DNA from: Perkinsus chesapeaki ATCC PRA-425
Taxonomy: Eukaryota; Protista; Perkinsozoa
Direction: 5' to 3'
Assembly (NCBI GenBank): GCA_013115145.1
Contig: JAAPAO010000022.1
Location: forward strand, 1-64,000
Length of the DNA: 64,000 nucleotides
In this document: positions 1 through 64,000 of the stretch, piece by piece
How the letters are laid out: each line of letters begins with the position of its first letter
Position numbering within the stretch: the stretch's first letter is position 1
Translations under genes and position numbers: made by a program
The notes under the pieces: generated by a model
What the model was told of the DNA's origin: nothing
The model's input: the letters and a program-made list of their open reading frames with translations, nothing else
Databases searched by the model: none

Positions 1-946
1 TGACACGGCCCATCTCGGCCAACTTATCATCAGCCAGCTTCCTAGCTTGAGGAGTTCTCTTGATCTGGGGAGGGAACAGGAAATACAAGATGATAGGTGC
101 ATATATCAAAGGCAAGATACCAACTGGTGCCATGCTATAAGCCCATTGACCCCAGTTGATGGTTACACCAACAGCTTCCATGAAGTTGGCCATCATAGCA
201 TTCCAAGCACCTCCAGTTAGCCAGCAAACAGAGGACGTGGTATTGGCAACAATCTCAACCATGATCATATAAGTACCAATGGACCTCTGAGTGCCAAGAG
301 CTGGATCAGACTGGAAACCTTCCTTAAGCAGAGGCTCTAAGATAGGAAGCAGAATACCCGCACCTCTTGCAGTGGACGAGGGGATCGCCGTAGCCAGAAT
401 GAATTCGCAAATACAGAAAGCATAGGCGAGTCCAAGAGTAGTAGAACCAATATACTTTAGAATAATGAAACATAATCTCTTACCCAAACCGGTGGTCACG
501 AAACCGCTGGCGATGAAACATGCGAACACGATCAACCATACAGTATCGTTTCCGAATCCGGATAGAATCTGCGAGGTTGTCAGGATATCCGTCAAAGTGC
601 AGAAGCCCAGCGAAAGCAGACATACACCAGACATGGCAATCGGCTCGGTAACAGCCGCAATGATAGTGACCACGAACGTGACGAATACTTGCCATGTATG
701 CGGGCTAAGATCGCTTGGATGGACCCACCATAGTGCCAATATAATGACAATCAACAAGAGTAGAATAGGGATGTTGATACCGGGCCACTTCTTGTCGTGC
801 CAGTCGATACATTTCTTAATATGTTTCCCACAGGGAACTCTGTCCCACTTTGACGGAACTGTGGTCTTTTCCTCGACGGAAGGGGACACATTGTGCGAGA
901 TAGGAAGTACCATCCTAGTAGCATCTGGAGATGGTAGAGTGCTCAT
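1..946 (-). CDS. DASS family (2-oxoglutarate/malate translocator DiT-like) transporter, copy 1, 3' end outside window
   Basis: Manual translation from ATG at 946 (MSTLPSPDATRMVLPIS...KWPGINIPILLLLIVIILALWWVHPSDLSPHTWQVF...) is open to the window edge and colinear with copy 2; missing from the ORF track because it runs off the edge. Confidence 0.9.
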   Translation of the reverse strand, partial: MSTLPSPDATRMVLPISHNVSPSVEEKTTVPSKWDRVPCGKHIKKCIDWHDKKWPGINIPILLLLIVIILALWWVHPSDLSPHTWQVFVTFVVTIIAAVTEPIAMSGVCLLSLGFCTLTDILTTSQILSGFGNDTVWLIVFACFIASGFVTTGLGKRLCFIILKYIGSTTLGLAYAFCICEFILATAIPSSTARGAGILLPILEPLLKEGFQSDPALGTQRSIGTYMIMVEIVANTTSSVCWLTGGAWNAMMANFMEAVGVTINWGQWAYSMAPVGILPLIYAPIILYFLFPPQIKRTPQARKLADDKLAEMGRV

Positions 947-1791
947 TCAAAGAGTAAAATCCAAAGTTAGGCAATTAACTACTGCAAAAACGAGTTCCTT
1001 CACATAAAGATGAAATGACGGTTCATTTACAGCCGAGCCAACACACACCAAAAAAACTGTATGTCCCTCGATAGAGGGTTGCAACATGCGCCCTATGGCC
1101 AAGACTAGACAAAGTAGTTCGAGTTCCAATGAAAATGAGAGATTTATACTCATTCATACAACATTCTACATTTACCAACTAGCACTCCCTATCTCCAGTC
1201 GAAACATGCCTTAGCCTATCTCTAGTATACTCGAACGCAACACATACTAGAGCTTTAAAGTTTTCTGGCGGGAGAAATGGTTGTTGTTTTAAACAAACTA
1301 GCAATAAACTCCACACTGATCGCTCAATAGGCGATCGTCGTCATCATAATAGAGTACAATAGACCGGGACACACTAGACAGTCCCATGGGCAATAAGAGA
1401 GCCCTACTTCTCAAACCCGTTCTCACGGGGATATAAAGAATAACAGCTGCTTTCTATCCGAAAGCAGGAGAAACGTATTGAAAACAGATCACAGTAGCCT
1501 ATATTATAGTAAAGCAAGTAAACACTGTCACTACGATATCCTAATAACCAGAGAACCACAACGAGGATGGAAGAATGCATTCCTCGACGACGTCGTTCAC
1601 AGTCCTAAATACTAACGAGTCATGAACTTAGCAGTACACGATTCAACAGGGTCACATACGGCCACACGTTGACGTGTAGAAAAGAGGTTATGAACAAGCA
1701 ATATAGCGATACAGTGCAAAACAAGGGATTCCGAGAAGCGAGAAATATGCTAATCAGAAGCCTCGGAATGCAGAAACTGCTGGCATTAAAT

Positions 1792-3363
1792 TTACCAGAA
1801 TCCAAGCAACCACCAATATCCCCAGCATACAGTGTTGAGGACAATAAGGTTAACAATCATGACGATCAAACCTTGCAACCACCAACGTTCCATGGGCACG
1901 TAACCCAGGTTGTAGTAAGGTGGATTGGTAGAACTTGTGTACTGGGTAAGATGACCAGATAAAGTAGTGTAAGCAAGTGCACGCGCGCCTAGCTGCATTG
2001 GAACGCCAGCTCTTTGCATAATCTGCAAGAATACTGGGAACATAGCGGACACATGCGCAGTGATACTTGCGAAAAGGTATTGCGACACGTAGAAAATAGC
2101 CGTACAGATCCAAACACTGGCGTAGGCAGGAACGCTCGACAAATCAATTAAAGTAGCAAACCACTCGAAGAAACCAGTTTCCTTCAACTCAGTGGCCAAC
2201 ATTAGCAACACACCGAACCAAAGGAACAAATCCCATGCTCCCTTATTGGCTACAATATCCCTCTTGACATCGATAATACCAGTCATTAGCAAGACGCTTA
2301 GACCGAGAATTGCTACACCAGTGGTGCTATAGGGAACAGTATCGAACGAAGAGGATACAATCCAAAGGATAATAACCATTAAGAAGACCAAGGCCATGAC
2401 GATCTCGAATGCGCCAATGCGACCCATCTCAGCCAACTTGTCATCAGCTAGTTTCCTTGCTTGAGGAGTCTTCTTAATCTCAGGTGGATAGAAGAAATAC
2501 ATGATCAGAGGACCATAGATCAATGGAAGAATGCCTGGGGGCGCCATACTGTAAGCCCACTGACCCCAGCTAAGGTGCACTCCGACATCTGACATGAAGT
2601 TAGCCATCATAGCATTCCAAGCACCACCCGTTAACCAGCACACAGAGGACGTGGTATTGGCAATGATCTCAACCATGATCATATACGAGCCAATTCTCCT
2701 CTGAGTGCCAAGAGCTGGATCAGACTGGAAACCTTCCTTAAGCAGAGGCTCTAAGATGGGAAGCAGAATACCCGCACCTCTTGCAGTGGACGAGGGAATT
2801 GCCATGGCCAGAATGAATTCGCAAATACAGAAAGCATAGGCGAGTCCAAGAGTAGTAGAACCAATATACTTTAGAATAATGAAACATAATCTCTTACCCA
2901 AACCGGTGGTCACGAAACCGCTGGCGATGAAACATGCGAACACGATCAGCCATACAGTATCGTTACCGAATCCGGATAGAATCTGCGAGGTTGTCAAAAT
3001 ATTAGTTACTGTACAGAAACCCAACGAAACTAGACATATGCCAGACATGGGTAACGGCTCAGTGACTGCTCCAATAATAGTGACCAAGAACGTAACGAAC
3101 ACTTGCCATGTGTGGATACCCAAGCCACTCGGCGGGACCCACCACAGAGCCAAAATGATAATGATCAGTATTATCAGAGTAGGAATCTTGATGCCTGGCC
3201 ACTTGTTCTTCTGCCAGTCAGAGAACCTCCTCCAATAGGTGATACCAGGAATCTTATCGCATGTCCTGGTCCACCATGAGGCAGGCTTCTGCTCTTTTGC
3301 AGGACTATCAGATTCAGAAATGGGCAGAGTCGGTTCTTCAGATTTTATAGATGAACCCGGCAT
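1792..3363 (-). CDS. DASS/DiT-like dicarboxylate transporter, copy 2
   Basis: Intronless ORF with many TM helices, motifs EPLP, SGFG, AIPSSTARGAG, FASITAH typical of the CitT/DiT branch of DASS; first true ATG at 3363 (MPGSSIK). Confidence 0.92.
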   Translation of the reverse strand: MPGSSIKSEEPTLPISESDSPAKEQKPASWWTRTCDKIPGITYWRRFSDWQKNKWPGIKIPTLIILIIIILALWWVPPSGLGIHTWQVFVTFLVTIIGAVTEPLPMSGICLVSLGFCTVTNILTTSQILSGFGNDTVWLIVFACFIASGFVTTGLGKRLCFIILKYIGSTTLGLAYAFCICEFILAMAIPSSTARGAGILLPILEPLLKEGFQSDPALGTQRRIGSYMIMVEIIANTTSSVCWLTGGAWNAMMANFMSDVGVHLSWGQWAYSMAPPGILPLIYGPLIMYFFYPPEIKKTPQARKLADDKLAEMGRIGAFEIVMALVFLMVIILWIVSSSFDTVPYSTTGVAILGLSVLLMTGIIDVKRDIVANKGAWDLFLWFGVLLMLATELKETGFFEWFATLIDLSSVPAYASVWICTAIFYVSQYLFASITAHVSAMFPVFLQIMQRAGVPMQLGARALAYTTLSGHLTQYTSSTNPPYYNLGYVPMERWWLQGLIVMIVNLIVLNTVCWGYWWLLGFW

Positions 3364-4629
3364 TGTCGAGATGAAAAAGAAACGAAATAAAGTTTGCCTG
3401 ATAACAATTAAGCATTGCGAATGAACAAGCTCACTAAACACACTAATACGGTGTTATGGAGTCTGCCCGCTAACAGCAGTGCTAGCAATCGACACAAAGC
3501 TTGAAAACTGTCCCCCAAGTGGAATCTATTGAGTGCGATGGAATCGAACGGTTTGAAATATGCGCGCGCCATTTCGAGCGACTTCAGAACGTGTCACCAC
3601 GCAGAAACACGAGTGAAGGCCGTGGCATGCACGCATACCAATAGTCTATTGGCAATAGACTAATACGAATAATCTCACATGAAATTGAGAACTGCACATC
3701 CTACCATCGCTAGGAACAAACACAACAGCTGCGGCCTTCAGCTCGCGATATCACTTCGTGACTGCTGACGCGCGCGTAGTGTGCGCCCCCGGCATGACAC
3801 CATTCTTAGGCCACGTTGCTCCCCACCGTGTTTGCATACTGGGGCTGCCTCAAGCTTGCAAGGCGGGTCAAAAGGCACGGTCTCCCAAAAAAAGGGAATC
3901 TCAACCGAGGTAGAACCGCCTATCGACAGTCGAGTCAAAGATGAGCACAAGTAGTCGTAGCTATGCGACCATCAACTAACATGCCTGCGATCCATATGCT
4001 ACGAGAGCTTAACCGCAAGTGACTTGAGGGCCCAAAATCTGGAAAGCTTCCCGCATAGAGTACTTGCACAATACGATATAGGCCCACAGACGACTGAACA
4101 ACGCAAATGATAAGATGCCCACCACAGAACCAACCCCATATAACTCAAACTGATAACAACTCAACAATATACTACTGAATCTTGTATGATAGTTACCTCT
4201 GGGGGGTGTGAGCTGTTACGGTACTAACCTGCAACAGTGTCACAAGATTTGTTATGCAAACCTTCCGCTAGTACAACAACAGGTAAGAGGAGGAACGCTT
4301 AAGAACCTATTTACGGAAACTATCGTAGCTCGATCTACTAGTGACAGGATACGGATTCCCAGTCATAGTTGAGGTACACCTTTACGATGGTTTCGCAATG
4401 CTAGTCAATAACTAGCAACTAAAAGAACATACAGTACACAATAAAGTTCTCAAGCATGAGATTTGTTATTGTCACGTGATCCAGAAGAAGGAACAGTAGT
4501 AGAAGAGACAGTAAATAATAGTGCGATACACTATGTGTCATGAACAAAGGGAAGAGACAAGAGAATCGTCAATCCCAACTATATAGTAATGATACGGGTT
4601 ATAGAGTCCGGTATTCGGTTTTAACCAGT

Positions 4630-6186
4630 TTACCAGAAACCCAAGAGCCACCAATAACCCCATCCGATTGTGTTGATATAGACAATGTTGCAACCCATGA
4701 CGCAAACACCTTGGAGCAACCATGTCGATAACTTTACGTATCCCATAATATAGTATGGGGGGTTAGATGAGGATGTGTAATGGGTAAGATGCCCAGAAAG
4801 AGTCGTATATGCCAAAGCACGGCATCCAAGCTCCATAGGAACATTGGCATGCTGCATGATTTTCAGGAACAATGAGAACATAGCGGAGACATGTGCAGTA
4901 ATTGATGCGAAGAGATACTGTGAGACATAGAAAATGATCGTACAAATCCACACGACCGCATATGGAGGAAGCGAGGAGAGATCAATCTTAATGGCCAACC
5001 ACTGGAAGAAACCAGTATCCTTAAGCTGGGTGGCAATCATAAGAAGAACACCGAACCAAAGGAAAAGATCCCAGGCGGAAGTGTTCTGAACGATATCCTT
5101 TTTGACGTCGATAATGCCAAGCATTAGCAACATAGAGACACCCATGATAGCCACACCGGTGGTGCTATAAGGTACATAATCGATCATAGAAGAGACAATC
5201 CATAAAATGATAATACCGATGAAGACGGAAAGCATGGCAATCTCTTGCTTAGACATACTGCCCATCTCAGAAAGCTTTTCGTTAGCAATGTCCTTGGCCT
5301 CGGGTGTCCTCTTCACCTCCGGAGGGACCACAAGGAAGACGATCAAGGGGGCGTAGACAAGAGTGATGATGCCAAGAGGGGCCATGCTATAAGCCCAGCC
5401 ACCCCAACCGATGTTAACACCGACATCAGCACAGAACTTTGCCATCATTGCGTTCCAAGCACCACCAGTAAGCCAGCAAACAGATGAGGAGGTATTGGCG
5501 ACGATCTCGTTCATAACAAGGAAGGAACCGATCTTCTTTTCGGTACCCTTTGCAGGATCGGAGCCGAAACCTTCCTTCAGCAAGGGGGTAATAATAGGCA
5601 GCAAAATACCGGCGGCACGGGCAGTTGAAGAGGGAATAGCAATGGCCAAGATGAACTCGCACAAACAGAAGCCATAAGCAAGACCAAGAGTGGTGGATCC
5701 GAGATACTTCAGAATGATGAAGCAAATTCGCTTACCAAGGCCACTTGTGACGAAACCACTAGCAATGAAGAATGCCATAACGACCAGCCACACAGTATCA
5801 TTACCGAAACCAGAAAGGACCTGATCGGTCGATAAAATACTGGTGACGGTACATAAACCCAGGGCACAAATACAACTGGCAGACATTGGCAAAGGCTCGA
5901 GCACGGCAGCAAGAATGGTAACCAGGAATGCCACGAACACCTGCCATGTGTGGGGTTCCAAATCAGATGGATGCACCCACCACAATGCAAGGGCCACGAT
6001 GATGAGGAATATGAGAAGGGGAATATCGATACCCTTCCACGTATTCTTCTGCCAGTAGTCGAACTTCTCCCACTGCTGGCCCACCCATGTCTTCTTGAGG
6101 CTGTTGTTACATCGGGTAGTCCACTTCACGGGCTTCTCCTCGTGTACATCCGACTCGTAGACAGGAAGTTCTTCTGCCTCGGACAT
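4630..6186 (-). CDS. DASS/DiT-like dicarboxylate transporter, copy 3
   Basis: 518 aa intronless ORF; AIPSSTARAAG, WLTGGAWN, FASITAH motifs. Confidence 0.93.
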   Translation of the reverse strand: MSEAEELPVYESDVHEEKPVKWTTRCNNSLKKTWVGQQWEKFDYWQKNTWKGIDIPLLIFLIIVALALWWVHPSDLEPHTWQVFVAFLVTILAAVLEPLPMSASCICALGLCTVTSILSTDQVLSGFGNDTVWLVVMAFFIASGFVTSGLGKRICFIILKYLGSTTLGLAYGFCLCEFILAIAIPSSTARAAGILLPIITPLLKEGFGSDPAKGTEKKIGSFLVMNEIVANTSSSVCWLTGGAWNAMMAKFCADVGVNIGWGGWAYSMAPLGIITLVYAPLIVFLVVPPEVKRTPEAKDIANEKLSEMGSMSKQEIAMLSVFIGIIILWIVSSMIDYVPYSTTGVAIMGVSMLLMLGIIDVKKDIVQNTSAWDLFLWFGVLLMIATQLKDTGFFQWLAIKIDLSSLPPYAVVWICTIIFYVSQYLFASITAHVSAMFSLFLKIMQHANVPMELGCRALAYTTLSGHLTHYTSSSNPPYYIMGYVKLSTWLLQGVCVMGCNIVYINTIGWGYWWLLGFW

Positions 6187-6450
6187 AGGAAATATAGAAA
6201 GTATCGCACTGAAACGAACAAATAATAAACCTTTCGTTTACGCTAAAACTAGCAATTTCTAGACTTCAGCGGGAGAGCAGCACACAATTCTTGTCTCCGG
6301 CCAAATAGCTATCTCCAGTTGCACGCAAGCGTCCACGGTGATCTGTCTACAAGCCAAATTTTGCCGAGGAACCTCGGAGTTTCGGTGATAACCACATTTC
6401 TATGAAATCAGACGGCGTTCGCTCCCAGATTGAATGGCGACGCAAAGCTC

Positions 6451-6624
6451 TGTGCATGCGTGCAGTTCCGCCTAACGCCCCTCAGAGCGTTCTACTGAAC
6501 CACAACATCCCATCTATCAAAGGACACGGCCTTCACTAACGAAGTGTCTGCAAGGAGAGTAAGGACTATCGAATGCCGTCTCTGTTACCGAAACAAACAC
6601 GAAATGGATTTGCACGCATGCACA
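6451..6624. promoter_or_regulatory. Inverted pair of the 14-mer TGCACGCATGCACA upstream of DASS copy 3
   Basis: 6451-6464 TGTGCATGCGTGCA is the exact reverse complement of 6611-6624; related motifs at 3625, 8775, 34364, 53441, 54143. Regulatory role inferred. Confidence 0.35.
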
Positions 6625-7084
6625 AACACGCGCGAGGCATTAGGCCTTCACTGAGAGGCCGTCCAGTGGGGTCAATAAAGCTCACCCCGTCCTCAATCAC
6701 TGCAGGACAGAGCAGACGCATATCAAGAGTAAGCTGGAACATTGGCAACTGTTCTCCTAAAACCCCATTGTATAACACAAGTCAGTATGCTAATAGCTGT
6801 GTGATCAGTCTTCAGACGTTTTCAAACCGTCTCTTAATATACGACCGGTGCTGATAAGAAACAGAGAAAGTAACTTATATAATAAGGCTCTCGCGAGGCC
6901 CGCAAAGTTGCAACTGCGTATAAGCTTCACGGAGGTACTAAAGAATAGTACAACAAATTGGAACAGGAGCGAAGTTCGCTCAGCGAGCGCTAACTTTTTG
7001 AATTAAAACAAAAATAAAGAGCCTTGTAGATTACAAGCCTCGACCAATAATTAGAGTGATGCTTCCGAGGAGGTTCTGCGTAGC

Positions 7085-8638
7085 CTACCAGAAGCCCAAG
7101 AGCCACCAGTATCCCCAGCCGACGGTATTGATATAGACAATGTTACAGATCATTACAACAACACCTTGGAATAACCAAGTTGACATCTTTATGTATCCCA
7201 TGATGTAGAACGGAGGGTTAGATGAGGATGTGTAATGGGTAAGATGTCCTGAAAGAGTCGTATATGCCAAAGCACGGCATCCAAGCTCCATAGGAACATT
7301 GGCATGCTGCATGATCTCGAGGAATAGAGGGAACATAGCGGAGACATGTGCAGTAATTGATGCGAAGAGATACTGTGAGACATAGAATACTGCTGTGCAA
7401 ATCCACACAGCTGCATAAGCTGGCAGCGAAGATAAGTTGATCTTAATGGCCAACCACTGGAAAAAGCCAGTCTCCTTGAGCTGGGTGGCAATCATGAGGA
7501 GAACACCAAACCAAAGGAAAAGATCCCAAGCGGAAGAGTTATTAACGATATCCTTCTTAACATCGATAATGCCAAGCATTAGTAGCATGGACACACCCAT
7601 GATAGCCACACCGGTGGTGCTATAAGGTACAAACTCGATCATAGATGAGACAATCCATAAAATGATAATACCGATGAAGACGCAAAGCATGGCAATCTCT
7701 TGCTTCGACATCCGGCCCATCTCAGCAAGCTTGGCGTTGGCAATGGTCTTTGCTTCGGGGGTTCTCTTGATTTCCGGAGGGACCACCAGGAAGACGACCA
7801 AGGGGGCATAGATAAGAGTGATGATCCCAAGAGGAGCCATACTATAAGCCCATGCACCCCAGGCAATGTTAACGCCGACCGCAGAGCAAAAGTTGGCCAT
7901 CATTGCGTTCCAGGCACCACCAGTAAGCCAGCAAACAGATGACGAGGTATTGGCAACGATCTCGTTCATGATAAGGAAAGCACCGATCTTCTTTTCGGTA
8001 CCCTTCGCAGGATCGGAGTCGAAACCTTCCTTCAGCAAGGGGGTAATAATAGGCAGCAAAATACCGGCGGCACGGGCAGTTGAAGAGGGAATAGCAATGG
8101 CCAAGATGAACTCGCACAAACAGAAGCCATAAGCAAGGCCAAGAGTGGTGGATCCGAGATACTTGAGGATGACGAAACAAATTCGCTTACCAAGGCCACT
8201 CGAGACAAAACCACTAGCAATGAAGAATGCCATAACGACCAGCCACACAGTGTCATTACCGAAACCAGAGAGGACCTGATCGGTCGATAGAATGCTAGTT
8301 ACGGTACAGAAACCCAGGGCACAAATACAACTGGCCGACATTGGCAAAGGCTCGAGCACGGCAGCAAGAATGGTAACCAGGAATGCCACGAAGACCTGCC
8401 ATGTGTGGGGCTCCAAATCAGATGGATGCACCCACCACAATGCAAGGGCCACGATGGCAAGGAATATAAGAAGGGGAATATTGATACCCTTCCACTCGTT
8501 CTTCTGCCAATTTTCCCATCTCGCCCACACGTGACCGAACTTTGACTCGCGAAGTCGACCAGTCGTTCGCGTCCATGCGGTGGTCGGCTTCTTGTCGTTA
8601 ACGTCGGACTCGGTGAGGGGTAGGCTACCTTCGGACAT
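7085..8638 (-). CDS. DASS/DiT-like dicarboxylate transporter, copy 4
   Basis: 517 aa ORF, very similar to copy 3. Confidence 0.93.
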   Translation of the reverse strand: MSEGSLPLTESDVNDKKPTTAWTRTTGRLRESKFGHVWARWENWQKNEWKGINIPLLIFLAIVALALWWVHPSDLEPHTWQVFVAFLVTILAAVLEPLPMSASCICALGFCTVTSILSTDQVLSGFGNDTVWLVVMAFFIASGFVSSGLGKRICFVILKYLGSTTLGLAYGFCLCEFILAIAIPSSTARAAGILLPIITPLLKEGFDSDPAKGTEKKIGAFLIMNEIVANTSSSVCWLTGGAWNAMMANFCSAVGVNIAWGAWAYSMAPLGIITLIYAPLVVFLVVPPEIKRTPEAKTIANAKLAEMGRMSKQEIAMLCVFIGIIILWIVSSMIEFVPYSTTGVAIMGVSMLLMLGIIDVKKDIVNNSSAWDLFLWFGVLLMIATQLKETGFFQWLAIKINLSSLPAYAAVWICTAVFYVSQYLFASITAHVSAMFPLFLEIMQHANVPMELGCRALAYTTLSGHLTHYTSSSNPPFYIMGYIKMSTWLFQGVVVMICNIVYINTVGWGYWWLLGFW

Positions 8639-9553
8639 GGTTGAGGTTAGAAAACCACTGAAGGTAAGAGCTCAACGACTGGAAAGGGAGAAATTCCGCG
8701 GTTCAACTTGAAGTTCGGAGAAGCTAGCCCAACGCAAAAGAACGGCTGTCTTCGCAGGCTCAGCTATTTGAATTTGCACGCATGCGCAACTGCCGTTTTC
8801 GAAAGGGGGAGTCCATGCACGAATCGACCCCATCGTGATCAAGTAGAAACTCTCGAGCTTCAACCAAACTGGCTACAGCAGTAATTGAGCTCTGATGGTG
8901 TGGCGGTGAGGGCATTGAACAAGTTGCAGCCAGCAACTTGCAGTGTAAGTCCCTTTTTCCAGGGCAGCGGTGTCGCTCGCCGTGCAAGCAAGGGATTTTC
9001 AAACCAGTATGAAGTATCTTGTTTAACTGCGTTACTGCGAGGGTATTCCCTTTGGAAATTATTGCCCATCAACACTTGACGCGAATGGCCGAGAGAATAC
9101 TGATGCCCTGGAAAAGTAGCTTCACCCACGCAAGTTACATGCACCAATCGGATCATAGCTTATCTAAGCGGAGGTTAGCACGATCCTAGGCAAACGCAAT
9201 GGTCACCCTGCCCACCATTATTGCCACATTCCTCTACAACACTTTCAACACAAAGAGCAGATGCATAGTTGCTACTATAGATAAACTTATCTTGATGTAC
9301 GGCTCGACGAACACCGCCTTCAGCAATAGACGACGGGCCGAAACTACTTGAAGAGTAATTGGTTACTCAGTATGCTGCGTCAAAACAAGATAACTGGTTC
9401 TACACTGGATCCCAGTGTATAGAGAGGCAGCTCTTAATAATTGAATAATCGAGGTAAAGAAAGTAGAATGTTATAACAGGCTATACCATATAGCTAGGTT
9501 CGGATGAACTTTTATAGAATACAACTAAAGTTAAAGAAACTAAATAATGAGAA

Positions 9554-11257
9554 TCACTGCTCCCAGTAGCCTAGCAGCCACCAGTAGCCGAAACTCACAG
9601 ATATAAGCAAAACAAAGTTTACACACATAACACAGGCGCCCGTTATCCACCATTGTTTGTTGGTAACGTAACCGAGACTAAAGTATGCCGGGTTAGCAGC
9701 TGAGGTATAAGGAGTTAAATGCCCAGACCAAGTGCACAGAGCCAGAGCTCGACAGGCAACTTGCGGGGGAACTCCAGCAGCCAGCGCTACTTGAAGCAAT
9801 GCGGGATATAGAGCTGACACATGAGCCGTGATTGAGGCAAACACGTACTGTGTAACGTAAAAAATTAAGCAGACCACCAAAAGGCAGGCATAGGGCGGGA
9901 GGGAGCTGAGATTTATAAGATCAGCCAACCACACCCAGAATCCTTTGTTCTTCAATTCCGAAGCTAACATAAGTAGCACAGAGAACCAAAGCAATAAATT
10001 GAAAGCACCTTTATCAGTTATGATATCCTTCTTGACATCGATAATACCACACAGCAACAGAACAGCAACGCCCATAGCTGCAACGCCAGTAGATGTGAAA
10101 GGGAACACTGTTTTCACAATGGATGAGAGAATCCACAATAGGACCATACCAATGAAAACCACGAGCATGGTGATTTCTCTGGCGCGCATAGGCCCCATCT
10201 CCTTCAGCTTCTCTGTGGCTAGCTTCGGAGCCTCGGGAGTCTTCTTGACTTCAGGAGGATATACGAAGTAAACGATGAGAGGAATACAAGCCAGCTGTAT
10301 TATTCCTGCCGGAGCTTGTGAGTATGCCCAACCGACCCACGATAGGTTAACGCCAACATCGTTCATAAATTGCACCATCATGGCATTCCAAGCACCACCA
10401 GTGAGCCAGAAGGCTGCTGCCACGGCATCAGCACTGATCTCGACAAGAACAATGTATGTGCCGATCCGCCTCTGAGTACCCAAGGCAGGATCCGATTGAA
10501 ATGCTTCCTTCATTAAAGGGTGGAGGATAGGCAAGAGGACACCGGCTGCCCTTGCAGTGCATGAAGGAATAGCCAACGAAAGGACCAGTTCGCAGAGGCA
10601 GATGCCGTATCCAAGGCCTAAGGTGGTAGAACCCACGTACTTGAGGACCATGAAGCACATTCGTTTGCCCAACCCAGTAGCAGCAAAACCACTAGAAAAG
10701 AAGAAGGCAAACATAACGAGCCATACAGAGCTATTAGCGAAACCAGAGAGCATCTCATCTGTAGTCAGAACACCAGTCACTGCACACACACCGAGACTAA
10801 CTAAACATACACCAGCCAAAGGTAAAGGCTCGACGACTGCAGCGACAATGGTGCACACAAATAGCACGAAAACCTGCCACGTATCAGAACCAAGGCCTGC
10901 AGGTACCAACCACCATAAGATGAGACCAAGGATGAAGATTGCGGCGACCTGAGGTATGTTCGCACCGGGCCACACATTCTTATGCCACTCTCGCAGCTTT
11001 TGCCACTTCCCTTTGATACCAGTAGCAGGCTCAGGTTGTTTTTCGAAGTTGTCCTCTGTCATAGGCAAGACCTCAGAAGCGTCGGTTGAAGCGCTCTTCT
11101 TATGCCAAAACCGCATACGATCCCAGCGACTGCTCTTGCTATTGCTCGAAGTCTCGGATACAGCCTGACAGCTACCAGATGACGAATCCGTAGCTGCGCT
11201 CGACAGAGGCAACGGGGCTACCCCCTCGGGTTGCAAGACCTTACAGGCTCCACTCAT
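9554..11257 (-). CDS. DASS/DiT-like dicarboxylate transporter, copy 5
   Basis: ORF with the same motifs (IPSCTARAAG, FASITAH), long S-rich N-tail; likely ATG at 11257 (MSGACK). Confidence 0.92.
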   Translation of the reverse strand: MSGACKVLQPEGVAPLPLSSAATDSSSGSCQAVSETSSNSKSSRWDRMRFWHKKSASTDASEVLPMTEDNFEKQPEPATGIKGKWQKLREWHKNVWPGANIPQVAAIFILGLILWWLVPAGLGSDTWQVFVLFVCTIVAAVVEPLPLAGVCLVSLGVCAVTGVLTTDEMLSGFANSSVWLVMFAFFFSSGFAATGLGKRMCFMVLKYVGSTTLGLGYGICLCELVLSLAIPSCTARAAGVLLPILHPLMKEAFQSDPALGTQRRIGTYIVLVEISADAVAAAFWLTGGAWNAMMVQFMNDVGVNLSWVGWAYSQAPAGIIQLACIPLIVYFVYPPEVKKTPEAPKLATEKLKEMGPMRAREITMLVVFIGMVLLWILSSIVKTVFPFTSTGVAAMGVAVLLLCGIIDVKKDIITDKGAFNLLLWFSVLLMLASELKNKGFWVWLADLINLSSLPPYACLLVVCLIFYVTQYVFASITAHVSALYPALLQVALAAGVPPQVACRALALCTWSGHLTPYTSAANPAYFSLGYVTNKQWWITGACVMCVNFVLLISVSFGYWWLLGYWEQ

Positions 11258-11444
11258 TGTAAGTATCGAATAGGAACTGTCAGCTGTCAAATGTCGCGTT
11301 AAAACGTGCTAGCGTGCCTGAGAGCTACTGAGCTGCGATGGCCCACGTAGGGGACAACTAACACAAAACTTTCGAAGACAAAAAATATTGAATTTTACGG
11401 TAGCTGGTAATTGATGTGGCGCCCTTGAGCGCATACTAAGGTTA

Positions 11445-12974
11445 TCAGTAGCCAATGATGCGCCAGTAGCCGAACCCTATTGTGCAGAGAACGACAAAAT
11501 TGATAGCAAAGAATACAAGCCCCATCGTCCACCATTGCTTAAGACTGACATAGCCCAAAGCGAAATATCCTGGGTTCGTGGAAGAGGTATACGGGGCAAT
11601 GTGCCCAGCAAGGGTACAGAAAGCCAAAGCCCGGCAGGCCATTCCAGCTGGTACATTGGCCTTGATAGCAATCTCGAGTAGAGGCGTGAAAAGCGCTGAA
11701 ACATGCGCAGTGATCGATGCGAATCCATACTGTGTGATATAGAATATGAAACAAACCAATAATAAAGCTGCGAGAGGGCTTAGCGAACTCAGACTCCACA
11801 GCCCGGCCACCCAGGAGAAAAAACCCTTGGCCTTAAGCTGGGCCGAGAGCATCAGTAGAACGCCAAACCATATTAAAAGGTTGAAGGCGGCCTTGTCGGT
11901 GGCTATGTGCTCCTTGACGGAAATAACACCCAAGAAGAGTAAGACAGCAACGCCCATCCCGGCCACACCAGCAGCGCTTAGCGGTATAGTAGTTTTGAAG
12001 GTCGACGACAGGATCCAAAGAAGCACCACGCCAATAAATGTTGACAGCATGGCCTTTTCTTTGATACTCATTGGTCCCATTTCCTCTAGCTTCGTAGTAG
12101 CCATTTCAGCTGCCTCGGGCGTACTTTTAATTTCGGGTGGAAACACCAAGTAGACCACGATGGGTACCAACGCGAGCGGCACGAGACCTACTGGGAGGAG
12201 AGCAGTTGCCCAACCAACCCAGGATAGGTGTTCGCCTGCCACTTCTTCCATCAGTTGAACGGTCATAGCATTCCATGCACCGCCTGTCATCCAGCACGCA
12301 CCAGCAATAGCATTAGCAGTTATTTCGACCAATACAATGTACGTGCCAATACGACCTTGAGTACCAAACTCAGGATCAGACTGAAAAGCCTCTGTCATCA
12401 ACGGCTTCAGAATGGGCATTATAACACCCACAGCACGCGCGCTGACAGACGGTATGGCAATAGCAAGGAGCAGTTCACAGAAACATATACCATAGCCAAG
12501 CCCAATAGTGGTAGCACCCAGGTACTTCAAGACGATGAAGCAAAGACGTCTACCAAGTCCAGTGGCCACGAAACCACTTGATAAGAAGAACGCAAACATG
12601 ACCAACCATAGGGCTTCGTTGGCAAACCCGGAGAGCATCTCTGAAGTTGTCAGAACACCGGTAGCGGAGCAGATGCCCAGTGCTATGAGGCACATTGCCG
12701 ATATTGGCAGAGGTTCGACTATCGCACCAACTATGGTGAAAACGAATAGAGCGAACAAATGCCATGCCTCCGTAGAGAGCCCAGAAGGAGAAGGCACATT
12801 CCAGAGGAGTAGAAAAACGACTAATACACCAGCGAATAGCAGAAGGTTTGCTCCCGGCCAAACGTGCTGATGCCAGTGCCAAACGCGACGCAAGACTCCA
12901 GCGGAGGGAGGGCGCTCCACAGTTCGCGCCTGAGAGTGAATGAAGGGCTCGTTAACTGATCCTTTCAAAGTCAT
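11445..12974 (-). CDS. DASS/DiT-like dicarboxylate transporter, copy 6
   Basis: 509 aa ORF; AIPSVSARAVG closely matches the plant DiT1 motif AIPSVSARAGG. Confidence 0.92.
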   Translation of the reverse strand: MTLKGSVNEPFIHSQARTVERPPSAGVLRRVWHWHQHVWPGANLLLFAGVLVVFLLLWNVPSPSGLSTEAWHLFALFVFTIVGAIVEPLPISAMCLIALGICSATGVLTTSEMLSGFANEALWLVMFAFFLSSGFVATGLGRRLCFIVLKYLGATTIGLGYGICFCELLLAIAIPSVSARAVGVIMPILKPLMTEAFQSDPEFGTQGRIGTYIVLVEITANAIAGACWMTGGAWNAMTVQLMEEVAGEHLSWVGWATALLPVGLVPLALVPIVVYLVFPPEIKSTPEAAEMATTKLEEMGPMSIKEKAMLSTFIGVVLLWILSSTFKTTIPLSAAGVAGMGVAVLLFLGVISVKEHIATDKAAFNLLIWFGVLLMLSAQLKAKGFFSWVAGLWSLSSLSPLAALLLVCFIFYITQYGFASITAHVSALFTPLLEIAIKANVPAGMACRALAFCTLAGHIAPYTSSTNPGYFALGYVSLKQWWTMGLVFFAINFVVLCTIGFGYWRIIGY

Positions 12975-13787
12975 GGTCGTTGGATGAGAAACAGCTGAAA
13001 GTAGAAGTAGGATGACTGGGTGCTAGCGCTGCGTGCTGAAGCACCCACAACGCGTGGCTCTTGGATGATAGCTGGATTGAAGCCCCTCTGTAGGAATCTA
13101 CGCATTATTCGGTCGTCAATTCGATAATATTGTATACTGTGTTTTCTATGAGAATGTGTCAGTTGCCGACTTGACTGCCTCAGTAAATCGATAGATGTTT
13201 ACCATATAGTGACGTCATTTCACACACATTCGAAATATCGACAGTTGTTGCCATTAAAAATAATTCTGTGTGTTGTAACAAAAACCATACAGCTAGGCAG
13301 CGTAGATGACATAATCTCTAATTCGTTGGCCGTTTACGACCTTCGCGCCAACGCCGTTCAATGCGGCGAACCCGCGAGCCTTGTGCGACCTCTCTCGTAC
13401 TACGACATTAGCACTAGCTCGGGGTGTTCTGGCGGTTGGACGAGAACTATAATACGGAAGATATTCAAACGATAGTCTCTTAGGCCTGGTCACTGCCTGT
13501 TAAAGTGCGCGTCTGTATACTCAAGACCAATTGGTCAACTCGACAGGATCTGCAATTACTCGACAGCGTGAAGCTGTCGAGTAAAACGTGAGAAATAAAT
13601 GATTAATAAGAAGAGAAATACGTGATTCCGTGGACTCGGACTTCTGCAGACCTAGTCTCACTGAGCACACGCACACACCGAGTGGTGCCATCAACAAAGG
13701 ACTGAATAAAAGCGATGTAGGCAGCATCGCTATAGAAAGTACAGCATAGCCGCATCATGGACATTTGGACAACGCCAAGGATTCGGA

Positions 13788-15365
13788 TCATCGCCAATAG
13801 CCAAGCAACCACCAATAACCAAAACCAACAGAGATAAGTAAAATGAAGTTCACGGCCATCACCGCGACACCGACCAACCACCATCGTTTCGATGATACGT
13901 AGCCAAGGCCATAATATGACGGATTCGACGTGCAACTATATGGGGTTATGTGTCCAGCCCAAGTGCAAACGGCTAATGCACGAGCAGCGACTTCAACGGG
14001 AACACCTGCTGCGGAGCTAATCTGAAGACAAGCGGGGAAGAGGGCAGCGACTCTGGCAGTTATTGAAGCGCAAGCATACTGGGACAACGTGAATAAAAGA
14101 CAGATGATGACAAGACAGGGATAAGGCGATAACGAATGCAGATCTATTCTCTGCGATAGCCATTTCCAAAATCCGGCCTCTTTCAGTTGATCAGCGTACA
14201 TAATGAGGATCGAGAACCACAGTAATAAATCAAATGCACTTTTGTCCGTTATGATATCTCTCTTGACATCGATAACCCCAAGAATGAGCAATGTTGCAAC
14301 CCCGAACATAGCCACCTCAGTAGTGGTAAACGGGAAGATATTATTGAGAGAAGACGATAAAATCCATAGAAGAATAACCAGAATGAAGACCACCAAAAGG
14401 GCCTTCTCTGACAAGCTCATCCGACCAAGCTGGCGAAGCTTGTCACTGGCGACCACAGGTGCCTCAGGAGTTCGCACTATCTCTGGACGACAGAGGACAA
14501 AGATGAAGAGCGGCATTATTGCCACAGCGACTATTATAATAGGAGTTATTGAATACGCCCAGCCGAGCCAAGTCAGGTCCACTCCGACGTCGGACATGAA
14601 TTGGACCATTAGGGCGTTCCAAGCTCCAGCAGTTAACCAAGATACTCCTGTGATAGAGCCTGAAGCATTCTGCACCATAACGACATAGACACCTATGCGC
14701 TTCTCGGTCCTCATAGCAGGATCTGACTGGAAGGCCTCTTTAAGAAGTGGCTCGATAATAGGCAAAAGTATTCCAACGGATTTGGCTGTTGCCGATGGGA
14801 TACCAAGGCCCAATATCACCGAACATAGACAGATGCCATAGGCCAGGCCAATGGTCGAGGACCCCAAATACTTGAATACAATAAAGCAAATGCGTCTACC
14901 AAGCCCGGTAGCAAGAAAAGCGGACGATATAAAAAAGGCAAATATGACCAACCAAACCGCCGAGTCCGCGAAGCCTAGAAGAATCTGTCTTTCAGAGAGC
15001 GCGCCCGTCAGCGCGGCTACAGCAATGCTGACCAAGGATACCCCACTGAGGGGCAGTGGTTCAAGAATAGCACCAACTATAGTACAGAGGAATATCACGA
15101 AGATATGCCATGCGGTAGAACTGAGCCCTGGGGGGACAAGCCACCAAAGAATAAGGCCAAGCAGGATGATGGCCACCGTGGCAGGAATTTTGGTGCCGGG
15201 CCAGATGTTCCTATGCCAATAAAGCATACGTTGCCAAAGGCTCATTTTTGGCATACTGGTCATGATGTGCGCATCGCTGTTCGAGGTACTTTCGTCCTTG
15301 TCAGGGTCAATAGCGAAAACACTCGAAACAGCAGGGGGAGAGTTGCCCACAGCGATATGAGGCAT
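13788..15365 (-). CDS. DASS/DiT-like transporter, copy 7 (divergent substrate motifs)
   Basis: ORF colinear with other copies; motifs read IPSATAKSVG and CASITARVAA; likely ATG at 15365. Confidence 0.9.
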   Translation of the reverse strand: MPHIAVGNSPPAVSSVFAIDPDKDESTSNSDAHIMTSMPKMSLWQRMLYWHRNIWPGTKIPATVAIILLGLILWWLVPPGLSSTAWHIFVIFLCTIVGAILEPLPLSGVSLVSIAVAALTGALSERQILLGFADSAVWLVIFAFFISSAFLATGLGRRICFIVFKYLGSSTIGLAYGICLCSVILGLGIPSATAKSVGILLPIIEPLLKEAFQSDPAMRTEKRIGVYVVMVQNASGSITGVSWLTAGAWNALMVQFMSDVGVDLTWLGWAYSITPIIIVAVAIMPLFIFVLCRPEIVRTPEAPVVASDKLRQLGRMSLSEKALLVVFILVILLWILSSSLNNIFPFTTTEVAMFGVATLLILGVIDVKRDIITDKSAFDLLLWFSILIMYADQLKEAGFWKWLSQRIDLHSLSPYPCLVIICLLFTLSQYACASITARVAALFPACLQISSAAGVPVEVAARALAVCTWAGHITPYSCTSNPSYYGLGYVSSKRWWLVGVAVMAVNFILLISVGFGYWWLLGYWR

Positions 15366-15560
15366 GGTAAAGGGGGACACTATTGGATAAAACAGTTACC
15401 GACGAAACAGCTGCACTGGCTTATCTCTCGCTACTCACCCAACCTCGCAGGGCTTTGAATGAGCTCACTGAACAAAACACGCAATTGATATAGTGACAAT
15501 ATCCATCTGCAGCAAATCGACCAGACGAGTGGCCTGAAGACCTCCAGTCAGTCTGAGAAC

Positions 15561-17141
15561 TCAGTTCTTCCAATAACCTAATATCCACCAATAACCAAAC
15601 CCTACAGACATCAACAATGCCATATTAACCACAAAGAGTATAACGCCCATAAGCCACCATTCCCCGGTCTTAACGTAGCCCATGGCAAAGTAAGGTGGGT
15701 TAGATGATGACGTGTACGGGGTAAGATGACCAGATAGTGTGGTATAGGCTAAAGCTCGGCATCCCATCTCCATAGGTACACCTGCTTGCTGCATAATAGA
15801 CAGGAAAACAGGGAACAACGCTGACACATGAGCGGTGATAGAAGCAAAGGCATATTGGGTTGCATAGAATATAAAGGTGATAAGAATGGTAACAGGGACT
15901 GGTGACATCCCAGACAAGTTGATAAGAGACGCGAACCAGTCAAAGAAACCCTTTTCCTTGAGTTGGGTAGCCAGCATCAATAACACACCGAACCATATAA
16001 GCAGATCAAATGCTCCCTGATTGCTGACGATATCGTCCTTGACATTAATAATACCCAAGAACAGCAGGCAGGCTACTCCTATAGAAGCTACGTCCGTTGT
16101 CGAGAATGGAAATATATTCTTCAGCATCGAAGACAATATCCACAGCAGAACAACGACGACGAAGACTATCATCATTTGGATTTCTCTCGGGCTGATCGGT
16201 CCCATCTCCTTCAGCTTGTTTTCGGCAATGCTGCGCGCCTCTGGTGTCTTCTTGATCTCTGGTGGGAATACTAGAAAGATGACCAAGGGCGCGACAGCCA
16301 AGGGAAAGATGCCCACCGGGACCATACTGTAGGCCCACTCGACCCAGCCGACATTCACACCAACGTGTTGCATAAACTGAGCCATGAGAGCATTCCACGC
16401 TCCACCGGTCAGCCAGCTTATCGACGAGGTAGCATTAGCCGTAATCTCAACTAGGATAAGATATTTCCCTATAAGCTTCTCCGTTCCCTGCTTCGGGGTG
16501 GAGCTGAAGCCCTCCTCCAGAAGCGGCTGGATAATAGGCAGCATAATACCAGCCGCTCGAGCGGTTGATGATGGTATAGCGATGGCCAGGATGAACTCGC
16601 AAAGGCAGAAGCCGTAGGCGAGACCAAGAGTGGTAGTTCCGACCAGCTTCAATACGTAAAAGCAAATCCGCTTGCCTAAGCCGGTGGAGACGAAACCACT
16701 AGAGATGAAGAAGGCGAAGACTATGAGCCATACCGTATCGTTGCCGAAGCCCGAGAGCATCTCCTGAGTAGTTAGAGTTTGAGTCAGCGCAATTATGGCC
16801 AACATCACCAGGCATACACCAGACATAGGCAACGGCTCCATAATTGCTCCCAAGATAGTGACCAAGAAGAGCACAAAGACGTGCCAAGTCTGAGCAGCCA
16901 GACCCGATGGAACCACCCACCAGAGCGCCAGGGTGACAATGACCAGGAGAAGGCTCTCGAAGAGGTTAGCGCCGCGCCACTGTGTTTTATGCCAATACCA
17001 CATCTTCTGAAACATATTCTTCTTCTTAGGTATGCCAGTCTCTGGTGCTGGCAAGGCGTCAACATCGATAGTGGACATAGACCTTCCACCAGAGGGCCTT
17101 CGATCTTCACTTATAGTAGCTGAGGGGCGACGGACGGCCAT
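15561..17141 (-). CDS. DASS/DiT-like dicarboxylate transporter, copy 8
   Basis: ORF with AIPSSTARAAG and FASITAH; likely ATG at 17141 (MAVRRPS). Confidence 0.92.
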   Translation of the reverse strand: MAVRRPSATISEDRRPSGGRSMSTIDVDALPAPETGIPKKKNMFQKMWYWHKTQWRGANLFESLLLVIVTLALWWVVPSGLAAQTWHVFVLFLVTILGAIMEPLPMSGVCLVMLAIIALTQTLTTQEMLSGFGNDTVWLIVFAFFISSGFVSTGLGKRICFYVLKLVGTTTLGLAYGFCLCEFILAIAIPSSTARAAGIMLPIIQPLLEEGFSSTPKQGTEKLIGKYLILVEITANATSSISWLTGGAWNALMAQFMQHVGVNVGWVEWAYSMVPVGIFPLAVAPLVIFLVFPPEIKKTPEARSIAENKLKEMGPISPREIQMMIVFVVVVLLWILSSMLKNIFPFSTTDVASIGVACLLFLGIINVKDDIVSNQGAFDLLIWFGVLLMLATQLKEKGFFDWFASLINLSGMSPVPVTILITFIFYATQYAFASITAHVSALFPVFLSIMQQAGVPMEMGCRALAYTTLSGHLTPYTSSSNPPYFAMGYVKTGEWWLMGVILFVVNMALLMSVGFGYWWILGYWKN

Positions 17142-17251
17142 TCCGCAGTTCAACGCTGCACTCCCAAACTTTAACGAATTGAGGCACAACAACAATACCA
17201 ACAGGAAACAGTACATGCAGTTGGTAAATTGGCGAATGGTACAAAGTATCT

Positions 17252-20200
17252 TCAGCTGTCTCCATTCAACAGCGGAATAGCCGAGCTCCTATGAGCACCG
17301 TCTCGGGCCGAGACGAGAGCCGCGCCCTTGCCTTGAAGGAACCGTATCAATGATGTCTCGATGCTGCGGGCCTCTCCTCGCCCTCTGGCCAAGATGCAGT
17401 CAACACCAGAGATAGCATATTCCTCTTCAAACCGCTTACGGTGCTGCTCTAAACGCTGCGATAAGTTCTCAGTTTCTCCAACGTAATATCGTCGACCACA
17501 GCTGCTCCGGATTGGGGATAGCTCTAGCACGTACACAACCGGACTGGCCTGATACAGTGGCGGTGGCATCGACTCTGGCGTGGTGAGGTGCAACAGGCTT
17601 TCCAAATGTCCTTGGCTAGACACTGCCAGTATCGCCGCCTCCAGGTCTATATCCGGTTCATCGTCAGCAGGCAAAGGCGACCAGCGCCGGTCCATGTCCT
17701 CACCCTCGAGAGCCCCTCGGAGCTGCATTGCCCTATGGACCATAGCAGCCGGCAAACTAGCCTTACTAGCCGTAAAGATGCCCATAGAGTTGCTGCAGAT
17801 CCCGGGCTCTATCTTATACGTTAGTCTCCGAGACGGACAAGGATCGCCGTCCCCGGCCGGCACCTCCTCAACTCGCATCCTCCACTTTGCTATCGACCCT
17901 CGGATTTCCTCCGACAAAACCCGTAGAACTTCAATCTGCAGATGGGTAGCCCACAAGCACGCCACACCGTCCGTGACGAACCTCTCCAACTGACTAGCAG
18001 TCAGAGCTGCCCCGTCCAGAGGAGATGTCGCGCGCCCAAATTCATCAACCAAAACCAACGCCTTCGATCCCGGCCTCGAGGAGTCTCTGTCCACCACCTT
18101 CAACGTAGCGCACTCCAACGCATGAGCACTGAGTTGGTCCGAAGGCCGATCCCCTCGCGGAAACATGACAAGCAGATCCGTCAACCTACTCATGCTGCTT
18201 CCCTCCCCACACGGTGAAAAAAGCCCAGTGTTGGCCGTCAACGCCGCCGCACACACACTCCTCAGGAAGGTACTTTTGCCTGACTCATTGCACCCTGTCA
18301 AAAGTGCAAGCGACCGCCTAGCCAAGCTGAAGTCGTTAAGCCTTGCAGTGCCCCTCGGCGGCCCCTCCATCCAGTACGGTTTGAGGCCCTTAAGCTCCAT
18401 CTCTACTCCATCATCACCTTCAATCAGATCCGCCATGTTCCATCCTCGCCGCAGTGAGTTCTCTGTGTGAAGATACCCAAAGGTCAGCACCACGCACCAG
18501 TGAGACGCTGCTATCAGCGCTCCCAGTCTCCCCGACAACTCTCCACAAAGATCTCGGAGCATCTTTCGTGACCGTGACGCCGCCCTATCGCACGCCGCAA
18601 CATATTTCACCGCTGCCGACTCCACGCCTTTGGTAGTCCAGTACTTAGACGCTGCTTCGCTCCGCCCTCTTCCCCTACCAATTTTAGGATGATAAAATGC
18701 AGCCGCCCCCCTTCCCCCCTCCCATGGCCGTCGCCGCAGCGCTACGGTATTGCGAGCGCTCTCGAACACAGCAGAACTCGCAGCGGCCTCCAACGGCCAC
18801 TCGCTAGCCATGGCCCCCAGCAGACCTTCTCGGGCCTCCTCAACCTCTGTACAGTCAACCTTCACTGCGCCCATAAATCCGCCTTCATTTCGCTGGATGA
18901 TTCCTTCCGGTAACACCGAGGCGTCTCCCCCCGCCGGCCCCTCTTCACCGTCAACAAACAGCACTTTCCGAATGGCCCCGATAGAGTCCACGCAGCCTTG
19001 CCTCATGCTGCCAATATCACACCCGCTCTCCGCAGCCACGATACGGCTTACGGCGGCCACGACCTCCGGCTCATCTGCCAGCAAAATATCATAGGACTTC
19101 ACCACAGCCGTGCAACAGTCGTAGACATCTCGAAGCGAGGATACGTTAGCCGTGCCGCTTTGAAGGTATTGGACCTGATAGGAAATCTTACTCCCAAGTG
19201 AGTAGCTTATGTGACTGTCGAGGGTCGCGAAAGCTCCCGAATACTTCCACTCGTAGGCCACCCTATATAGAGCAATGACACTACAAGCTGGTCACTCCTG
19301 GAAGCCACTGCAGTATGAATAGTTGTCCCAAGACACTACAGCATGGAAGTGAAAAGCTAAAGCAATGAGGATGCCAAGTGTACAAGGGGCGCCTTGCTAC
19401 AACCTCGAGACACACAGAATTACACGGCAAATGACCAGAAAATGAATGATCGCCACTCAACAGTGTAAAAACACAACGGTATAAAGGATGGCATTCCAAT
19501 TTGAGGTCCCAATACCCTTTCCTTTCCCCTTTAGTAGTACCATCCTTGCCACATTAGTCGGCTTAAGCTGCGGCAGTGGCCTCCTCATAGTCCTCAGGAA
19601 CAACAATAGATATCTCATATCGTCAACATACACCCCAGCTGGCGGCCTCAGCAACCATCTGCGAGCGAACCGAAGTGTGTGGGCCGGAGCCGTGGAGGGG
19701 AGGAGACTGTGTATCTGACAAGAGTCCAATCAGTAGGGGCGTAGAACGCTCATCATTCCTCTATGTAGTCTATCTCAGTGAAACAGAAGAGAGCTCTTGA
19801 ATTATTCATTTTATGGCCACTAATGCCAATGCCAAATGGAGTGGTAAAATGTTTCCGGGCACTGAGGTTTCAACACAGCGGAGGAGGATACAAGCTACTA
19901 TGCAAGGTGCCGTCAAGCGAACTAAAACTGGCAAGGTGAAAATGACCGATAAATAGAGAGCCTCACGACACTGATGACTACTGATGCTTCGGTGAGAAGC
20001 AAAGACCACGAAGACCCCGAATCTCCGACTCTCCCAACAGAGCAACTTCTATTTCAAAAAGCCTGATCTAGGTCTGAGGCTCTACTCTAGCGCATAGTTG
20101 CTTACTAAACCGTCATTGGTACAACAAAATGCGAGTACTACCAGATTTGGCACTCCTCCACCAGCATCCACGCTGCCTCTCCCAAATGGATCACTATTAT

Positions 20201-21658
20201 CTCTAACTTGTCTATCTCCAGTAGATATACCAATACAATTAGCAGCATCAGCATAGGGTGGAGCCAGCCCCCCACAGGCGGCCTTCACCCCTCCGGACGC
20301 CCTACCAGTACCCTCTACTGCTCTGAACTCCAGCTCTCTCGCCGAGCCTTCCGAAGGCAATGCAGCTTCCTCAGCAACCTTCTGCAACAACACCTCCAGG
20401 AAGGACTCTTGGCTCTGCTGGGGCTCTAGAGATTCAAGAGATACTGTGAAAGCCGATGCCAACGGTAACTGAGCAAAAGAATGAGACCGTTTGAGTGTCC
20501 CAGGACGACACAATCCTATTGTCCCGTTCCTAGTAGCCCTCAGTGAGCCCTCACCTGCTCACTTTCAGCAGCCTCTACTGGGAGCCAGTCAAGTTGCGCT
20601 GTACTGAGCTCGGGTGGCACCATAACCGGTAGAGCTGTCGCCTTATACCACGCTGATGCCTCCGCCAACAAGCCCATTACCCCCTCTGGAGTCAACCCGC
20701 TGCTTAGACAGTACTCTCGTGACTCCAACCATACCTGAAGAAGCCCTCGTTGTTCTTTATAGGTTCGGAATATCTGCCGCTTGAGCACCGTCATTTCTTA
20801 ACCGATTCGCTCTCGAGGATGCCCTCTTCTATGCTATAAATGCAATCAATGGCTGCTCTTCAATGCTTGCAAGAAAGCCACAGCAACCTTCTGACACTTA
20901 CTCGAAGCACTTTCGTCTACCATTACTAGATTATGTTTATCCCAACACCATCCTACCTGTACAAGAGTATATGTCTCTGTGCCCTCCATCAGGTCTCGAT
21001 AAAGCCCAACTCTAGGAGCGGCTGGACGCTCCTCATCACTAAGAACGGCCACTATACGTACTTCTCGGCACGAATGTTTGAAGAAGCAAGTTTCAGCCAG
21101 CAACTGCGACCTTTCCCCTTCAATGCTCCTACCGGATAGACAGGTCTTCGCTGTTGGCCAAAGTGCTCTGGGCGGCCACACCTCCACTGATGTAATTGGG
21201 ATTCGCTGGAGACACCAATTGGGAGAGGTACCTGCAGATATTCTAGCGGAGCGAAGCATTTCCCGAATACACGTTTTACCTCTGCTTGCCCTTCCTCTTC
21301 CTTTCCGGTCCCTTTGTGAAATCAGATTCATTAGCCTCTTCATAAACTGCAGCCGAGAAGCCTTTTTCCGTTAAGGAATCAAGAACCATCTGTAGTTGAT
21401 CTTTCCTACCAATGAAGTTACTTACCATTCCACTCTCCCAGTGTCCTACCGGCAACCTGCTCTGGGCCGACCTGCCATAGGGTTGAGCCCACAGTAGTTG
21501 ACAAGCATCACAGCATCGACCCCATAGGTCTCGTAGAAGTCGCCACACCGTACCAGCTGGACCTATTAAAGAAACAAAGTTACCGAGACACGCAAACTAG
21601 GAGGAATTCCGAGGTCCAGTAACGCAAGCGACGATATCACCATTAACAAAGATGTCAT
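17252..21658 (-). CDS. MSH1: Plant-type MutS homolog 1 (MutS domains + C-terminal GIY-YIG endonuclease), multi-exon
   Basis: Exon near 21450-21562 encodes VQLVRCGDFYETYGVDAVMLVNYCGLNPMAGRPRAGC (MSH1 domain I, FXE motif); 21276-21380 encodes QLQMVLDSLTEKGFSAAVYEE; large exon 17252-19250 has LKPYW, Walker A-like LTGCNESGKS, Walker B LVLVDEFGRAT, WATHL, and GIY-YIG VYVLE...YYVGETENLSQRLEQHR. 5' start is tentative. Confidence 0.88.
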
Positions 21659-21699
21659 TCACAGCGTCCTCTATTCCAAGTGCCTGCTGAATTTTCAGA

Positions 21700-22660
21700 A
21701 CTCGGCGTCAAGCACACCGAAAGGTTTGGAGAAACAACTAAACACGAGACGCGAACAATCGCCCAATCATCGAGAGGCTTGGTTGCTAGCTTTCATGGTT
21801 CGAGAGTAAGTCGGTGGCACGAGGCAATATCCCTGCATGTCAATACCAATCTCACGTGACGCTTCGGTTCCAGGTTGGATCTCGACTCTGAAGTCCCCTT
21901 GATAAACTTTCAAAGCATTATGGGCGTTCTTTGTGTAACCGACAGCGATGCGGCGAGCTGTTATATTCACATCGTCAAGCAGGTCGTCTATCGCCCATAA
22001 CATAGGGAAAACACTCGAGTTTAGGTGCCGAAGAAGCTTAGATTCTAGGCCTTAGAAGACGTGACATGGCAGGCGCCTTTTGAATCCAGGTGCCTCTTGG
22101 GATCATCTTGCGATCTACCAGAGCCGCTAAGGGTCTCTCATGATCAGGGTCTCATCATGACTCACGCGGACTACACTAACGTGAGACAGGAAGTTCGGAG
22201 ATCGCTTTGGGGTCGTTCCGACTCGGAACTTCCGAGATATGATGGCGTTCTCCGAAAGAATTCGTGACGGATTATCCGTCAATGAACGTATCACTGCAGT
22301 CTGCCGTATCCTCGGTGTTTGTGTTGGGGTGTACCCTACGATTTCCCTTATCCCGCATACGCCAGGAGAAATCCGGGTGAGAACTAAATCTATACCCCAT
22401 AACCTAATCACAAGGGCCTTCTGCTTTAGTTACAACTCCGCCCAATAGTTGTGTCCCTTCTTGACGAACCTGACTGGTTACTTGGTGTACTCCTCGGTGT
22501 AATGTGAGTGAAGCATACACCGACATAGTTCCGCTTGATAGAAATCTCGTGGGTCGTTAACATCCATGTGGTGATGGGTTACCACCGACAGCTGAGACGT
22601 ACCCAGCACCAGTCGAGCTGATCCTAAGATCCATGGAATCCACATTCTCTGGGATGTGAC
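21700..22660 (-). CDS. Hypothetical multi-exon protein
   Basis: ORF pieces 22127-22411 and 21767-22003 plus an upstream exon near 22460-22650 with plausible GT-AG junctions; no family recognised. Confidence 0.3.
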
Positions 22661-23218
22661 AAACCATATATACTAAAAACCATAGAGTAAGTCATTCCCA
22701 AATCCTTTTATAATTTTTCAAGCAGAAATAAATTCGATACAACCTCTACTTCATGTTTATTCCTGCCAGCTCCGCCAATACTACTGATTCCGGTCGCATC
22801 CTTTTTCCTTCTAAGGTAAACTCCAACAGAGATCCATTCCCTCCTGTCCGCCTAGTAGTCGGCGGCGTATATCCAAGCTCATTAGCCTCCAATGAGAGCA
22901 TTGGTATCTGTACTATTATTCTCATTCAGCCAGTAACCATCACAATCCTACCAATTGAAGTGCCGATGGCCTTTGCATTCTCGTGAGCCATCTTCTACAC
23001 GCCCCAGCAACCCCCACTGAAGATGATGATGCCACAGAGCTAAAAAGCCTCTGGCCACTAGGGCCCACCAGACCGACCCAAAACATCCCTGTAACACCTT
23101 AACCAAACCTGTACACCTAAGTGTCTCACTAAACCAAACACAGACAACTGTTCCACATCAAAGTAACATTCATGCTCTCGTCCAGCCCTATGGTAACCAT
23201 CTTCATTCCCAGCATGGC

Positions 23219-26200
23219 TCATCCCTCCTGTCGAACCTCGGTTATTAGCACACTGCTGCCCTGACTCTTCCGTCGCTCCTCTTCCTCCTTCTTTGACTTC
23301 GCGGCTGCCGCCGCCTTCGCTGCTTCTAGCTCCAGTCGGGCTCTCAATGATGGATGCTTCAATATCATTGATGCCCTAGGCAGCCAGCCCTCCACAACAC
23401 CTACCAAAAAAGCGGAGCGAAGCCAGAAAAACCGAGACTCTACCAGGTCTGGTGTTCTTGATGAAGGCCACAATCTCAGCGCTGCTAACAGGAGGATGCG
23501 TTATAACGTCAATAGATTCCACCTGAAGCCCAGCCAGTTCAAATTAACCTTGACAGCGTCCCGATTACCATCTCCCTCAATTCCATACTCTCCTTGAACT
23601 CCTCATCACTTATCCTTTTTGTTAGCTCCTTCACAGTGTTAAATGTGATGTCACCAGCAGCCTCTATGACCCTTTTAAGATAGTCCAAGACATACACCAC
23701 AGCCGGTACACATATAATCGCTCCAGTATGGACACGAGCTGTTTCCCCAACAGGCCCGTTATCCGCCGCTGCCACCGCTGCTGCCTCATTAGCAGCCGCT
23801 ACCTCAAGTCTTATCAATCCCTCCAACCACTTCAATGTACTCTCGTACCTGCCCAACCCCATCAAAGCCTTCTAAAGATCCCAAGTGTAGATTTTGAACA
23901 CTTATATTTTCCCTATAGATGATGCCTCAGATACATGCGTACGTTGAACCGCCTTGACCGGTGGCCAGAATATTCACCCCTATCCTGGCTGAGGCACAAA
24001 TTCAGGAGCGAGCTAGCGCCACACCAAGACCCACCGACCAATAAATTGGTGACAACAACTTCGCTGTTTAAACCTCCCTTCATTACCACTCTCGCCTCTC
24101 TCGTGACCTATCCGACTCATAATAGTCCTCCAGCATCCTCTTCTCATTACCAAGCCGCAACCGTTGTAGTGCCACCTCGGGGCGTCTACATCAACATTAC
24201 ATAAAAGCAAACCGCATTGAGATGTTACCGAATAGTCTTTGCCAGAGACCGCTCCTCAGAAGGGTCTTTACGCCTCAACAACTTGGCAAACTCAGCATCA
24301 ATCCCCTCTTCGAATATCCGTCGCCTACGTCCACAATGCCCTACGCTATATCACCCTTACCCACCTTCTGGCTGCGTTCCTTCCTCTGTCTAGATCGAGG
24401 AAACGTAGAGTGCCAATCACCTTATCAGCCTCTCTATCAAACTTCTCTTTATGCCCCTGACACACCGTAACAGTTATCGCGCTACTCCCTTTCCTCAAAT
24501 GCACCACTAACCACGGCACGAGCCGTGTCAGTCGTCTGGAAAGTTGCGGACTGCCTCGATCTCATCACATTCCTTCACTGCTCCGACCTCTCACAGAGAG
24601 CCAATGCCCAATCCCCCATCCCTTATTACCCTTAAAGTTGCCATCATGCTATCGTAAGCTATAGTGTCCTCGAGACCCGTCCTCAACGGTGTCTCGATTT
24701 CCGGTAAATAAAGGTCCGAGAACCAGGACGAGCTAGTTAATGCTGCCCGAAACGGTCTTTCCGTCGCCGGCTCCTCTATAACAATAGGCTGCGGCCTGTT
24801 CCCCTTCTTCATGCTCCCCGACATAGTGCTGCTTGCTTGGGATGACGTCCCGGTGGCTTTTGTCTGCAGAAATACAGCTAAGCCGTACCCTAGTGAAAAC
24901 TACTTTGAGACGTGCTCGACGACGAGAAACTGCAAATCAAAAGTTACAAGACCGCAACAACGACCTTGCACGACTACGCCGGCCAGCTAACCAATCTTTC
25001 CCACAGAATCCCGATTGCCCCGAGTAACTGCCAACCATCACAGCCTGGTAACATTTCCCTTCATCCTCCAGCCCATATAACTTATTAGACCTCCTAAACC
25101 GTGCTGCCCTACTCCTATCTCATACATCATCATCCAAGACAGGACGCAGCTAGCCCCATCCATTACCTCTTTGATTTCCACCTGCTTGCTAGCCGCCAGC
25201 AAGGGTAACATAGGCGGCCCTCCACCGCTGCCTACCGAGCCAACCGATAGCCTCCGTGGGCTTGAGCAAGGTGTGAAGTTTAGACTGCCTCTTCGTGGAG
25301 TTGCCAAGCTCGAACGTCTCGAGCTCATGCCTCCCAGACTACTCCGTCGGCATTGTAATGCCTTCAACCGATAAAGCCAAGAGCCCCTTCTAAGACTAAC
25401 CTGAGCCACTAAAGCTAACGTGTGCTTTTGGCAACACTCACCTTTCGCCGAGACGGTCGCCGCACTGGTCGAGGCTCAGATACCAGGAAGTATCTAGGAA
25501 GCTCCATGATATGCAATATCTTCTCCTAGGTTACCCCTTGGCATTCATTTCCTTCTTTTTCTCATCCTGTACCCTATCAAAGCCCTTCTCTATCCTCACC
25601 GTCCAGGGCTCCTCCTCAGTTGACTTGCGTCCTCCTTCACCCTACAATTATAACGCTGCTTCTACGGTGAACATCTACGTCTACCTCCCCCGCGGCGGCA
25701 GCAGCCGCAGCTGCTATTGCCTCCCCCAATCTCAACAGTTCATCCTCATCACCGGTAGGTTCATGTGCCCTGACCAACCCTGGCAACTACCAACCATCAA
25801 CAAGTATGCCTCACTTGAGATGCGCCTCGACTCCCTGCAATTCTATCGGAAATGCCTTCAATGTCCGATCCGCGGCCGAATTGTAGTGAAGCCTAATGTT
25901 GGCTAACCTAGCCAGAGACTCCTGCCTCAATGGTCTCTTTGTTCTGTGACATCGGTTACATAGCACCCTCTTCACCCCCTATCCAGAGCAATTCCAGCGG
26001 AAAAGTCGGTATGACATCTACCTCATCAGCAACCTTCCGCCCAGTAAAGACCCTAAGCAGCTCCTTATACTCCTCATCCTTCTCCATTCTATCATATAAC
26101 TCCCAGGGCAGCCTAGCCGTACCAGGGTGCCGACCAGCACACCGAGCACAGTCCTCTAGAGATCGATGCCTCCTCGTATCAAAGCCATAGGCTCGTCCGG

Positions 26201-26847
26201 GGAACTTGCTCTCCGCTGCCTGCACCCGTCTGGCACTTTCCTTCGCTCCTTGTCTGATGGCCACCATGGCAAGATCAAGTTTAGGCAACACGGGCTTAGC
26301 AGGTCGCCGATAGTAATGTACAGGTCGAACGAATCTTTTACTGACACAAAATACCGCCTTCAACCTAAGATTCAAAGTACCTCGGCTTTTTCGCTTCTGT
26401 CTTCTCTCTCCCACGACCTCCAGTGCCTCTACTGCCCATTGAGCCACCTACCGTCGACACCGTCGCCGAAGACGCCGCCACACTCCTTGGTGTGAGATTG
26501 GACCCTCCGCTTTTCACGCCTATCAGTCATCTTAAACTTCTCTTCCAATCCAACCTTACTCTTTGAAGCTTTTGGTGTCTGAGCCATCGTCACAACCGTA
26601 ACCTCCTCCCCCTCCTGGCCATCTTCGCCTAATCCACTCATACGACCTACCAAACCCTCCTCCCACTAGATCTACCTTGTCTCGGTGACCTCGCATATCT
26701 CCTTGTAATAGCCTCCACCCTCTCTATTTGCACCATATGTTCATGGTTCAAAGTGTCCATGTCCACCGGAGCTATCTTCTCCATATCTCTCGCAGTGAAC
26801 TGTGCCGTAGCATGCTCATCATCTTCTATGAAGGGTTCGTCAAACAT
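23219..26847 (-). CDS. One or more hypothetical multi-exon proteins
   Basis: Series of same-strand ORF fragments (23219-23473, 23539-23865, 24591-24824, 25038-25409, 25956-26447, 26647-26847) with protein-like composition; no family recognised and gene limits unclear. Confidence 0.3.
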
Positions 26848-27483
26848 ATACAGGAACTAAAGGCGGCAACTGCTGACTACTATCACCAGCGATAAGTACC
26901 ACTAGCATCTTACAATACATCTGCTCCCAATCCACGCCCTTTACGCAAAGAAGGCCCATGTGGGCTTTAAATAGGAGTTATTGGCAGACTCTCAAAAAGG
27001 AGAACACTCGGCTTTATTCACACCCATCACACCTATTGCATGACCATCTACTTCATCGTCCTCGTTGTTTACAATTGCCGACGACGACGAAAGCCGTTAC
27101 GATAGTCGGATGGCTTTTACACATCTCCGAGCACTTGCCAGAATGTCCGCTACTCCTGGGAGATATTCCAGCATAATACATCTCCGCAACAAAACGGCAC
27201 CCCCCATCCCTCTCCCACACACGAGCCTTCCAATTGAACGAACACATCACCAATGTTAACACCGCGGAAACCTAGACATCAATAATACCGACATCGAAAT
27301 CACGCATTTTTCTTAACAGTAGAGAAAGTAATCAACCACAGAAAGGGTTGTTGTTGTTGCTGCTGCCACCACCACCACCGAACACCACACCAGTAGCAGC
27401 TCCGAGGCGACGGCAACAGCAACAGAACATCAATAGTTCAGGAGACTGAAACTATGACAGTTACTATAAATTGATATTATTAT

Positions 27484-28722
27484 TTACTCAGCCAGCTTGG
27501 CGCGGACCAAATCCTTCAGCTTCTGGAGATCCTTGTTGAAGTTACGAAGACCCTCGGCCAACTTCTCAGTGGCACATGCATCCTCGTTTAACATCCAACG
27601 GAACTCGGCCTCACTAAGTTGAGGAAGCTTAGCCTCGTCGCACACGGCATTCTTGGCATCTAAACACCTCTTCATGCCGGCGACATCAGAGTTGTCCTGC
27701 AACTCCTTCAAGAGCTTAGGGGAGATGGTGAGCTTATCACAGCCGGCTAGTCCGCGAATCTCATCAGTATTGCGGAAGGAAGCACCCATAACAATGGTGT
27801 TGTAGCCGTACTTCTTGTAGTAGTTATAAATCTTTCTCACAGATTGGACACCAGGATCCTCGTCCATGGAGTAAGAGGTCTTACCGGTGCTCTTCTTGTA
27901 CCAATCGAGGATACGACCAACGAAGGGGGAAATGAGGGTTGCACCAGCTTGAGCAGCTCCGACAGCCTAAAGAGGAATCTTAAGTTGGAGCGTGCGTGAT
28001 ACTAGTAAGGTTAATTACCTGTGCGAACGAGAAGAGAAGGGTCATATTGCAATGAATGCCTTCCTTCTCAAGCTCACTGCAGGCCTGGATGCACTCCCAA
28101 GTGGAGGCCATCTTGATCAAGATACGGTCACGAGAAATACCCATAGACTCGTACCTAGGTATACAATATTTTCATACCGCACTTTCCTCGAGTCTTACAT
28201 CTTAATGATCTTTCTGGCCTTGTTAACACTGGCCTCCTTATCGAATGACAAGTTGGCATCACACTCAGTGGAAACATATCCATCAACAATTTGGAGGATC
28301 TCATAACCGAAGCTCACGGCAAGCTGATCACAGACCTAACAACAAAGATTTCCGAGGTCGATTTAGGCAAAAGATTCTTTCAAGGTTACCTCATCAACCA
28401 GGGCTTCCCCGGTAAGGTTCTGTTTCTTAGCATTCTCAATAGCCTTCTTCATAACATGGTCATATTCGGGCATCTGTGCTGCCTGATAAAGTAAAGTGGG
28501 ATTAGTTGTGGCGTCATCGGGACGGAACTGCTTGATCTTATCGAAGTCTCCTGAACGTTCCACCATTAACAATTGAATCTCATACCGCTCCTTACCTGTA
28601 TCAGCAACAACAGAAGTCATAGTCTTAAGCATGTCCAGCTGATTGGCTGGCTCATCCTTTCGGGCCTTCTTGGGGGATGTAGTAGCGGGATGCTCACCAG
28701 CAAGATTCTTAGGGGAAGGCAT
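27484..28722 (-). CDS. TALDO1: Transaldolase (multi-exon)
   Basis: [89 protein letters not shown] are classic transaldolase motifs. Confidence 0.96.
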
Positions 28723-29003
28723 ATCGATTATAACTATAAATATTAATCACTAAAAAGATTCATAATAGGTCAACAGAAGTAACCAACCAACTCAGATCCC
28801 ATAACCGATCTACATACCATTAAAAGCCCCTTACTTTCCCACTAGCGTCGTCTTCCATTTGCACAGCCAAGGCTTCGGGCGTGCGCGCTCGAAAAACGCG
28901 GAGCGAAGCTTATCGGCGAAACTTTCAGGATCCCTTCCTGCTGCCGTGGCCGTCGCCGCCGTTATTGCTTGTTAGTCTTTATCTACTCTTCTTCTTATTC
29001 CTC

Positions 29004-31010
29004 ATGTCCTGCCTCACCAGCATCCCCTCTTCTCCATATAAGAAGAACTCACCATCACCTTTAGCGGTCACTGTAACTACATCTCGTCGAAGTCGCCGTC
29101 TTAGCCTATCATCTGTTGAAGGCGCCAAAGATGTAGCTGATAATGATGATAACAGGTTAGTACTGCACGCTTCGACCTAAGATACCCTTGTCCTTCTCAG
29201 AGGCTATGTGTCCTGCAGCCTTTTAGATCTACTGGCAAGTAACGCTCCCCATAACAAGGAAAATCGCCATAGTAACCGTCATTTCTACTCTCATAATCGA
29301 TCACGTGGTCACCATTGTAACCTCTTTTGTATCTTTCCAGGTGGTAACTCTGGCTCCTCTCCTAGCCCTCCTGCGGGCAAGAACCAAGCCAAACCACGCC
29401 GCTCCTCCTCGCGCCGCGGCAGCCGCCGTTTCTCGATCGGTTCCACTACCGACAAGATGATGCACAAACAAGAGAGCTTCGGCGATAAAGATTTGTTGTA
29501 GGTTGATTGGCTTACCTCCCCTGAAATGATACTCCTTTTAGAACTCAAGGTGACTCGGAGCACTTCCGGTCGAGCCTTGTCGGTTTCGCGTGTAAGAAGG
29601 GGCTGAAGCCCGTCAGTAAGTCCATCCCTAGGCCTATCAGCCACTTGTGACTATCTACTACCAGGCCCCAACCAAGACTCCTTCCTGGTCATTCGAGTTG
29701 AAGGTGATGTGTCTATTTATGGTGTATTTGATGGTCACGGCAAGAAGGGCCACGATGTGAGTAACTTCGTAAAGGAGCATCTGCCAAAGCATCTGGTCGG
29801 AGTAAGTCCACCGCCGCCGCTGCCCCGTCAAAGCCATTGTCTCATTGCCAGCATCCGCTGTTTCGGTCTGACCCCTGCGTGGCACTACGTGAAGCCTTCC
29901 TATATACCCAGCAAATGTTAGAAAAGACCACACGGGACGGCACTCTGGACGCTGCAGTTTCGGGGACTACCTGTGAGACCTCCTCATGGTGTCTGGCAGT
30001 AGGCCTCGGTGTTAGGCACTATTGTTGTCCACTTTGAACGGGATGAGATATCCCCAACCGGCAACCAATGCCTCTACGTTGCCCATGTTGGGGACAGCCG
30101 TTGTGTGCTGGCTCAACGAGCTGCTGCCGGTGGAGGCCTCATCGCGGTAGACCTCACCCAGGATCACAAGCCGGGTAGATGTGATTGCCCAGCAGCTCAG
30201 CCATCCGTGGCTATCAGATCTTCCTTTGGAACGTGCCCGAATTATAGCGCGGGGCGGTGCGGTCCACAAACGGCCGCATGATGTCAATCATCGCGTCTAT
30301 GTCCAAGGGAAGGCCTACCCAGGTCTGGCCATGTCTCGAGCTTTGGGTAACTCTAACTCGCAGCTCTCCTCGATGCCTATCCAAGTCTGCAGGTGACCTT
30401 ATTGGTTATTACGACGCTGGTGTCTCCGCTGAACCGGAGACGTGCCGCCGTGAGCTCAGGAACGAGGAGCAAGGTGGCCCTGCGAGGTAGAGGTTGGTAT
30501 CAATGCCGCTCTTCAGAAGAGGCCGACTCCACTGCCCCCAGCTCTCCGCCAGCTGGTGGATCCTCTACCGGTGGCACCCCATTCGTCAGCCCAGCTAGCG
30601 AATCGTCACGACTACTTCCTCCTGGTCGTCTTAGCAATGGCAGCAGCACTAGCAGTGGCCGCCGCAGTCTCGGTGTTTTAAGCCCACAGGTTGACATAGA
30701 CGTCAGGAGCGTCGATCGCAACGTGGACAAATTCCTGGTGAGCGTCGTCATCATGCTTGTCAGCGTGATGATTATCAGGTTCTATGCTCCGACGGTGTAT
30801 GGGAGTTTATATCCTCACAGGAAGCCGTTGACTTTGTGTCGCAGTACACACCACAGCACTCGATGGAGGCAGCTCATGACCTTGCCAAGGAGAGCTGGAG
30901 GCGCTGGATTCATGTGAGGGTACAAGGTTATTGATAGGAATATCGGGCTTGGTCAGGAGGAGGATGGTACAGTTGTTGACGACATCACAAGCGTGGTTAT
31001 CCATCTTTAA
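29004..31010 (+). CDS. PP2C (PPM) family protein phosphatase, multi-exon
   Basis: YGVFDGHG, LYVAHVGDSRCVL, DLTQDHKP, PGLAMSRALGD, ASDGVWEF, DDITSVVIHL* across GT-AG introns; start codon uncertain. Confidence 0.92.
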
Positions 31011-31366
31011 TTTCACCCTCCACCACCACCAGTCTTCGCTGTACCATACCCGCCGCCTCCACTTTTACTATGAAGCATTCCTATTTTTGTAACCATTACT
31101 ACTACTGACGATGATTGCTGCCAATCACTGATGCATTTGAAACGTATGATAATAATAATAACCGTTAGCTTCCTTTGTACAGTAATAATAATATGAAGCT
31201 CTATTTTACTATCTATTGAAGCTTAAGTGTACCATGGCTACTGTTAACAGTTTCATCATAACCTAACAGTAGCATCTTTTCTACTGTCTCATGGACTGTT
31301 CATGACATTTACTGAAGATGTTGCGTAACCAGTTGGGATGAGCAAGATAATCGCTGCAGTGCAAGA

Positions 31367-31667
31367 ATGATAACAGTAATCGCTGGCAAAGAGAGATACA
31401 CTTGTAAGGTCGAAGGGGATACGAAGGTGGTAGAAGTTAAGGAGCAATTAGAGCCCCTTACAGGCGTCCCGGTAAACATCCGTATGTTAAAGTGAACGTA
31501 AGGGGGTCGTGACTCAGATAAAAGGTCAAAGGTTGCTAGTAAAGGGGAAGGAACGTGAGGACTCTTTAGTGTTATCATCAATAGGGATAAAAGAGGGATC
31601 GAAAGTGATGTTACTATTCACTAAGGAATATCAGGTGACCAAGGGAAGCCAGGCTGTCGAAAATTGA
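31367..31667 (+). CDS. Ubiquitin-like domain protein/exons
   Basis: Spliced reading MITVIAGKERYTCKVEGDTKVVEVKEQLEPLTGVPVNI-QRLLVKGKEREDSLVLSSIGIKEGSKVMLL fits a Ubl fold; may be a separate gene or the 5' part of the next gene. Confidence 0.6.
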
Positions 31668-31936
31668 GCAATGCACTTTCGTCGGTTAAGTGGTTAGTAA
31701 AGAGTTCGCCCGTAATCAGTCGGGAAGTGGTTAGCACGCTGATTGTTATGCATCACCCGCGCGGCATAGAATTGCGAAATCCGGTACAGTTTTTCGGCTT
31801 CTTTCTCGGGGACGGCATACAGGCCACATCGCGCACTTTTATGTGCTAATCTGCTCTCCATTCCCATGACCCTTCAGGTTAGGGAGTTTTCAAAACACGC
31901 AAATACGCCACAAGAGAAGCCACTACACCAAGGTAT

Positions 31937-32843
31937 ATGGCAACAACCGGAGCTTAATTGCAGGCTTGATGGTTAGGAATTTCCAGAGTCAACGAAGCGC
32001 CGCCAGTGGTCGACATCACCGTTGGAGAGGGCGACTCTGTAAGTCTGGTGTTCGTCTGTTGGGTTGGTATAAACGAGCACTGTAGGTCTACGCTGTGCTC
32101 AAGATAAAGAGCGGCTCGAAGGAACATGTTGGCCGGTACCATGTTAAGTGTATGTCCGGCGAGGTTACAATGGAGAGCATCAAGGCAGCTATAGGGAGAG
32201 TGACAAGTGAGGCTCAGTGGACAGTACCGCGAATATGTATTGTTCAGATGTGAGAGCAGAATATATGCGGTTACTTGCGAAAGGCAAAGAAGTAAAATTA
32301 GTCTCAAAGGATTCTTCCGCTTACGATAATGTAAGGTTGATGGTAGCACCGCTGTCAAAGAGGTAACAGCTGCTGGCAGTTCTCTGGAAATGTTAATGCT
32401 CTTCAAGTACGGGTACCACATGCAGGTGAGGTCACCGGCTATCTTAGCTCAAACTCTCCGATGCAGGTTGAGGGCTCAGAATGGCTCAAACAAAGACAAG
32501 GGGAGTTGGATGCTCTTAAGGCAAAGCTAGATCGTATGGAGAACTCCCTAAGCCATCGGGGAGGGGACTTGGCGGAATTCGTGGTAACGCACTATTGAAC
32601 AATGGTTTAACAATCACTGCTTACTCGACCTTAGATGAAACTGAGAAAGCTTGGTGAGCTCGTTGGAAGCTATTTGGAGTCTGTTGATCATGTACGTCTA
32701 TCGTAAGCCCTGAATCTGGAGTCTGGCTCCTTCAGGTAACAGTGAACGACTCTCTAATGCCAGAGATGAAGCAATTGAAGGAAGATCTACTAGCTGCGGA
32801 CCGCAGAGTGAAAGAGCTGAATTCGCGTGTTCCTCTAGTGTAA
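31937..32843 (+). CDS. Ubl + helical BAG-like domain protein (BAG1-like co-chaperone candidate)
   Basis: Spliced reading gives ...MRLLAKGKE-VDGSTAVKEV... (Ubl) then KLRKLGELVGSYLESVDH-VTVNDSLMPEMKQLKEDLLAADRRVKELN (BAG-like helices). Family call is inference. Confidence 0.45.
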
Positions 32844-33129
32844 TTTGCTTAGTTGAGAAAGACTTGTGTTCCCCCGGATGTACTTCGTTCAAAAAAATCG
32901 CGTACCCGTTTCCCACTTCGCACTGACACTCGATACTCGACACAACTCGACAAGTCTGTTGAAAACAATCTGGAGTCGCTCAGTTATGAAGAATAATCTA
33001 ATTCATAACAACAGCGACGCTGCTCCAGAATACGTGCTCGGGAATGAGACTGCCGTAACAACTGGTATGATAACAGTGTGAATGACCCCTCAATCACGAG
33101 GGCACCGTGGAAATGCGTAAAACTTGGGA

Positions 33130-33546
33130 TTACTTAGGAAGGTTAATCCTCATTGTGTAGCATCTGGTGAGAACTTTAGTCTCATTGCCAATAGTCAGAA
33201 CAAGGGTGTCGTCATCATTGTTGTGAGTCATGGCGGCGAAGTCGTCCATCGTGAAGGGCATACCATCGAAGTCGCGCTCCAACACACGAGGCTGGATCGA
33301 ACCAGTGCACCAATGATAAAAGTACTCAACGGCCTCGTAAGACTTCTGCACAGAGTAGGATCCTCCCCATCTCTTGCGCCAAAGATTGTAGTCTAGAGAA
33401 GTACCGTTCCAGAAGGTTACCTCGTGAGAATTAGTAACAAAAGTGCTAACCTTCACCTCACCACAGTACTGTCTGGGAAATGAGTCAAGGAGAGCGGAGG
33501 CAACAGCTAGGCTACCAAAGACAAGGGCGACGATACGAGAGGCCAT
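33130..33546 (-). CDS. Small secreted protein of unknown function
   Basis: 138 aa ORF with clear N-terminal signal peptide (MASRIVALVFGSLAVASA) and spaced cysteines. Confidence 0.7.
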   Translation of the reverse strand: MASRIVALVFGSLAVASALLDSFPRQYCGEVKVSTFVTNSHEVTFWNGTSLDYNLWRKRWGGSYSVQKSYEAVEYFYHWCTGSIQPRVLERDFDGMPFTMDDFAAMTHNNDDDTLVLTIGNETKVLTRCYTMRINLPK

Positions 33547-34999
33547 TGCAACAGAGTAAGCTGTAAAACTGCGTAAGAAAGGTTTAAAATACGATCAACA
33601 CAGTCTGCTAACACTGAGCTTCAACCCAGCGGTGGCTGAGAGACCACCAAAGTTGCGTCAAACAGGATAGTACTAAGCATCTCTTTAATAGCTGCGGCTA
33701 TGAAGCCCTACCTGAACTTCAGTAGCCTGCAATCTGGCGAGTTCTGCTAAGGAACAGTTTCGTTGCGACGCTGAACAGCCCCTCTACGCATGTCACCGCT
33801 GTGACCGTGACGGGCGCCACGCTGTCTTTTCTAGCAGGGCATGCAGATTCGAGCAGAATGACTTAACTCATGGGAGCCTCGCAGTCCCTTGGAGTTCTCT
33901 CCTGAACTTCCTTGGCGCTTCACAGAAACTGAGAGTAAGTTAGAAATTAACTACGATTTACTGCCGATTCTGAGAACTCGGAAGGAATCTGGATCGGGAC
34001 AGGTTGGTCGGTCACCACTCATGACATCTCATCTGTGAAGTATCGGAGGCAGCCGAAAAAGGACTGTGTGCGAAGGTGTGGTTTTCAAAGTCAGCAGGTG
34101 GGGGAAGGTCGATTGATGGGGCAATAAAACCAACGAAGGAGAGGATCCAACGATGGTGATCGAATCAAAGGAACATATTTGCCTTGAGGCAAATACGCTA
34201 CGATGGCTGTAGCATACTTACTAGCATAGACTGTAGAACAGTCTATCACTATCTCAATGACTCACAATCTCAAATCGTTCAATAAGCTTGAAACTAATAA
34301 AGTCAAATCTAAGCTTCAACCTCTCCCCCCCAAAAAAATGAACGGCTGGCGGTGCCAGCCTAACACGCATGCACAACCTTGCGCGCGGGTCTCTCATGAA
34401 CAAAGTCATAGTAAGCCTCTCCAAATGGAGGTCCTTCACACATCGAATGCGGGATTACCGGAGGGAGTCACAAAACTTAACCCGGAGCCCAGAAGCCGGG
34501 ATCACTGGGGTTCAAGACCTGTATCCTCATCTGACCCCTACTGCTAAATTAATGTACCTATTCGCGAAATTGATTTTCTTATTCACTAAATTGGTGGCCT
34601 TAAGCTCGAAGAAGATTTCTGAAAGGTAAAGTGCACAGAGACTGACTTAGCCTTTGATAATAAATACAGCTACTAACTACTTTTTGAAGTAGATTACTTC
34701 TTTACGAGTAGCGGCACGGGCCTTCGACCTCAGTCCACTACACTATTTTACAATCTAAAATTAGTCCAATCCACCACACTCGGCCAGTTCGCCACTTCAG
34801 CTGTTTCAGGCGAGAGATTTATCATAATAACTCCACGCTGAATAGTGAAAGCTTTGGGATTCATGCAGCACGATGCGCGTCGCTCTCTTCAGTGTGCCGT
34901 TCTTCTGCAGTTCCCGTTTGCCGCATAAGCAGCCTATCTATTAGGGAAGCCCCTCCCCGTTTGAGGGACATTGCAACCAACTCGTGCATCCCATCCTCA

Positions 35000-37900
35000 T
35001 CGCCATCTAACTTGACAGATATCCGATATAGCAACTGGAATCCATCGTACGGATAGCCTTGAGAGCAGCGGCGAGACGGTGAGCAGAGGTGGCTTCGTCA
35101 TCAGACAGTCGGCTGCGGCGGATCGTCTTGGACGTGCTGATGCCCTCTGGCCTGACCATACCTGCGACAGCGCTATACCATTTTATGTATCGTTGCTACG
35201 CCACTCGCCTCGCCCTTGGGGAACTCGCGTAGAGGGCGCCTTGCCAACCGATAGCTCCTTGACCGTGGGTCTCTCGTAAGTCAAGGCATTGGTGTGCTAC
35301 ATGGCATCGCTCTCCATCGTCGCACTATTTGCCTACTGTTGATCCACCACCTTCCAATGCTAAGGGAAGGAAGCGATTATTTTCCGCGCGCTGGAGCCTC
35401 TCCGTCAGTGCGCGGTCTTTGGTTCCTATTAAACGACTTGCAACATAACGCCTTCATGAAAGCAAAGCTTACCGCTCACAGTCGCTAGTAAGTTGAGGGC
35501 CGCACGGATCTTACTAGACCACACAGCCGTGGCGTCTATTGACACTCTAAAAACACGCACAACTCTTACGCGAACGACGCAGTACAAGTCCAATTTAGTT
35601 GCCTGTAACTCGGTGCAGCCAAGCTGTGTTGGAGGCATAGGAATCCGAGAGGCTGCAGACTGGGAAAAGACCAGATCTTCACCCTGAGAGACTCCAAGGG
35701 CTGTGGTGTTCAGTACTTCATCTCTACCTCCTATCGACCGACACTGTCACTATGGCTGGCGAATTCGACACCTTATATTTGCCAGCCTTGTGGAGCGGAG
35801 CTATCTCAGTTACCGCATCTTCATGGGCGTCCTGGGCCGTTGCGATGACTTCCGGTGCAGGGACTGGAAAAGGTTGAGCTCGTACTATCTCGGATGCGCC
35901 CAATGGAGCCGATGTATTGTAGAGGACGTTCACCGCTGCTGCTCCGAGCCACCTCACTTGCGGTGTTATCGACACGTGCCGTCTCTGATTGACGTATGCT
36001 AGTCAGCTGGAAGATGCCGGTTTCGGCTCTAGTAGACTCTTCCCACTCATGGTCCTCATCGTGATGTTGAGAACCCTTCAGTGCAGCACCCAAGTCTTGG
36101 ACCTGCAGCTTTCCATTGGAATTGCCTTAAAATGGGGATGACGATTGACCAGGGCACCGATTTCACCTATAACGATGAACCATTGACCATCATCATCCGG
36201 ACCGATCGACCTGAGGCTCCATTAGTATCCGAAGCTACTGCAGCGGGGCCTCACAGTGCAGTGGTGGTAGAGCTGGATGAAGGCCCAGCGCTGTTCCAAG
36301 CATATATGCAATACCAACGCGAGGATAATTCGGGACTGAGCGGTGCGACAACTGTTTCTCGTCAAATGAACGGGCACCTTGCTCTCCAGAGAGATATAGC
36401 TCCCGATCGGTCGGCAGCAATGAGACAGAGTAGTCTCGGGTTGGGAGATGCCCAAGCTACAGTCTGAGATTGCGAGCGACGAGGATAATCAGCCAGCTTC
36501 GAGTTCCTACAAGGAGAGGGTATTTAAACTCCGACAGACGCGCTTCCATTTTGAGATGCTGGAAATCATATCTGCGCTGGAGACTGAGGCCTCCGGCGTT
36601 TTGCGAAGAAAGCTACATGACGCATTGGCAGTCCTCACCGGCACTGGCCAGGAAGATCTCTTCGTGCTTTAGGGAACCTGGACAGGACTGGGTCTGGAAA
36701 AAACGCTCTCAGGCGATAACCCTCGATCGGCGGGGATAGTGCAATGTTAGTTATCCCAAAGCCCTCCTGGTGGAGCCTGAACTTCGCCTTGGTAACTGGT
36801 GAGATAACAGGCGCAACGGGAATGTCCGATGTAGCAGCTGAGGTAAGCATGACGGGTAACCGAGCTGTCCTCGTTTACATTGGGTGGAGATGTTGATGTG
36901 ATGCACCTTCACGAGGCCGTCCCAACCAGCTGAGATCATCCACTGGTTGTCATCGAACTCTGGTGCTAGTAGTGAGCTAATGTCTCGCTCGTGAGGCTCG
37001 AACCGTAATAGCTCAGAGCAAGTGTGGGTGTCACAGACGACTACCTGGGAAGTCCAGGTTGGGATGGCTTGAGAATACTGTTGTCTAGGAACCATCGCAC
37101 CTCCCCTTTTGCATTGCCGATATAAATACGCTTCTGATTAGGCGCCAAGACAGCCGCTGTGATCTCAGATGAGGTGATATCCTTCGCAGTGCGCAAGTGC
37201 TTTCCTGAGTCACAATGACTATTACTATAAGCCACGCTCACATACCGGATGCTGCGGACCAAAACCTTATATGGTGACCAGATACCGTCAGGAATGTCGC
37301 AGTATCATAGCAGTACTCGACCTTGTTAACCTACGAGCCTCAATGGAACATTGTCGTCAACAGTGAACGCACTCCGAGCACGTCAGTGACATCAGCCTTC
37401 TCCCTGTTATCATTTTTATAGTTGTAAAATAGAATTCGACCATTGCTTGTACCAGCACATAGCCTCTAACAAGATCTTACGTGATCGGGAATTGCAGTGA
37501 GAAACAGAGGGGTACCGAGTATTCAGGGATATAGCAGATCGTCTTCAAGTCATGTAAAGGAGCGATACCGGCTAGTGAGGTCCCTGACAAGGGGCTTTTG
37601 CCACATCGCTATTGGTGGCATCGATTGCGGTCCCAGAATATGTGCTTAGTGGTGGAGCCAGTCAACGAAAGTGCCGGACATTAACGAAAAAAGCAAGGGC
37701 GAGAATCTTCGGAGTAGCATGAGGCAAAGAGTGGACCTCATAGTAAGAGGGGAATTCGGTCGCAGCCAGTGCGTCAAAGGCGGAAGGCTAGGAGCAGAAC
37801 GTCACCCTCATCCCACCGAAGGGTGAGTCCACGCTTGCTGGTACTCCCGCGGAGCCTCCGAAAGTTTGCACGCACCTGAGAAGAACACTTTGTTCCGAGA

Positions 37901-40100
37901 ATCTACTGCGGATAAGACTGATCTTATAGATGCTTATCTGAAGTTGCGGACATCCCATAGTTTTATAACACCACTGATATCCGCAGTTAGAACTTGGGGT
38001 GTACCCAGGACGACCTCCAAACCACAGAGCGCGCGGCTGTGCCCTTTGAGCCTACACACAGAGCAGTTGATGAACTGCTAAGGAGCATGATATGGAGGGG
38101 TGAACATGTTCTTGCCTGAAGATGGGCTTCTTTTCGACGTATGGGTTCCAGACTAATGCATCGTGGTCGAGCCCAGCACTGAATATGCAATGATACGGCC
38201 GATTGTATGCGACAGAATGAACACCTTTCTTGTGACCTGAATACGCCAGAGCTGTTCTACAGACCAGATGGCCAAGACAGGAAGCACTGAGGTCACCTTT
38301 CAGGACTTTCCTCGGTTTTAGAGTAGAGACGTCCCACATAAGGACAGTGCTGTCATCGCTTGCGGTAGCTAATAGGCTCATGTCACTTATACGTTCCATT
38401 GCATAGATAGGCCCTGAACCACGACGACGTCCTTTTGGTGGCATCATAAGAGGAGGCCGACCTTCATGGTAACCACTCCGCGTCGCGTCTATCTTCCAGC
38501 CCTCTAAATCCCAGCGGCTCAGCGAGCCATCAACTCCGCCGGAGAACAGAACTGATTGGGAGAGATACTTTCACCTCCGCCGATCGCCTAGATACTCGTG
38601 TTGTGAGGAGAGTGTGCTCCGATATCGTCGTCCAGATCCGTATTAAACGGGAAAATGGACATTTGTGTCTGCACGACCGATCAGCTCTTCAAGAGTAGTC
38701 GCCCTCACGCCTTTCGAAACTAGTCGAGCTCGCAGCCTCCAATCCACGGACAAGGAAGGGCTATCGTCCACCTGTTCACCCTCGGCGTCGTTCAGCCGAT
38801 TGCCATAACTTTCATCCTTTGTAGATTGATATTTGTTCGCTACTTTCTGCAGCAACTGCATTGCGTAGACCGCAATGATGGGTGCTTACGGATATGCTCC
38901 AGAAGGATAAGGTTTTGTCGGTTCCAGAGGAAACCACTTCGTCACCAACCTCGCGCGCGGTGATCACGTTGCCTCGATGGCCCTCCAACTGAACGCGCGT
39001 TACAAAGCGCCGCACTTCATCAGATGGACAGCTACCTCAGCAAGGAGACCGTAGTTTTCTGGGTGATAGATCTTGATCAGGGGAGAGCCGGTGGTGAGGC
39101 ATAGCAGCATGTCCGAGCTTTTGAGGTACGACAGTCTCTCTATAGAATCCTGCAGCCATGGAATGTGGCAGCTGGATGGTCGTATTTTAATACCGCGGCC
39201 CTTTTTTGCTGGATGAAGGCGCTGCTCTGATCGTACGTCCTCAATGGTTCCTTACGGTCTTCGTGACCTGAGGAGCCGATGCTATTGAGAGCTGACTTGG
39301 TGCACGCACCGTCATCAGCGGTGATATCTTCTTCTGTCAAACCGAGTTGTGCTTCACGAAGGAGGTAATCACTGAAAACGATACGACACTGAGACTCATT
39401 CAGGATTTGTTCGAGAGGATAGTTCATCAGACAGGTGCCAGCGTTCCGGTAGCCTTGATGAAATGCCTGGAGTTTCCCCTACCTCAACTGGTCCCAGGTT
39501 AAGGATTCCGTGCTATGGACATCAATACGTTCGAACCTGATGATAGCTGTTGCCTTGGCATACTTTCTAAAGGCTGTCTTTCACAGTTGATGAGCGGCAC
39601 AAGCCAGTTGGGCTGTCCAGAGCGAAAGGGTAGAGTCCTCCGGAAGACCAAGGTGGTCCAGTGTCTGACCAGAGTTAGTCCAGATGTTGCTCTTTGGGGC
39701 CCTTAGAACAAGTGGCCTTCGGGGCCTCAACATGGACTGACCTGCTTAGAGAGTAGTGCTGATTGGGACGTTTGGTCGTCATGATGGTCAGAGCAAAGCA
39801 GCACCGCTTTGACGAATTCTGGTGCGTGTAACAGACCACTAAGGTCGAACGCTGCTTGAAGCTTTCCGAGGAGATCGACCCGTAAATGCGACAGCACCTA
39901 GCGATTCGGACCCACTTTCTGAGTTCCCGATCAGCGACGTACCACACGAGCTGGGTCCGCGACCGTCCTCAGTAAAGTGAGGATCTGCTCATTTAGGCGG
40001 GTTGCCTTCTGAGGTGGTCGAGAAGGATGTGGCTCTAGGGTGATGGACGCCTGCGGTCGACTCTGACTTGCAAGAGATCAGGAGTGCCGCCCAAGGATAG
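35000..40100 (-). CDS. EF-hand + WD40 repeat protein (WDR49/EFCAB8/WDR64-like), many exons
   Basis: FERIDVHSTESLTWDQL (EF-hand-like), then WD repeats: LLATASDDSTVLMWD, GHKKGVHSVAYN...IFSAGLDHDALVWNPY, WMISAGWDGLVKVH, DAHEDAVTEI...IVTVSVDR. Ends approximate. Confidence 0.75.
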
Positions 40101-40835
40101 GAACCGCTTAACAGTGTCAAGATCAGTGTCTCAGAAACCACTTGTTATGAAACAACATATAAATCTGATTTTGAAATATCCCCTACGTGCCGCGGGGTAG
40201 TAGAAGACTCTGGAGAAGGTAGCCATGGCGTGACTCACGTCTGAACCATCTAAGACTATTCACGACATCAAACTTCCACTGGAAGCTGCGAGCAGTTTAC
40301 CTGCTCAGTGGGTCGTTTATTTTTTGCCTGATCGTCGAATAGCGGATCATCATTGTCTTTCATCACGGGCATGTATCCATGCCTCGAGGGTGACAAAAGA
40401 GCGCGATGCCCATCAATCGCCACTTGGGTTGATTGGAGGTCAATATCGTCCAAGCCTGACCGTTTCATCGTGACCTTAAAGTGGGTACTTGATGTGGTAC
40501 TTAAGGCGGTTGTGAGGTGACGCCGCACATTCCGCGTTGTATCCTGCTCAGCAGCGGTCCCATCGACAGACTCGATCGTCTCCATTGGCCATAAACGACA
40601 CACTAATACTGCTAAGTGTGGTCCTTGTGAACTAAACGAGATGTAGAGCATGAAGCCTGACGCTGTCAAAATGCAACAGTCCTATAGTCATCTTCAGAGA
40701 GTTTCTTAATCTCCTCTGAGATAAATGCGAATCTCCGGGCATGCTGGGCCAATAAAGCAGCAGCATTTACAGCTATTTCTGACGCCGAACTCATTGCCAG
40801 CTCATGCTTCAGGCGACGATGGCGATAAACATTGT

Positions 40836-40838
40836 GAC

Positions 40839-40886
<48 letters not shown>

Positions 40887-40905
40887 CGTGATGATGATCG
40901 TGATG
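40836..40905. repeat. (GAT)n microsatellite
   Basis: About 20 near-perfect GAT units, with GATCGT interruptions near the end. Confidence 0.95.
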
Positions 40906-40999
40906 GTACAACTTGGGGTGTGGTACAGTTGTTATCCCGTCCAAACTAACTCCGTAATGAGGCATTATCATATTATACCTGTCATCATATATCTACGCC

Positions 41000-41758
41000 G
41001 TTCTTATATACCGACGTTATAATAATACCCCACCTCAGACATTCACAGTATGATACCTTGGATGTCTAAGGTGCAGCAATCATTGATTACCCTCCGGGAT
41101 TATCAAATAGCTGCGGGCCTGCTGCCATCAAGTTGTTCGACGTTGGGTGACCGATCCGAGTTGTCGGGCTGAGCAAGGGGGATGGGTGATAGTATCATTG
41201 ACCGAGCCCTATAGCCCACTGCGAACGCTGTACTCACTTCTACCGGGTGAGCACACTAGGAGTTCAACCCCTCTACAAGGTTTTTATCGATGCGCCCAAC
41301 TGGGTCAATCCTAGGTATAAACTCAGATGTGGTGAAAGTAAGTATCGATATGACGTTGCTTTCACTATGGGGCGCATCAATGCCGATGCTCTATGTTACC
41401 TCAAGGCCGTACCATGAAGATGAAAGGAGAAGTATCTTCTCTAGACACCCACAGATTTGCCTTGTTACTTCTACTATGCGTTCCCCTGACCTTACTCTGG
41501 TTGCACGCCCGGCACATGGCCCGTGCCCGGTATGAAGTCGGGTGTCATCCGACCAGACAGCCAGTGGCCATTAGCCTTCGCGATGTGGTCAAGCATTTCC
41601 TGCCCGTATCTTGTCGCCTCTATAGCTTCGTGTGCGCTTAACTGTCGAGATGATGTGTCAGACAAAGGAGTTCTCTCCTCTCTAACCTCCGCTCTGAAAG
41701 ACGCGCTTTTAGCCGCATCGCTCGCTGCGTGGATCGCTTGCAGCACTTCCAACCCCAT
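41000..41758 (-). CDS. Hypothetical protein (multi-exon)
   Basis: ORF 41492-41758 starts with ATG (MGLEVLQAIHAASDAAKSASF...); downstream extent unclear. Confidence 0.35.
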
Positions 41759-41978
41759 AGCCGCACAGAACTGAATGAGGTGCGTTAACGTGGCGCGCGG
41801 TTTTATCCTTTAATGACAACTAACCCAACAAAAAATGACTACTTCACACTTAAGTATTTCATCACCGTCAAAGTGACAGCCACGGGCGACTACTTGCCGT
41901 CAAGGCATAAAAACTCTCGGAATACGCTGCGTTGAGGAAATGCAAGATGCATCAAGTAGGGCAAGCGGGCTTTGTCAG

Positions 41979-42581
41979 TTATAGAGCTTCACCATATGCT
42001 GATCCAACACAGAGAACTCATCCAATTTCTGTTCTATATGGGCCGGTGTCACTTGCTTGTTAGCCTCGGCGACTCTCTTCAACGCCCGTCCGACAGACTC
42101 TGGAGGGTTGAGGCCTGACATCATTTCTGTACATTATTGCCCCGATGGCGACGAACCCCCCTCACCGAATGCCTTCGCTCGCTCATAACGCGCTTCTCTG
42201 GAAATGCCACAGCATGGCCCGAACCTGCTCAAGTGATCAGCTACCAGTCGACGTATTTCTGGCGCACCTCAGATCGAGGTCGAACTTCCTCAAGATGAGC
42301 TCCTCCACAACTTTGCAGTCCGAATCTGTGCTCCACGAAAGAACGTTAGTGTCCTGAAACGACCGATGAACACGCATGGCATGCGTCGCATGCTGCCGCG
42401 ACCGTACCACACAAGTTAGCGTCTGGGAGCCGGCTTCGCTAGTGTCGTCGGCCACGCTGACTTTATCGCCTTTGTTGTTGTTGTTATCATCTTGCCCAAA
42501 GTCCAACCTTCTCGCCAGAGAGTTGGAGACCTCCTTCTTTATTGGATTAGGGTTTGGTCGCTTCTTCGGTCGAGCAGGCAT
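41979..42581 (-). CDS. POLD4: DNA polymerase delta subunit 4 (p12)
   Basis: Spliced reading ELILRKFDLDLRFGPCCGISREARYERAKAFGLNPPESVGRAL matches the POLD4/Cdm1 signature (LRxFDLxxxYGPCxGIxRxxRWxRAxxxGLxPP); basic N-terminus MPARPKKR. Confidence 0.85.
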
Positions 42582-42759
42582 TTACCTACCTATGAGGAGG
42601 AGAGGTTCTGAATTGATAACACAACCTTAGGAGGACGTTGAAAAGCAGCAGTAAATGTTAACGAACAGGAACTCTTTTAAGAATGATTCTTCCCCTTTGT
42701 TGTGTGTAAGGAAGTGAATGAAGGTATCGATAAAGTAGAGGAGGGTCCTCTCATCCACT

Positions 42760-45700
42760 CTATTGACCGCCTTGGTCCTGCCGGGGAGATGGTTGAAGCA
42801 AATGACTAGCTATGATGCTCGCTATAGCTCGACTAACTTGAGGATGAGCTGTACGAGCAGTGATTCGAACCTGCGCCATCCACTGAATAATCCACCAGTA
42901 TAACCAAATGCACTATTCCCACCGTGTTGGGGCTTTTCGACAGGTCCGTGTCTATCCTTAACATGCAGGCCACTGCAGCATTTCTAGCATTTGGCCCCGA
43001 CTGCCCAGGCTGTGGCGTCCTCGTCAATAGTGTACCTACATGCCACTATCTCATACCGCTCCTTCCTCTAATCATCATCACCTGCAGCCGCTATCGTGTG
43101 AACGCGACCACCCGCGCCGTTCGCCATCGCATCCGGAAGGGCAATTAAATGGAAGTTGAAGGCGTTGCTTACATACCTGATAAGAAATCGATCACCAGGG
43201 CGCGCGCTTTTGTCATCGCCCACCCTTCGTATTGAGTGTATGGGACCTTGGCTTGACTGGTGACCATCGCCTCTCGTCCGCCAGTTTGCATCTCCTGCCA
43301 AAACTGAAGGAACTGCTGGGCGGAAATCGCCGCTGGAGCAATGAACTTGGTCAATACACCTGAGCCAGTGAGTTGAAGTGCGCACTCGGAAGAATAAAAG
43401 ATACTCACATGGTAGTGTCATTGGGAGCTGTTTAGCGCCTTGGCCGTTAACATCAAATGTTACGAGGAATCTTGGTGGTTGCAGGAATGGGCGTAGGCAC
43501 TCCACTTGAATGTATTCGACCTAAATCTGCCCGCTCAGCGCCGAAAAGACGACGTAGAAATTCACCCAACCTTCCGGAAGGGCGCTCCTAGTGAGATAAC
43601 TCCGCCATGAAAATCAGAGCGTTTCTCCCACCGTAACCTGGCCATGGCCGATCGAAATCAGCAAAGTAGCAGAAGACGCTAATACTGCTGCGAGTGACGG
43701 ATTTATGCTACTTTAGCGATCTTAGAAAAAGAGGGAAATTTGAAAAGATGAGGCAAACGCGGAGGAGGAAAGTAAAATGTCTAACACAACGCTTCCAAGC
43801 GAGCAGGCGTGAGTGGCGCTAAACGGATCACATAAACCAACAACTAACATGAAGACGGTTAGATAATATAACACCTGCACTGCAGTCGCTATCTACTAGA
43901 GCGGAGAGCGTGATCTCCATCGACCTACCGCTTGTTGGCCAGGTTCCAACGTATTGGGCTGCAACGCTGTGGATCTGACTCTAAATCCACCAGTGGTATC
44001 TGGCGGCACCTGAGAGAAGGAGATGGATGATAGGCGGAGCGAAGTTGATATACCTGAGTTTTGATGTTGCTAATAGTGACATCTTCTCCCTTGTTGATAA
44101 ATTGAAGAGCTAGCCGACCAATACCATGACCGTATCTACCAGCATCTCATACCGACTTTTCCACAAATAAGGCCTACTCTGCCTTCATATTAATATGTAG
44201 GGAGTTAGACTGGAAGAAGCTGCCTTGATTCGACACGCATAGCCTTTTCCAAAGCACCCCTGGCGGTACCGGCCCTAAAGCAACATATACACCATTAAGG
44301 AATGCTGCATCGCTACGGCTGTCGTCCTCATCATCGTAATCACTTTCATCCTCAGATTCATCAGAACTCACGCTACCTTCACTAGGTGGAGCTGGACCCG
44401 CCAGACCGGCAACTACTGGCGCTGGTGACGAGCCCGGAACCGCGTTCTGAAAAAGTTGCATACTTCTAGCACGGGCAAATTGTATAGTGAATCGGAAGGC
44501 TCCAGAACAAATAGTTGAGACAAGAACCCTACATATGAAGATGAGCTGGTAGAAATGGTAATTCTCACAGTACTGGAATATACCTGTGTGCACGCCTATA
44601 GTGCTCGAAACCCCCCAAAAAACTGATCGATGTTTTCATCCACGAACAGCAGCAAGCGGCGTATGGCGGCACAAGTGAGAAAGGCCACCGAGAGACATTC
44701 CAACTCTAATAATACAGCTACTCCCCAGTAACAGAGCTACTCATGAAGCAACATCTGTTTCAGTGACCATTTATTACCAAATCCTTGCCAGGTTTATTAT
44801 TGGACAATAGATTCTCATCCTGTTTAACATCTCCTTGCTGGTACACTCCTCCTTCAGTAGCAGCCGCCTATCCACCAAATACTCCCCATTTCTACACCTT
44901 CGCTCCGCCTACTACCTCCTCCAATTGCTTCCTAGTAGTAGCTCTCGTCTTACCTTGCGTCTTAATCCTTTGCTTTAACGGATTGTTTTCTTGAGCCTGC
45001 TTTTAAATGTCATTAAACTAATACCACACTTTTCTCAAACTCACTTCAATAGGATATACAGGCATCATAGCTAGTGTAGTCTCGACCATAGCATCTCCAC
45101 CAATCGTAAACAGCCGACTCAGCTCGCATGCACCTACGAATCTTGAAATCTTACCAAATCTTACATTTCCTCAATGTCCTACGTTGCTGCAATCCACAGT
45201 CGAGCGAATCCTGATAGTCCTCGAATATTAATAGAACCTCATCCTTAAGGTCTTTATCGTCCGGATTAGCATTTAACAGTTTAGCGTAACACATCATCAT
45301 TATACACTTAGTTTCAGCGCTAACTCGATTGATGTGCTTTTGCAACAACTACCAAATAGGCAACTTAATAAGAAAAGTTGAGGAAAAGTTGGTATTACAT
45401 TCACTATTTCTAGAGGCGTTGTCTTGCCCGCATTCACCAAGAAGTGGCCGAATTCTCCCATTAGATACGCTGCAAGCTTTATGAGAGTCTCATGAGGGTA
45501 CGGGGACGACTGGCCTGAAAATCCAAAATTCATTACCGAATTTTCTCGGGAAATTTTATAGGAAGCCATAGAGGTATCCAAAATACAAAAAAGAACTAAA
45601 AACGTCCATTTCGCATCCGACGTATCCGAAGCCTTGATAGATAGAAGTGTTCGGTGAGATAACTTCGGAAAATGTTTTCATAATCTACACCACTTCAGTA

Positions 45701-48700
45701 GGGCCACCAGATTGAATTAATCCTATCCAACTAGGTTGAGTTATAATCCCCTTCTCCCCTCCAATGCAACACTACAAGCTTCCATTGCTTTCTCCGCTGC
45801 ATACTGCTGTACTATATCCAATGTACCATCATCCGCATCTTTATTATCAAAGCCAGTAACAACTTGAACCTTTAATAAAAGATACGCATTGTCGCACTAT
45901 AAAGATTCCTTTCCTACCACTCTAAACCACACATCTTCACTCACAGATTCTGGACTGTACTCCAACATTTTGAAAACGACATCGACATACCAAGTCGGAT
46001 CAGGAGCGTTCACCTCTGCCAAAATGGCTATCTTTAGTATCTGAATCAGTATCAGTAAACCAAGATCAATGGAAGAATCTCTCGTGCTTCCATAGTAGTA
46101 GTTTCACTTCCCTCACCGGCAGTGCGGCTGCCCATGAGGTTGATATACAATGAAAGCTTTGTTGGACTGTGAGTGTTAAGAGAATATTCTACTTTTAAAC
46201 CGCATTACAATCACCAAATAATATATAAATAATAAATAGCATAAATAATAATAATAATCGATAATACAATATTGTGTAACACAATAACGGCAAATAGTCA
46301 TCATACTCAACGTGCTCCTAATACAGCTTTTATCAATCCGAGAGAGAGCTACGTCGAAGGAGATATACTATAATCCATTTCCAACATAAGCCTCTTTTAG
46401 TGTACAAGTCCGTTGAATCCAATGCCTCCCTCCCCCCATCCTTACCAGTTCCTCATGTATCCCAGCAGCTGCGCTTGGCTCACTCTCCCGGAATTTATCG
46501 ATACTTGATGGCGCTGGACGGGGACCAGCTAAAGGACAACACACAGTTGAAACAGTTGAGCAACTACAAGTACTGATAAGATACCACCCATTGGTCGCAC
46601 TATTACTGGTAATAATTCAATATTACTTATCACACCAGCGGCGCATCATGGGCTACAATTTGGACGCATTGAAAGAATGGAATACCACACCCTCCAGCCT
46701 CCCCTCTCTTCGCGTTAGAAGAAATGTCGGAGATTTATATCAAAGCTACGCATCAACCTAAGGATTCTCGTAAAGGGTCAGATTATGGTCCCAAGTGGGA
46801 CTGCCAGCCAAGCAGCTATCCCCAAAGTGAGGAAGTGCAGCTCCGCTAGGTAGTGAGATAATACGTGATCTAAGCCAGGACCGCTTATCTTGAAGGATAA
46901 TGAATTCCGAGCCATGTCAAAGTTGCGCAGATCCGTTAGCCACTTCGCTGCTTTCCCAGTCTATTACATGTACTAGCCAGAGCCTCTAGGAGCTCATCCA
47001 CAATAACTTGCCAGTTGCTTGGGTTACATATAGCGTAGAGAAGATTCAATGCCTGTCGCTGAATGGAGGGGTCGCTTTCGTGCAGCTGTTTTACTATAAC
47101 GGTCTTATACCTGACCATCGACCCCTAGACCCTTGGTTCGAATCCCATAACCATCACTACTTATCAAAAAGATTAAGTTGATGTACCCAATCTAGATGAG
47201 GACCACTCCCTTTACTTGTCATCGAGCTGCTCGCTGCCGTAGCCATCCTCGCCATAGCGTCCATTGCAAGATATCGGATATTAGCCTCCTTAGAGGATAT
47301 AAACCCACCTAAGACACACCACTGCACCCCTAACCCTACATCCCCCCTCCGCAGTAGTACTACTACCAAGCAGTTGGACGCAGGTGCGGCGATTATCAGC
47401 GTTGCATTCGTCGCCGAGATGGATTATGAGATTAGTTGCCTCAAACAACACTCCATTCTCAGCATTGGAACGATTCACTCTTTCCGCGTCGGCCCTACTG
47501 GATCCGCGGTTCTTTTTAAGCGGTCCTAAAATCCAGGCCGTGGGGTTCGAACCCGGGATCTATACTGAACTACCCTTCTTTGAAGACGCCTTAGGGATGG
47601 ATTGATCCTGGATTTCCATTACAGCCTTGCCTAGTATCTAAGCTTCAAGCGTGCTCATCACATTATCGAAAAGACTCTCTGTACTCTTCCCAAAACTTCG
47701 TTAAGTCTGTATATGATGGCATCATCGAAGCACGTCATAACCGGGAAGAACTGTAGGCATCGAAGAAGCTTCGCCTGTAGAGAAATAAAATGCCTTCAGC
47801 GTGGATCGAACCCGGGGCCTTTCGATTACTACCTGTAGCCACGGTGCTGGTACTCTATAGTAAACATAATGGCTCGGACACTCCCCAGTGACCATCGCCG
47901 AAAGCGCCACGACAATTCCAGGTATAGCTGGAGTCCACTCTACCGGTGGAGTCGTTCCTACACGTGACCTCAAGTCGACCTATTTCGTATCTTTCAACCT
48001 TCTACCTGCTTCCAAGATGCCACCCAACAGACCCGCCGCCGCCGTCAGCATCCCCACATCCTTCTCGTTGCTAAGTATGTCATTTATCTTATGGGACCAT
48101 TCCTCGGCCGACATAAGATCTTCAGGACCTGTCTCCCGGTATCTTACGCACTATAAAGATTTTCAATATTACTATCAACTTCCCTGTAAAACCGCAACAG
48201 GCACATACAAGCCTTCCTTTGTACATACAAAGTAGCTCCAGTGTTCTTATCGAGAAGCCTAACAGCAGCAGCAAGCACTAAGCACCGTCAATATTAGACT
48301 CAACTCCCCTTGAAAAAGAGCTAATACGCTTTGGAATGCTAGTGGGCGAATATACAGCAGAAACCTCCATATTTTCCCCGTGTACTCCGCCCCGGACATT
48401 TGATATTCCCAACTCGCTTCTAGATGGTGCGGCATACAGGCGATACCCCTCCTACTACTACCTTGCAACATCCCTGTATAGGTTTTCAGCGAACTCGGAC
48501 CCACCAGTGTTCGCGATACAATTGAGCGCCAGTGCCTGGACATGCTCATTGTTGCTGGCAATATCAGCCTTGCAGGCATTCACTATCAACCGCAGGACCT
48601 GAACGAATTACAGATGTACTGGCCGCGCGGATAAGGCAGAAGGCTTTCATCCCATAGATCCCCGGGTCGAATCCCTCTTATTACATCATTATTATCCTGT

Positions 48701-49232
48701 AGTAGTAAGGAGCAAGCTATATAACCTGCATTCTTTTCACTGTATTTAGTAGAGCTGATCAAACACCATGATAAAACCTATTAAACTACGTATCCCATTT
48801 CACCTGCATAAATTAACAGCTTGTATGTGACCAAAATCTATATCATAACCCAGCATATAAGCATAGATCAACTTCCATACATACTTCTTTTCATCGTACC
48901 TGATAACAGTAATCTTTATTACGACTATATATCATAATCAAGCCTTCACAGCGATTTTTATTGTTTAATGCCGTGTTGTCCACCACCACCACCAACAACT
49001 ATATAGTGTACTCCCCCTCCCTATAGTACCCTTTAAGCCCTTTAGGACTGGCAAACTTAGTACGAATCTTAGCTAGTTCCTTTTCAACTCTTTGATTCTC
49101 CGCCTCCTTATTAGGGCAGTTCCTAATGTATTGTTATTATTTATATTATTAATGCCACTATCACCTTATATCCGATACAAATACAGTGAGGCCCTTCATG
49201 GACCCGCTGTTCCCTATAGGAAGCCCCGGCAT
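42760..49232 (-). CDS. AP2A: AP-2 complex subunit alpha (alpha-adaptin), many exons
   Basis: [124 protein letters not shown]-terminal [20 protein letters not shown]. Confidence 0.95.
47111..47160 (+). pseudogene. tRNA 3'-fragment, antisense within an AP2A intron
   Basis: Plus strand AGACC-CTTGG-TTCGAAT-CCCAT-AACCATC-A has variable loop/T-arm/acceptor spacing; the 50-nt GT-AG intron is on the minus strand. Confidence 0.6.
47526..47573 (-). pseudogene. tRNA-derived sequence forming an AP2A intron
   Basis: GTAGTTCAG...AGATC-CCGGG-TTCGAAC-CCCAC-GGCCTGG-A-TTTT-AG. Confidence 0.7.
47775..47832 (-). pseudogene. tRNA-Thr(AGT)-like 3' half forming an AP2A intron
   Basis: GT-AGT-AA-TCGAA-AGGCC-CCGGG-TTCGATC-CACGC-TGAAGGC-A-TTTT: exact canonical spacing from anticodon loop to discriminator. 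Confidence 0.8.
48616..48676 (+). pseudogene. Degenerate tRNA (TTC anticodon-like loop), antisense within AP2A intron 48599-48684
   Basis: TGGCCGCGCGGATAAGGC (D-arm-like), GG-CTTTCAT-CC anticodon loop, AGATC variable loop, CCGGGTCGAATCCC T-arm. Confidence 0.65.
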
Positions 49233-49682
49233 ATCTTAACGGTACAAAAAAACTACATAATATCTTAGCTCCATCCGGTGAAGATTCACGACAGCTTGAT
49301 CAGCAAATTGAGGATTAACCCGCCAAACAACAGATGAGGGAAGATGCCTTAACATGAATTCGGGCGCGCGCGCAAGATTTATAGCGGAGCGGAGCTGCGA
49401 TTTCCCTCTTCACTCGGGAAAATGACGTGTTCATTGATCGCGTGCTGCAAGCCTGGCTCGGCAAGTAGATCCGTATCGCATCGGTCATCAGCTTCAAATC
49501 ATCGGTTATCATCTAGAAGGATTACGTAAGAATCTGGAGTTGACCCTGAAGGATAAGACGAAGAAAAGATTTATTGAAAATGGCCTTTATTGTGAATAAT
49601 TACTTGGGACTTTTTGACACACTCAAATTCATCGTCATCTACATGGCCTTGCAGTGTTGTTCTGGAAGTTAGCCCGCTCCAA

Positions 49683-51200
49683 ATGGGGTCCGTCTATTCC
49701 TTCATCACTGGTGGGCCTCTAATAGCGGATATTGACTACACTGACACAACAACACCAACAACAACAACCAGCAGCAGCAACAACAGCAACAAAGATTCTA
49801 CCCCGAAAAACAACATCACTTTGCCAGCTGACTTCACAACGTGTAACACAATTGCCGTGATAGGGGGCGGTGCGATGGGATGTGCTGTCGCTTCATGGCT
49901 TGCTATATTGGGGAATACTGTAAGGATCCTGAAGCTGCTGGTTCTTACCCCCTTGTATATTAGGTATACTTGATAGAGTGCAGTACGCCACCCTCTGTTG
50001 TTGAAGAGAGGGTCAAGGCGAATCTACGACAAGCTTGGGGGATCTGTAGCGCGGTTTGGCCAGATCTTAACCTCACACGGGACGGCCGCCCCGGCACTAA
50101 AGATTCCTGTGAACCTGAAGCTGCCGCGATCGATGCCAGTTCCGATACTGAGGGTTCTGGCCGGAATATCGATGACATTTTTGGAACGCTCGAGGAGTGC
50201 AGCGGTAGAGTGCACTGGTGAGTATATGAAGATGAAGTATAACCTTTTCATGCTCGGTTTGACAGCTATAATGCGTCGAGTCTCGACAAAGTGGTAAAAG
50301 ACTGTAAAGTAGCCATCGAGGTGATTTCTGAAGATTTGAAAAAGAAGGCACAACTTTTTATGGAATTGAGGAAAGCCAGTAGTCTTATTATTCCATTCAA
50401 CCTCAATGGTATCTTTCCATCATCAACCTCAGATCCTAATATGTTATTGACTACCAATTCATTGTCACATTCTCCTTTGGATATATCGCGGAGTGCGGGC
50501 TTCCAGGAGGGTGATGTTATTGGCCTGCGATGGCTATGGCCCATTTGTTGGATACCTCTTGTTGAACTCACTAGTAAGCAAGATCACTTATAAGTAGTTT
50601 GTATTCATCATCATCCTCCTCCTCCTTTCTCAGCTCCTTGTATCGAAGCTCTGTCCTATAAGGCAAGCCTTGCATTTGTGAGATCCCAAGGTTTAATTGG
50701 CTACTCAACAATATCGTTACATCGCTGGCGTATGCCTATTCACGACACCGATGCATTATTCGACTTTTTCAAGTTTTCCGTGCAAAGAACAGCACGGTGG
50801 AAGCTGAAGCTTGGAGGTATCTTGCGCCCTTCTCACCGCTCGTCCAAGCGCCGCTTTTGCTGATGCTGCTCCTTCTTCTTCAGACATCCCAAACTCCTTT
50901 ATAGCTGCTACAGATTTGTGTGTGGCTTGTCTTTCGCAACCTCCGGAGATTATTAATGTTGGGGCATGTGCCCATCTGTGCTTGTGCGAGCAATGCGCAA
51001 TAGAACTATGGCGAAGGTACACCCCTATTAATCCATCTCCTAAGCTCACACCCGCCATCCCTTCTATTAGGTCATGCCCACGTATCTGTAATATAGGGCA
51101 CTCTGTTGGACCATCCTGCCCGCTATGCCGTAGGCCTCTTCAACCCGGTAAACTGCTGCTCGACGCTGAGCACTATAGGCTTGTTGCTCCTAACTCATGA
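49683..51200 (+). CDS. Myristoylation-motif protein: 3-hydroxyacyl-CoA dehydrogenase NAD-binding fold fused to a C-terminal RING finger
   Basis: MGSVYS start; IAVIGGGAMGCAVASWLAILG (GxGxxG), VKDCKVAIEVISEDLKKKAQLF, LLTTNSLS, GLRWLWP; then CVACLSQPPEIINVGACAHLCLCEQCA...CPLCR. Confidence 0.7.
49920..49963 (+). pseudogene. Degenerate tRNA-Tyr-like 3' half forming an intron
   Basis: GTAAGGATCCTGAAGCTGCTGGTTCTTACCCC aligns loosely with eukaryotic tRNA-Tyr GTAGATCCTTAGGTCGCTGGTTCGAATCC; T-loop degraded. Confidence 0.4.
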
Positions 51201-51388
51201 GCACATCTTGTACCTTTCGTTATCATTGGCCTCAATGGCGGCTAATCCTTTTATCGTCTACTCCTTTTCGGGAGAAATGTCCCATTTTCTGTGCGAATCT
51301 TTTCAAGTGTTCAGCACCACTTTCAAGCCCACAATAGTCTTTACGTTCCCAGCCGGCTTCTCAGTGCTCTGAGTCTTGTGTTGATCAT

Positions 51389-53113
51389 ATGCGGGGCGCC
51401 AAAATGCCGATGAGCATTTCCACAATGCTGAATGAACTCGAGCCGCTCACCACCGGCAACAGTACTAGCAGCAGTCGCTCCAAGGGACAACAGTCATACC
51501 TACATGAGAGTATCTTTGAGGTTGATTCCCGGCCACCCCAGCGACACGAGAGCTCGACTTTTAACTGGAGCTCATGCGGTGGCCTCCTACTCATCACCAC
51601 ATCATTTTGGCTGCTTGCTTGGAATGAGACTGTTAACTCCCCTCTAGAAGCCTCACTGGTCTACGCCTTCCATCATGCTCGGAATGCCTCTTGTGATTTT
51701 GTGGATGAGGCCAACACCGGTGACCTAGTCTGGCTTAGCTGTCCTGTCATATCGATGCCGATGCTTGCCGAGCTCGCTCCCTCAGATATACAATCAGCTC
51801 TGAGCCAGGCCGGTCTGGAGGCTCGTGGTACCCAGCTGGAGTGGACGGTAGAGATGCTGCAGTGGACTGAAGAGGAAGTGTGCCGAGGATCAACAAGGAG
51901 GAGCGAATGCCTTTATACCTACTCCAAGGAGTTCACACACGTCGACATCGACCCAACTCACTTTTATTGTGCGACCAAGATACGCACCGGTTGCTCCACT
52001 CTCGCCCCATCTGAGCGTCCTCCAGTGCGCCTGGCGCAACTGGGCCGCCCCGAGACCCTTCATGGGATTGTGAAGGCTCCTGAGGACTCCGTGGTGATCG
52101 GTAACCCGAGGAACGGTTATGTGCTAAACTCCGCTTTGGCCGACCAGATCTCTGGTAAAGCTCAAGTTCAGCTGATCGATCGGGAGGGAGCAGCTGCGCT
52201 TCTCGGTGCCGATCGTGACCTCTATGTCGACTTCACACTCAACGAGTCATTTGCCCAGACATATGTGGCTTCGCCGAGGATTGGTGATCTCCGTTTGAGA
52301 GTGTCGGTATCATCGGCAGACTTCGTATCTTTGGTTGCCAAGCAAGAGCTCTCTGGCCACCTGGGTCCCTATTCCATACCCGGCCTCAGACGCTCTCTAC
52401 CTGTCGAATGGCTTATCGATGGCCGCCACGCAGATCTCCACTCTTTGTTGAAGCACCATAGTAAAGCGGACTTTGCCTGGTTCTGGCGCTTCATGGGCAT
52501 TTTGTTCCTCTGGCTGGGTGCTGCCCTTCTACTCTCCCCCCTTGGGGAGACAGAGCCCGCATGTATGGCCGTCCTGTGCGTGGCCTGTTTTGCCGGTGCT
52601 GTCCTATCAGCCCTCCTTGCCGCTGTTGGCATTGGTCTCTTCGCCTCTTTCCCTTTTGAACTTTTAGTAGCTACTCTCGGCGTCGTCGGTGCCGGTATCT
52701 CCTGGCGCGCTTATAAGGCCAGTTGGCTCGACCGTGCCCACTACTACCAATACTACTACGGCGGTCTCTATGATGATGCCTCCTCCCCTGTGGCCGGTGA
52801 AATGCCTCTCATCAGAGCAGCCGCCTCGGTGACCCAGGAGGACCCGTACTGGTTTGAGCGTCGCTTGGATAACAGATGTATCGAATCGAGCGATGATGAA
52901 GATGACGACGAATATCAAGAGACAGGTGAGACCATGGCATCTCTAACATCGCCGAATTTTTTGCAAAAAGGAATCAACCAAGGATTGCCCATTTTGGGAG
53001 TTACGCTTAGGTGTAATCAGTCCAAGACTAGTTTTGTTTCAGATGGTCTGTCCAAAGATACTAACAGTCGACCTTCGCGGTATCTTCCGCGCATCGACCC
53101 TCCCAGTGAGTAA
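51389..53113 (+). CDS. TMEM43: TMEM43/LUMA (DUF1625) family membrane protein
   Basis: Intronless 574 aa ORF: N-terminal TM ending LAWNE, DEANTGDLVWLSCPV, VEMLQWTE, YTYSKEF...DIDPTHF, PRIGDLRLRV, VSLVAKQ, C-terminal TM cluster. Confidence 0.8.
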   Translation: MRGAKMPMSISTMLNELEPLTTGNSTSSSRSKGQQSYLHESIFEVDSRPPQRHESSTFNWSSCGGLLLITTSFWLLAWNETVNSPLEASLVYAFHHARNASCDFVDEANTGDLVWLSCPVISMPMLAELAPSDIQSALSQAGLEARGTQLEWTVEMLQWTEEEVCRGSTRRSECLYTYSKEFTHVDIDPTHFYCATKIRTGCSTLAPSERPPVRLAQLGRPETLHGIVKAPEDSVVIGNPRNGYVLNSALADQISGKAQVQLIDREGAAALLGADRDLYVDFTLNESFAQTYVASPRIGDLRLRVSVSSADFVSLVAKQELSGHLGPYSIPGLRRSLPVEWLIDGRHADLHSLLKHHSKADFAWFWRFMGILFLWLGAALLLSPLGETEPACMAVLCVACFAGAVLSALLAAVGIGLFASFPFELLVATLGVVGAGISWRAYKASWLDRAHYYQYYYGGLYDDASSPVAGEMPLIRAAASVTQEDPYWFERRLDNRCIESSDDEDDDEYQETGETMASLTSPNFLQKGINQGLPILGVTLRCNQSKTSFVSDGLSKDTNSRPSRYLPRIDPPSE

Positions 53114-53214
53114 TTTCTGGTAACATAATTTAGCCATGTAGAAGCCTTTCCACGGTACACTTGGCCATTGAGTTCCTTCAATACAAGAAACCCCCTCCGA
53201 AAGGATTACTGTTA

Positions 53215-54611
53215 ATGCTATCCACCACCGCATTCAGTCACACCATTGCTCGAAGGCTATTCGCCTCAGCAACATCAGGGGCGGCGGCGACGGCCATGGC
53301 CCCTCGTATAGTAGCACTCGACGCGGCTACGTTGAAGTTGCCCAGTGACGCTTGGAGGAGCCTCAGCGCCCTCGGTGACCTTTCTCTCTATGAGGACACG
53401 ACCACACCGGAACAGGCTATCGACAGAGCGAAGGTGAGCACATGCGTGCAACTTCTTCATACCACACTCCTCTCAAATCAGGATGCCGATATACTACTCA
53501 TCAACAAGGTTCCGCTGGGTCCCGATGTCCTCGGCCATCTTCCATCGCTGAAGATGATCAGTGTCATGGCAACAGGTCTCGTGGTCCACCCCGGAATATC
53601 GGTCTTACTGTGCTTTTGCTGCTGCCCTGCTAGGTTACGATAACATCGACATCCGTTCCTTGAAGTCCGGGCAGATAGTCTCCAACGTGCCAGATTACAG
53701 CACTAACTCGACGGCCCAGCAGACCGTGGCTCTCATATTAGAAATATGCAACAGTGTCGGTATGCATAATGCTGCAGTTCACGCTGGCGAGTGGTCCAAG
53801 GAGGGCCTCTTCTGGTACGTGAGGCCCTTCTTCTCCATATATTATATCACGGTCAGGTTCCGCAAGCACGAGATGCTCGAACTTGGCCCGGAGGTTACTA
53901 TCGGTATAGTGGGCCTGGGTACCATTGGCACAAGGTAGCTGCTGTCTCCCAGCGCCGCCGTTCATTCGAAGCTATCTGTGCTGCTGTTAGAGTCTACGAG
54001 CTGCTGCGTCCCTTCGGATGCCAGTTCCTGGCGTGGTCACCGGACACTAGGAAGGAGCTTCCTCAACTAGTTTATACCGATGATGTTGGTGAACTATTCC
54101 AGAGATCCAGTAAGAGCTATTTCAGAACAGGGCGTATCTTGCTGTGCATGCGTGCATAATATCAGACCTGGTTACACTTCACTGCAAGCTAACTCAACAG
54201 AACTACGGTTTCGTAAATGGTCCCCTCCTGCACCGAATGCAGCCTGGCTCAATCCTAGTCAACGCGGCAAGAGGCGCGCTAGTCAACGAACAAGACCTAG
54301 CCGATGCCCTCAAGTAACAGTACCACCAATAACGTCACTATTGTTTGTCAGTTGCGGTCACCTTGCAGCTGCAGCAGTTGATGTGGTTTCTCATGAGCCT
54401 ATAAATGACACTAACCCATTGCTTCAAGCCAAGAACTGCATTATAACCCCTCACATGGCGTGGTAGGTATATCCCCACCGCCGCTACCGTTCTAGAGGTA
54501 TTCTTGCTTAGGACCGCCCCTGAGGCTCGTCAACGCTGCCTGGCCATCGCCACCAGCAACGTAGAGGCCTTCCTGAGCGGCAATCCATCAAACGTTGTTG
54601 CCTCCGGTTGA
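53215..54611 (+). CDS. hprA: D-2-hydroxyacid dehydrogenase (glycerate dehydrogenase/hydroxypyruvate reductase-like) with mitochondrial-type presequence
   Basis: DADILLINKV, ISVMATGYDNIDI, VSNVPDYSTNSTAQ, TIGIVGLGTIG, AAAVDVVSHEP, KNCIITPHMAW; N-terminus MLSTTAFSHTIARRLFAS is R/S/A-rich and acid-free. Confidence 0.88.
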
Positions 54612-54745
54612 GGGGAACATTTCAAGTAAAATGTCGTGCAGACATCTGTGACCCTTACTAACTTTTTGTGTCTTATTTCTCATCTTTTCATCGAATTGTG
54701 TTGTCAATCTCCTCAAAGCTCCTCTCGTAGCTAATACTACTCACA

Positions 54746-56804
54746 ATGCCAGGGCAGCAGGCCACCGCCTCGACAGCAGCGCTGTTCCTGGCCTTTACCC
54801 TTATCGAACACATCCTCGGTAACTCTCTGAAGGGCTCCCTCAGTCAGGCTGTAAGCGTGTGGCGACCGGAGGGTAGCGCAGCGTTCTGTTGGCAGGCGAT
54901 GGGCAAAGAAACGCCCTCCGCAGCTGATGCTAGTCAAGGAACTTTTCATGAAACAGAGATGGCCCGTCTTATAGATATAGACAACACTCGTCCTATGAAG
55001 GTAGGTCGCTGGTTCGATCCCGGCATACAACATCCTTTTAGTTCCTGACAACTGAGAAGCTCCGTGATGGGTATAAGGGTCACACCCTATCAGAAGTCTC
55101 GCCAGGGTAGGTCACCTCCATACAGCAATAGTAACTTGCTCGACCAGGTCTCCGCCTACCAACCGTTTCGGTGACATGATAGTCCCCGACACTCTCCTAG
55201 AGGGCGCTAATCCAGCGTGGGAGGTCTGGCCACACCCTCCTGGACAGTCATCTGAGATACTGTACGACAGCAGTCACGTATTAAAATTAAAGTATTTATT
55301 TTCGATAGATATGAGTTTGATCACTCCGCCAAAGCGTGTGTTCGCTCTGTTATTATGGAAGCGATAAAGCATGTATCTGTTGCGGTAAGGAAGTCCCTGG
55401 TTCGATCCCCGGCTGAGGCATCTCCCCATCAGGCACCATGCATCACCTTTATTGATGCCGAACATCATGACCAACCTGTCGGAGCTCACACCCTTAAGAT
55501 CAAGGGTGAAGATTCTGGCTGTTACGCCTCCCTGGGATATTCCAACACCCACGAGAATGTGTTAAATCTCGGTAAGCGGACAGCAGCAGCATCCAGGCGC
55601 TGTTGCTGTGAATGATGCTTGGACAGGCCGTGGGTGCATGAATGTTGGCACAGCTATACACCTATTAATGCACGTTCTTGGTGTAGCTCATGAGAATCAG
55701 CGTCCAGATAGCGAAGCTTATATGGAGGTGAGTTCCCATTGTGGTGGTCGGCGGCGGCGGCCACTTGAACGAGACATCCCTGATTAGACCATTCCCAGCC
55801 ATATTGAAAATGGGGTCCTTCAAAACGAGGAAGCTATGAAGGTCAACTTCCAGTAAGAAGGCAGAGAAATGCGATCATCGACTGTTGGTCCTTAATTCAG
55901 AATTTTCCAAGGAACAGGAACAGAGTGGGAGAGGGCAGTTCGGGGTAAGTATGCGGCATGACCGCGCGCCGAGAAATGTCTCTGTAGGCATAGCTTACGA
56001 CGTCGCCAGCGTGACGCATGGAGGACCCTGCTACTATTCGGCTTCTCGCTTTGAGAGAGATGGCTGCTCGAAAACACTCGTCCCTCGGGCGGTAAGCTGT
56101 GAACGTCTATCTGAGTGAGGTGGTGTATTTCAGGACCTTGGTAGGACCGCATCAGAAGTAATGGGCAATAGAGCCTTCTTAACTGCGCATGATATTGCAT
56201 TACTTAGAATAATGTAAAAACCAGAGTTGCGGTTCAATTGATGATAAGCAGCATTCCCATCAGGTATGGATGTGGTGGACACTATCGCAGTGGAGAAGCA
56301 TACGTCGCTGCCGCCTCTAACACAGTGTATGATATATCTGGCAAAGCTCTCTTAGAGCCGGTGTCGGTAGGTGCTTTCGAGCAGCTTCTCAGTACATAAT
56401 TGCGCTCCTCTGTCAGGTATTACAGCAATGCTTATTTACTGACCAGGAAAGCTTCGCTGACTGGGGAGCTGAGGGAGACCTCGAGCCATTGCAAAGGTCG
56501 ACGGTCCCAGTAGAACAACACACCGAGACCACTGCGGCCCCCTCCAATGGCAACCTCCGAACAGGATACGAGACTATAATGATGGGCGTTCTTGTGGTCG
56601 TTGTCATCAGCCTGGTAAGAAAAAGTCGGTGTATCATACATTGATTTTAATTCACAGGTGGTATTTGCTGCCTATGTTACGAAGGATCGATGGTTCCCAA
56701 AAGTTGAGAAGACCAAGGAGAGCATAAAACGCATCACTCATCGATCACGGGAAGAACAGGATGAACCGCTAGTCTCCGAGGAGGACGATCGTTACGATGA
56801 ATAA
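54746..56804 (+). CDS. Astacin (M12A)-like protein, predicted catalytically inactive, probable type I membrane protein
   Basis: N-terminal hydrophobic leader; EAIKHVSVA-APCITF, GCYASLG, GRGCMNVGTAIHLLMHVLGVAHENQRPD, YDVASVTH; hydrophobic stretch and acidic tail near the 3' end. Confidence 0.75.
55001..55041 (+). pseudogene. tRNA-Tyr-like 3' fragment forming an intron
   Basis: GT-AGGTC-GCTGG-TTCGATC-CCGGC-ATACAAC-A-TCCTTTT-AG with a full 5-bp T stem. Confidence 0.8.
55385..55432 (+). pseudogene. tRNA-Phe-like 3' fragment forming an intron
   Basis: GTAAGG-AAGTC-CCTGG-TTCGATC-CCCGG-CTGAGGC-A; GTCCCTGGTTCGATCCC matches eukaryotic tRNA-Phe. Confidence 0.75.
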
Positions 56805-57499
56805 GCATGAAATGGCCTCATGGCATCTGATGTTACCAAACATTGCATGTGTTGATTTATACAGTATGACACCAACATGAATTATGCGCTACGTGAGAAG
56901 TACGAGCTGCTTATGAGCTAGGAGGCCCTGAGCTAAGGACGCCTCTAGACTAGCCGGCTTAACTCTTTTATTTTACGCTCGATGGCTCGAGACCCGGATG
57001 CGTGGTAGAAGCGCTGGTAGAAGCTCGATGGACCCCCCGCCGTGTCCATGACGAGGTTCGAATAAAAGGTCTGCTGCAGAGCGCCGACACAAATTAGCAA
57101 CCAGTCGAGGTTAATGGTGATAGGATGGCAGCAGTGCCTTTATTGGGTTCGTACTGTTACCATTTTGGTCCATGCGAGACAACGCGTATGTTGATAGTAC
57201 TACAAGTGGATGTTTTCACTGAAGGAAAATGTGTCCAATGGACATCCGATATTTTTTGCACAAAAGTCTGATTGACGGGAGAGTTGTTTTTCCCACTACG
57301 GATCGTACGTGACAAAAGTACCGAATAGTGCCGCACCCGATAGATATATTAAGGACGTCGAAGCGGAGGTCATCGCTTCTTGCGCGGATAAGACTAACCC
57401 AAATCAGATGATGAAGTGAGAGAAGATCTTTATTAATGTAATGTCGATGATTATACGTGTACCGTGCGTCATGTTACAATACTATAATCATCATATACG

Positions 57500-60400
57500 A
57501 CAAGTTAGTTAACGGTTGGATGTTGAGGTAGGAATGATAACCTGACGACGACGACACAATAGCAATAAAGATCAGTGATGCTTCATTTACCTCCAGTAAC
57601 TGCAGTAGTTCATTGCTCTTCATGGCATGCATATGTTAGACTCCTCATCGAGGACGCTACCATCCACTTCGGCATCCGGAGAGCAATCCACAAACACATT
57701 CTCTATCGAGAATAATCAAACGATAGCAACGCGGGCCGCTACTCACCAGCTTTAATGTTTTGGTTCATTTTTTGCTTGTATGTGTAAATCTAAGGCATCA
57801 CCATCATTAGTAGTCAATCCCTCTTGGCTCACCTCTTCATCCAAAAGCTCATCAAATTTCCAGTTGCCAGTGCTCCCTCGTCGTCCTGTTTTATCATTAA
57901 TTCGGATGTAATCCCTAATAACGATTTCCAGTCAAACGAGCACACTCTGGGCCAGGGTCTCTGGCACAGCTGATGAAGGCAATGAAGGTTCAAAAATATA
58001 ATGTACAGTGTAGTTATCATCCATCAAATGACTAGTTGGTTTTTCCCCAAGCGACTTCCAAAAACTCTATCTTTGAAATTGCCATCCTGAGATTTGATAT
58101 CGAAATTTTTCTATTGAACTCTCTGACGGATATGCATCATGTCTCAGATGAGCCATGCCAGGGCTACTTGAATGATTGTGTGTTGGGAGGATCCAGCTGT
58201 CCCGAGGCCACGATGTCACCGAACACCCTGACATCAAAGACATAAGGACAGTTGCGGCAAATGTGTTACTGTCGGATATCACAACTTGGTATCCTGTCAC
58301 CAAAGATACTGTCGGGGTCGGTACTGGATTGAGCAAGAACCATAGACTGCCATTTCATAGACCACGCTGGAATGTGCTGACAAGATACTTTGCGCACTGT
58401 GAAGATTTCCCTATCCCTTACTTTATGCCTTGCATCCTCTGAATGCTCATCAGTGTCTTCATCATATTCCGATATAGGATACCTGAGCATCGCCTTAACC
58501 ATGAATGCCAAAGGAGGAGCTATCAACTACTGGTCATCAAACCGTGGAGGGGAGTCTAAGCTGCGCAATCGTTTGACCTGTGATAGAATGCAATGAGTGG
58601 CGGCCACCAGAAGCACCTTGCCGCCCGTGATTGTTATCCGTGCAGTATTCTTGCTGACTGTTGTTGATAGTAGCACACGGCGGCCCGATCCGACATCTTC
58701 GTGGGAGGCTGAGACACAGGAGACTACTGACGCTATTTACACAAACCTAGAGTTTATTCATTCCCGCGTGGGGATGATTCCACTCGTTATGAAACCCCTC
58801 TAAAAAATATTACAACCTATGATATCAGGCACTGTCATTACTACTACTTAGACCATCCAGAAATCACACTGGCAGCAAAATCGAAGGAGTTATAGAATGA
58901 TATGTTGACCTATTATTATAAGTTAATTATTTTTTCTAAAGAAGACTTCTTTGCGGTGTGGTCGAGAGGTAACCAGCTTACGTTTATCACAACCAACATC
59001 GCTGTGGTGGCCGCTCCCTGCTGGAGGTATTGGGGTTGAGAAAACCTTGGACACTTCATACTCACTCGGTAGGCTCTCTGTAGAGATATTTAATTAACAA
59101 TGTGGACTGGGCTTACCAACTGCACGCTTAACGTCAAGATCCATTCCGGAGCCTTTTTGACCAGCAATAGGAGAAACTGAACAGGTGAAGATATACCACC
59201 ATTGCGAGGGGGCTCGATTGAGCATTGGAGCAAAACAGGGTAAGAATACTGTACAGAAATAGAGTAAGAATACTGTATAGAAATAGAGTAAGAATACTGT
59301 ACAGAAATAGAGTAAGAATACTGTATAGAAATAGAGTAAGAATACTGTACAGAAATAGGGTAAGAATACTGTACAGAAATAGAGTAAGAATACTGTACGG
59401 TCTCACCGTTATCTTCATTTCCGTCCATCATCTCAGCAATACTCTTCCTTCCTCTGGCCCACACTGGTGTCGGTGGATCCTCTACAGATGGGCTAGCATC
59501 TGGAAAGTAACCTGATAAGCATACCATATCGACACTTCGTTTTCAACCATCTTGACAGAGTGAGTCCCAACGGAGACCAGCGACAACCATAGTGACCTCT
59601 CTTTCAAACAATTGTGAGGGAGTGGAGGGCGGGACGGAATCAATGAGACACTCAGACTCTCTGCAGTAACGAGCCTGAAACTCTTAGACCTCCAGTATGT
59701 TAGAGCTATTATCCCGTATAATCTATACATTTCACAATAGGCACGTACAAAAACAGACTCCTATTCCCAATGTGGCATGTGCCCAACTGACCTCGGTTCA
59801 TCTGCCGCTTGACCGATGCTGACATGGATGCCGTTGTGTTGGTACGAGTCATGTGATGAGGGGCCGCTGACAACTTCTTAGCCTTAACAACAACCAATAG
59901 ACTGCAGCCGCTATACCCAACTAACCTACTTCAAATTTGCTGGCCAAGTCCTTTACTCTGGATCTCTGTGTATCAGCCCCACCAATGGTCATCACAGCAG
60001 CAGCCGAGCACTGATAATAAAGACTATGCTATTGAAGTGGCAAGAAGGAGGACTTACCGATGATTGGTCATTAAACACTGAATGATTGCCGATAGACCTA
60101 ATAAATACGAAGCACTCCGCGTCTTTGCGCTGTCACCCTTACAGTAGTTTGTCCCCGGGTGATCTTGAAATTGGCCTGGACGCTGTAGCATTACCCATAG
60201 CCGATGGCCCCCCAGTAGCATGCCCTCTGGAGAGATCTTCCTCGCTCTCATCGTTCATGCTCGAACAGCAGAGAGAGTCACCGGGCACAGAGGGAGCTGG
60301 AAAAGAAGCTTCATGAGGGAGAATAGCCAAGTTGAGATGTCACGTGGTGGATTGAGCAACGGTGCTGTCATAACTGTTGGCTTTGTCGGTACTGCCACAC

Positions 60401-61100
60401 CACGGCTCTCCAACCATGACGGCACTTGATGGACTATATCATCCAGACTGAGGTGAGAGACACTCATGACTGGTCGAAAGTGCCGGCAAAACAAACTTGA
60501 TATTGAATATGTAATATACATTGTAGAGGATGTATTACAGTCAGAGCTGAAATTGTCGATATTTAATTCTCCACAGAAGGATAATAGCACTAATACTGCT
60601 ACACCGCGCTAGCATCCTTGATGATATTTCGGACATGGCCGTGTGAATGGTCCGAACGAAATCGATCTTGGCATGCTCCTCGAGTTTTACCGCCTCTTTA
60701 TAACTCACCAGCCATCGGCCTCTTTCATAGAGGACTTCAACTCGGACTGTAGTGCAGCTATACCAGCATCACCAGCGTCAGCTAGACAACCGAACAGAGC
60801 TGCTAGATCAACCTTCCTAACTGACTCCCGCCTGAGCTGACTGTTAAATGACATTTAATGTATGAGCCGACAAAGGCCTAATAACAGCACAAGTAAGAAT
60901 CTTCGGCGATGCCGCAATATGAAGTTTCATGACGAACTTTGGACGCCACGATGAAGCTTCCAACGCGTCAGTTACAAAAATGCCCCTCAACCTGTTGGAA
61001 GTCTGGCGGACTTCATCACCCGACTCTGCGAAGAGCCTCGGACTTCCGCGAAAATTGATCATGAATATTCTTCTTTCACCAACCAATGCAAGCGAGCAAA
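57500..61100 (-). CDS. Hypothetical multi-exon gene(s)
   Basis: Multiple same-strand ORF fragments (58266-58526, 59090-59527, 60139-60330, 60844-61086); no family recognised. Confidence 0.3.
59240..59398. repeat. 24-bp minisatellite, about 6.6 copies (GTAAGAATACTGTAYAGAAATAGR)
   Basis: Directly visible tandem units; in frame on the minus strand as (QYSYSISV/I)n. Confidence 0.95.
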
Positions 61101-61299
61101 TTTCCGGAACTCTTCAATGAGAATTATGATGCTGTTGCAGCATCCACGCGCCTCGTAATCATCAGGTAACATTAACAACAAGTTCAAACTCTCGCAGAAA
61201 CCGGCTCTGCTAGAACACAATGATAAAAATGTAAGTTGCCATGGCGTCGTGTACTGCTATTCCTCTGGCAGCAAGAGGAGCAGCTCTGTACGGTATCGA

Positions 61300-64000
61300 T
61301 TGCGGTACACGGAAACTTGCGGAGTGACCACCTGTACAGTGAAATGTCCATCACTTTATGCTATATGCTCTACCATCCGCGGCATCAAGTCTGCTATTGA
61401 TGTGGTGTGGCGGCCAATAGTGAGGAGGAGGAAGTGGTGGTAGCCGACTGTGGAAAAGACGAGCTCGAATGCTTCACTGGGTGGATCGTCATGTCTCTCG
61501 GTCATCAAGAAGGAGTATCGATCCTGACGGGGCAACAAAGATTCGAACCTCCGACCTTACCAACTAGAGACGGCCGGCTCTCCCTCGCTACCATTCTTGC
61601 ATGATCCTGCCAGTCTATGCCCTCAGTCTTATCCACAATGCATTCTGTATTAACTGGATGTACAAATCTAGACACCCCACTCATCGCACTAAAGACGTCA
61701 ACATGAATAATGCATCGGTCATCCCCGAGCTGCTGCCCCCCACGAAGGGACCTCACACTCCCCCCCGACCGAAGTGAACCTGCGGCCTGGTCAGAATGAG
61801 CATATCGATACCCTTTACCGTTGAGATCATTTCCTTCCAAAACCGTCGGTAGAAATGATGACGAATTAAACCGCCCCAAAATCAACGGATAGGCCACACT
61901 GCTGCTTTCGGAGTATATCTACACGAGGTCTTCATTTCGTGGCGCGCGAAGTTTACTAACTAATTTACCGCTGTACGTGGCCTTTCTCGTGCCAGTACTG
62001 CTGCAAGCTCTTGCATAGCATGCCCGCTAGGATAGTTGTAGACAGATGCCGCCACTCGGACACAAAACAGGCATGCCTGAGAACATGAGGCAGCAGCTTG
62101 CCGGCCAAAGACTTCAAGACACTACTCCAAACTGGATAACACTATTGCTATTAGCCGCATCAATCGGGAATGTGGTTCAGCGGTAGGACTCCATGGTAGA
62201 TTCGAACCCACGACCATTGGCATGACAGACCAACACCTTATCCCCTCTCACTGTAGCAACTGTTATTCCAATTAATCCCGTCCTCAACACACATGTCCTC
62301 AACAATCGGTTCCTCGCCATAATTACCATGGCCTTCGATCCCACTGACCTGTACGCTTCCGGGCCATACCGCCGCCCGAACGGTGATAAATACGCCAGCA
62401 CTCTGACAACCAATGGTAAATTAGCCAAACAAACACAGAAATTTCAGCTCTATCAGATTTATTTTCCCGCACGCCACGAAATGATTGGCTCGATCGAGCT
62501 ATTGCTACTACCTATGAGCTCCTCGTGCAGCTATCAGTGTTAATACGAGTAGACTGGGGAAGATGAATCTGAGCTCCTTGTGGGGTAAAAATGACATCAT
62601 TGTTACTGGTGCTATATACCATACCAATAACAATGGTATTAGAGGTACCTGATCATCACATTAATTGGCGGAAATGTGGTATAAATTCTCCTATTCAACA
62701 CTGAACGCATGGAAGGCCGAAAACGGCGTTCATTAAAGAACCTTGCCGCAGTAGTAGCAACTAATAATTTTTACCATCATGGTATGTTCCAAGTTCCACG
62801 TTCTGATCCGTGCAATTGAAAAGTTACGCAAAAACCGGATCTGCGAACCGGCCTAGTTCGCACTGTATGAAAGTGTTCCAAGCTCATCGGACTCGACCGC
62901 CACCCACTTCTTTTTTTGGAGCGTAACGAAATTATAGAGTTTATTAAAAAGCAGAAATAATCGAAGATATGTCCCGGGTGGCTTGCCAGTACGTATAATA
63001 ACTTACCTTATGCTCTGGCATGCCTGTAGGAGGTGGTAATGCAGCGAACGGTAATAACAATATCAATGGTCCAAGACCCTGATGATCGAAGATCAACTAC
63101 TCCCTGGGATTCCGACGCCACCACCTACTCGTATAGTGGCATTGGTGAGGTACCAATGCCACGGTTGAACCCCCCACAAGTAGGATTTATTCTCGACAGC
63201 ATTGAACCAGAATACCCAGCCTTCTGGCCACATAAGGCCACGCTGCCACATCTACATAGAATGCCATCAGACAACCAACACTTTAAATGGTCCTTCCCTA
63301 CCAAGGAGTCCAGAGGTATGGACAATACAATACCGTAGACTACCGCCTTCAGCCCACTCAGTACCACTACTATCACCGACGTTAGAAACTAAGACTACAG
63401 CGTCACGGTTACACTGCCGAGTTTGTACCGTCTGAGCCTTCCAATGGAGCACCAAATCACGAACGACTATCTCAAGGCCTAGAACGGCTCCAACTGCCAG
63501 GAGATCGCAGCGGAACACTAGAGCTGTGAAGACCTTACAGCTGGATGGGTACATGATGGAGACAATTGGCTTACCATAACCTGCATGGCGGAGAGCCGCT
63601 TGCCTTCGAGGTAGAGCGACAAGGCGAATGAACCTAACAGATGGGTTTAGGTGGAAATCGAAGATTGTTGCTACTTAAAATGAGACCGAATGAATTAGGC
63701 AGCAGTCTTGTATAGTAAAATGATAAATGGAAGCATCCTGTGATACAGAGGGTTATTAGTACCTGCCGATGGGGATAGTAGTATCTGACGATACACTGTA
63801 CTCCCCGTACTGGAAGGGCAGGTTTGGTCTCATCTGGACAGGCATTACGTATTCGCCTTAACGCTGCTGCAGCTGCTACCGCCATAACCCCTCGAACTAC
63901 GTACCTTATGCACGACGCCAGTAGGTGTTCAGTAATGTCCCGGTGTAATATTCACTCGAATGACGTACACTTCCATTCGGCACGGGCAAATGAGGCGAGG
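61300..64000 (-). CDS. ALG12: Dol-P-Man alpha-1,6-mannosyltransferase (GT22), 5' end outside window
   Basis: ALVFRCDLL, IPLDSL-MWQRGLMWPEGWVFWFNAVENKSYLWGVQPWHWY, MSFLPHKELRFIFP, SVYNYPSGHAM, IHVDVFSAMSGVSRF...DKTE are ALG12 motifs in order. Confidence 0.9.
61524..61591 (-). pseudogene. Near-complete degenerate tRNA (lacking the first 6 nt) forming an ALG12 intron
   Basis: GTAGCGAGGGAGAGC (D-arm-like), CCGGC...GTTGG stem, AGGTC-GGAGG-TTCGAAT-CTTTG-TTGCCCC-G-TCAG. Confidence 0.7.
62186..62251 (-). pseudogene. Degenerate tRNA with GTC (Asp) anticodon at the 5' end of ALG12 intron 62077-62251
   Basis: GTGAGAGGGGATAAGG, anticodon arm TTGGT-CTGTCAT-GCCAA (5 bp), TGGTC-GTGGG-TTCGAAT-CTACC. Confidence 0.75.

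Follow-up and report, generated by a model that had tools for sequence, protein, structure and literature searches.

Ancient tRNA-gene relics as tiny introns in Perkinsus chesapeaki, with a conserved B box that may serve as a TFIIIC site

Described systems with tRNA-like B boxes

In yeast and human, extra-TFIIIC (ETC) sites carry the B box only, and the COC sites of S. pombe are related. An architectural or insulator role has been proposed for ETC sites. In C. elegans they sit on CeRep3 tRNA-pseudogene repeats and lie in introns more often than expected (PMC6950938). The Perkinsus introns described here resemble ETC sites in that their B boxes are remnants of tRNA-like sequence and not Pol III genes, and in being intronic, as the C. 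elegans sites disproportionately are. In contrast to ETC sites, the Perkinsus relic makes up most of a 37–110 nt intron, often giving its splice signals, and keeps only the 3' third of a tRNA gene plus terminator at fixed spacing. Copies lie in the thousands inside coding genes, as candidate TFIIIC sites known from sequence, and individual sites persist between species whose silent positions are saturated.

tRNA-derived SINEs and MIR/Alu elements share a tRNA-related origin and an intronic location with the Perkinsus modules, and TFIIIC can be brought to Pol II genes by their B box (PMC7014570, PMC3744447). However, a SINE has a body and a tail behind a 5' tRNA head that contains A and B boxes, and its copies resemble one another as a family and are flanked by target-site duplications, whereas the Perkinsus elements are 35–75 nt long, lack the 5' half and share only a generic tRNA 3' profile. 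We rejected a tRNA-derived SINE, as the head with A and B boxes is absent (the 56-copy profile is blank upstream of −10) and there is no family. Introners and introner-like elements (reviewed in PMC11282704) likewise constitute entire introns in many unrelated places, the transposon-derived kinds bringing their own splice signals, but they occur as near-identical, recently gained families, often with TIRs and TSDs, whereas the Perkinsus modules are ancient, dissimilar and orthologous. An introner-like element was rejected on the absence of near-identical recent copies, with six of the eight modules orthologous in three species and the ALG12 pair in P. olseni. Dada DNA transposons of Perkinsus marinus target tRNA genes (PMC3706591), and show that in this genus the very abundant tRNA genes attract mobile DNA. 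Dada elements are 4.7–11 kb long and enter live tRNA genes at the A box (TAGCTC), which leaves dispersed intronic tRNA 3' thirds unexplained. We found no published description of tRNA-relic introns of this kind in the literature.

tRNA-like introns in the window

The window, the 64-kb stretch of DNA analysed here, contains eight tiny tRNA-like introns in three genes (four in AP2A, two in astacin and two in ALG12), all of them ancient relics of tRNA genes and not of mature tRNAs. The initial annotation had listed nine in four genes; these eight were upheld, and the HAD-RING intron was dropped for want of a model match and a conserved B box. The relic introns span 37–110 nt, and all are GT-AG and frame-restoring. 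Six modules are sense and two antisense, which confirms the earlier description of fragments in both orientations. Features are listed below, with scores from the sequence model described in the following paragraphs.

47111..47160, minus strand: AP2A_i1, 50 nt, GT-AG, antisense relic of a tRNA 3' end; B box GGTTCGAATCC at 47135–47145 (plus strand); E = 0.039
47526..47573, minus strand: AP2A_i2, 48 nt, sense relic, frame restored; B box at 47543–47553 (minus strand); 20.1 bits, E = 3.5e-5 (minus strand)
47775..47832, minus strand: AP2A_i3, 58 nt, sense relic; B box GGTTCGATCCA at 47802–47812 (minus strand); E = 3.4e-4
48599..48684, minus strand: AP2A_i4, 86 nt, antisense relic of a nearly whole tRNA, frame restored; decaying B box GGGTCGAATCC at 48664–48674 (plus strand); E = 0.17
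49920..49963, plus strand: HAD-RING intron 1, 44 nt, a genuine intron with its GT..AG joint in two RNA runs
55001..55041, plus strand: astacin intron 1 (AST_i1), 41 nt, complete sense tRNA 3' third with the full 5-bp T stem, frame restored; B box at 55011–55021; E = 1.3e-5
55385..55432, plus strand: astacin intron i2 (AST_i2), 48 nt, sense relic, frame restored; B box at 55399–55409; 24.8 bits, E = 1e-6
61524..61592, minus strand: ALG12_a, sense relic, intron end CCCC-G-TCAG; B box GGTTCGAATCT at 61539–61549 (minus strand); E = 0.046
62142..62251, minus strand: ALG12_b, about 110 nt with an uncertain acceptor, sense relic; B box GGTTCGAATCT at 62198–62208 (minus strand); E = 0.031

Intron removal restores the reading frame, as had been claimed. 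For seven of the eight relic introns and for the HAD-RING intron, the ends are GT..AG and joining the exons gives a single open frame (for example, ...NLFDK/YKTVIVKQ across AP2A_i1 and ...PAPWLQ/AKLLRCLQ across AP2A_i3). ALG12_a was exempt from this count, as the first guessed donor left no open frame; its donors were then placed by hand from ORF frames and the P. olseni alignment. The two candidates, GTAGCG at 61592 (69 nt, conserved in P. olseni) and GTTGGT at 61564 (41 nt), are both in phase with the flanks.

Spliced RNA contigs back six HAD-RING introns and the AP2A intron at 48755–48803, all of which are module-free. Among module introns, the RNA check of junctions reached AP2A_i4, through a diverged spliced contig with a skip of 91 and five letters between, for a net 86 nt missing. 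Support for the other seven comes from reading frame and orthologous exon blocks; the exon flanking AP2A_i1 matches Adaptin_N and one near AST_i1 matches Astacin. GT-AG ends, frame and spliced RNA fit U2-type spliceosomal introns, with AP2A_i4 as the only module intron contributing to the RNA part. HAD-RING intron 1 carries merely GGTTCTTACC, shows nothing conserved in P. olseni and has no match to the B-box-site model at E ≤ 10, leaving it unsupported as a tRNA relic.

B boxes were strongly enriched, about 30-fold in the window and also across the genome. The window has 10 occurrences of GGTTCGAWYC compared with 0.33 expected from dinucleotide shuffles, the exact B box GGTTCGANNCC five times compared with 0.13, and GGTTCGAWYCC 1,821 times genome-wide compared with 61 in the control. 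A sequence model (R1), trained only on 56 B-box sites from other contigs, finds eight of the nine introns initially listed (E from 1e-6 to 0.17). Enrichment above shuffled sequence, this independent model and the reading frames together confirm that tRNA-like introns are present. ARAGORN found no intact tRNA gene in the window, and Rfam RF00005 gave no match there even at E ≤ 10, while genuine tRNAs elsewhere in the genome score 55–75 bits with RF00005. With no cloverleaf by either method and T-stem pairing not maintained, functional tRNA genes were rejected. As at ETC sites, a consensus B box is present where there is no Pol III gene, here in introns that contain no tRNA.

Anatomy and conservation of the modules

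The relic core comprises the variable loop, the B box and a 10-nt spacer, to which the best-kept copies add A73 and a T-run. Exactly 10 nt separate the B box from position 73, in line with the canonical tRNA spacing reported initially, and A73 is present in 15 of 15 orthologous sequences. Across 56 non-tRNA sites in the genome, information is confined to −10 to +25, with a sharp start at −10, and A73 (64%) and the T-run positions (64%–77%) sit at a fixed offset. In AP2A_i3, the variable loop and T arm are followed by TGAAGGC-A-TTTT; AST_i1 reads GTAGGTC-GCTGG-TTCGATC-CCGGC-ATACAAC-A-TCCTTTTAG, and AST_i2 continues after the B box with CTGAGGC-A-TCTCC...CAG. Remnants of the D arm or anticodon arm persist in three introns only. 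AP2A_i2 has GTAGTTCAGTATAGA (D-arm/A-box-like) fused straight to the T arm, then GGCCTGG-A-TTTT-AG; AP2A_i4 keeps D-arm-like GGCCGCGCGGATAAGGC and an anticodon-arm remnant; and ALG12_b has the anticodon-arm remnant TTGGT-CTGTCAT-GCCAA (GTC, Asp-like). These 5' remnants, together with 3' trailers that have T-runs and no CCA end, bear out the proposed derivation from tRNA genes. The suggested origin from tRNA cDNA is unlikely, because CCA is absent and the gene trailer is present.

tRNA sequence plausibly supplies the splice signals: the variable region gives GTAGGT, and the T-run of the terminator acts as pyrimidine tract. In AST_i1, the donor is drawn from the variable region and a T-run precedes the AG; the 5' splice site of AP2A_i1, GTAGTG, is the complement of sequence directly past A73. 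The earlier idea that the donor GT comes from tRNA is also plausible given that the tRNA-Ile genes of this genome contain an identical GTAGGTCG. On this proposal, sense copies would often take their donor from the variable region (GTAGGT or GTAAGGTC) or from tRNA-derived sequence further 5', with the T-run and following AG as 3' splice region, and in antisense copies a GTAAGA-like donor would be the complement of the trailer. The surviving unit is tRNA positions ~44–73 plus the Pol III terminator, doubling as intron scaffold: variable loop, B box, 10-nt spacer (free in sequence, fixed in length), C72-A73 and T-run. The tRNA parts 5' of the variable loop have decayed or been deleted.

P. olseni and P. 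marinus carry six of the eight modules in the corresponding introns, contrary to the recent gain that had been expected from sister species. AP2A_i2 and AST_i2 have orthologous modules in both species, AP2A_i1 keeps its B box at 9/9 positions, and GTAGGTCnCnGGTTCGATCCCGGCAT of AST_i1 is nearly invariant across the three species. The orthologs of AP2A_i3 begin right at the variable loop (GTAAGGTC / GTGAGATC), and that of AP2A_i4 has an intact GGTTCGAACCC in P. marinus and is degraded in P. olseni. Both ALG12 introns are also present in P. olseni, ALG12_a with a mutated motif (GGTTCTATCC) and ALG12_b with its donor GTGAGAGGGG kept and its T loop deleted (GTGGG/CCCAC). Because both introns persist there without an intact B box, the B box is dispensable for splicing.

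Constraint was concentrated on the motif and its spacing. Fourfold sites are saturated between species (36%–40% identical) and most other intron positions are 27%–60% identical, compared with 87%–100% for the nine specified B-box positions (GGTTCGA 100%, CC 87%–100%); the two N positions are at ~50%. The neutral probability of retaining at least 8/9 positions per site is 0.004. The region from −9 to +25 is indel-free in 15 sequences, whereas the rest of these introns varies in length. We note that selection on the B box is not absolute, because P. olseni has lost or broken two of the eight modules and AP2A_i4 shows decay in two species.

RNA structure was not maintained. T stems of the window modules are mostly non-complementary, with only three full T arms, and because acceptor strands differ between species, the isotypes assigned earlier are tentative. 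Among 55 distinct genomic copies, 70.2% of T-stem cells are paired compared with 68.6% in shuffles, the three variable T-stem pairs are unpaired in 23–30 copies, and there is no T-stem covariation. Confident genome-wide orientation calls comprise 16 sense and 7 antisense copies, and the antisense share is ~30% of ~1,800 sites, with a strand classifier that is 81%–95% accurate. Mean pairwise identity outside the B box (0.341) equals the column-shuffle null and the maximum (0.615) falls within the null maximum, supporting the view that the modules are not one repeat family. No young copies were found among 64 modules, and the sole pair more alike than the null is one local duplication.

Selection on the B box and origin of the introns

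We favour, with moderate confidence, the interpretation that ancient tRNA-gene relics form an intron scaffold in which the B box is under DNA-level selection as a putative TFIIIC site without Pol III. As the motif is unchanged across three species, the B box probably still docks a protein on DNA. Since T-stem pairing has been lost, the relics occur in both orientations and copies resemble one another no more than by chance, we interpret the relics as kept for a protein site in DNA; purifying selection would act on the duplex, independent of direction and of RNA pairing. The most likely reader is TFIIIC without Pol III, at candidate extra-TFIIIC-type sites inside Pol II genes, and its effect might be insulation, chromosome organisation or Pol II modulation. 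Intragenic TFIIIC sites had been a secondary idea of the initial annotation, and the sequence evidence favours it. The TFIIIC subunit Tau95 is encoded in the genome. PF04182 (the B-box-binding subunit) had no matches in a crude six-frame search ill-suited to so intron-dense a genome, and PF12657 likewise had none, which is uninformative.

It is possible, if short of probable, that an intron-generating element derived from tRNA genes, a "tRNA introner", spread in an ancient burst; this concerns origin and is compatible with the TFIIIC interpretation. tRNA-gene copies or their 3' parts would have inserted into coding sequence and been spliceable at once, because tRNA sequence and terminator give a donor, a pyrimidine tract and a nearby AG. 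Consistent with this, the intron boundary coincides with the tRNA gene 3' end in either orientation, information content begins sharply at −10, and the AST_i1 donor GTAGGTCG is identical to positions 42–49 of the tRNA-Ile genes. The median distance from the trailer start to the end of the first AG is 9 nt in sense copies versus 16 in antisense copies, the latter have AC (the complement of GT) clustered at +21 to +28, and there is a modest sense excess (16:7 genome-wide, 6:2 in the window). However, neither family structure nor young copies were found, no target-site duplications were seen, a GT peak at −25 is merely suggestive (10/56), and all the boundary features could also come from trimming of older introns to a selected core.

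A role at the RNA level is unlikely, whether T-loop/B-box RNA is read by a protein (as a splicing enhancer, or by a tRNA-modifying or processing enzyme) or yields tRNA-fragment-like small RNAs. Sense copies are somewhat commoner, the core UUCGAA is identical on either strand, palindromic TTCGAA leaves some room for an RNA reader in both orientations, and the module fills the space between the splice sites of minimal introns, where each nucleotide could matter. However, T-stem pairing is at shuffle level, no 5' acceptor strand is available for a minihelix, and the P. olseni introns that outlived their B box must still splice. Antisense AP2A_i1 also conserves the asymmetric DNA motif GGTTCGA..CC, and intact antisense B boxes are beyond chance (~30% of ~1,800 sites compared with ~60 control matches). 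Lost T-stem pairing and the retention of antisense copies both speak against the release of tRNA-fragment RNAs suggested earlier.

We consider it very improbable that the modules are functionless relics whose B box is slow to decay, as a mutational cold spot or through biased gene conversion with tRNA genes. Some modules do decay, but the two internal N positions vary while the nine specified positions do not, and a cold spot or conversion tract is unlikely because either would not skip the N positions; the spacer is also scrambled in sequence yet fixed in length. Least credible of all is that assorted fragments of tRNA cDNA or tRNA genes are still being captured at breaks, or were until recently, and are tolerated since spliceable: flanks are diverse and both orientations occur, but six modules are orthologous in P. 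olseni and P. marinus despite saturated silent sites, which argues against fresh capture, copy pairs other than the local duplication are at null similarity, and gene trailers are present without a CCA end. Of the earlier interpretation, tRNA-gene origin, the lack of a single repeat family and, as plausible, tRNA-derived splice signals stand; present-day capture and cDNA origin do not.

More speculatively, and with considerable doubt, tRNA genes may have been an ancestral intron-making and genome-marking system, their 3' ends spliceable on insertion and thousands of them kept as candidate TFIIIC docks. Insertion into coding genes would have occurred in the ancestor of the genus, leaving a DNA element in two parts (B box and A73/T-run, 10 nt apart) that would dock TFIIIC in Pol II genes. 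If true, this would link a Pol III factor with splicing, chromosome folding or transcription by Pol II to an extent not described in any eukaryote.

tRNA-gene relics in the introns of three genes

Eight short introns in the AP2A, astacin and ALG12 genes of the window contain a relic of the 3′ end of a tRNA gene (variable loop, B box, 10-nt spacer and, in the best kept, A73 and a T-run), which we call a module. The initial annotation had claimed nine tRNA-like introns; these eight stood, but the ninth, in the HAD-RING gene (49920-49963), is a real intron with neither a model match nor a conserved motif in P. olseni.

Introns carrying modules, by position in the window
47111-47160, minus strand: AP2A_i1, GT-AG, boundaries re-derived
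47526-47573, minus strand: AP2A_i2, GT-AG, boundaries re-derived
47775-47832, minus strand: AP2A_i3, GT-AG, boundaries re-derived
48599-48684, minus strand: AP2A_i4, GT-AG, boundaries re-derived
55001-55041, plus strand: AST_i1 (astacin), GT-AG, boundaries re-derived
55385-55432, plus strand: AST_i2 (astacin), GT-AG, boundaries re-derived
61524-61592 (or -61564), minus strand: ALG12_a, GT-AG, two candidate donors
about 62142-62251, minus strand: ALG12_b, GT-AG, boundaries re-derived

Removal of the introns restored the reading frame, as had been proposed, with exactly one open joined frame for seven of the eight and adaptin-like junction peptides in AP2A (e.g., ...PAPWLQ|). For ALG12_a, the donor first guessed gave no open frame, and both donors later placed by hand are in phase. 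The suggested RNA check of junctions drew on two small public runs, whose contig sets span 48.4-51.2 kb only. Spliced contigs confirmed six HAD-RING introns and the AP2A intron at 48755-48803, and AP2A_i4 was validated by a contig of about 10% divergence, since the net length absent from it (86 nt) is exactly that of the predicted intron. For the other seven module introns, support comes from the reading frame and from conserved blocks of exons that are collinear in P. olseni and in P. marinus. From such blocks we estimate roughly 75-80 introns at 42.8-62.7 kb, eight of which (about one in ten) carry a module; the count is rough because our own ab initio splice-aware gene finders (codon log-odds, with or without an ortholog bonus) did not reproduce the six HAD-RING introns validated by RNA and were set aside.

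Within 48466-48900 of the window, about 10% of the exon positions of AP2A differed in contigs from one RNA run (X1), mainly at third codon positions, and other contigs matched the window exactly; the sample therefore contains a second haplotype, a second strain or a closely related species. RNA contigs also appear to be cut in the first HAD-RING exon at an ACA/CAA trinucleotide run (49746-49792) encoding a Thr/Ser/Asn-rich stretch.

The best-kept modules read, in tRNA sense, as a variable loop (AGGTC), a 5-nt stem strand, TTCGAnn, a second 5-nt strand and 7 nt. This is followed by A73 and a T-run in AP2A_i2, AP2A_i3 and AST_i1 and by A73 without a T-run in AP2A_i1 and AST_i2; both ALG12 modules have neither. 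Three modules retain more of the tRNA gene. In AP2A_i2, GTAGTTCAGTATAGA from the D-arm/A-box region is joined to the T arm; a D arm and a remnant of the anticodon arm persist in AP2A_i4, and ALG12_b has an anticodon arm with GTC. In a profile of 56 genomic copies, information was confined to the interval from -10 to +25, counted from the start of the B box, with no signal visible upstream of -10 (variable-loop G and C 77% each, C72 55%, A73 64%, T-run positions 64-77%), so the unit comprises the final third of a tRNA gene together with the terminator. The modules lack a CCA end and carry gene trailers, which identifies tRNA genes, not mature tRNAs, as the source and bears out one of the two origins suggested initially, tRNA-gene fragments, over the other, tRNA cDNA. 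Isotype assignment was not meaningful, as best matches to the genome's tRNAs reached only 0.65 identity outside the B box. ARAGORN and Rfam found no intact tRNA in the window.

Elsewhere in the genome, dense tRNA-gene arrays occur on contigs C720 (152-2128), C2943 and C2831, the first with 11 GGTTCAAWYCC B boxes in 2 kb at a spacing of about 150-310 nt and the other two with tRNA-Arg(TCT) in many copies. These arrays fit the very high tRNA gene numbers of P. marinus (PMC3706591).

B-box enrichment, proposed as a check on the tRNA likeness, was pronounced. The decamer GGTTCGAWYC occurs 10 times in the window against 0.33 expected, and the exact sequence GGTTCGANNCC five times against 0.13. Across the 41.7-Mb assembly, GGTTCGAWYCC has 1,821 matches and its reversed control 61; for the A57 variant GGTTCAAWYCC, the counts are 393 and 63. 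A structural T-arm scan gave six matches against two expected, so the signal lies in the primary motif, not in the hairpin. We also searched the window, filters off, with a sequence model (A1/R1) derived from 56 B-box sites, all non-tRNA and located on other contigs. It found eight of the nine claimed introns and no further convincing site in that region. The B-box-like GGTTCGAATCA at 42861-42871 (minus strand; model match at 42862) is probably a chance occurrence, as it lacks the final CC, lies in a conserved C-terminal coding exon of AP2A and is itself conserved in neither P. olseni nor P. marinus. At 33293-33303 (minus strand), beyond the syntenic loci, GGTTCGATCCA has a CTGG/CCAG hairpin around a 6-nt loop (R1 E=0.5) and may be another decayed module.

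Age and sequence constraint of the modules

Syntenic loci of P. olseni and P. marinus between them hold the genes of the window in the same order. Direct domain matches for window exons were Adaptin_N, Astacin and zf-C3HC4.

Genes compared across the syntenic loci
Minus strand: AP-2 alpha adaptin, gene order conserved in both loci
Plus strand: Pyr_redox/3HCDH gene (with a RING finger in the window), called only in P. olseni
Plus strand: TMEM43, gene order conserved in both loci
Plus strand: 2-hydroxyacid dehydrogenase, gene order conserved in both loci
Plus strand: astacin, gene order conserved in both loci
Minus strand: INCENP/ALG12-type (Glyco_transf_22) gene, counterpart in P. olseni

The INCENP/ALG12-side gene region also contains, on the minus strand at 59233-59398, a 24-nt tandem repeat (AAATAGAGTAAGAATACTGTACAG; 6.9 copies, 94% match).

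Every B box found in the two loci corresponds to a window module, and six modules (four in AP2A, two in astacin) lie in the same introns of all three species. The TMEM43-like protein of the window is only 58-62% identical to its counterparts in P. olseni and P. marinus, and four-fold degenerate sites of the flanking genes are only 36-40% identical, essentially saturated. Outside the B box, the pairwise identity of 64 modules (0.341) equaled the column-shuffle null, no pair exceeded the null maximum, one local duplication excepted, and nothing pointed to a young or active family. These results agree with the earlier view that the modules are not one SINE family, and do not support its proposal that tRNA fragments are being captured; where recent gain had been expected relative to sister species, six modules were already in place. 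The sole similar pair seen consists of identical modules with identical flanks, 1,275 nt apart on contig C48 (L101:1501 and L101:2776).

In ungapped three-way comparisons, GGTTCGA was 100% identical and CC 87-100%, versus about 50% for the two N positions within the B box and 27-60% for most remaining intron positions. Under a neutral model with 40% identity, a site would retain at least eight of the nine specified positions with P=0.004; five of eight P. olseni and six of six P. marinus counterparts did so. Across 15 sequences, we found no indels between -9 and +25, and A73 stood at +21 in all 15. Intron length varied outside this interval (AST_i1 is 41, 59 and 48 nt in the three species), and the genomic profile likewise has a sharp A73/T-run signal at a fixed offset. 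Selection on the B box is not absolute: in P. olseni, the ALG12_a motif is GGTTCTATCC and ALG12_b has lost its T loop, and the AP2A_i4 B box is decaying in the window and P. olseni and intact in P. marinus.

A candidate double-stranded DNA site

T-stem pairing in 55 distinct copies was 70.2%, compared with 68.6% after shuffling (118 of 500 shuffles as high), and T-stem changes between species were not compensatory. Relative to the host-gene coding strand, six window modules are sense and two antisense; confident calls in the genomic sample gave 16 sense and seven antisense, using a regional codon score validated on annotated genes (81% correct overall, 95% at a margin of at least 10). We used this classifier because scores for the GT..AG pairs near each B box did not distinguish the coding strand. 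Antisense intact B boxes number in the hundreds genome-wide, versus about 60 control matches, and with no young copies this implies that antisense copies are also maintained. What is conserved in AP2A_i1, an antisense copy, is GGTTCGA..CC, a DNA motif that is asymmetric and not common to both RNA strands. Survival of the ALG12 introns after B-box loss in P. olseni indicates that the motif is not needed for splicing. Taken together, pairing at shuffle level, occurrence in both orientations, motif asymmetry and introns that outlive the motif favor the B box as a candidate double-stranded DNA site.

To our knowledge, TFIIIC is the only reader of the B-box motif. The secondary idea of the initial annotation, that the B boxes are candidate intragenic TFIIIC-type sites, is thus favored by an orientation-independent DNA motif with no pairing kept. 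The genome contains a gene for the Tau95 subunit of TFIIIC (homologue on contig C3278, 2559-2660); a crude six-frame genome search gave no match to PF04182 (the B-block subunit) or PF12657, which says little in a genome with such short exons. The bipartite constraint, on the B box and on the terminator region at a fixed distance from it, would fit footprints of TFIIIC tauB on tRNA genes. Of the initial interpretation, the tRNA-gene origin is supported and ongoing capture is not, and TFIIIC-type sites are the favored reading.

Intron origin and relation to known systems

Splice signals coincide with tRNA sequence. The AST_i1 donor GTAGGTCG is identical to positions 42-49 of the genome's tRNA-Ile(TAT) genes, as expected if tRNA sequence supplies the donor GT, and one tRNA-Ile variant carries GTAAGTCG. 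AP2A_i3 orthologs start with GTAAGGTC or GTGAGATC, exactly at the variable loop. From the trailer start to the end of the first AG, the median distance is 9 nt in sense copies and 16 nt in antisense copies, in which AC, the complement of GT, is clustered at +21 to +28, suggesting that the complement of the T-rich trailer supplies GTAAGA-like donors. This placement of AG and AC makes one intron end the 3′ end of the tRNA gene in both orientations. Such a coincidence fits creation of introns by tRNA-gene insertion (a "tRNA introner"), and it is also accommodated if older introns were trimmed down to a selected core. In the genomic sample, GT also occurred at -25 from the B box, the anticodon-stem start, in nine of 32 sense-classified modules, which hints at a second preferred donor position within the tRNA sequence but is only suggestive after multiple testing.

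In a full-text literature search, we found neither tRNA-built introns nor intronic B boxes of this kind described for Perkinsus or elsewhere. The closest precedents are extra-TFIIIC sites, especially those on tRNA-pseudogene repeats of C. elegans (PMC6950938), SINE/Alu B boxes bound by TFIIIC (PMC7014570, PMC3744447) and introners (PMC11282704). Dada transposons of P. marinus target tRNA genes (PMC3706591), but their insertion at the A box does not fit the modules, and we rejected them as a source of tRNA halves. Unlike the closest precedents, the Perkinsus relic accounts for most of its intron, what is kept is limited to the 3′ third and the terminator, at fixed spacing, copies in coding genes number thousands, and individual sites are conserved despite saturated divergence.

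Perkinsus is a parasite that can be transfected, with CRISPR available for P. marinus (PMC8062965), and it sits at the base of the dinoflagellates, a line known for its unusual chromatin. If correct, our reading would give a concrete, datable origin to a sizeable share (roughly one-tenth in this region) of the introns of one eukaryotic lineage, and would illustrate how Pol III genes may come pre-adapted to serve as Pol II introns. With about 1,800 perfect B boxes across 42 Mb, the modules are predicted to be denser than any known collection of intragenic TFIIIC-type sites, and the role of TFIIIC sites that lack Pol III, a question of long standing, would become directly testable in Perkinsus.
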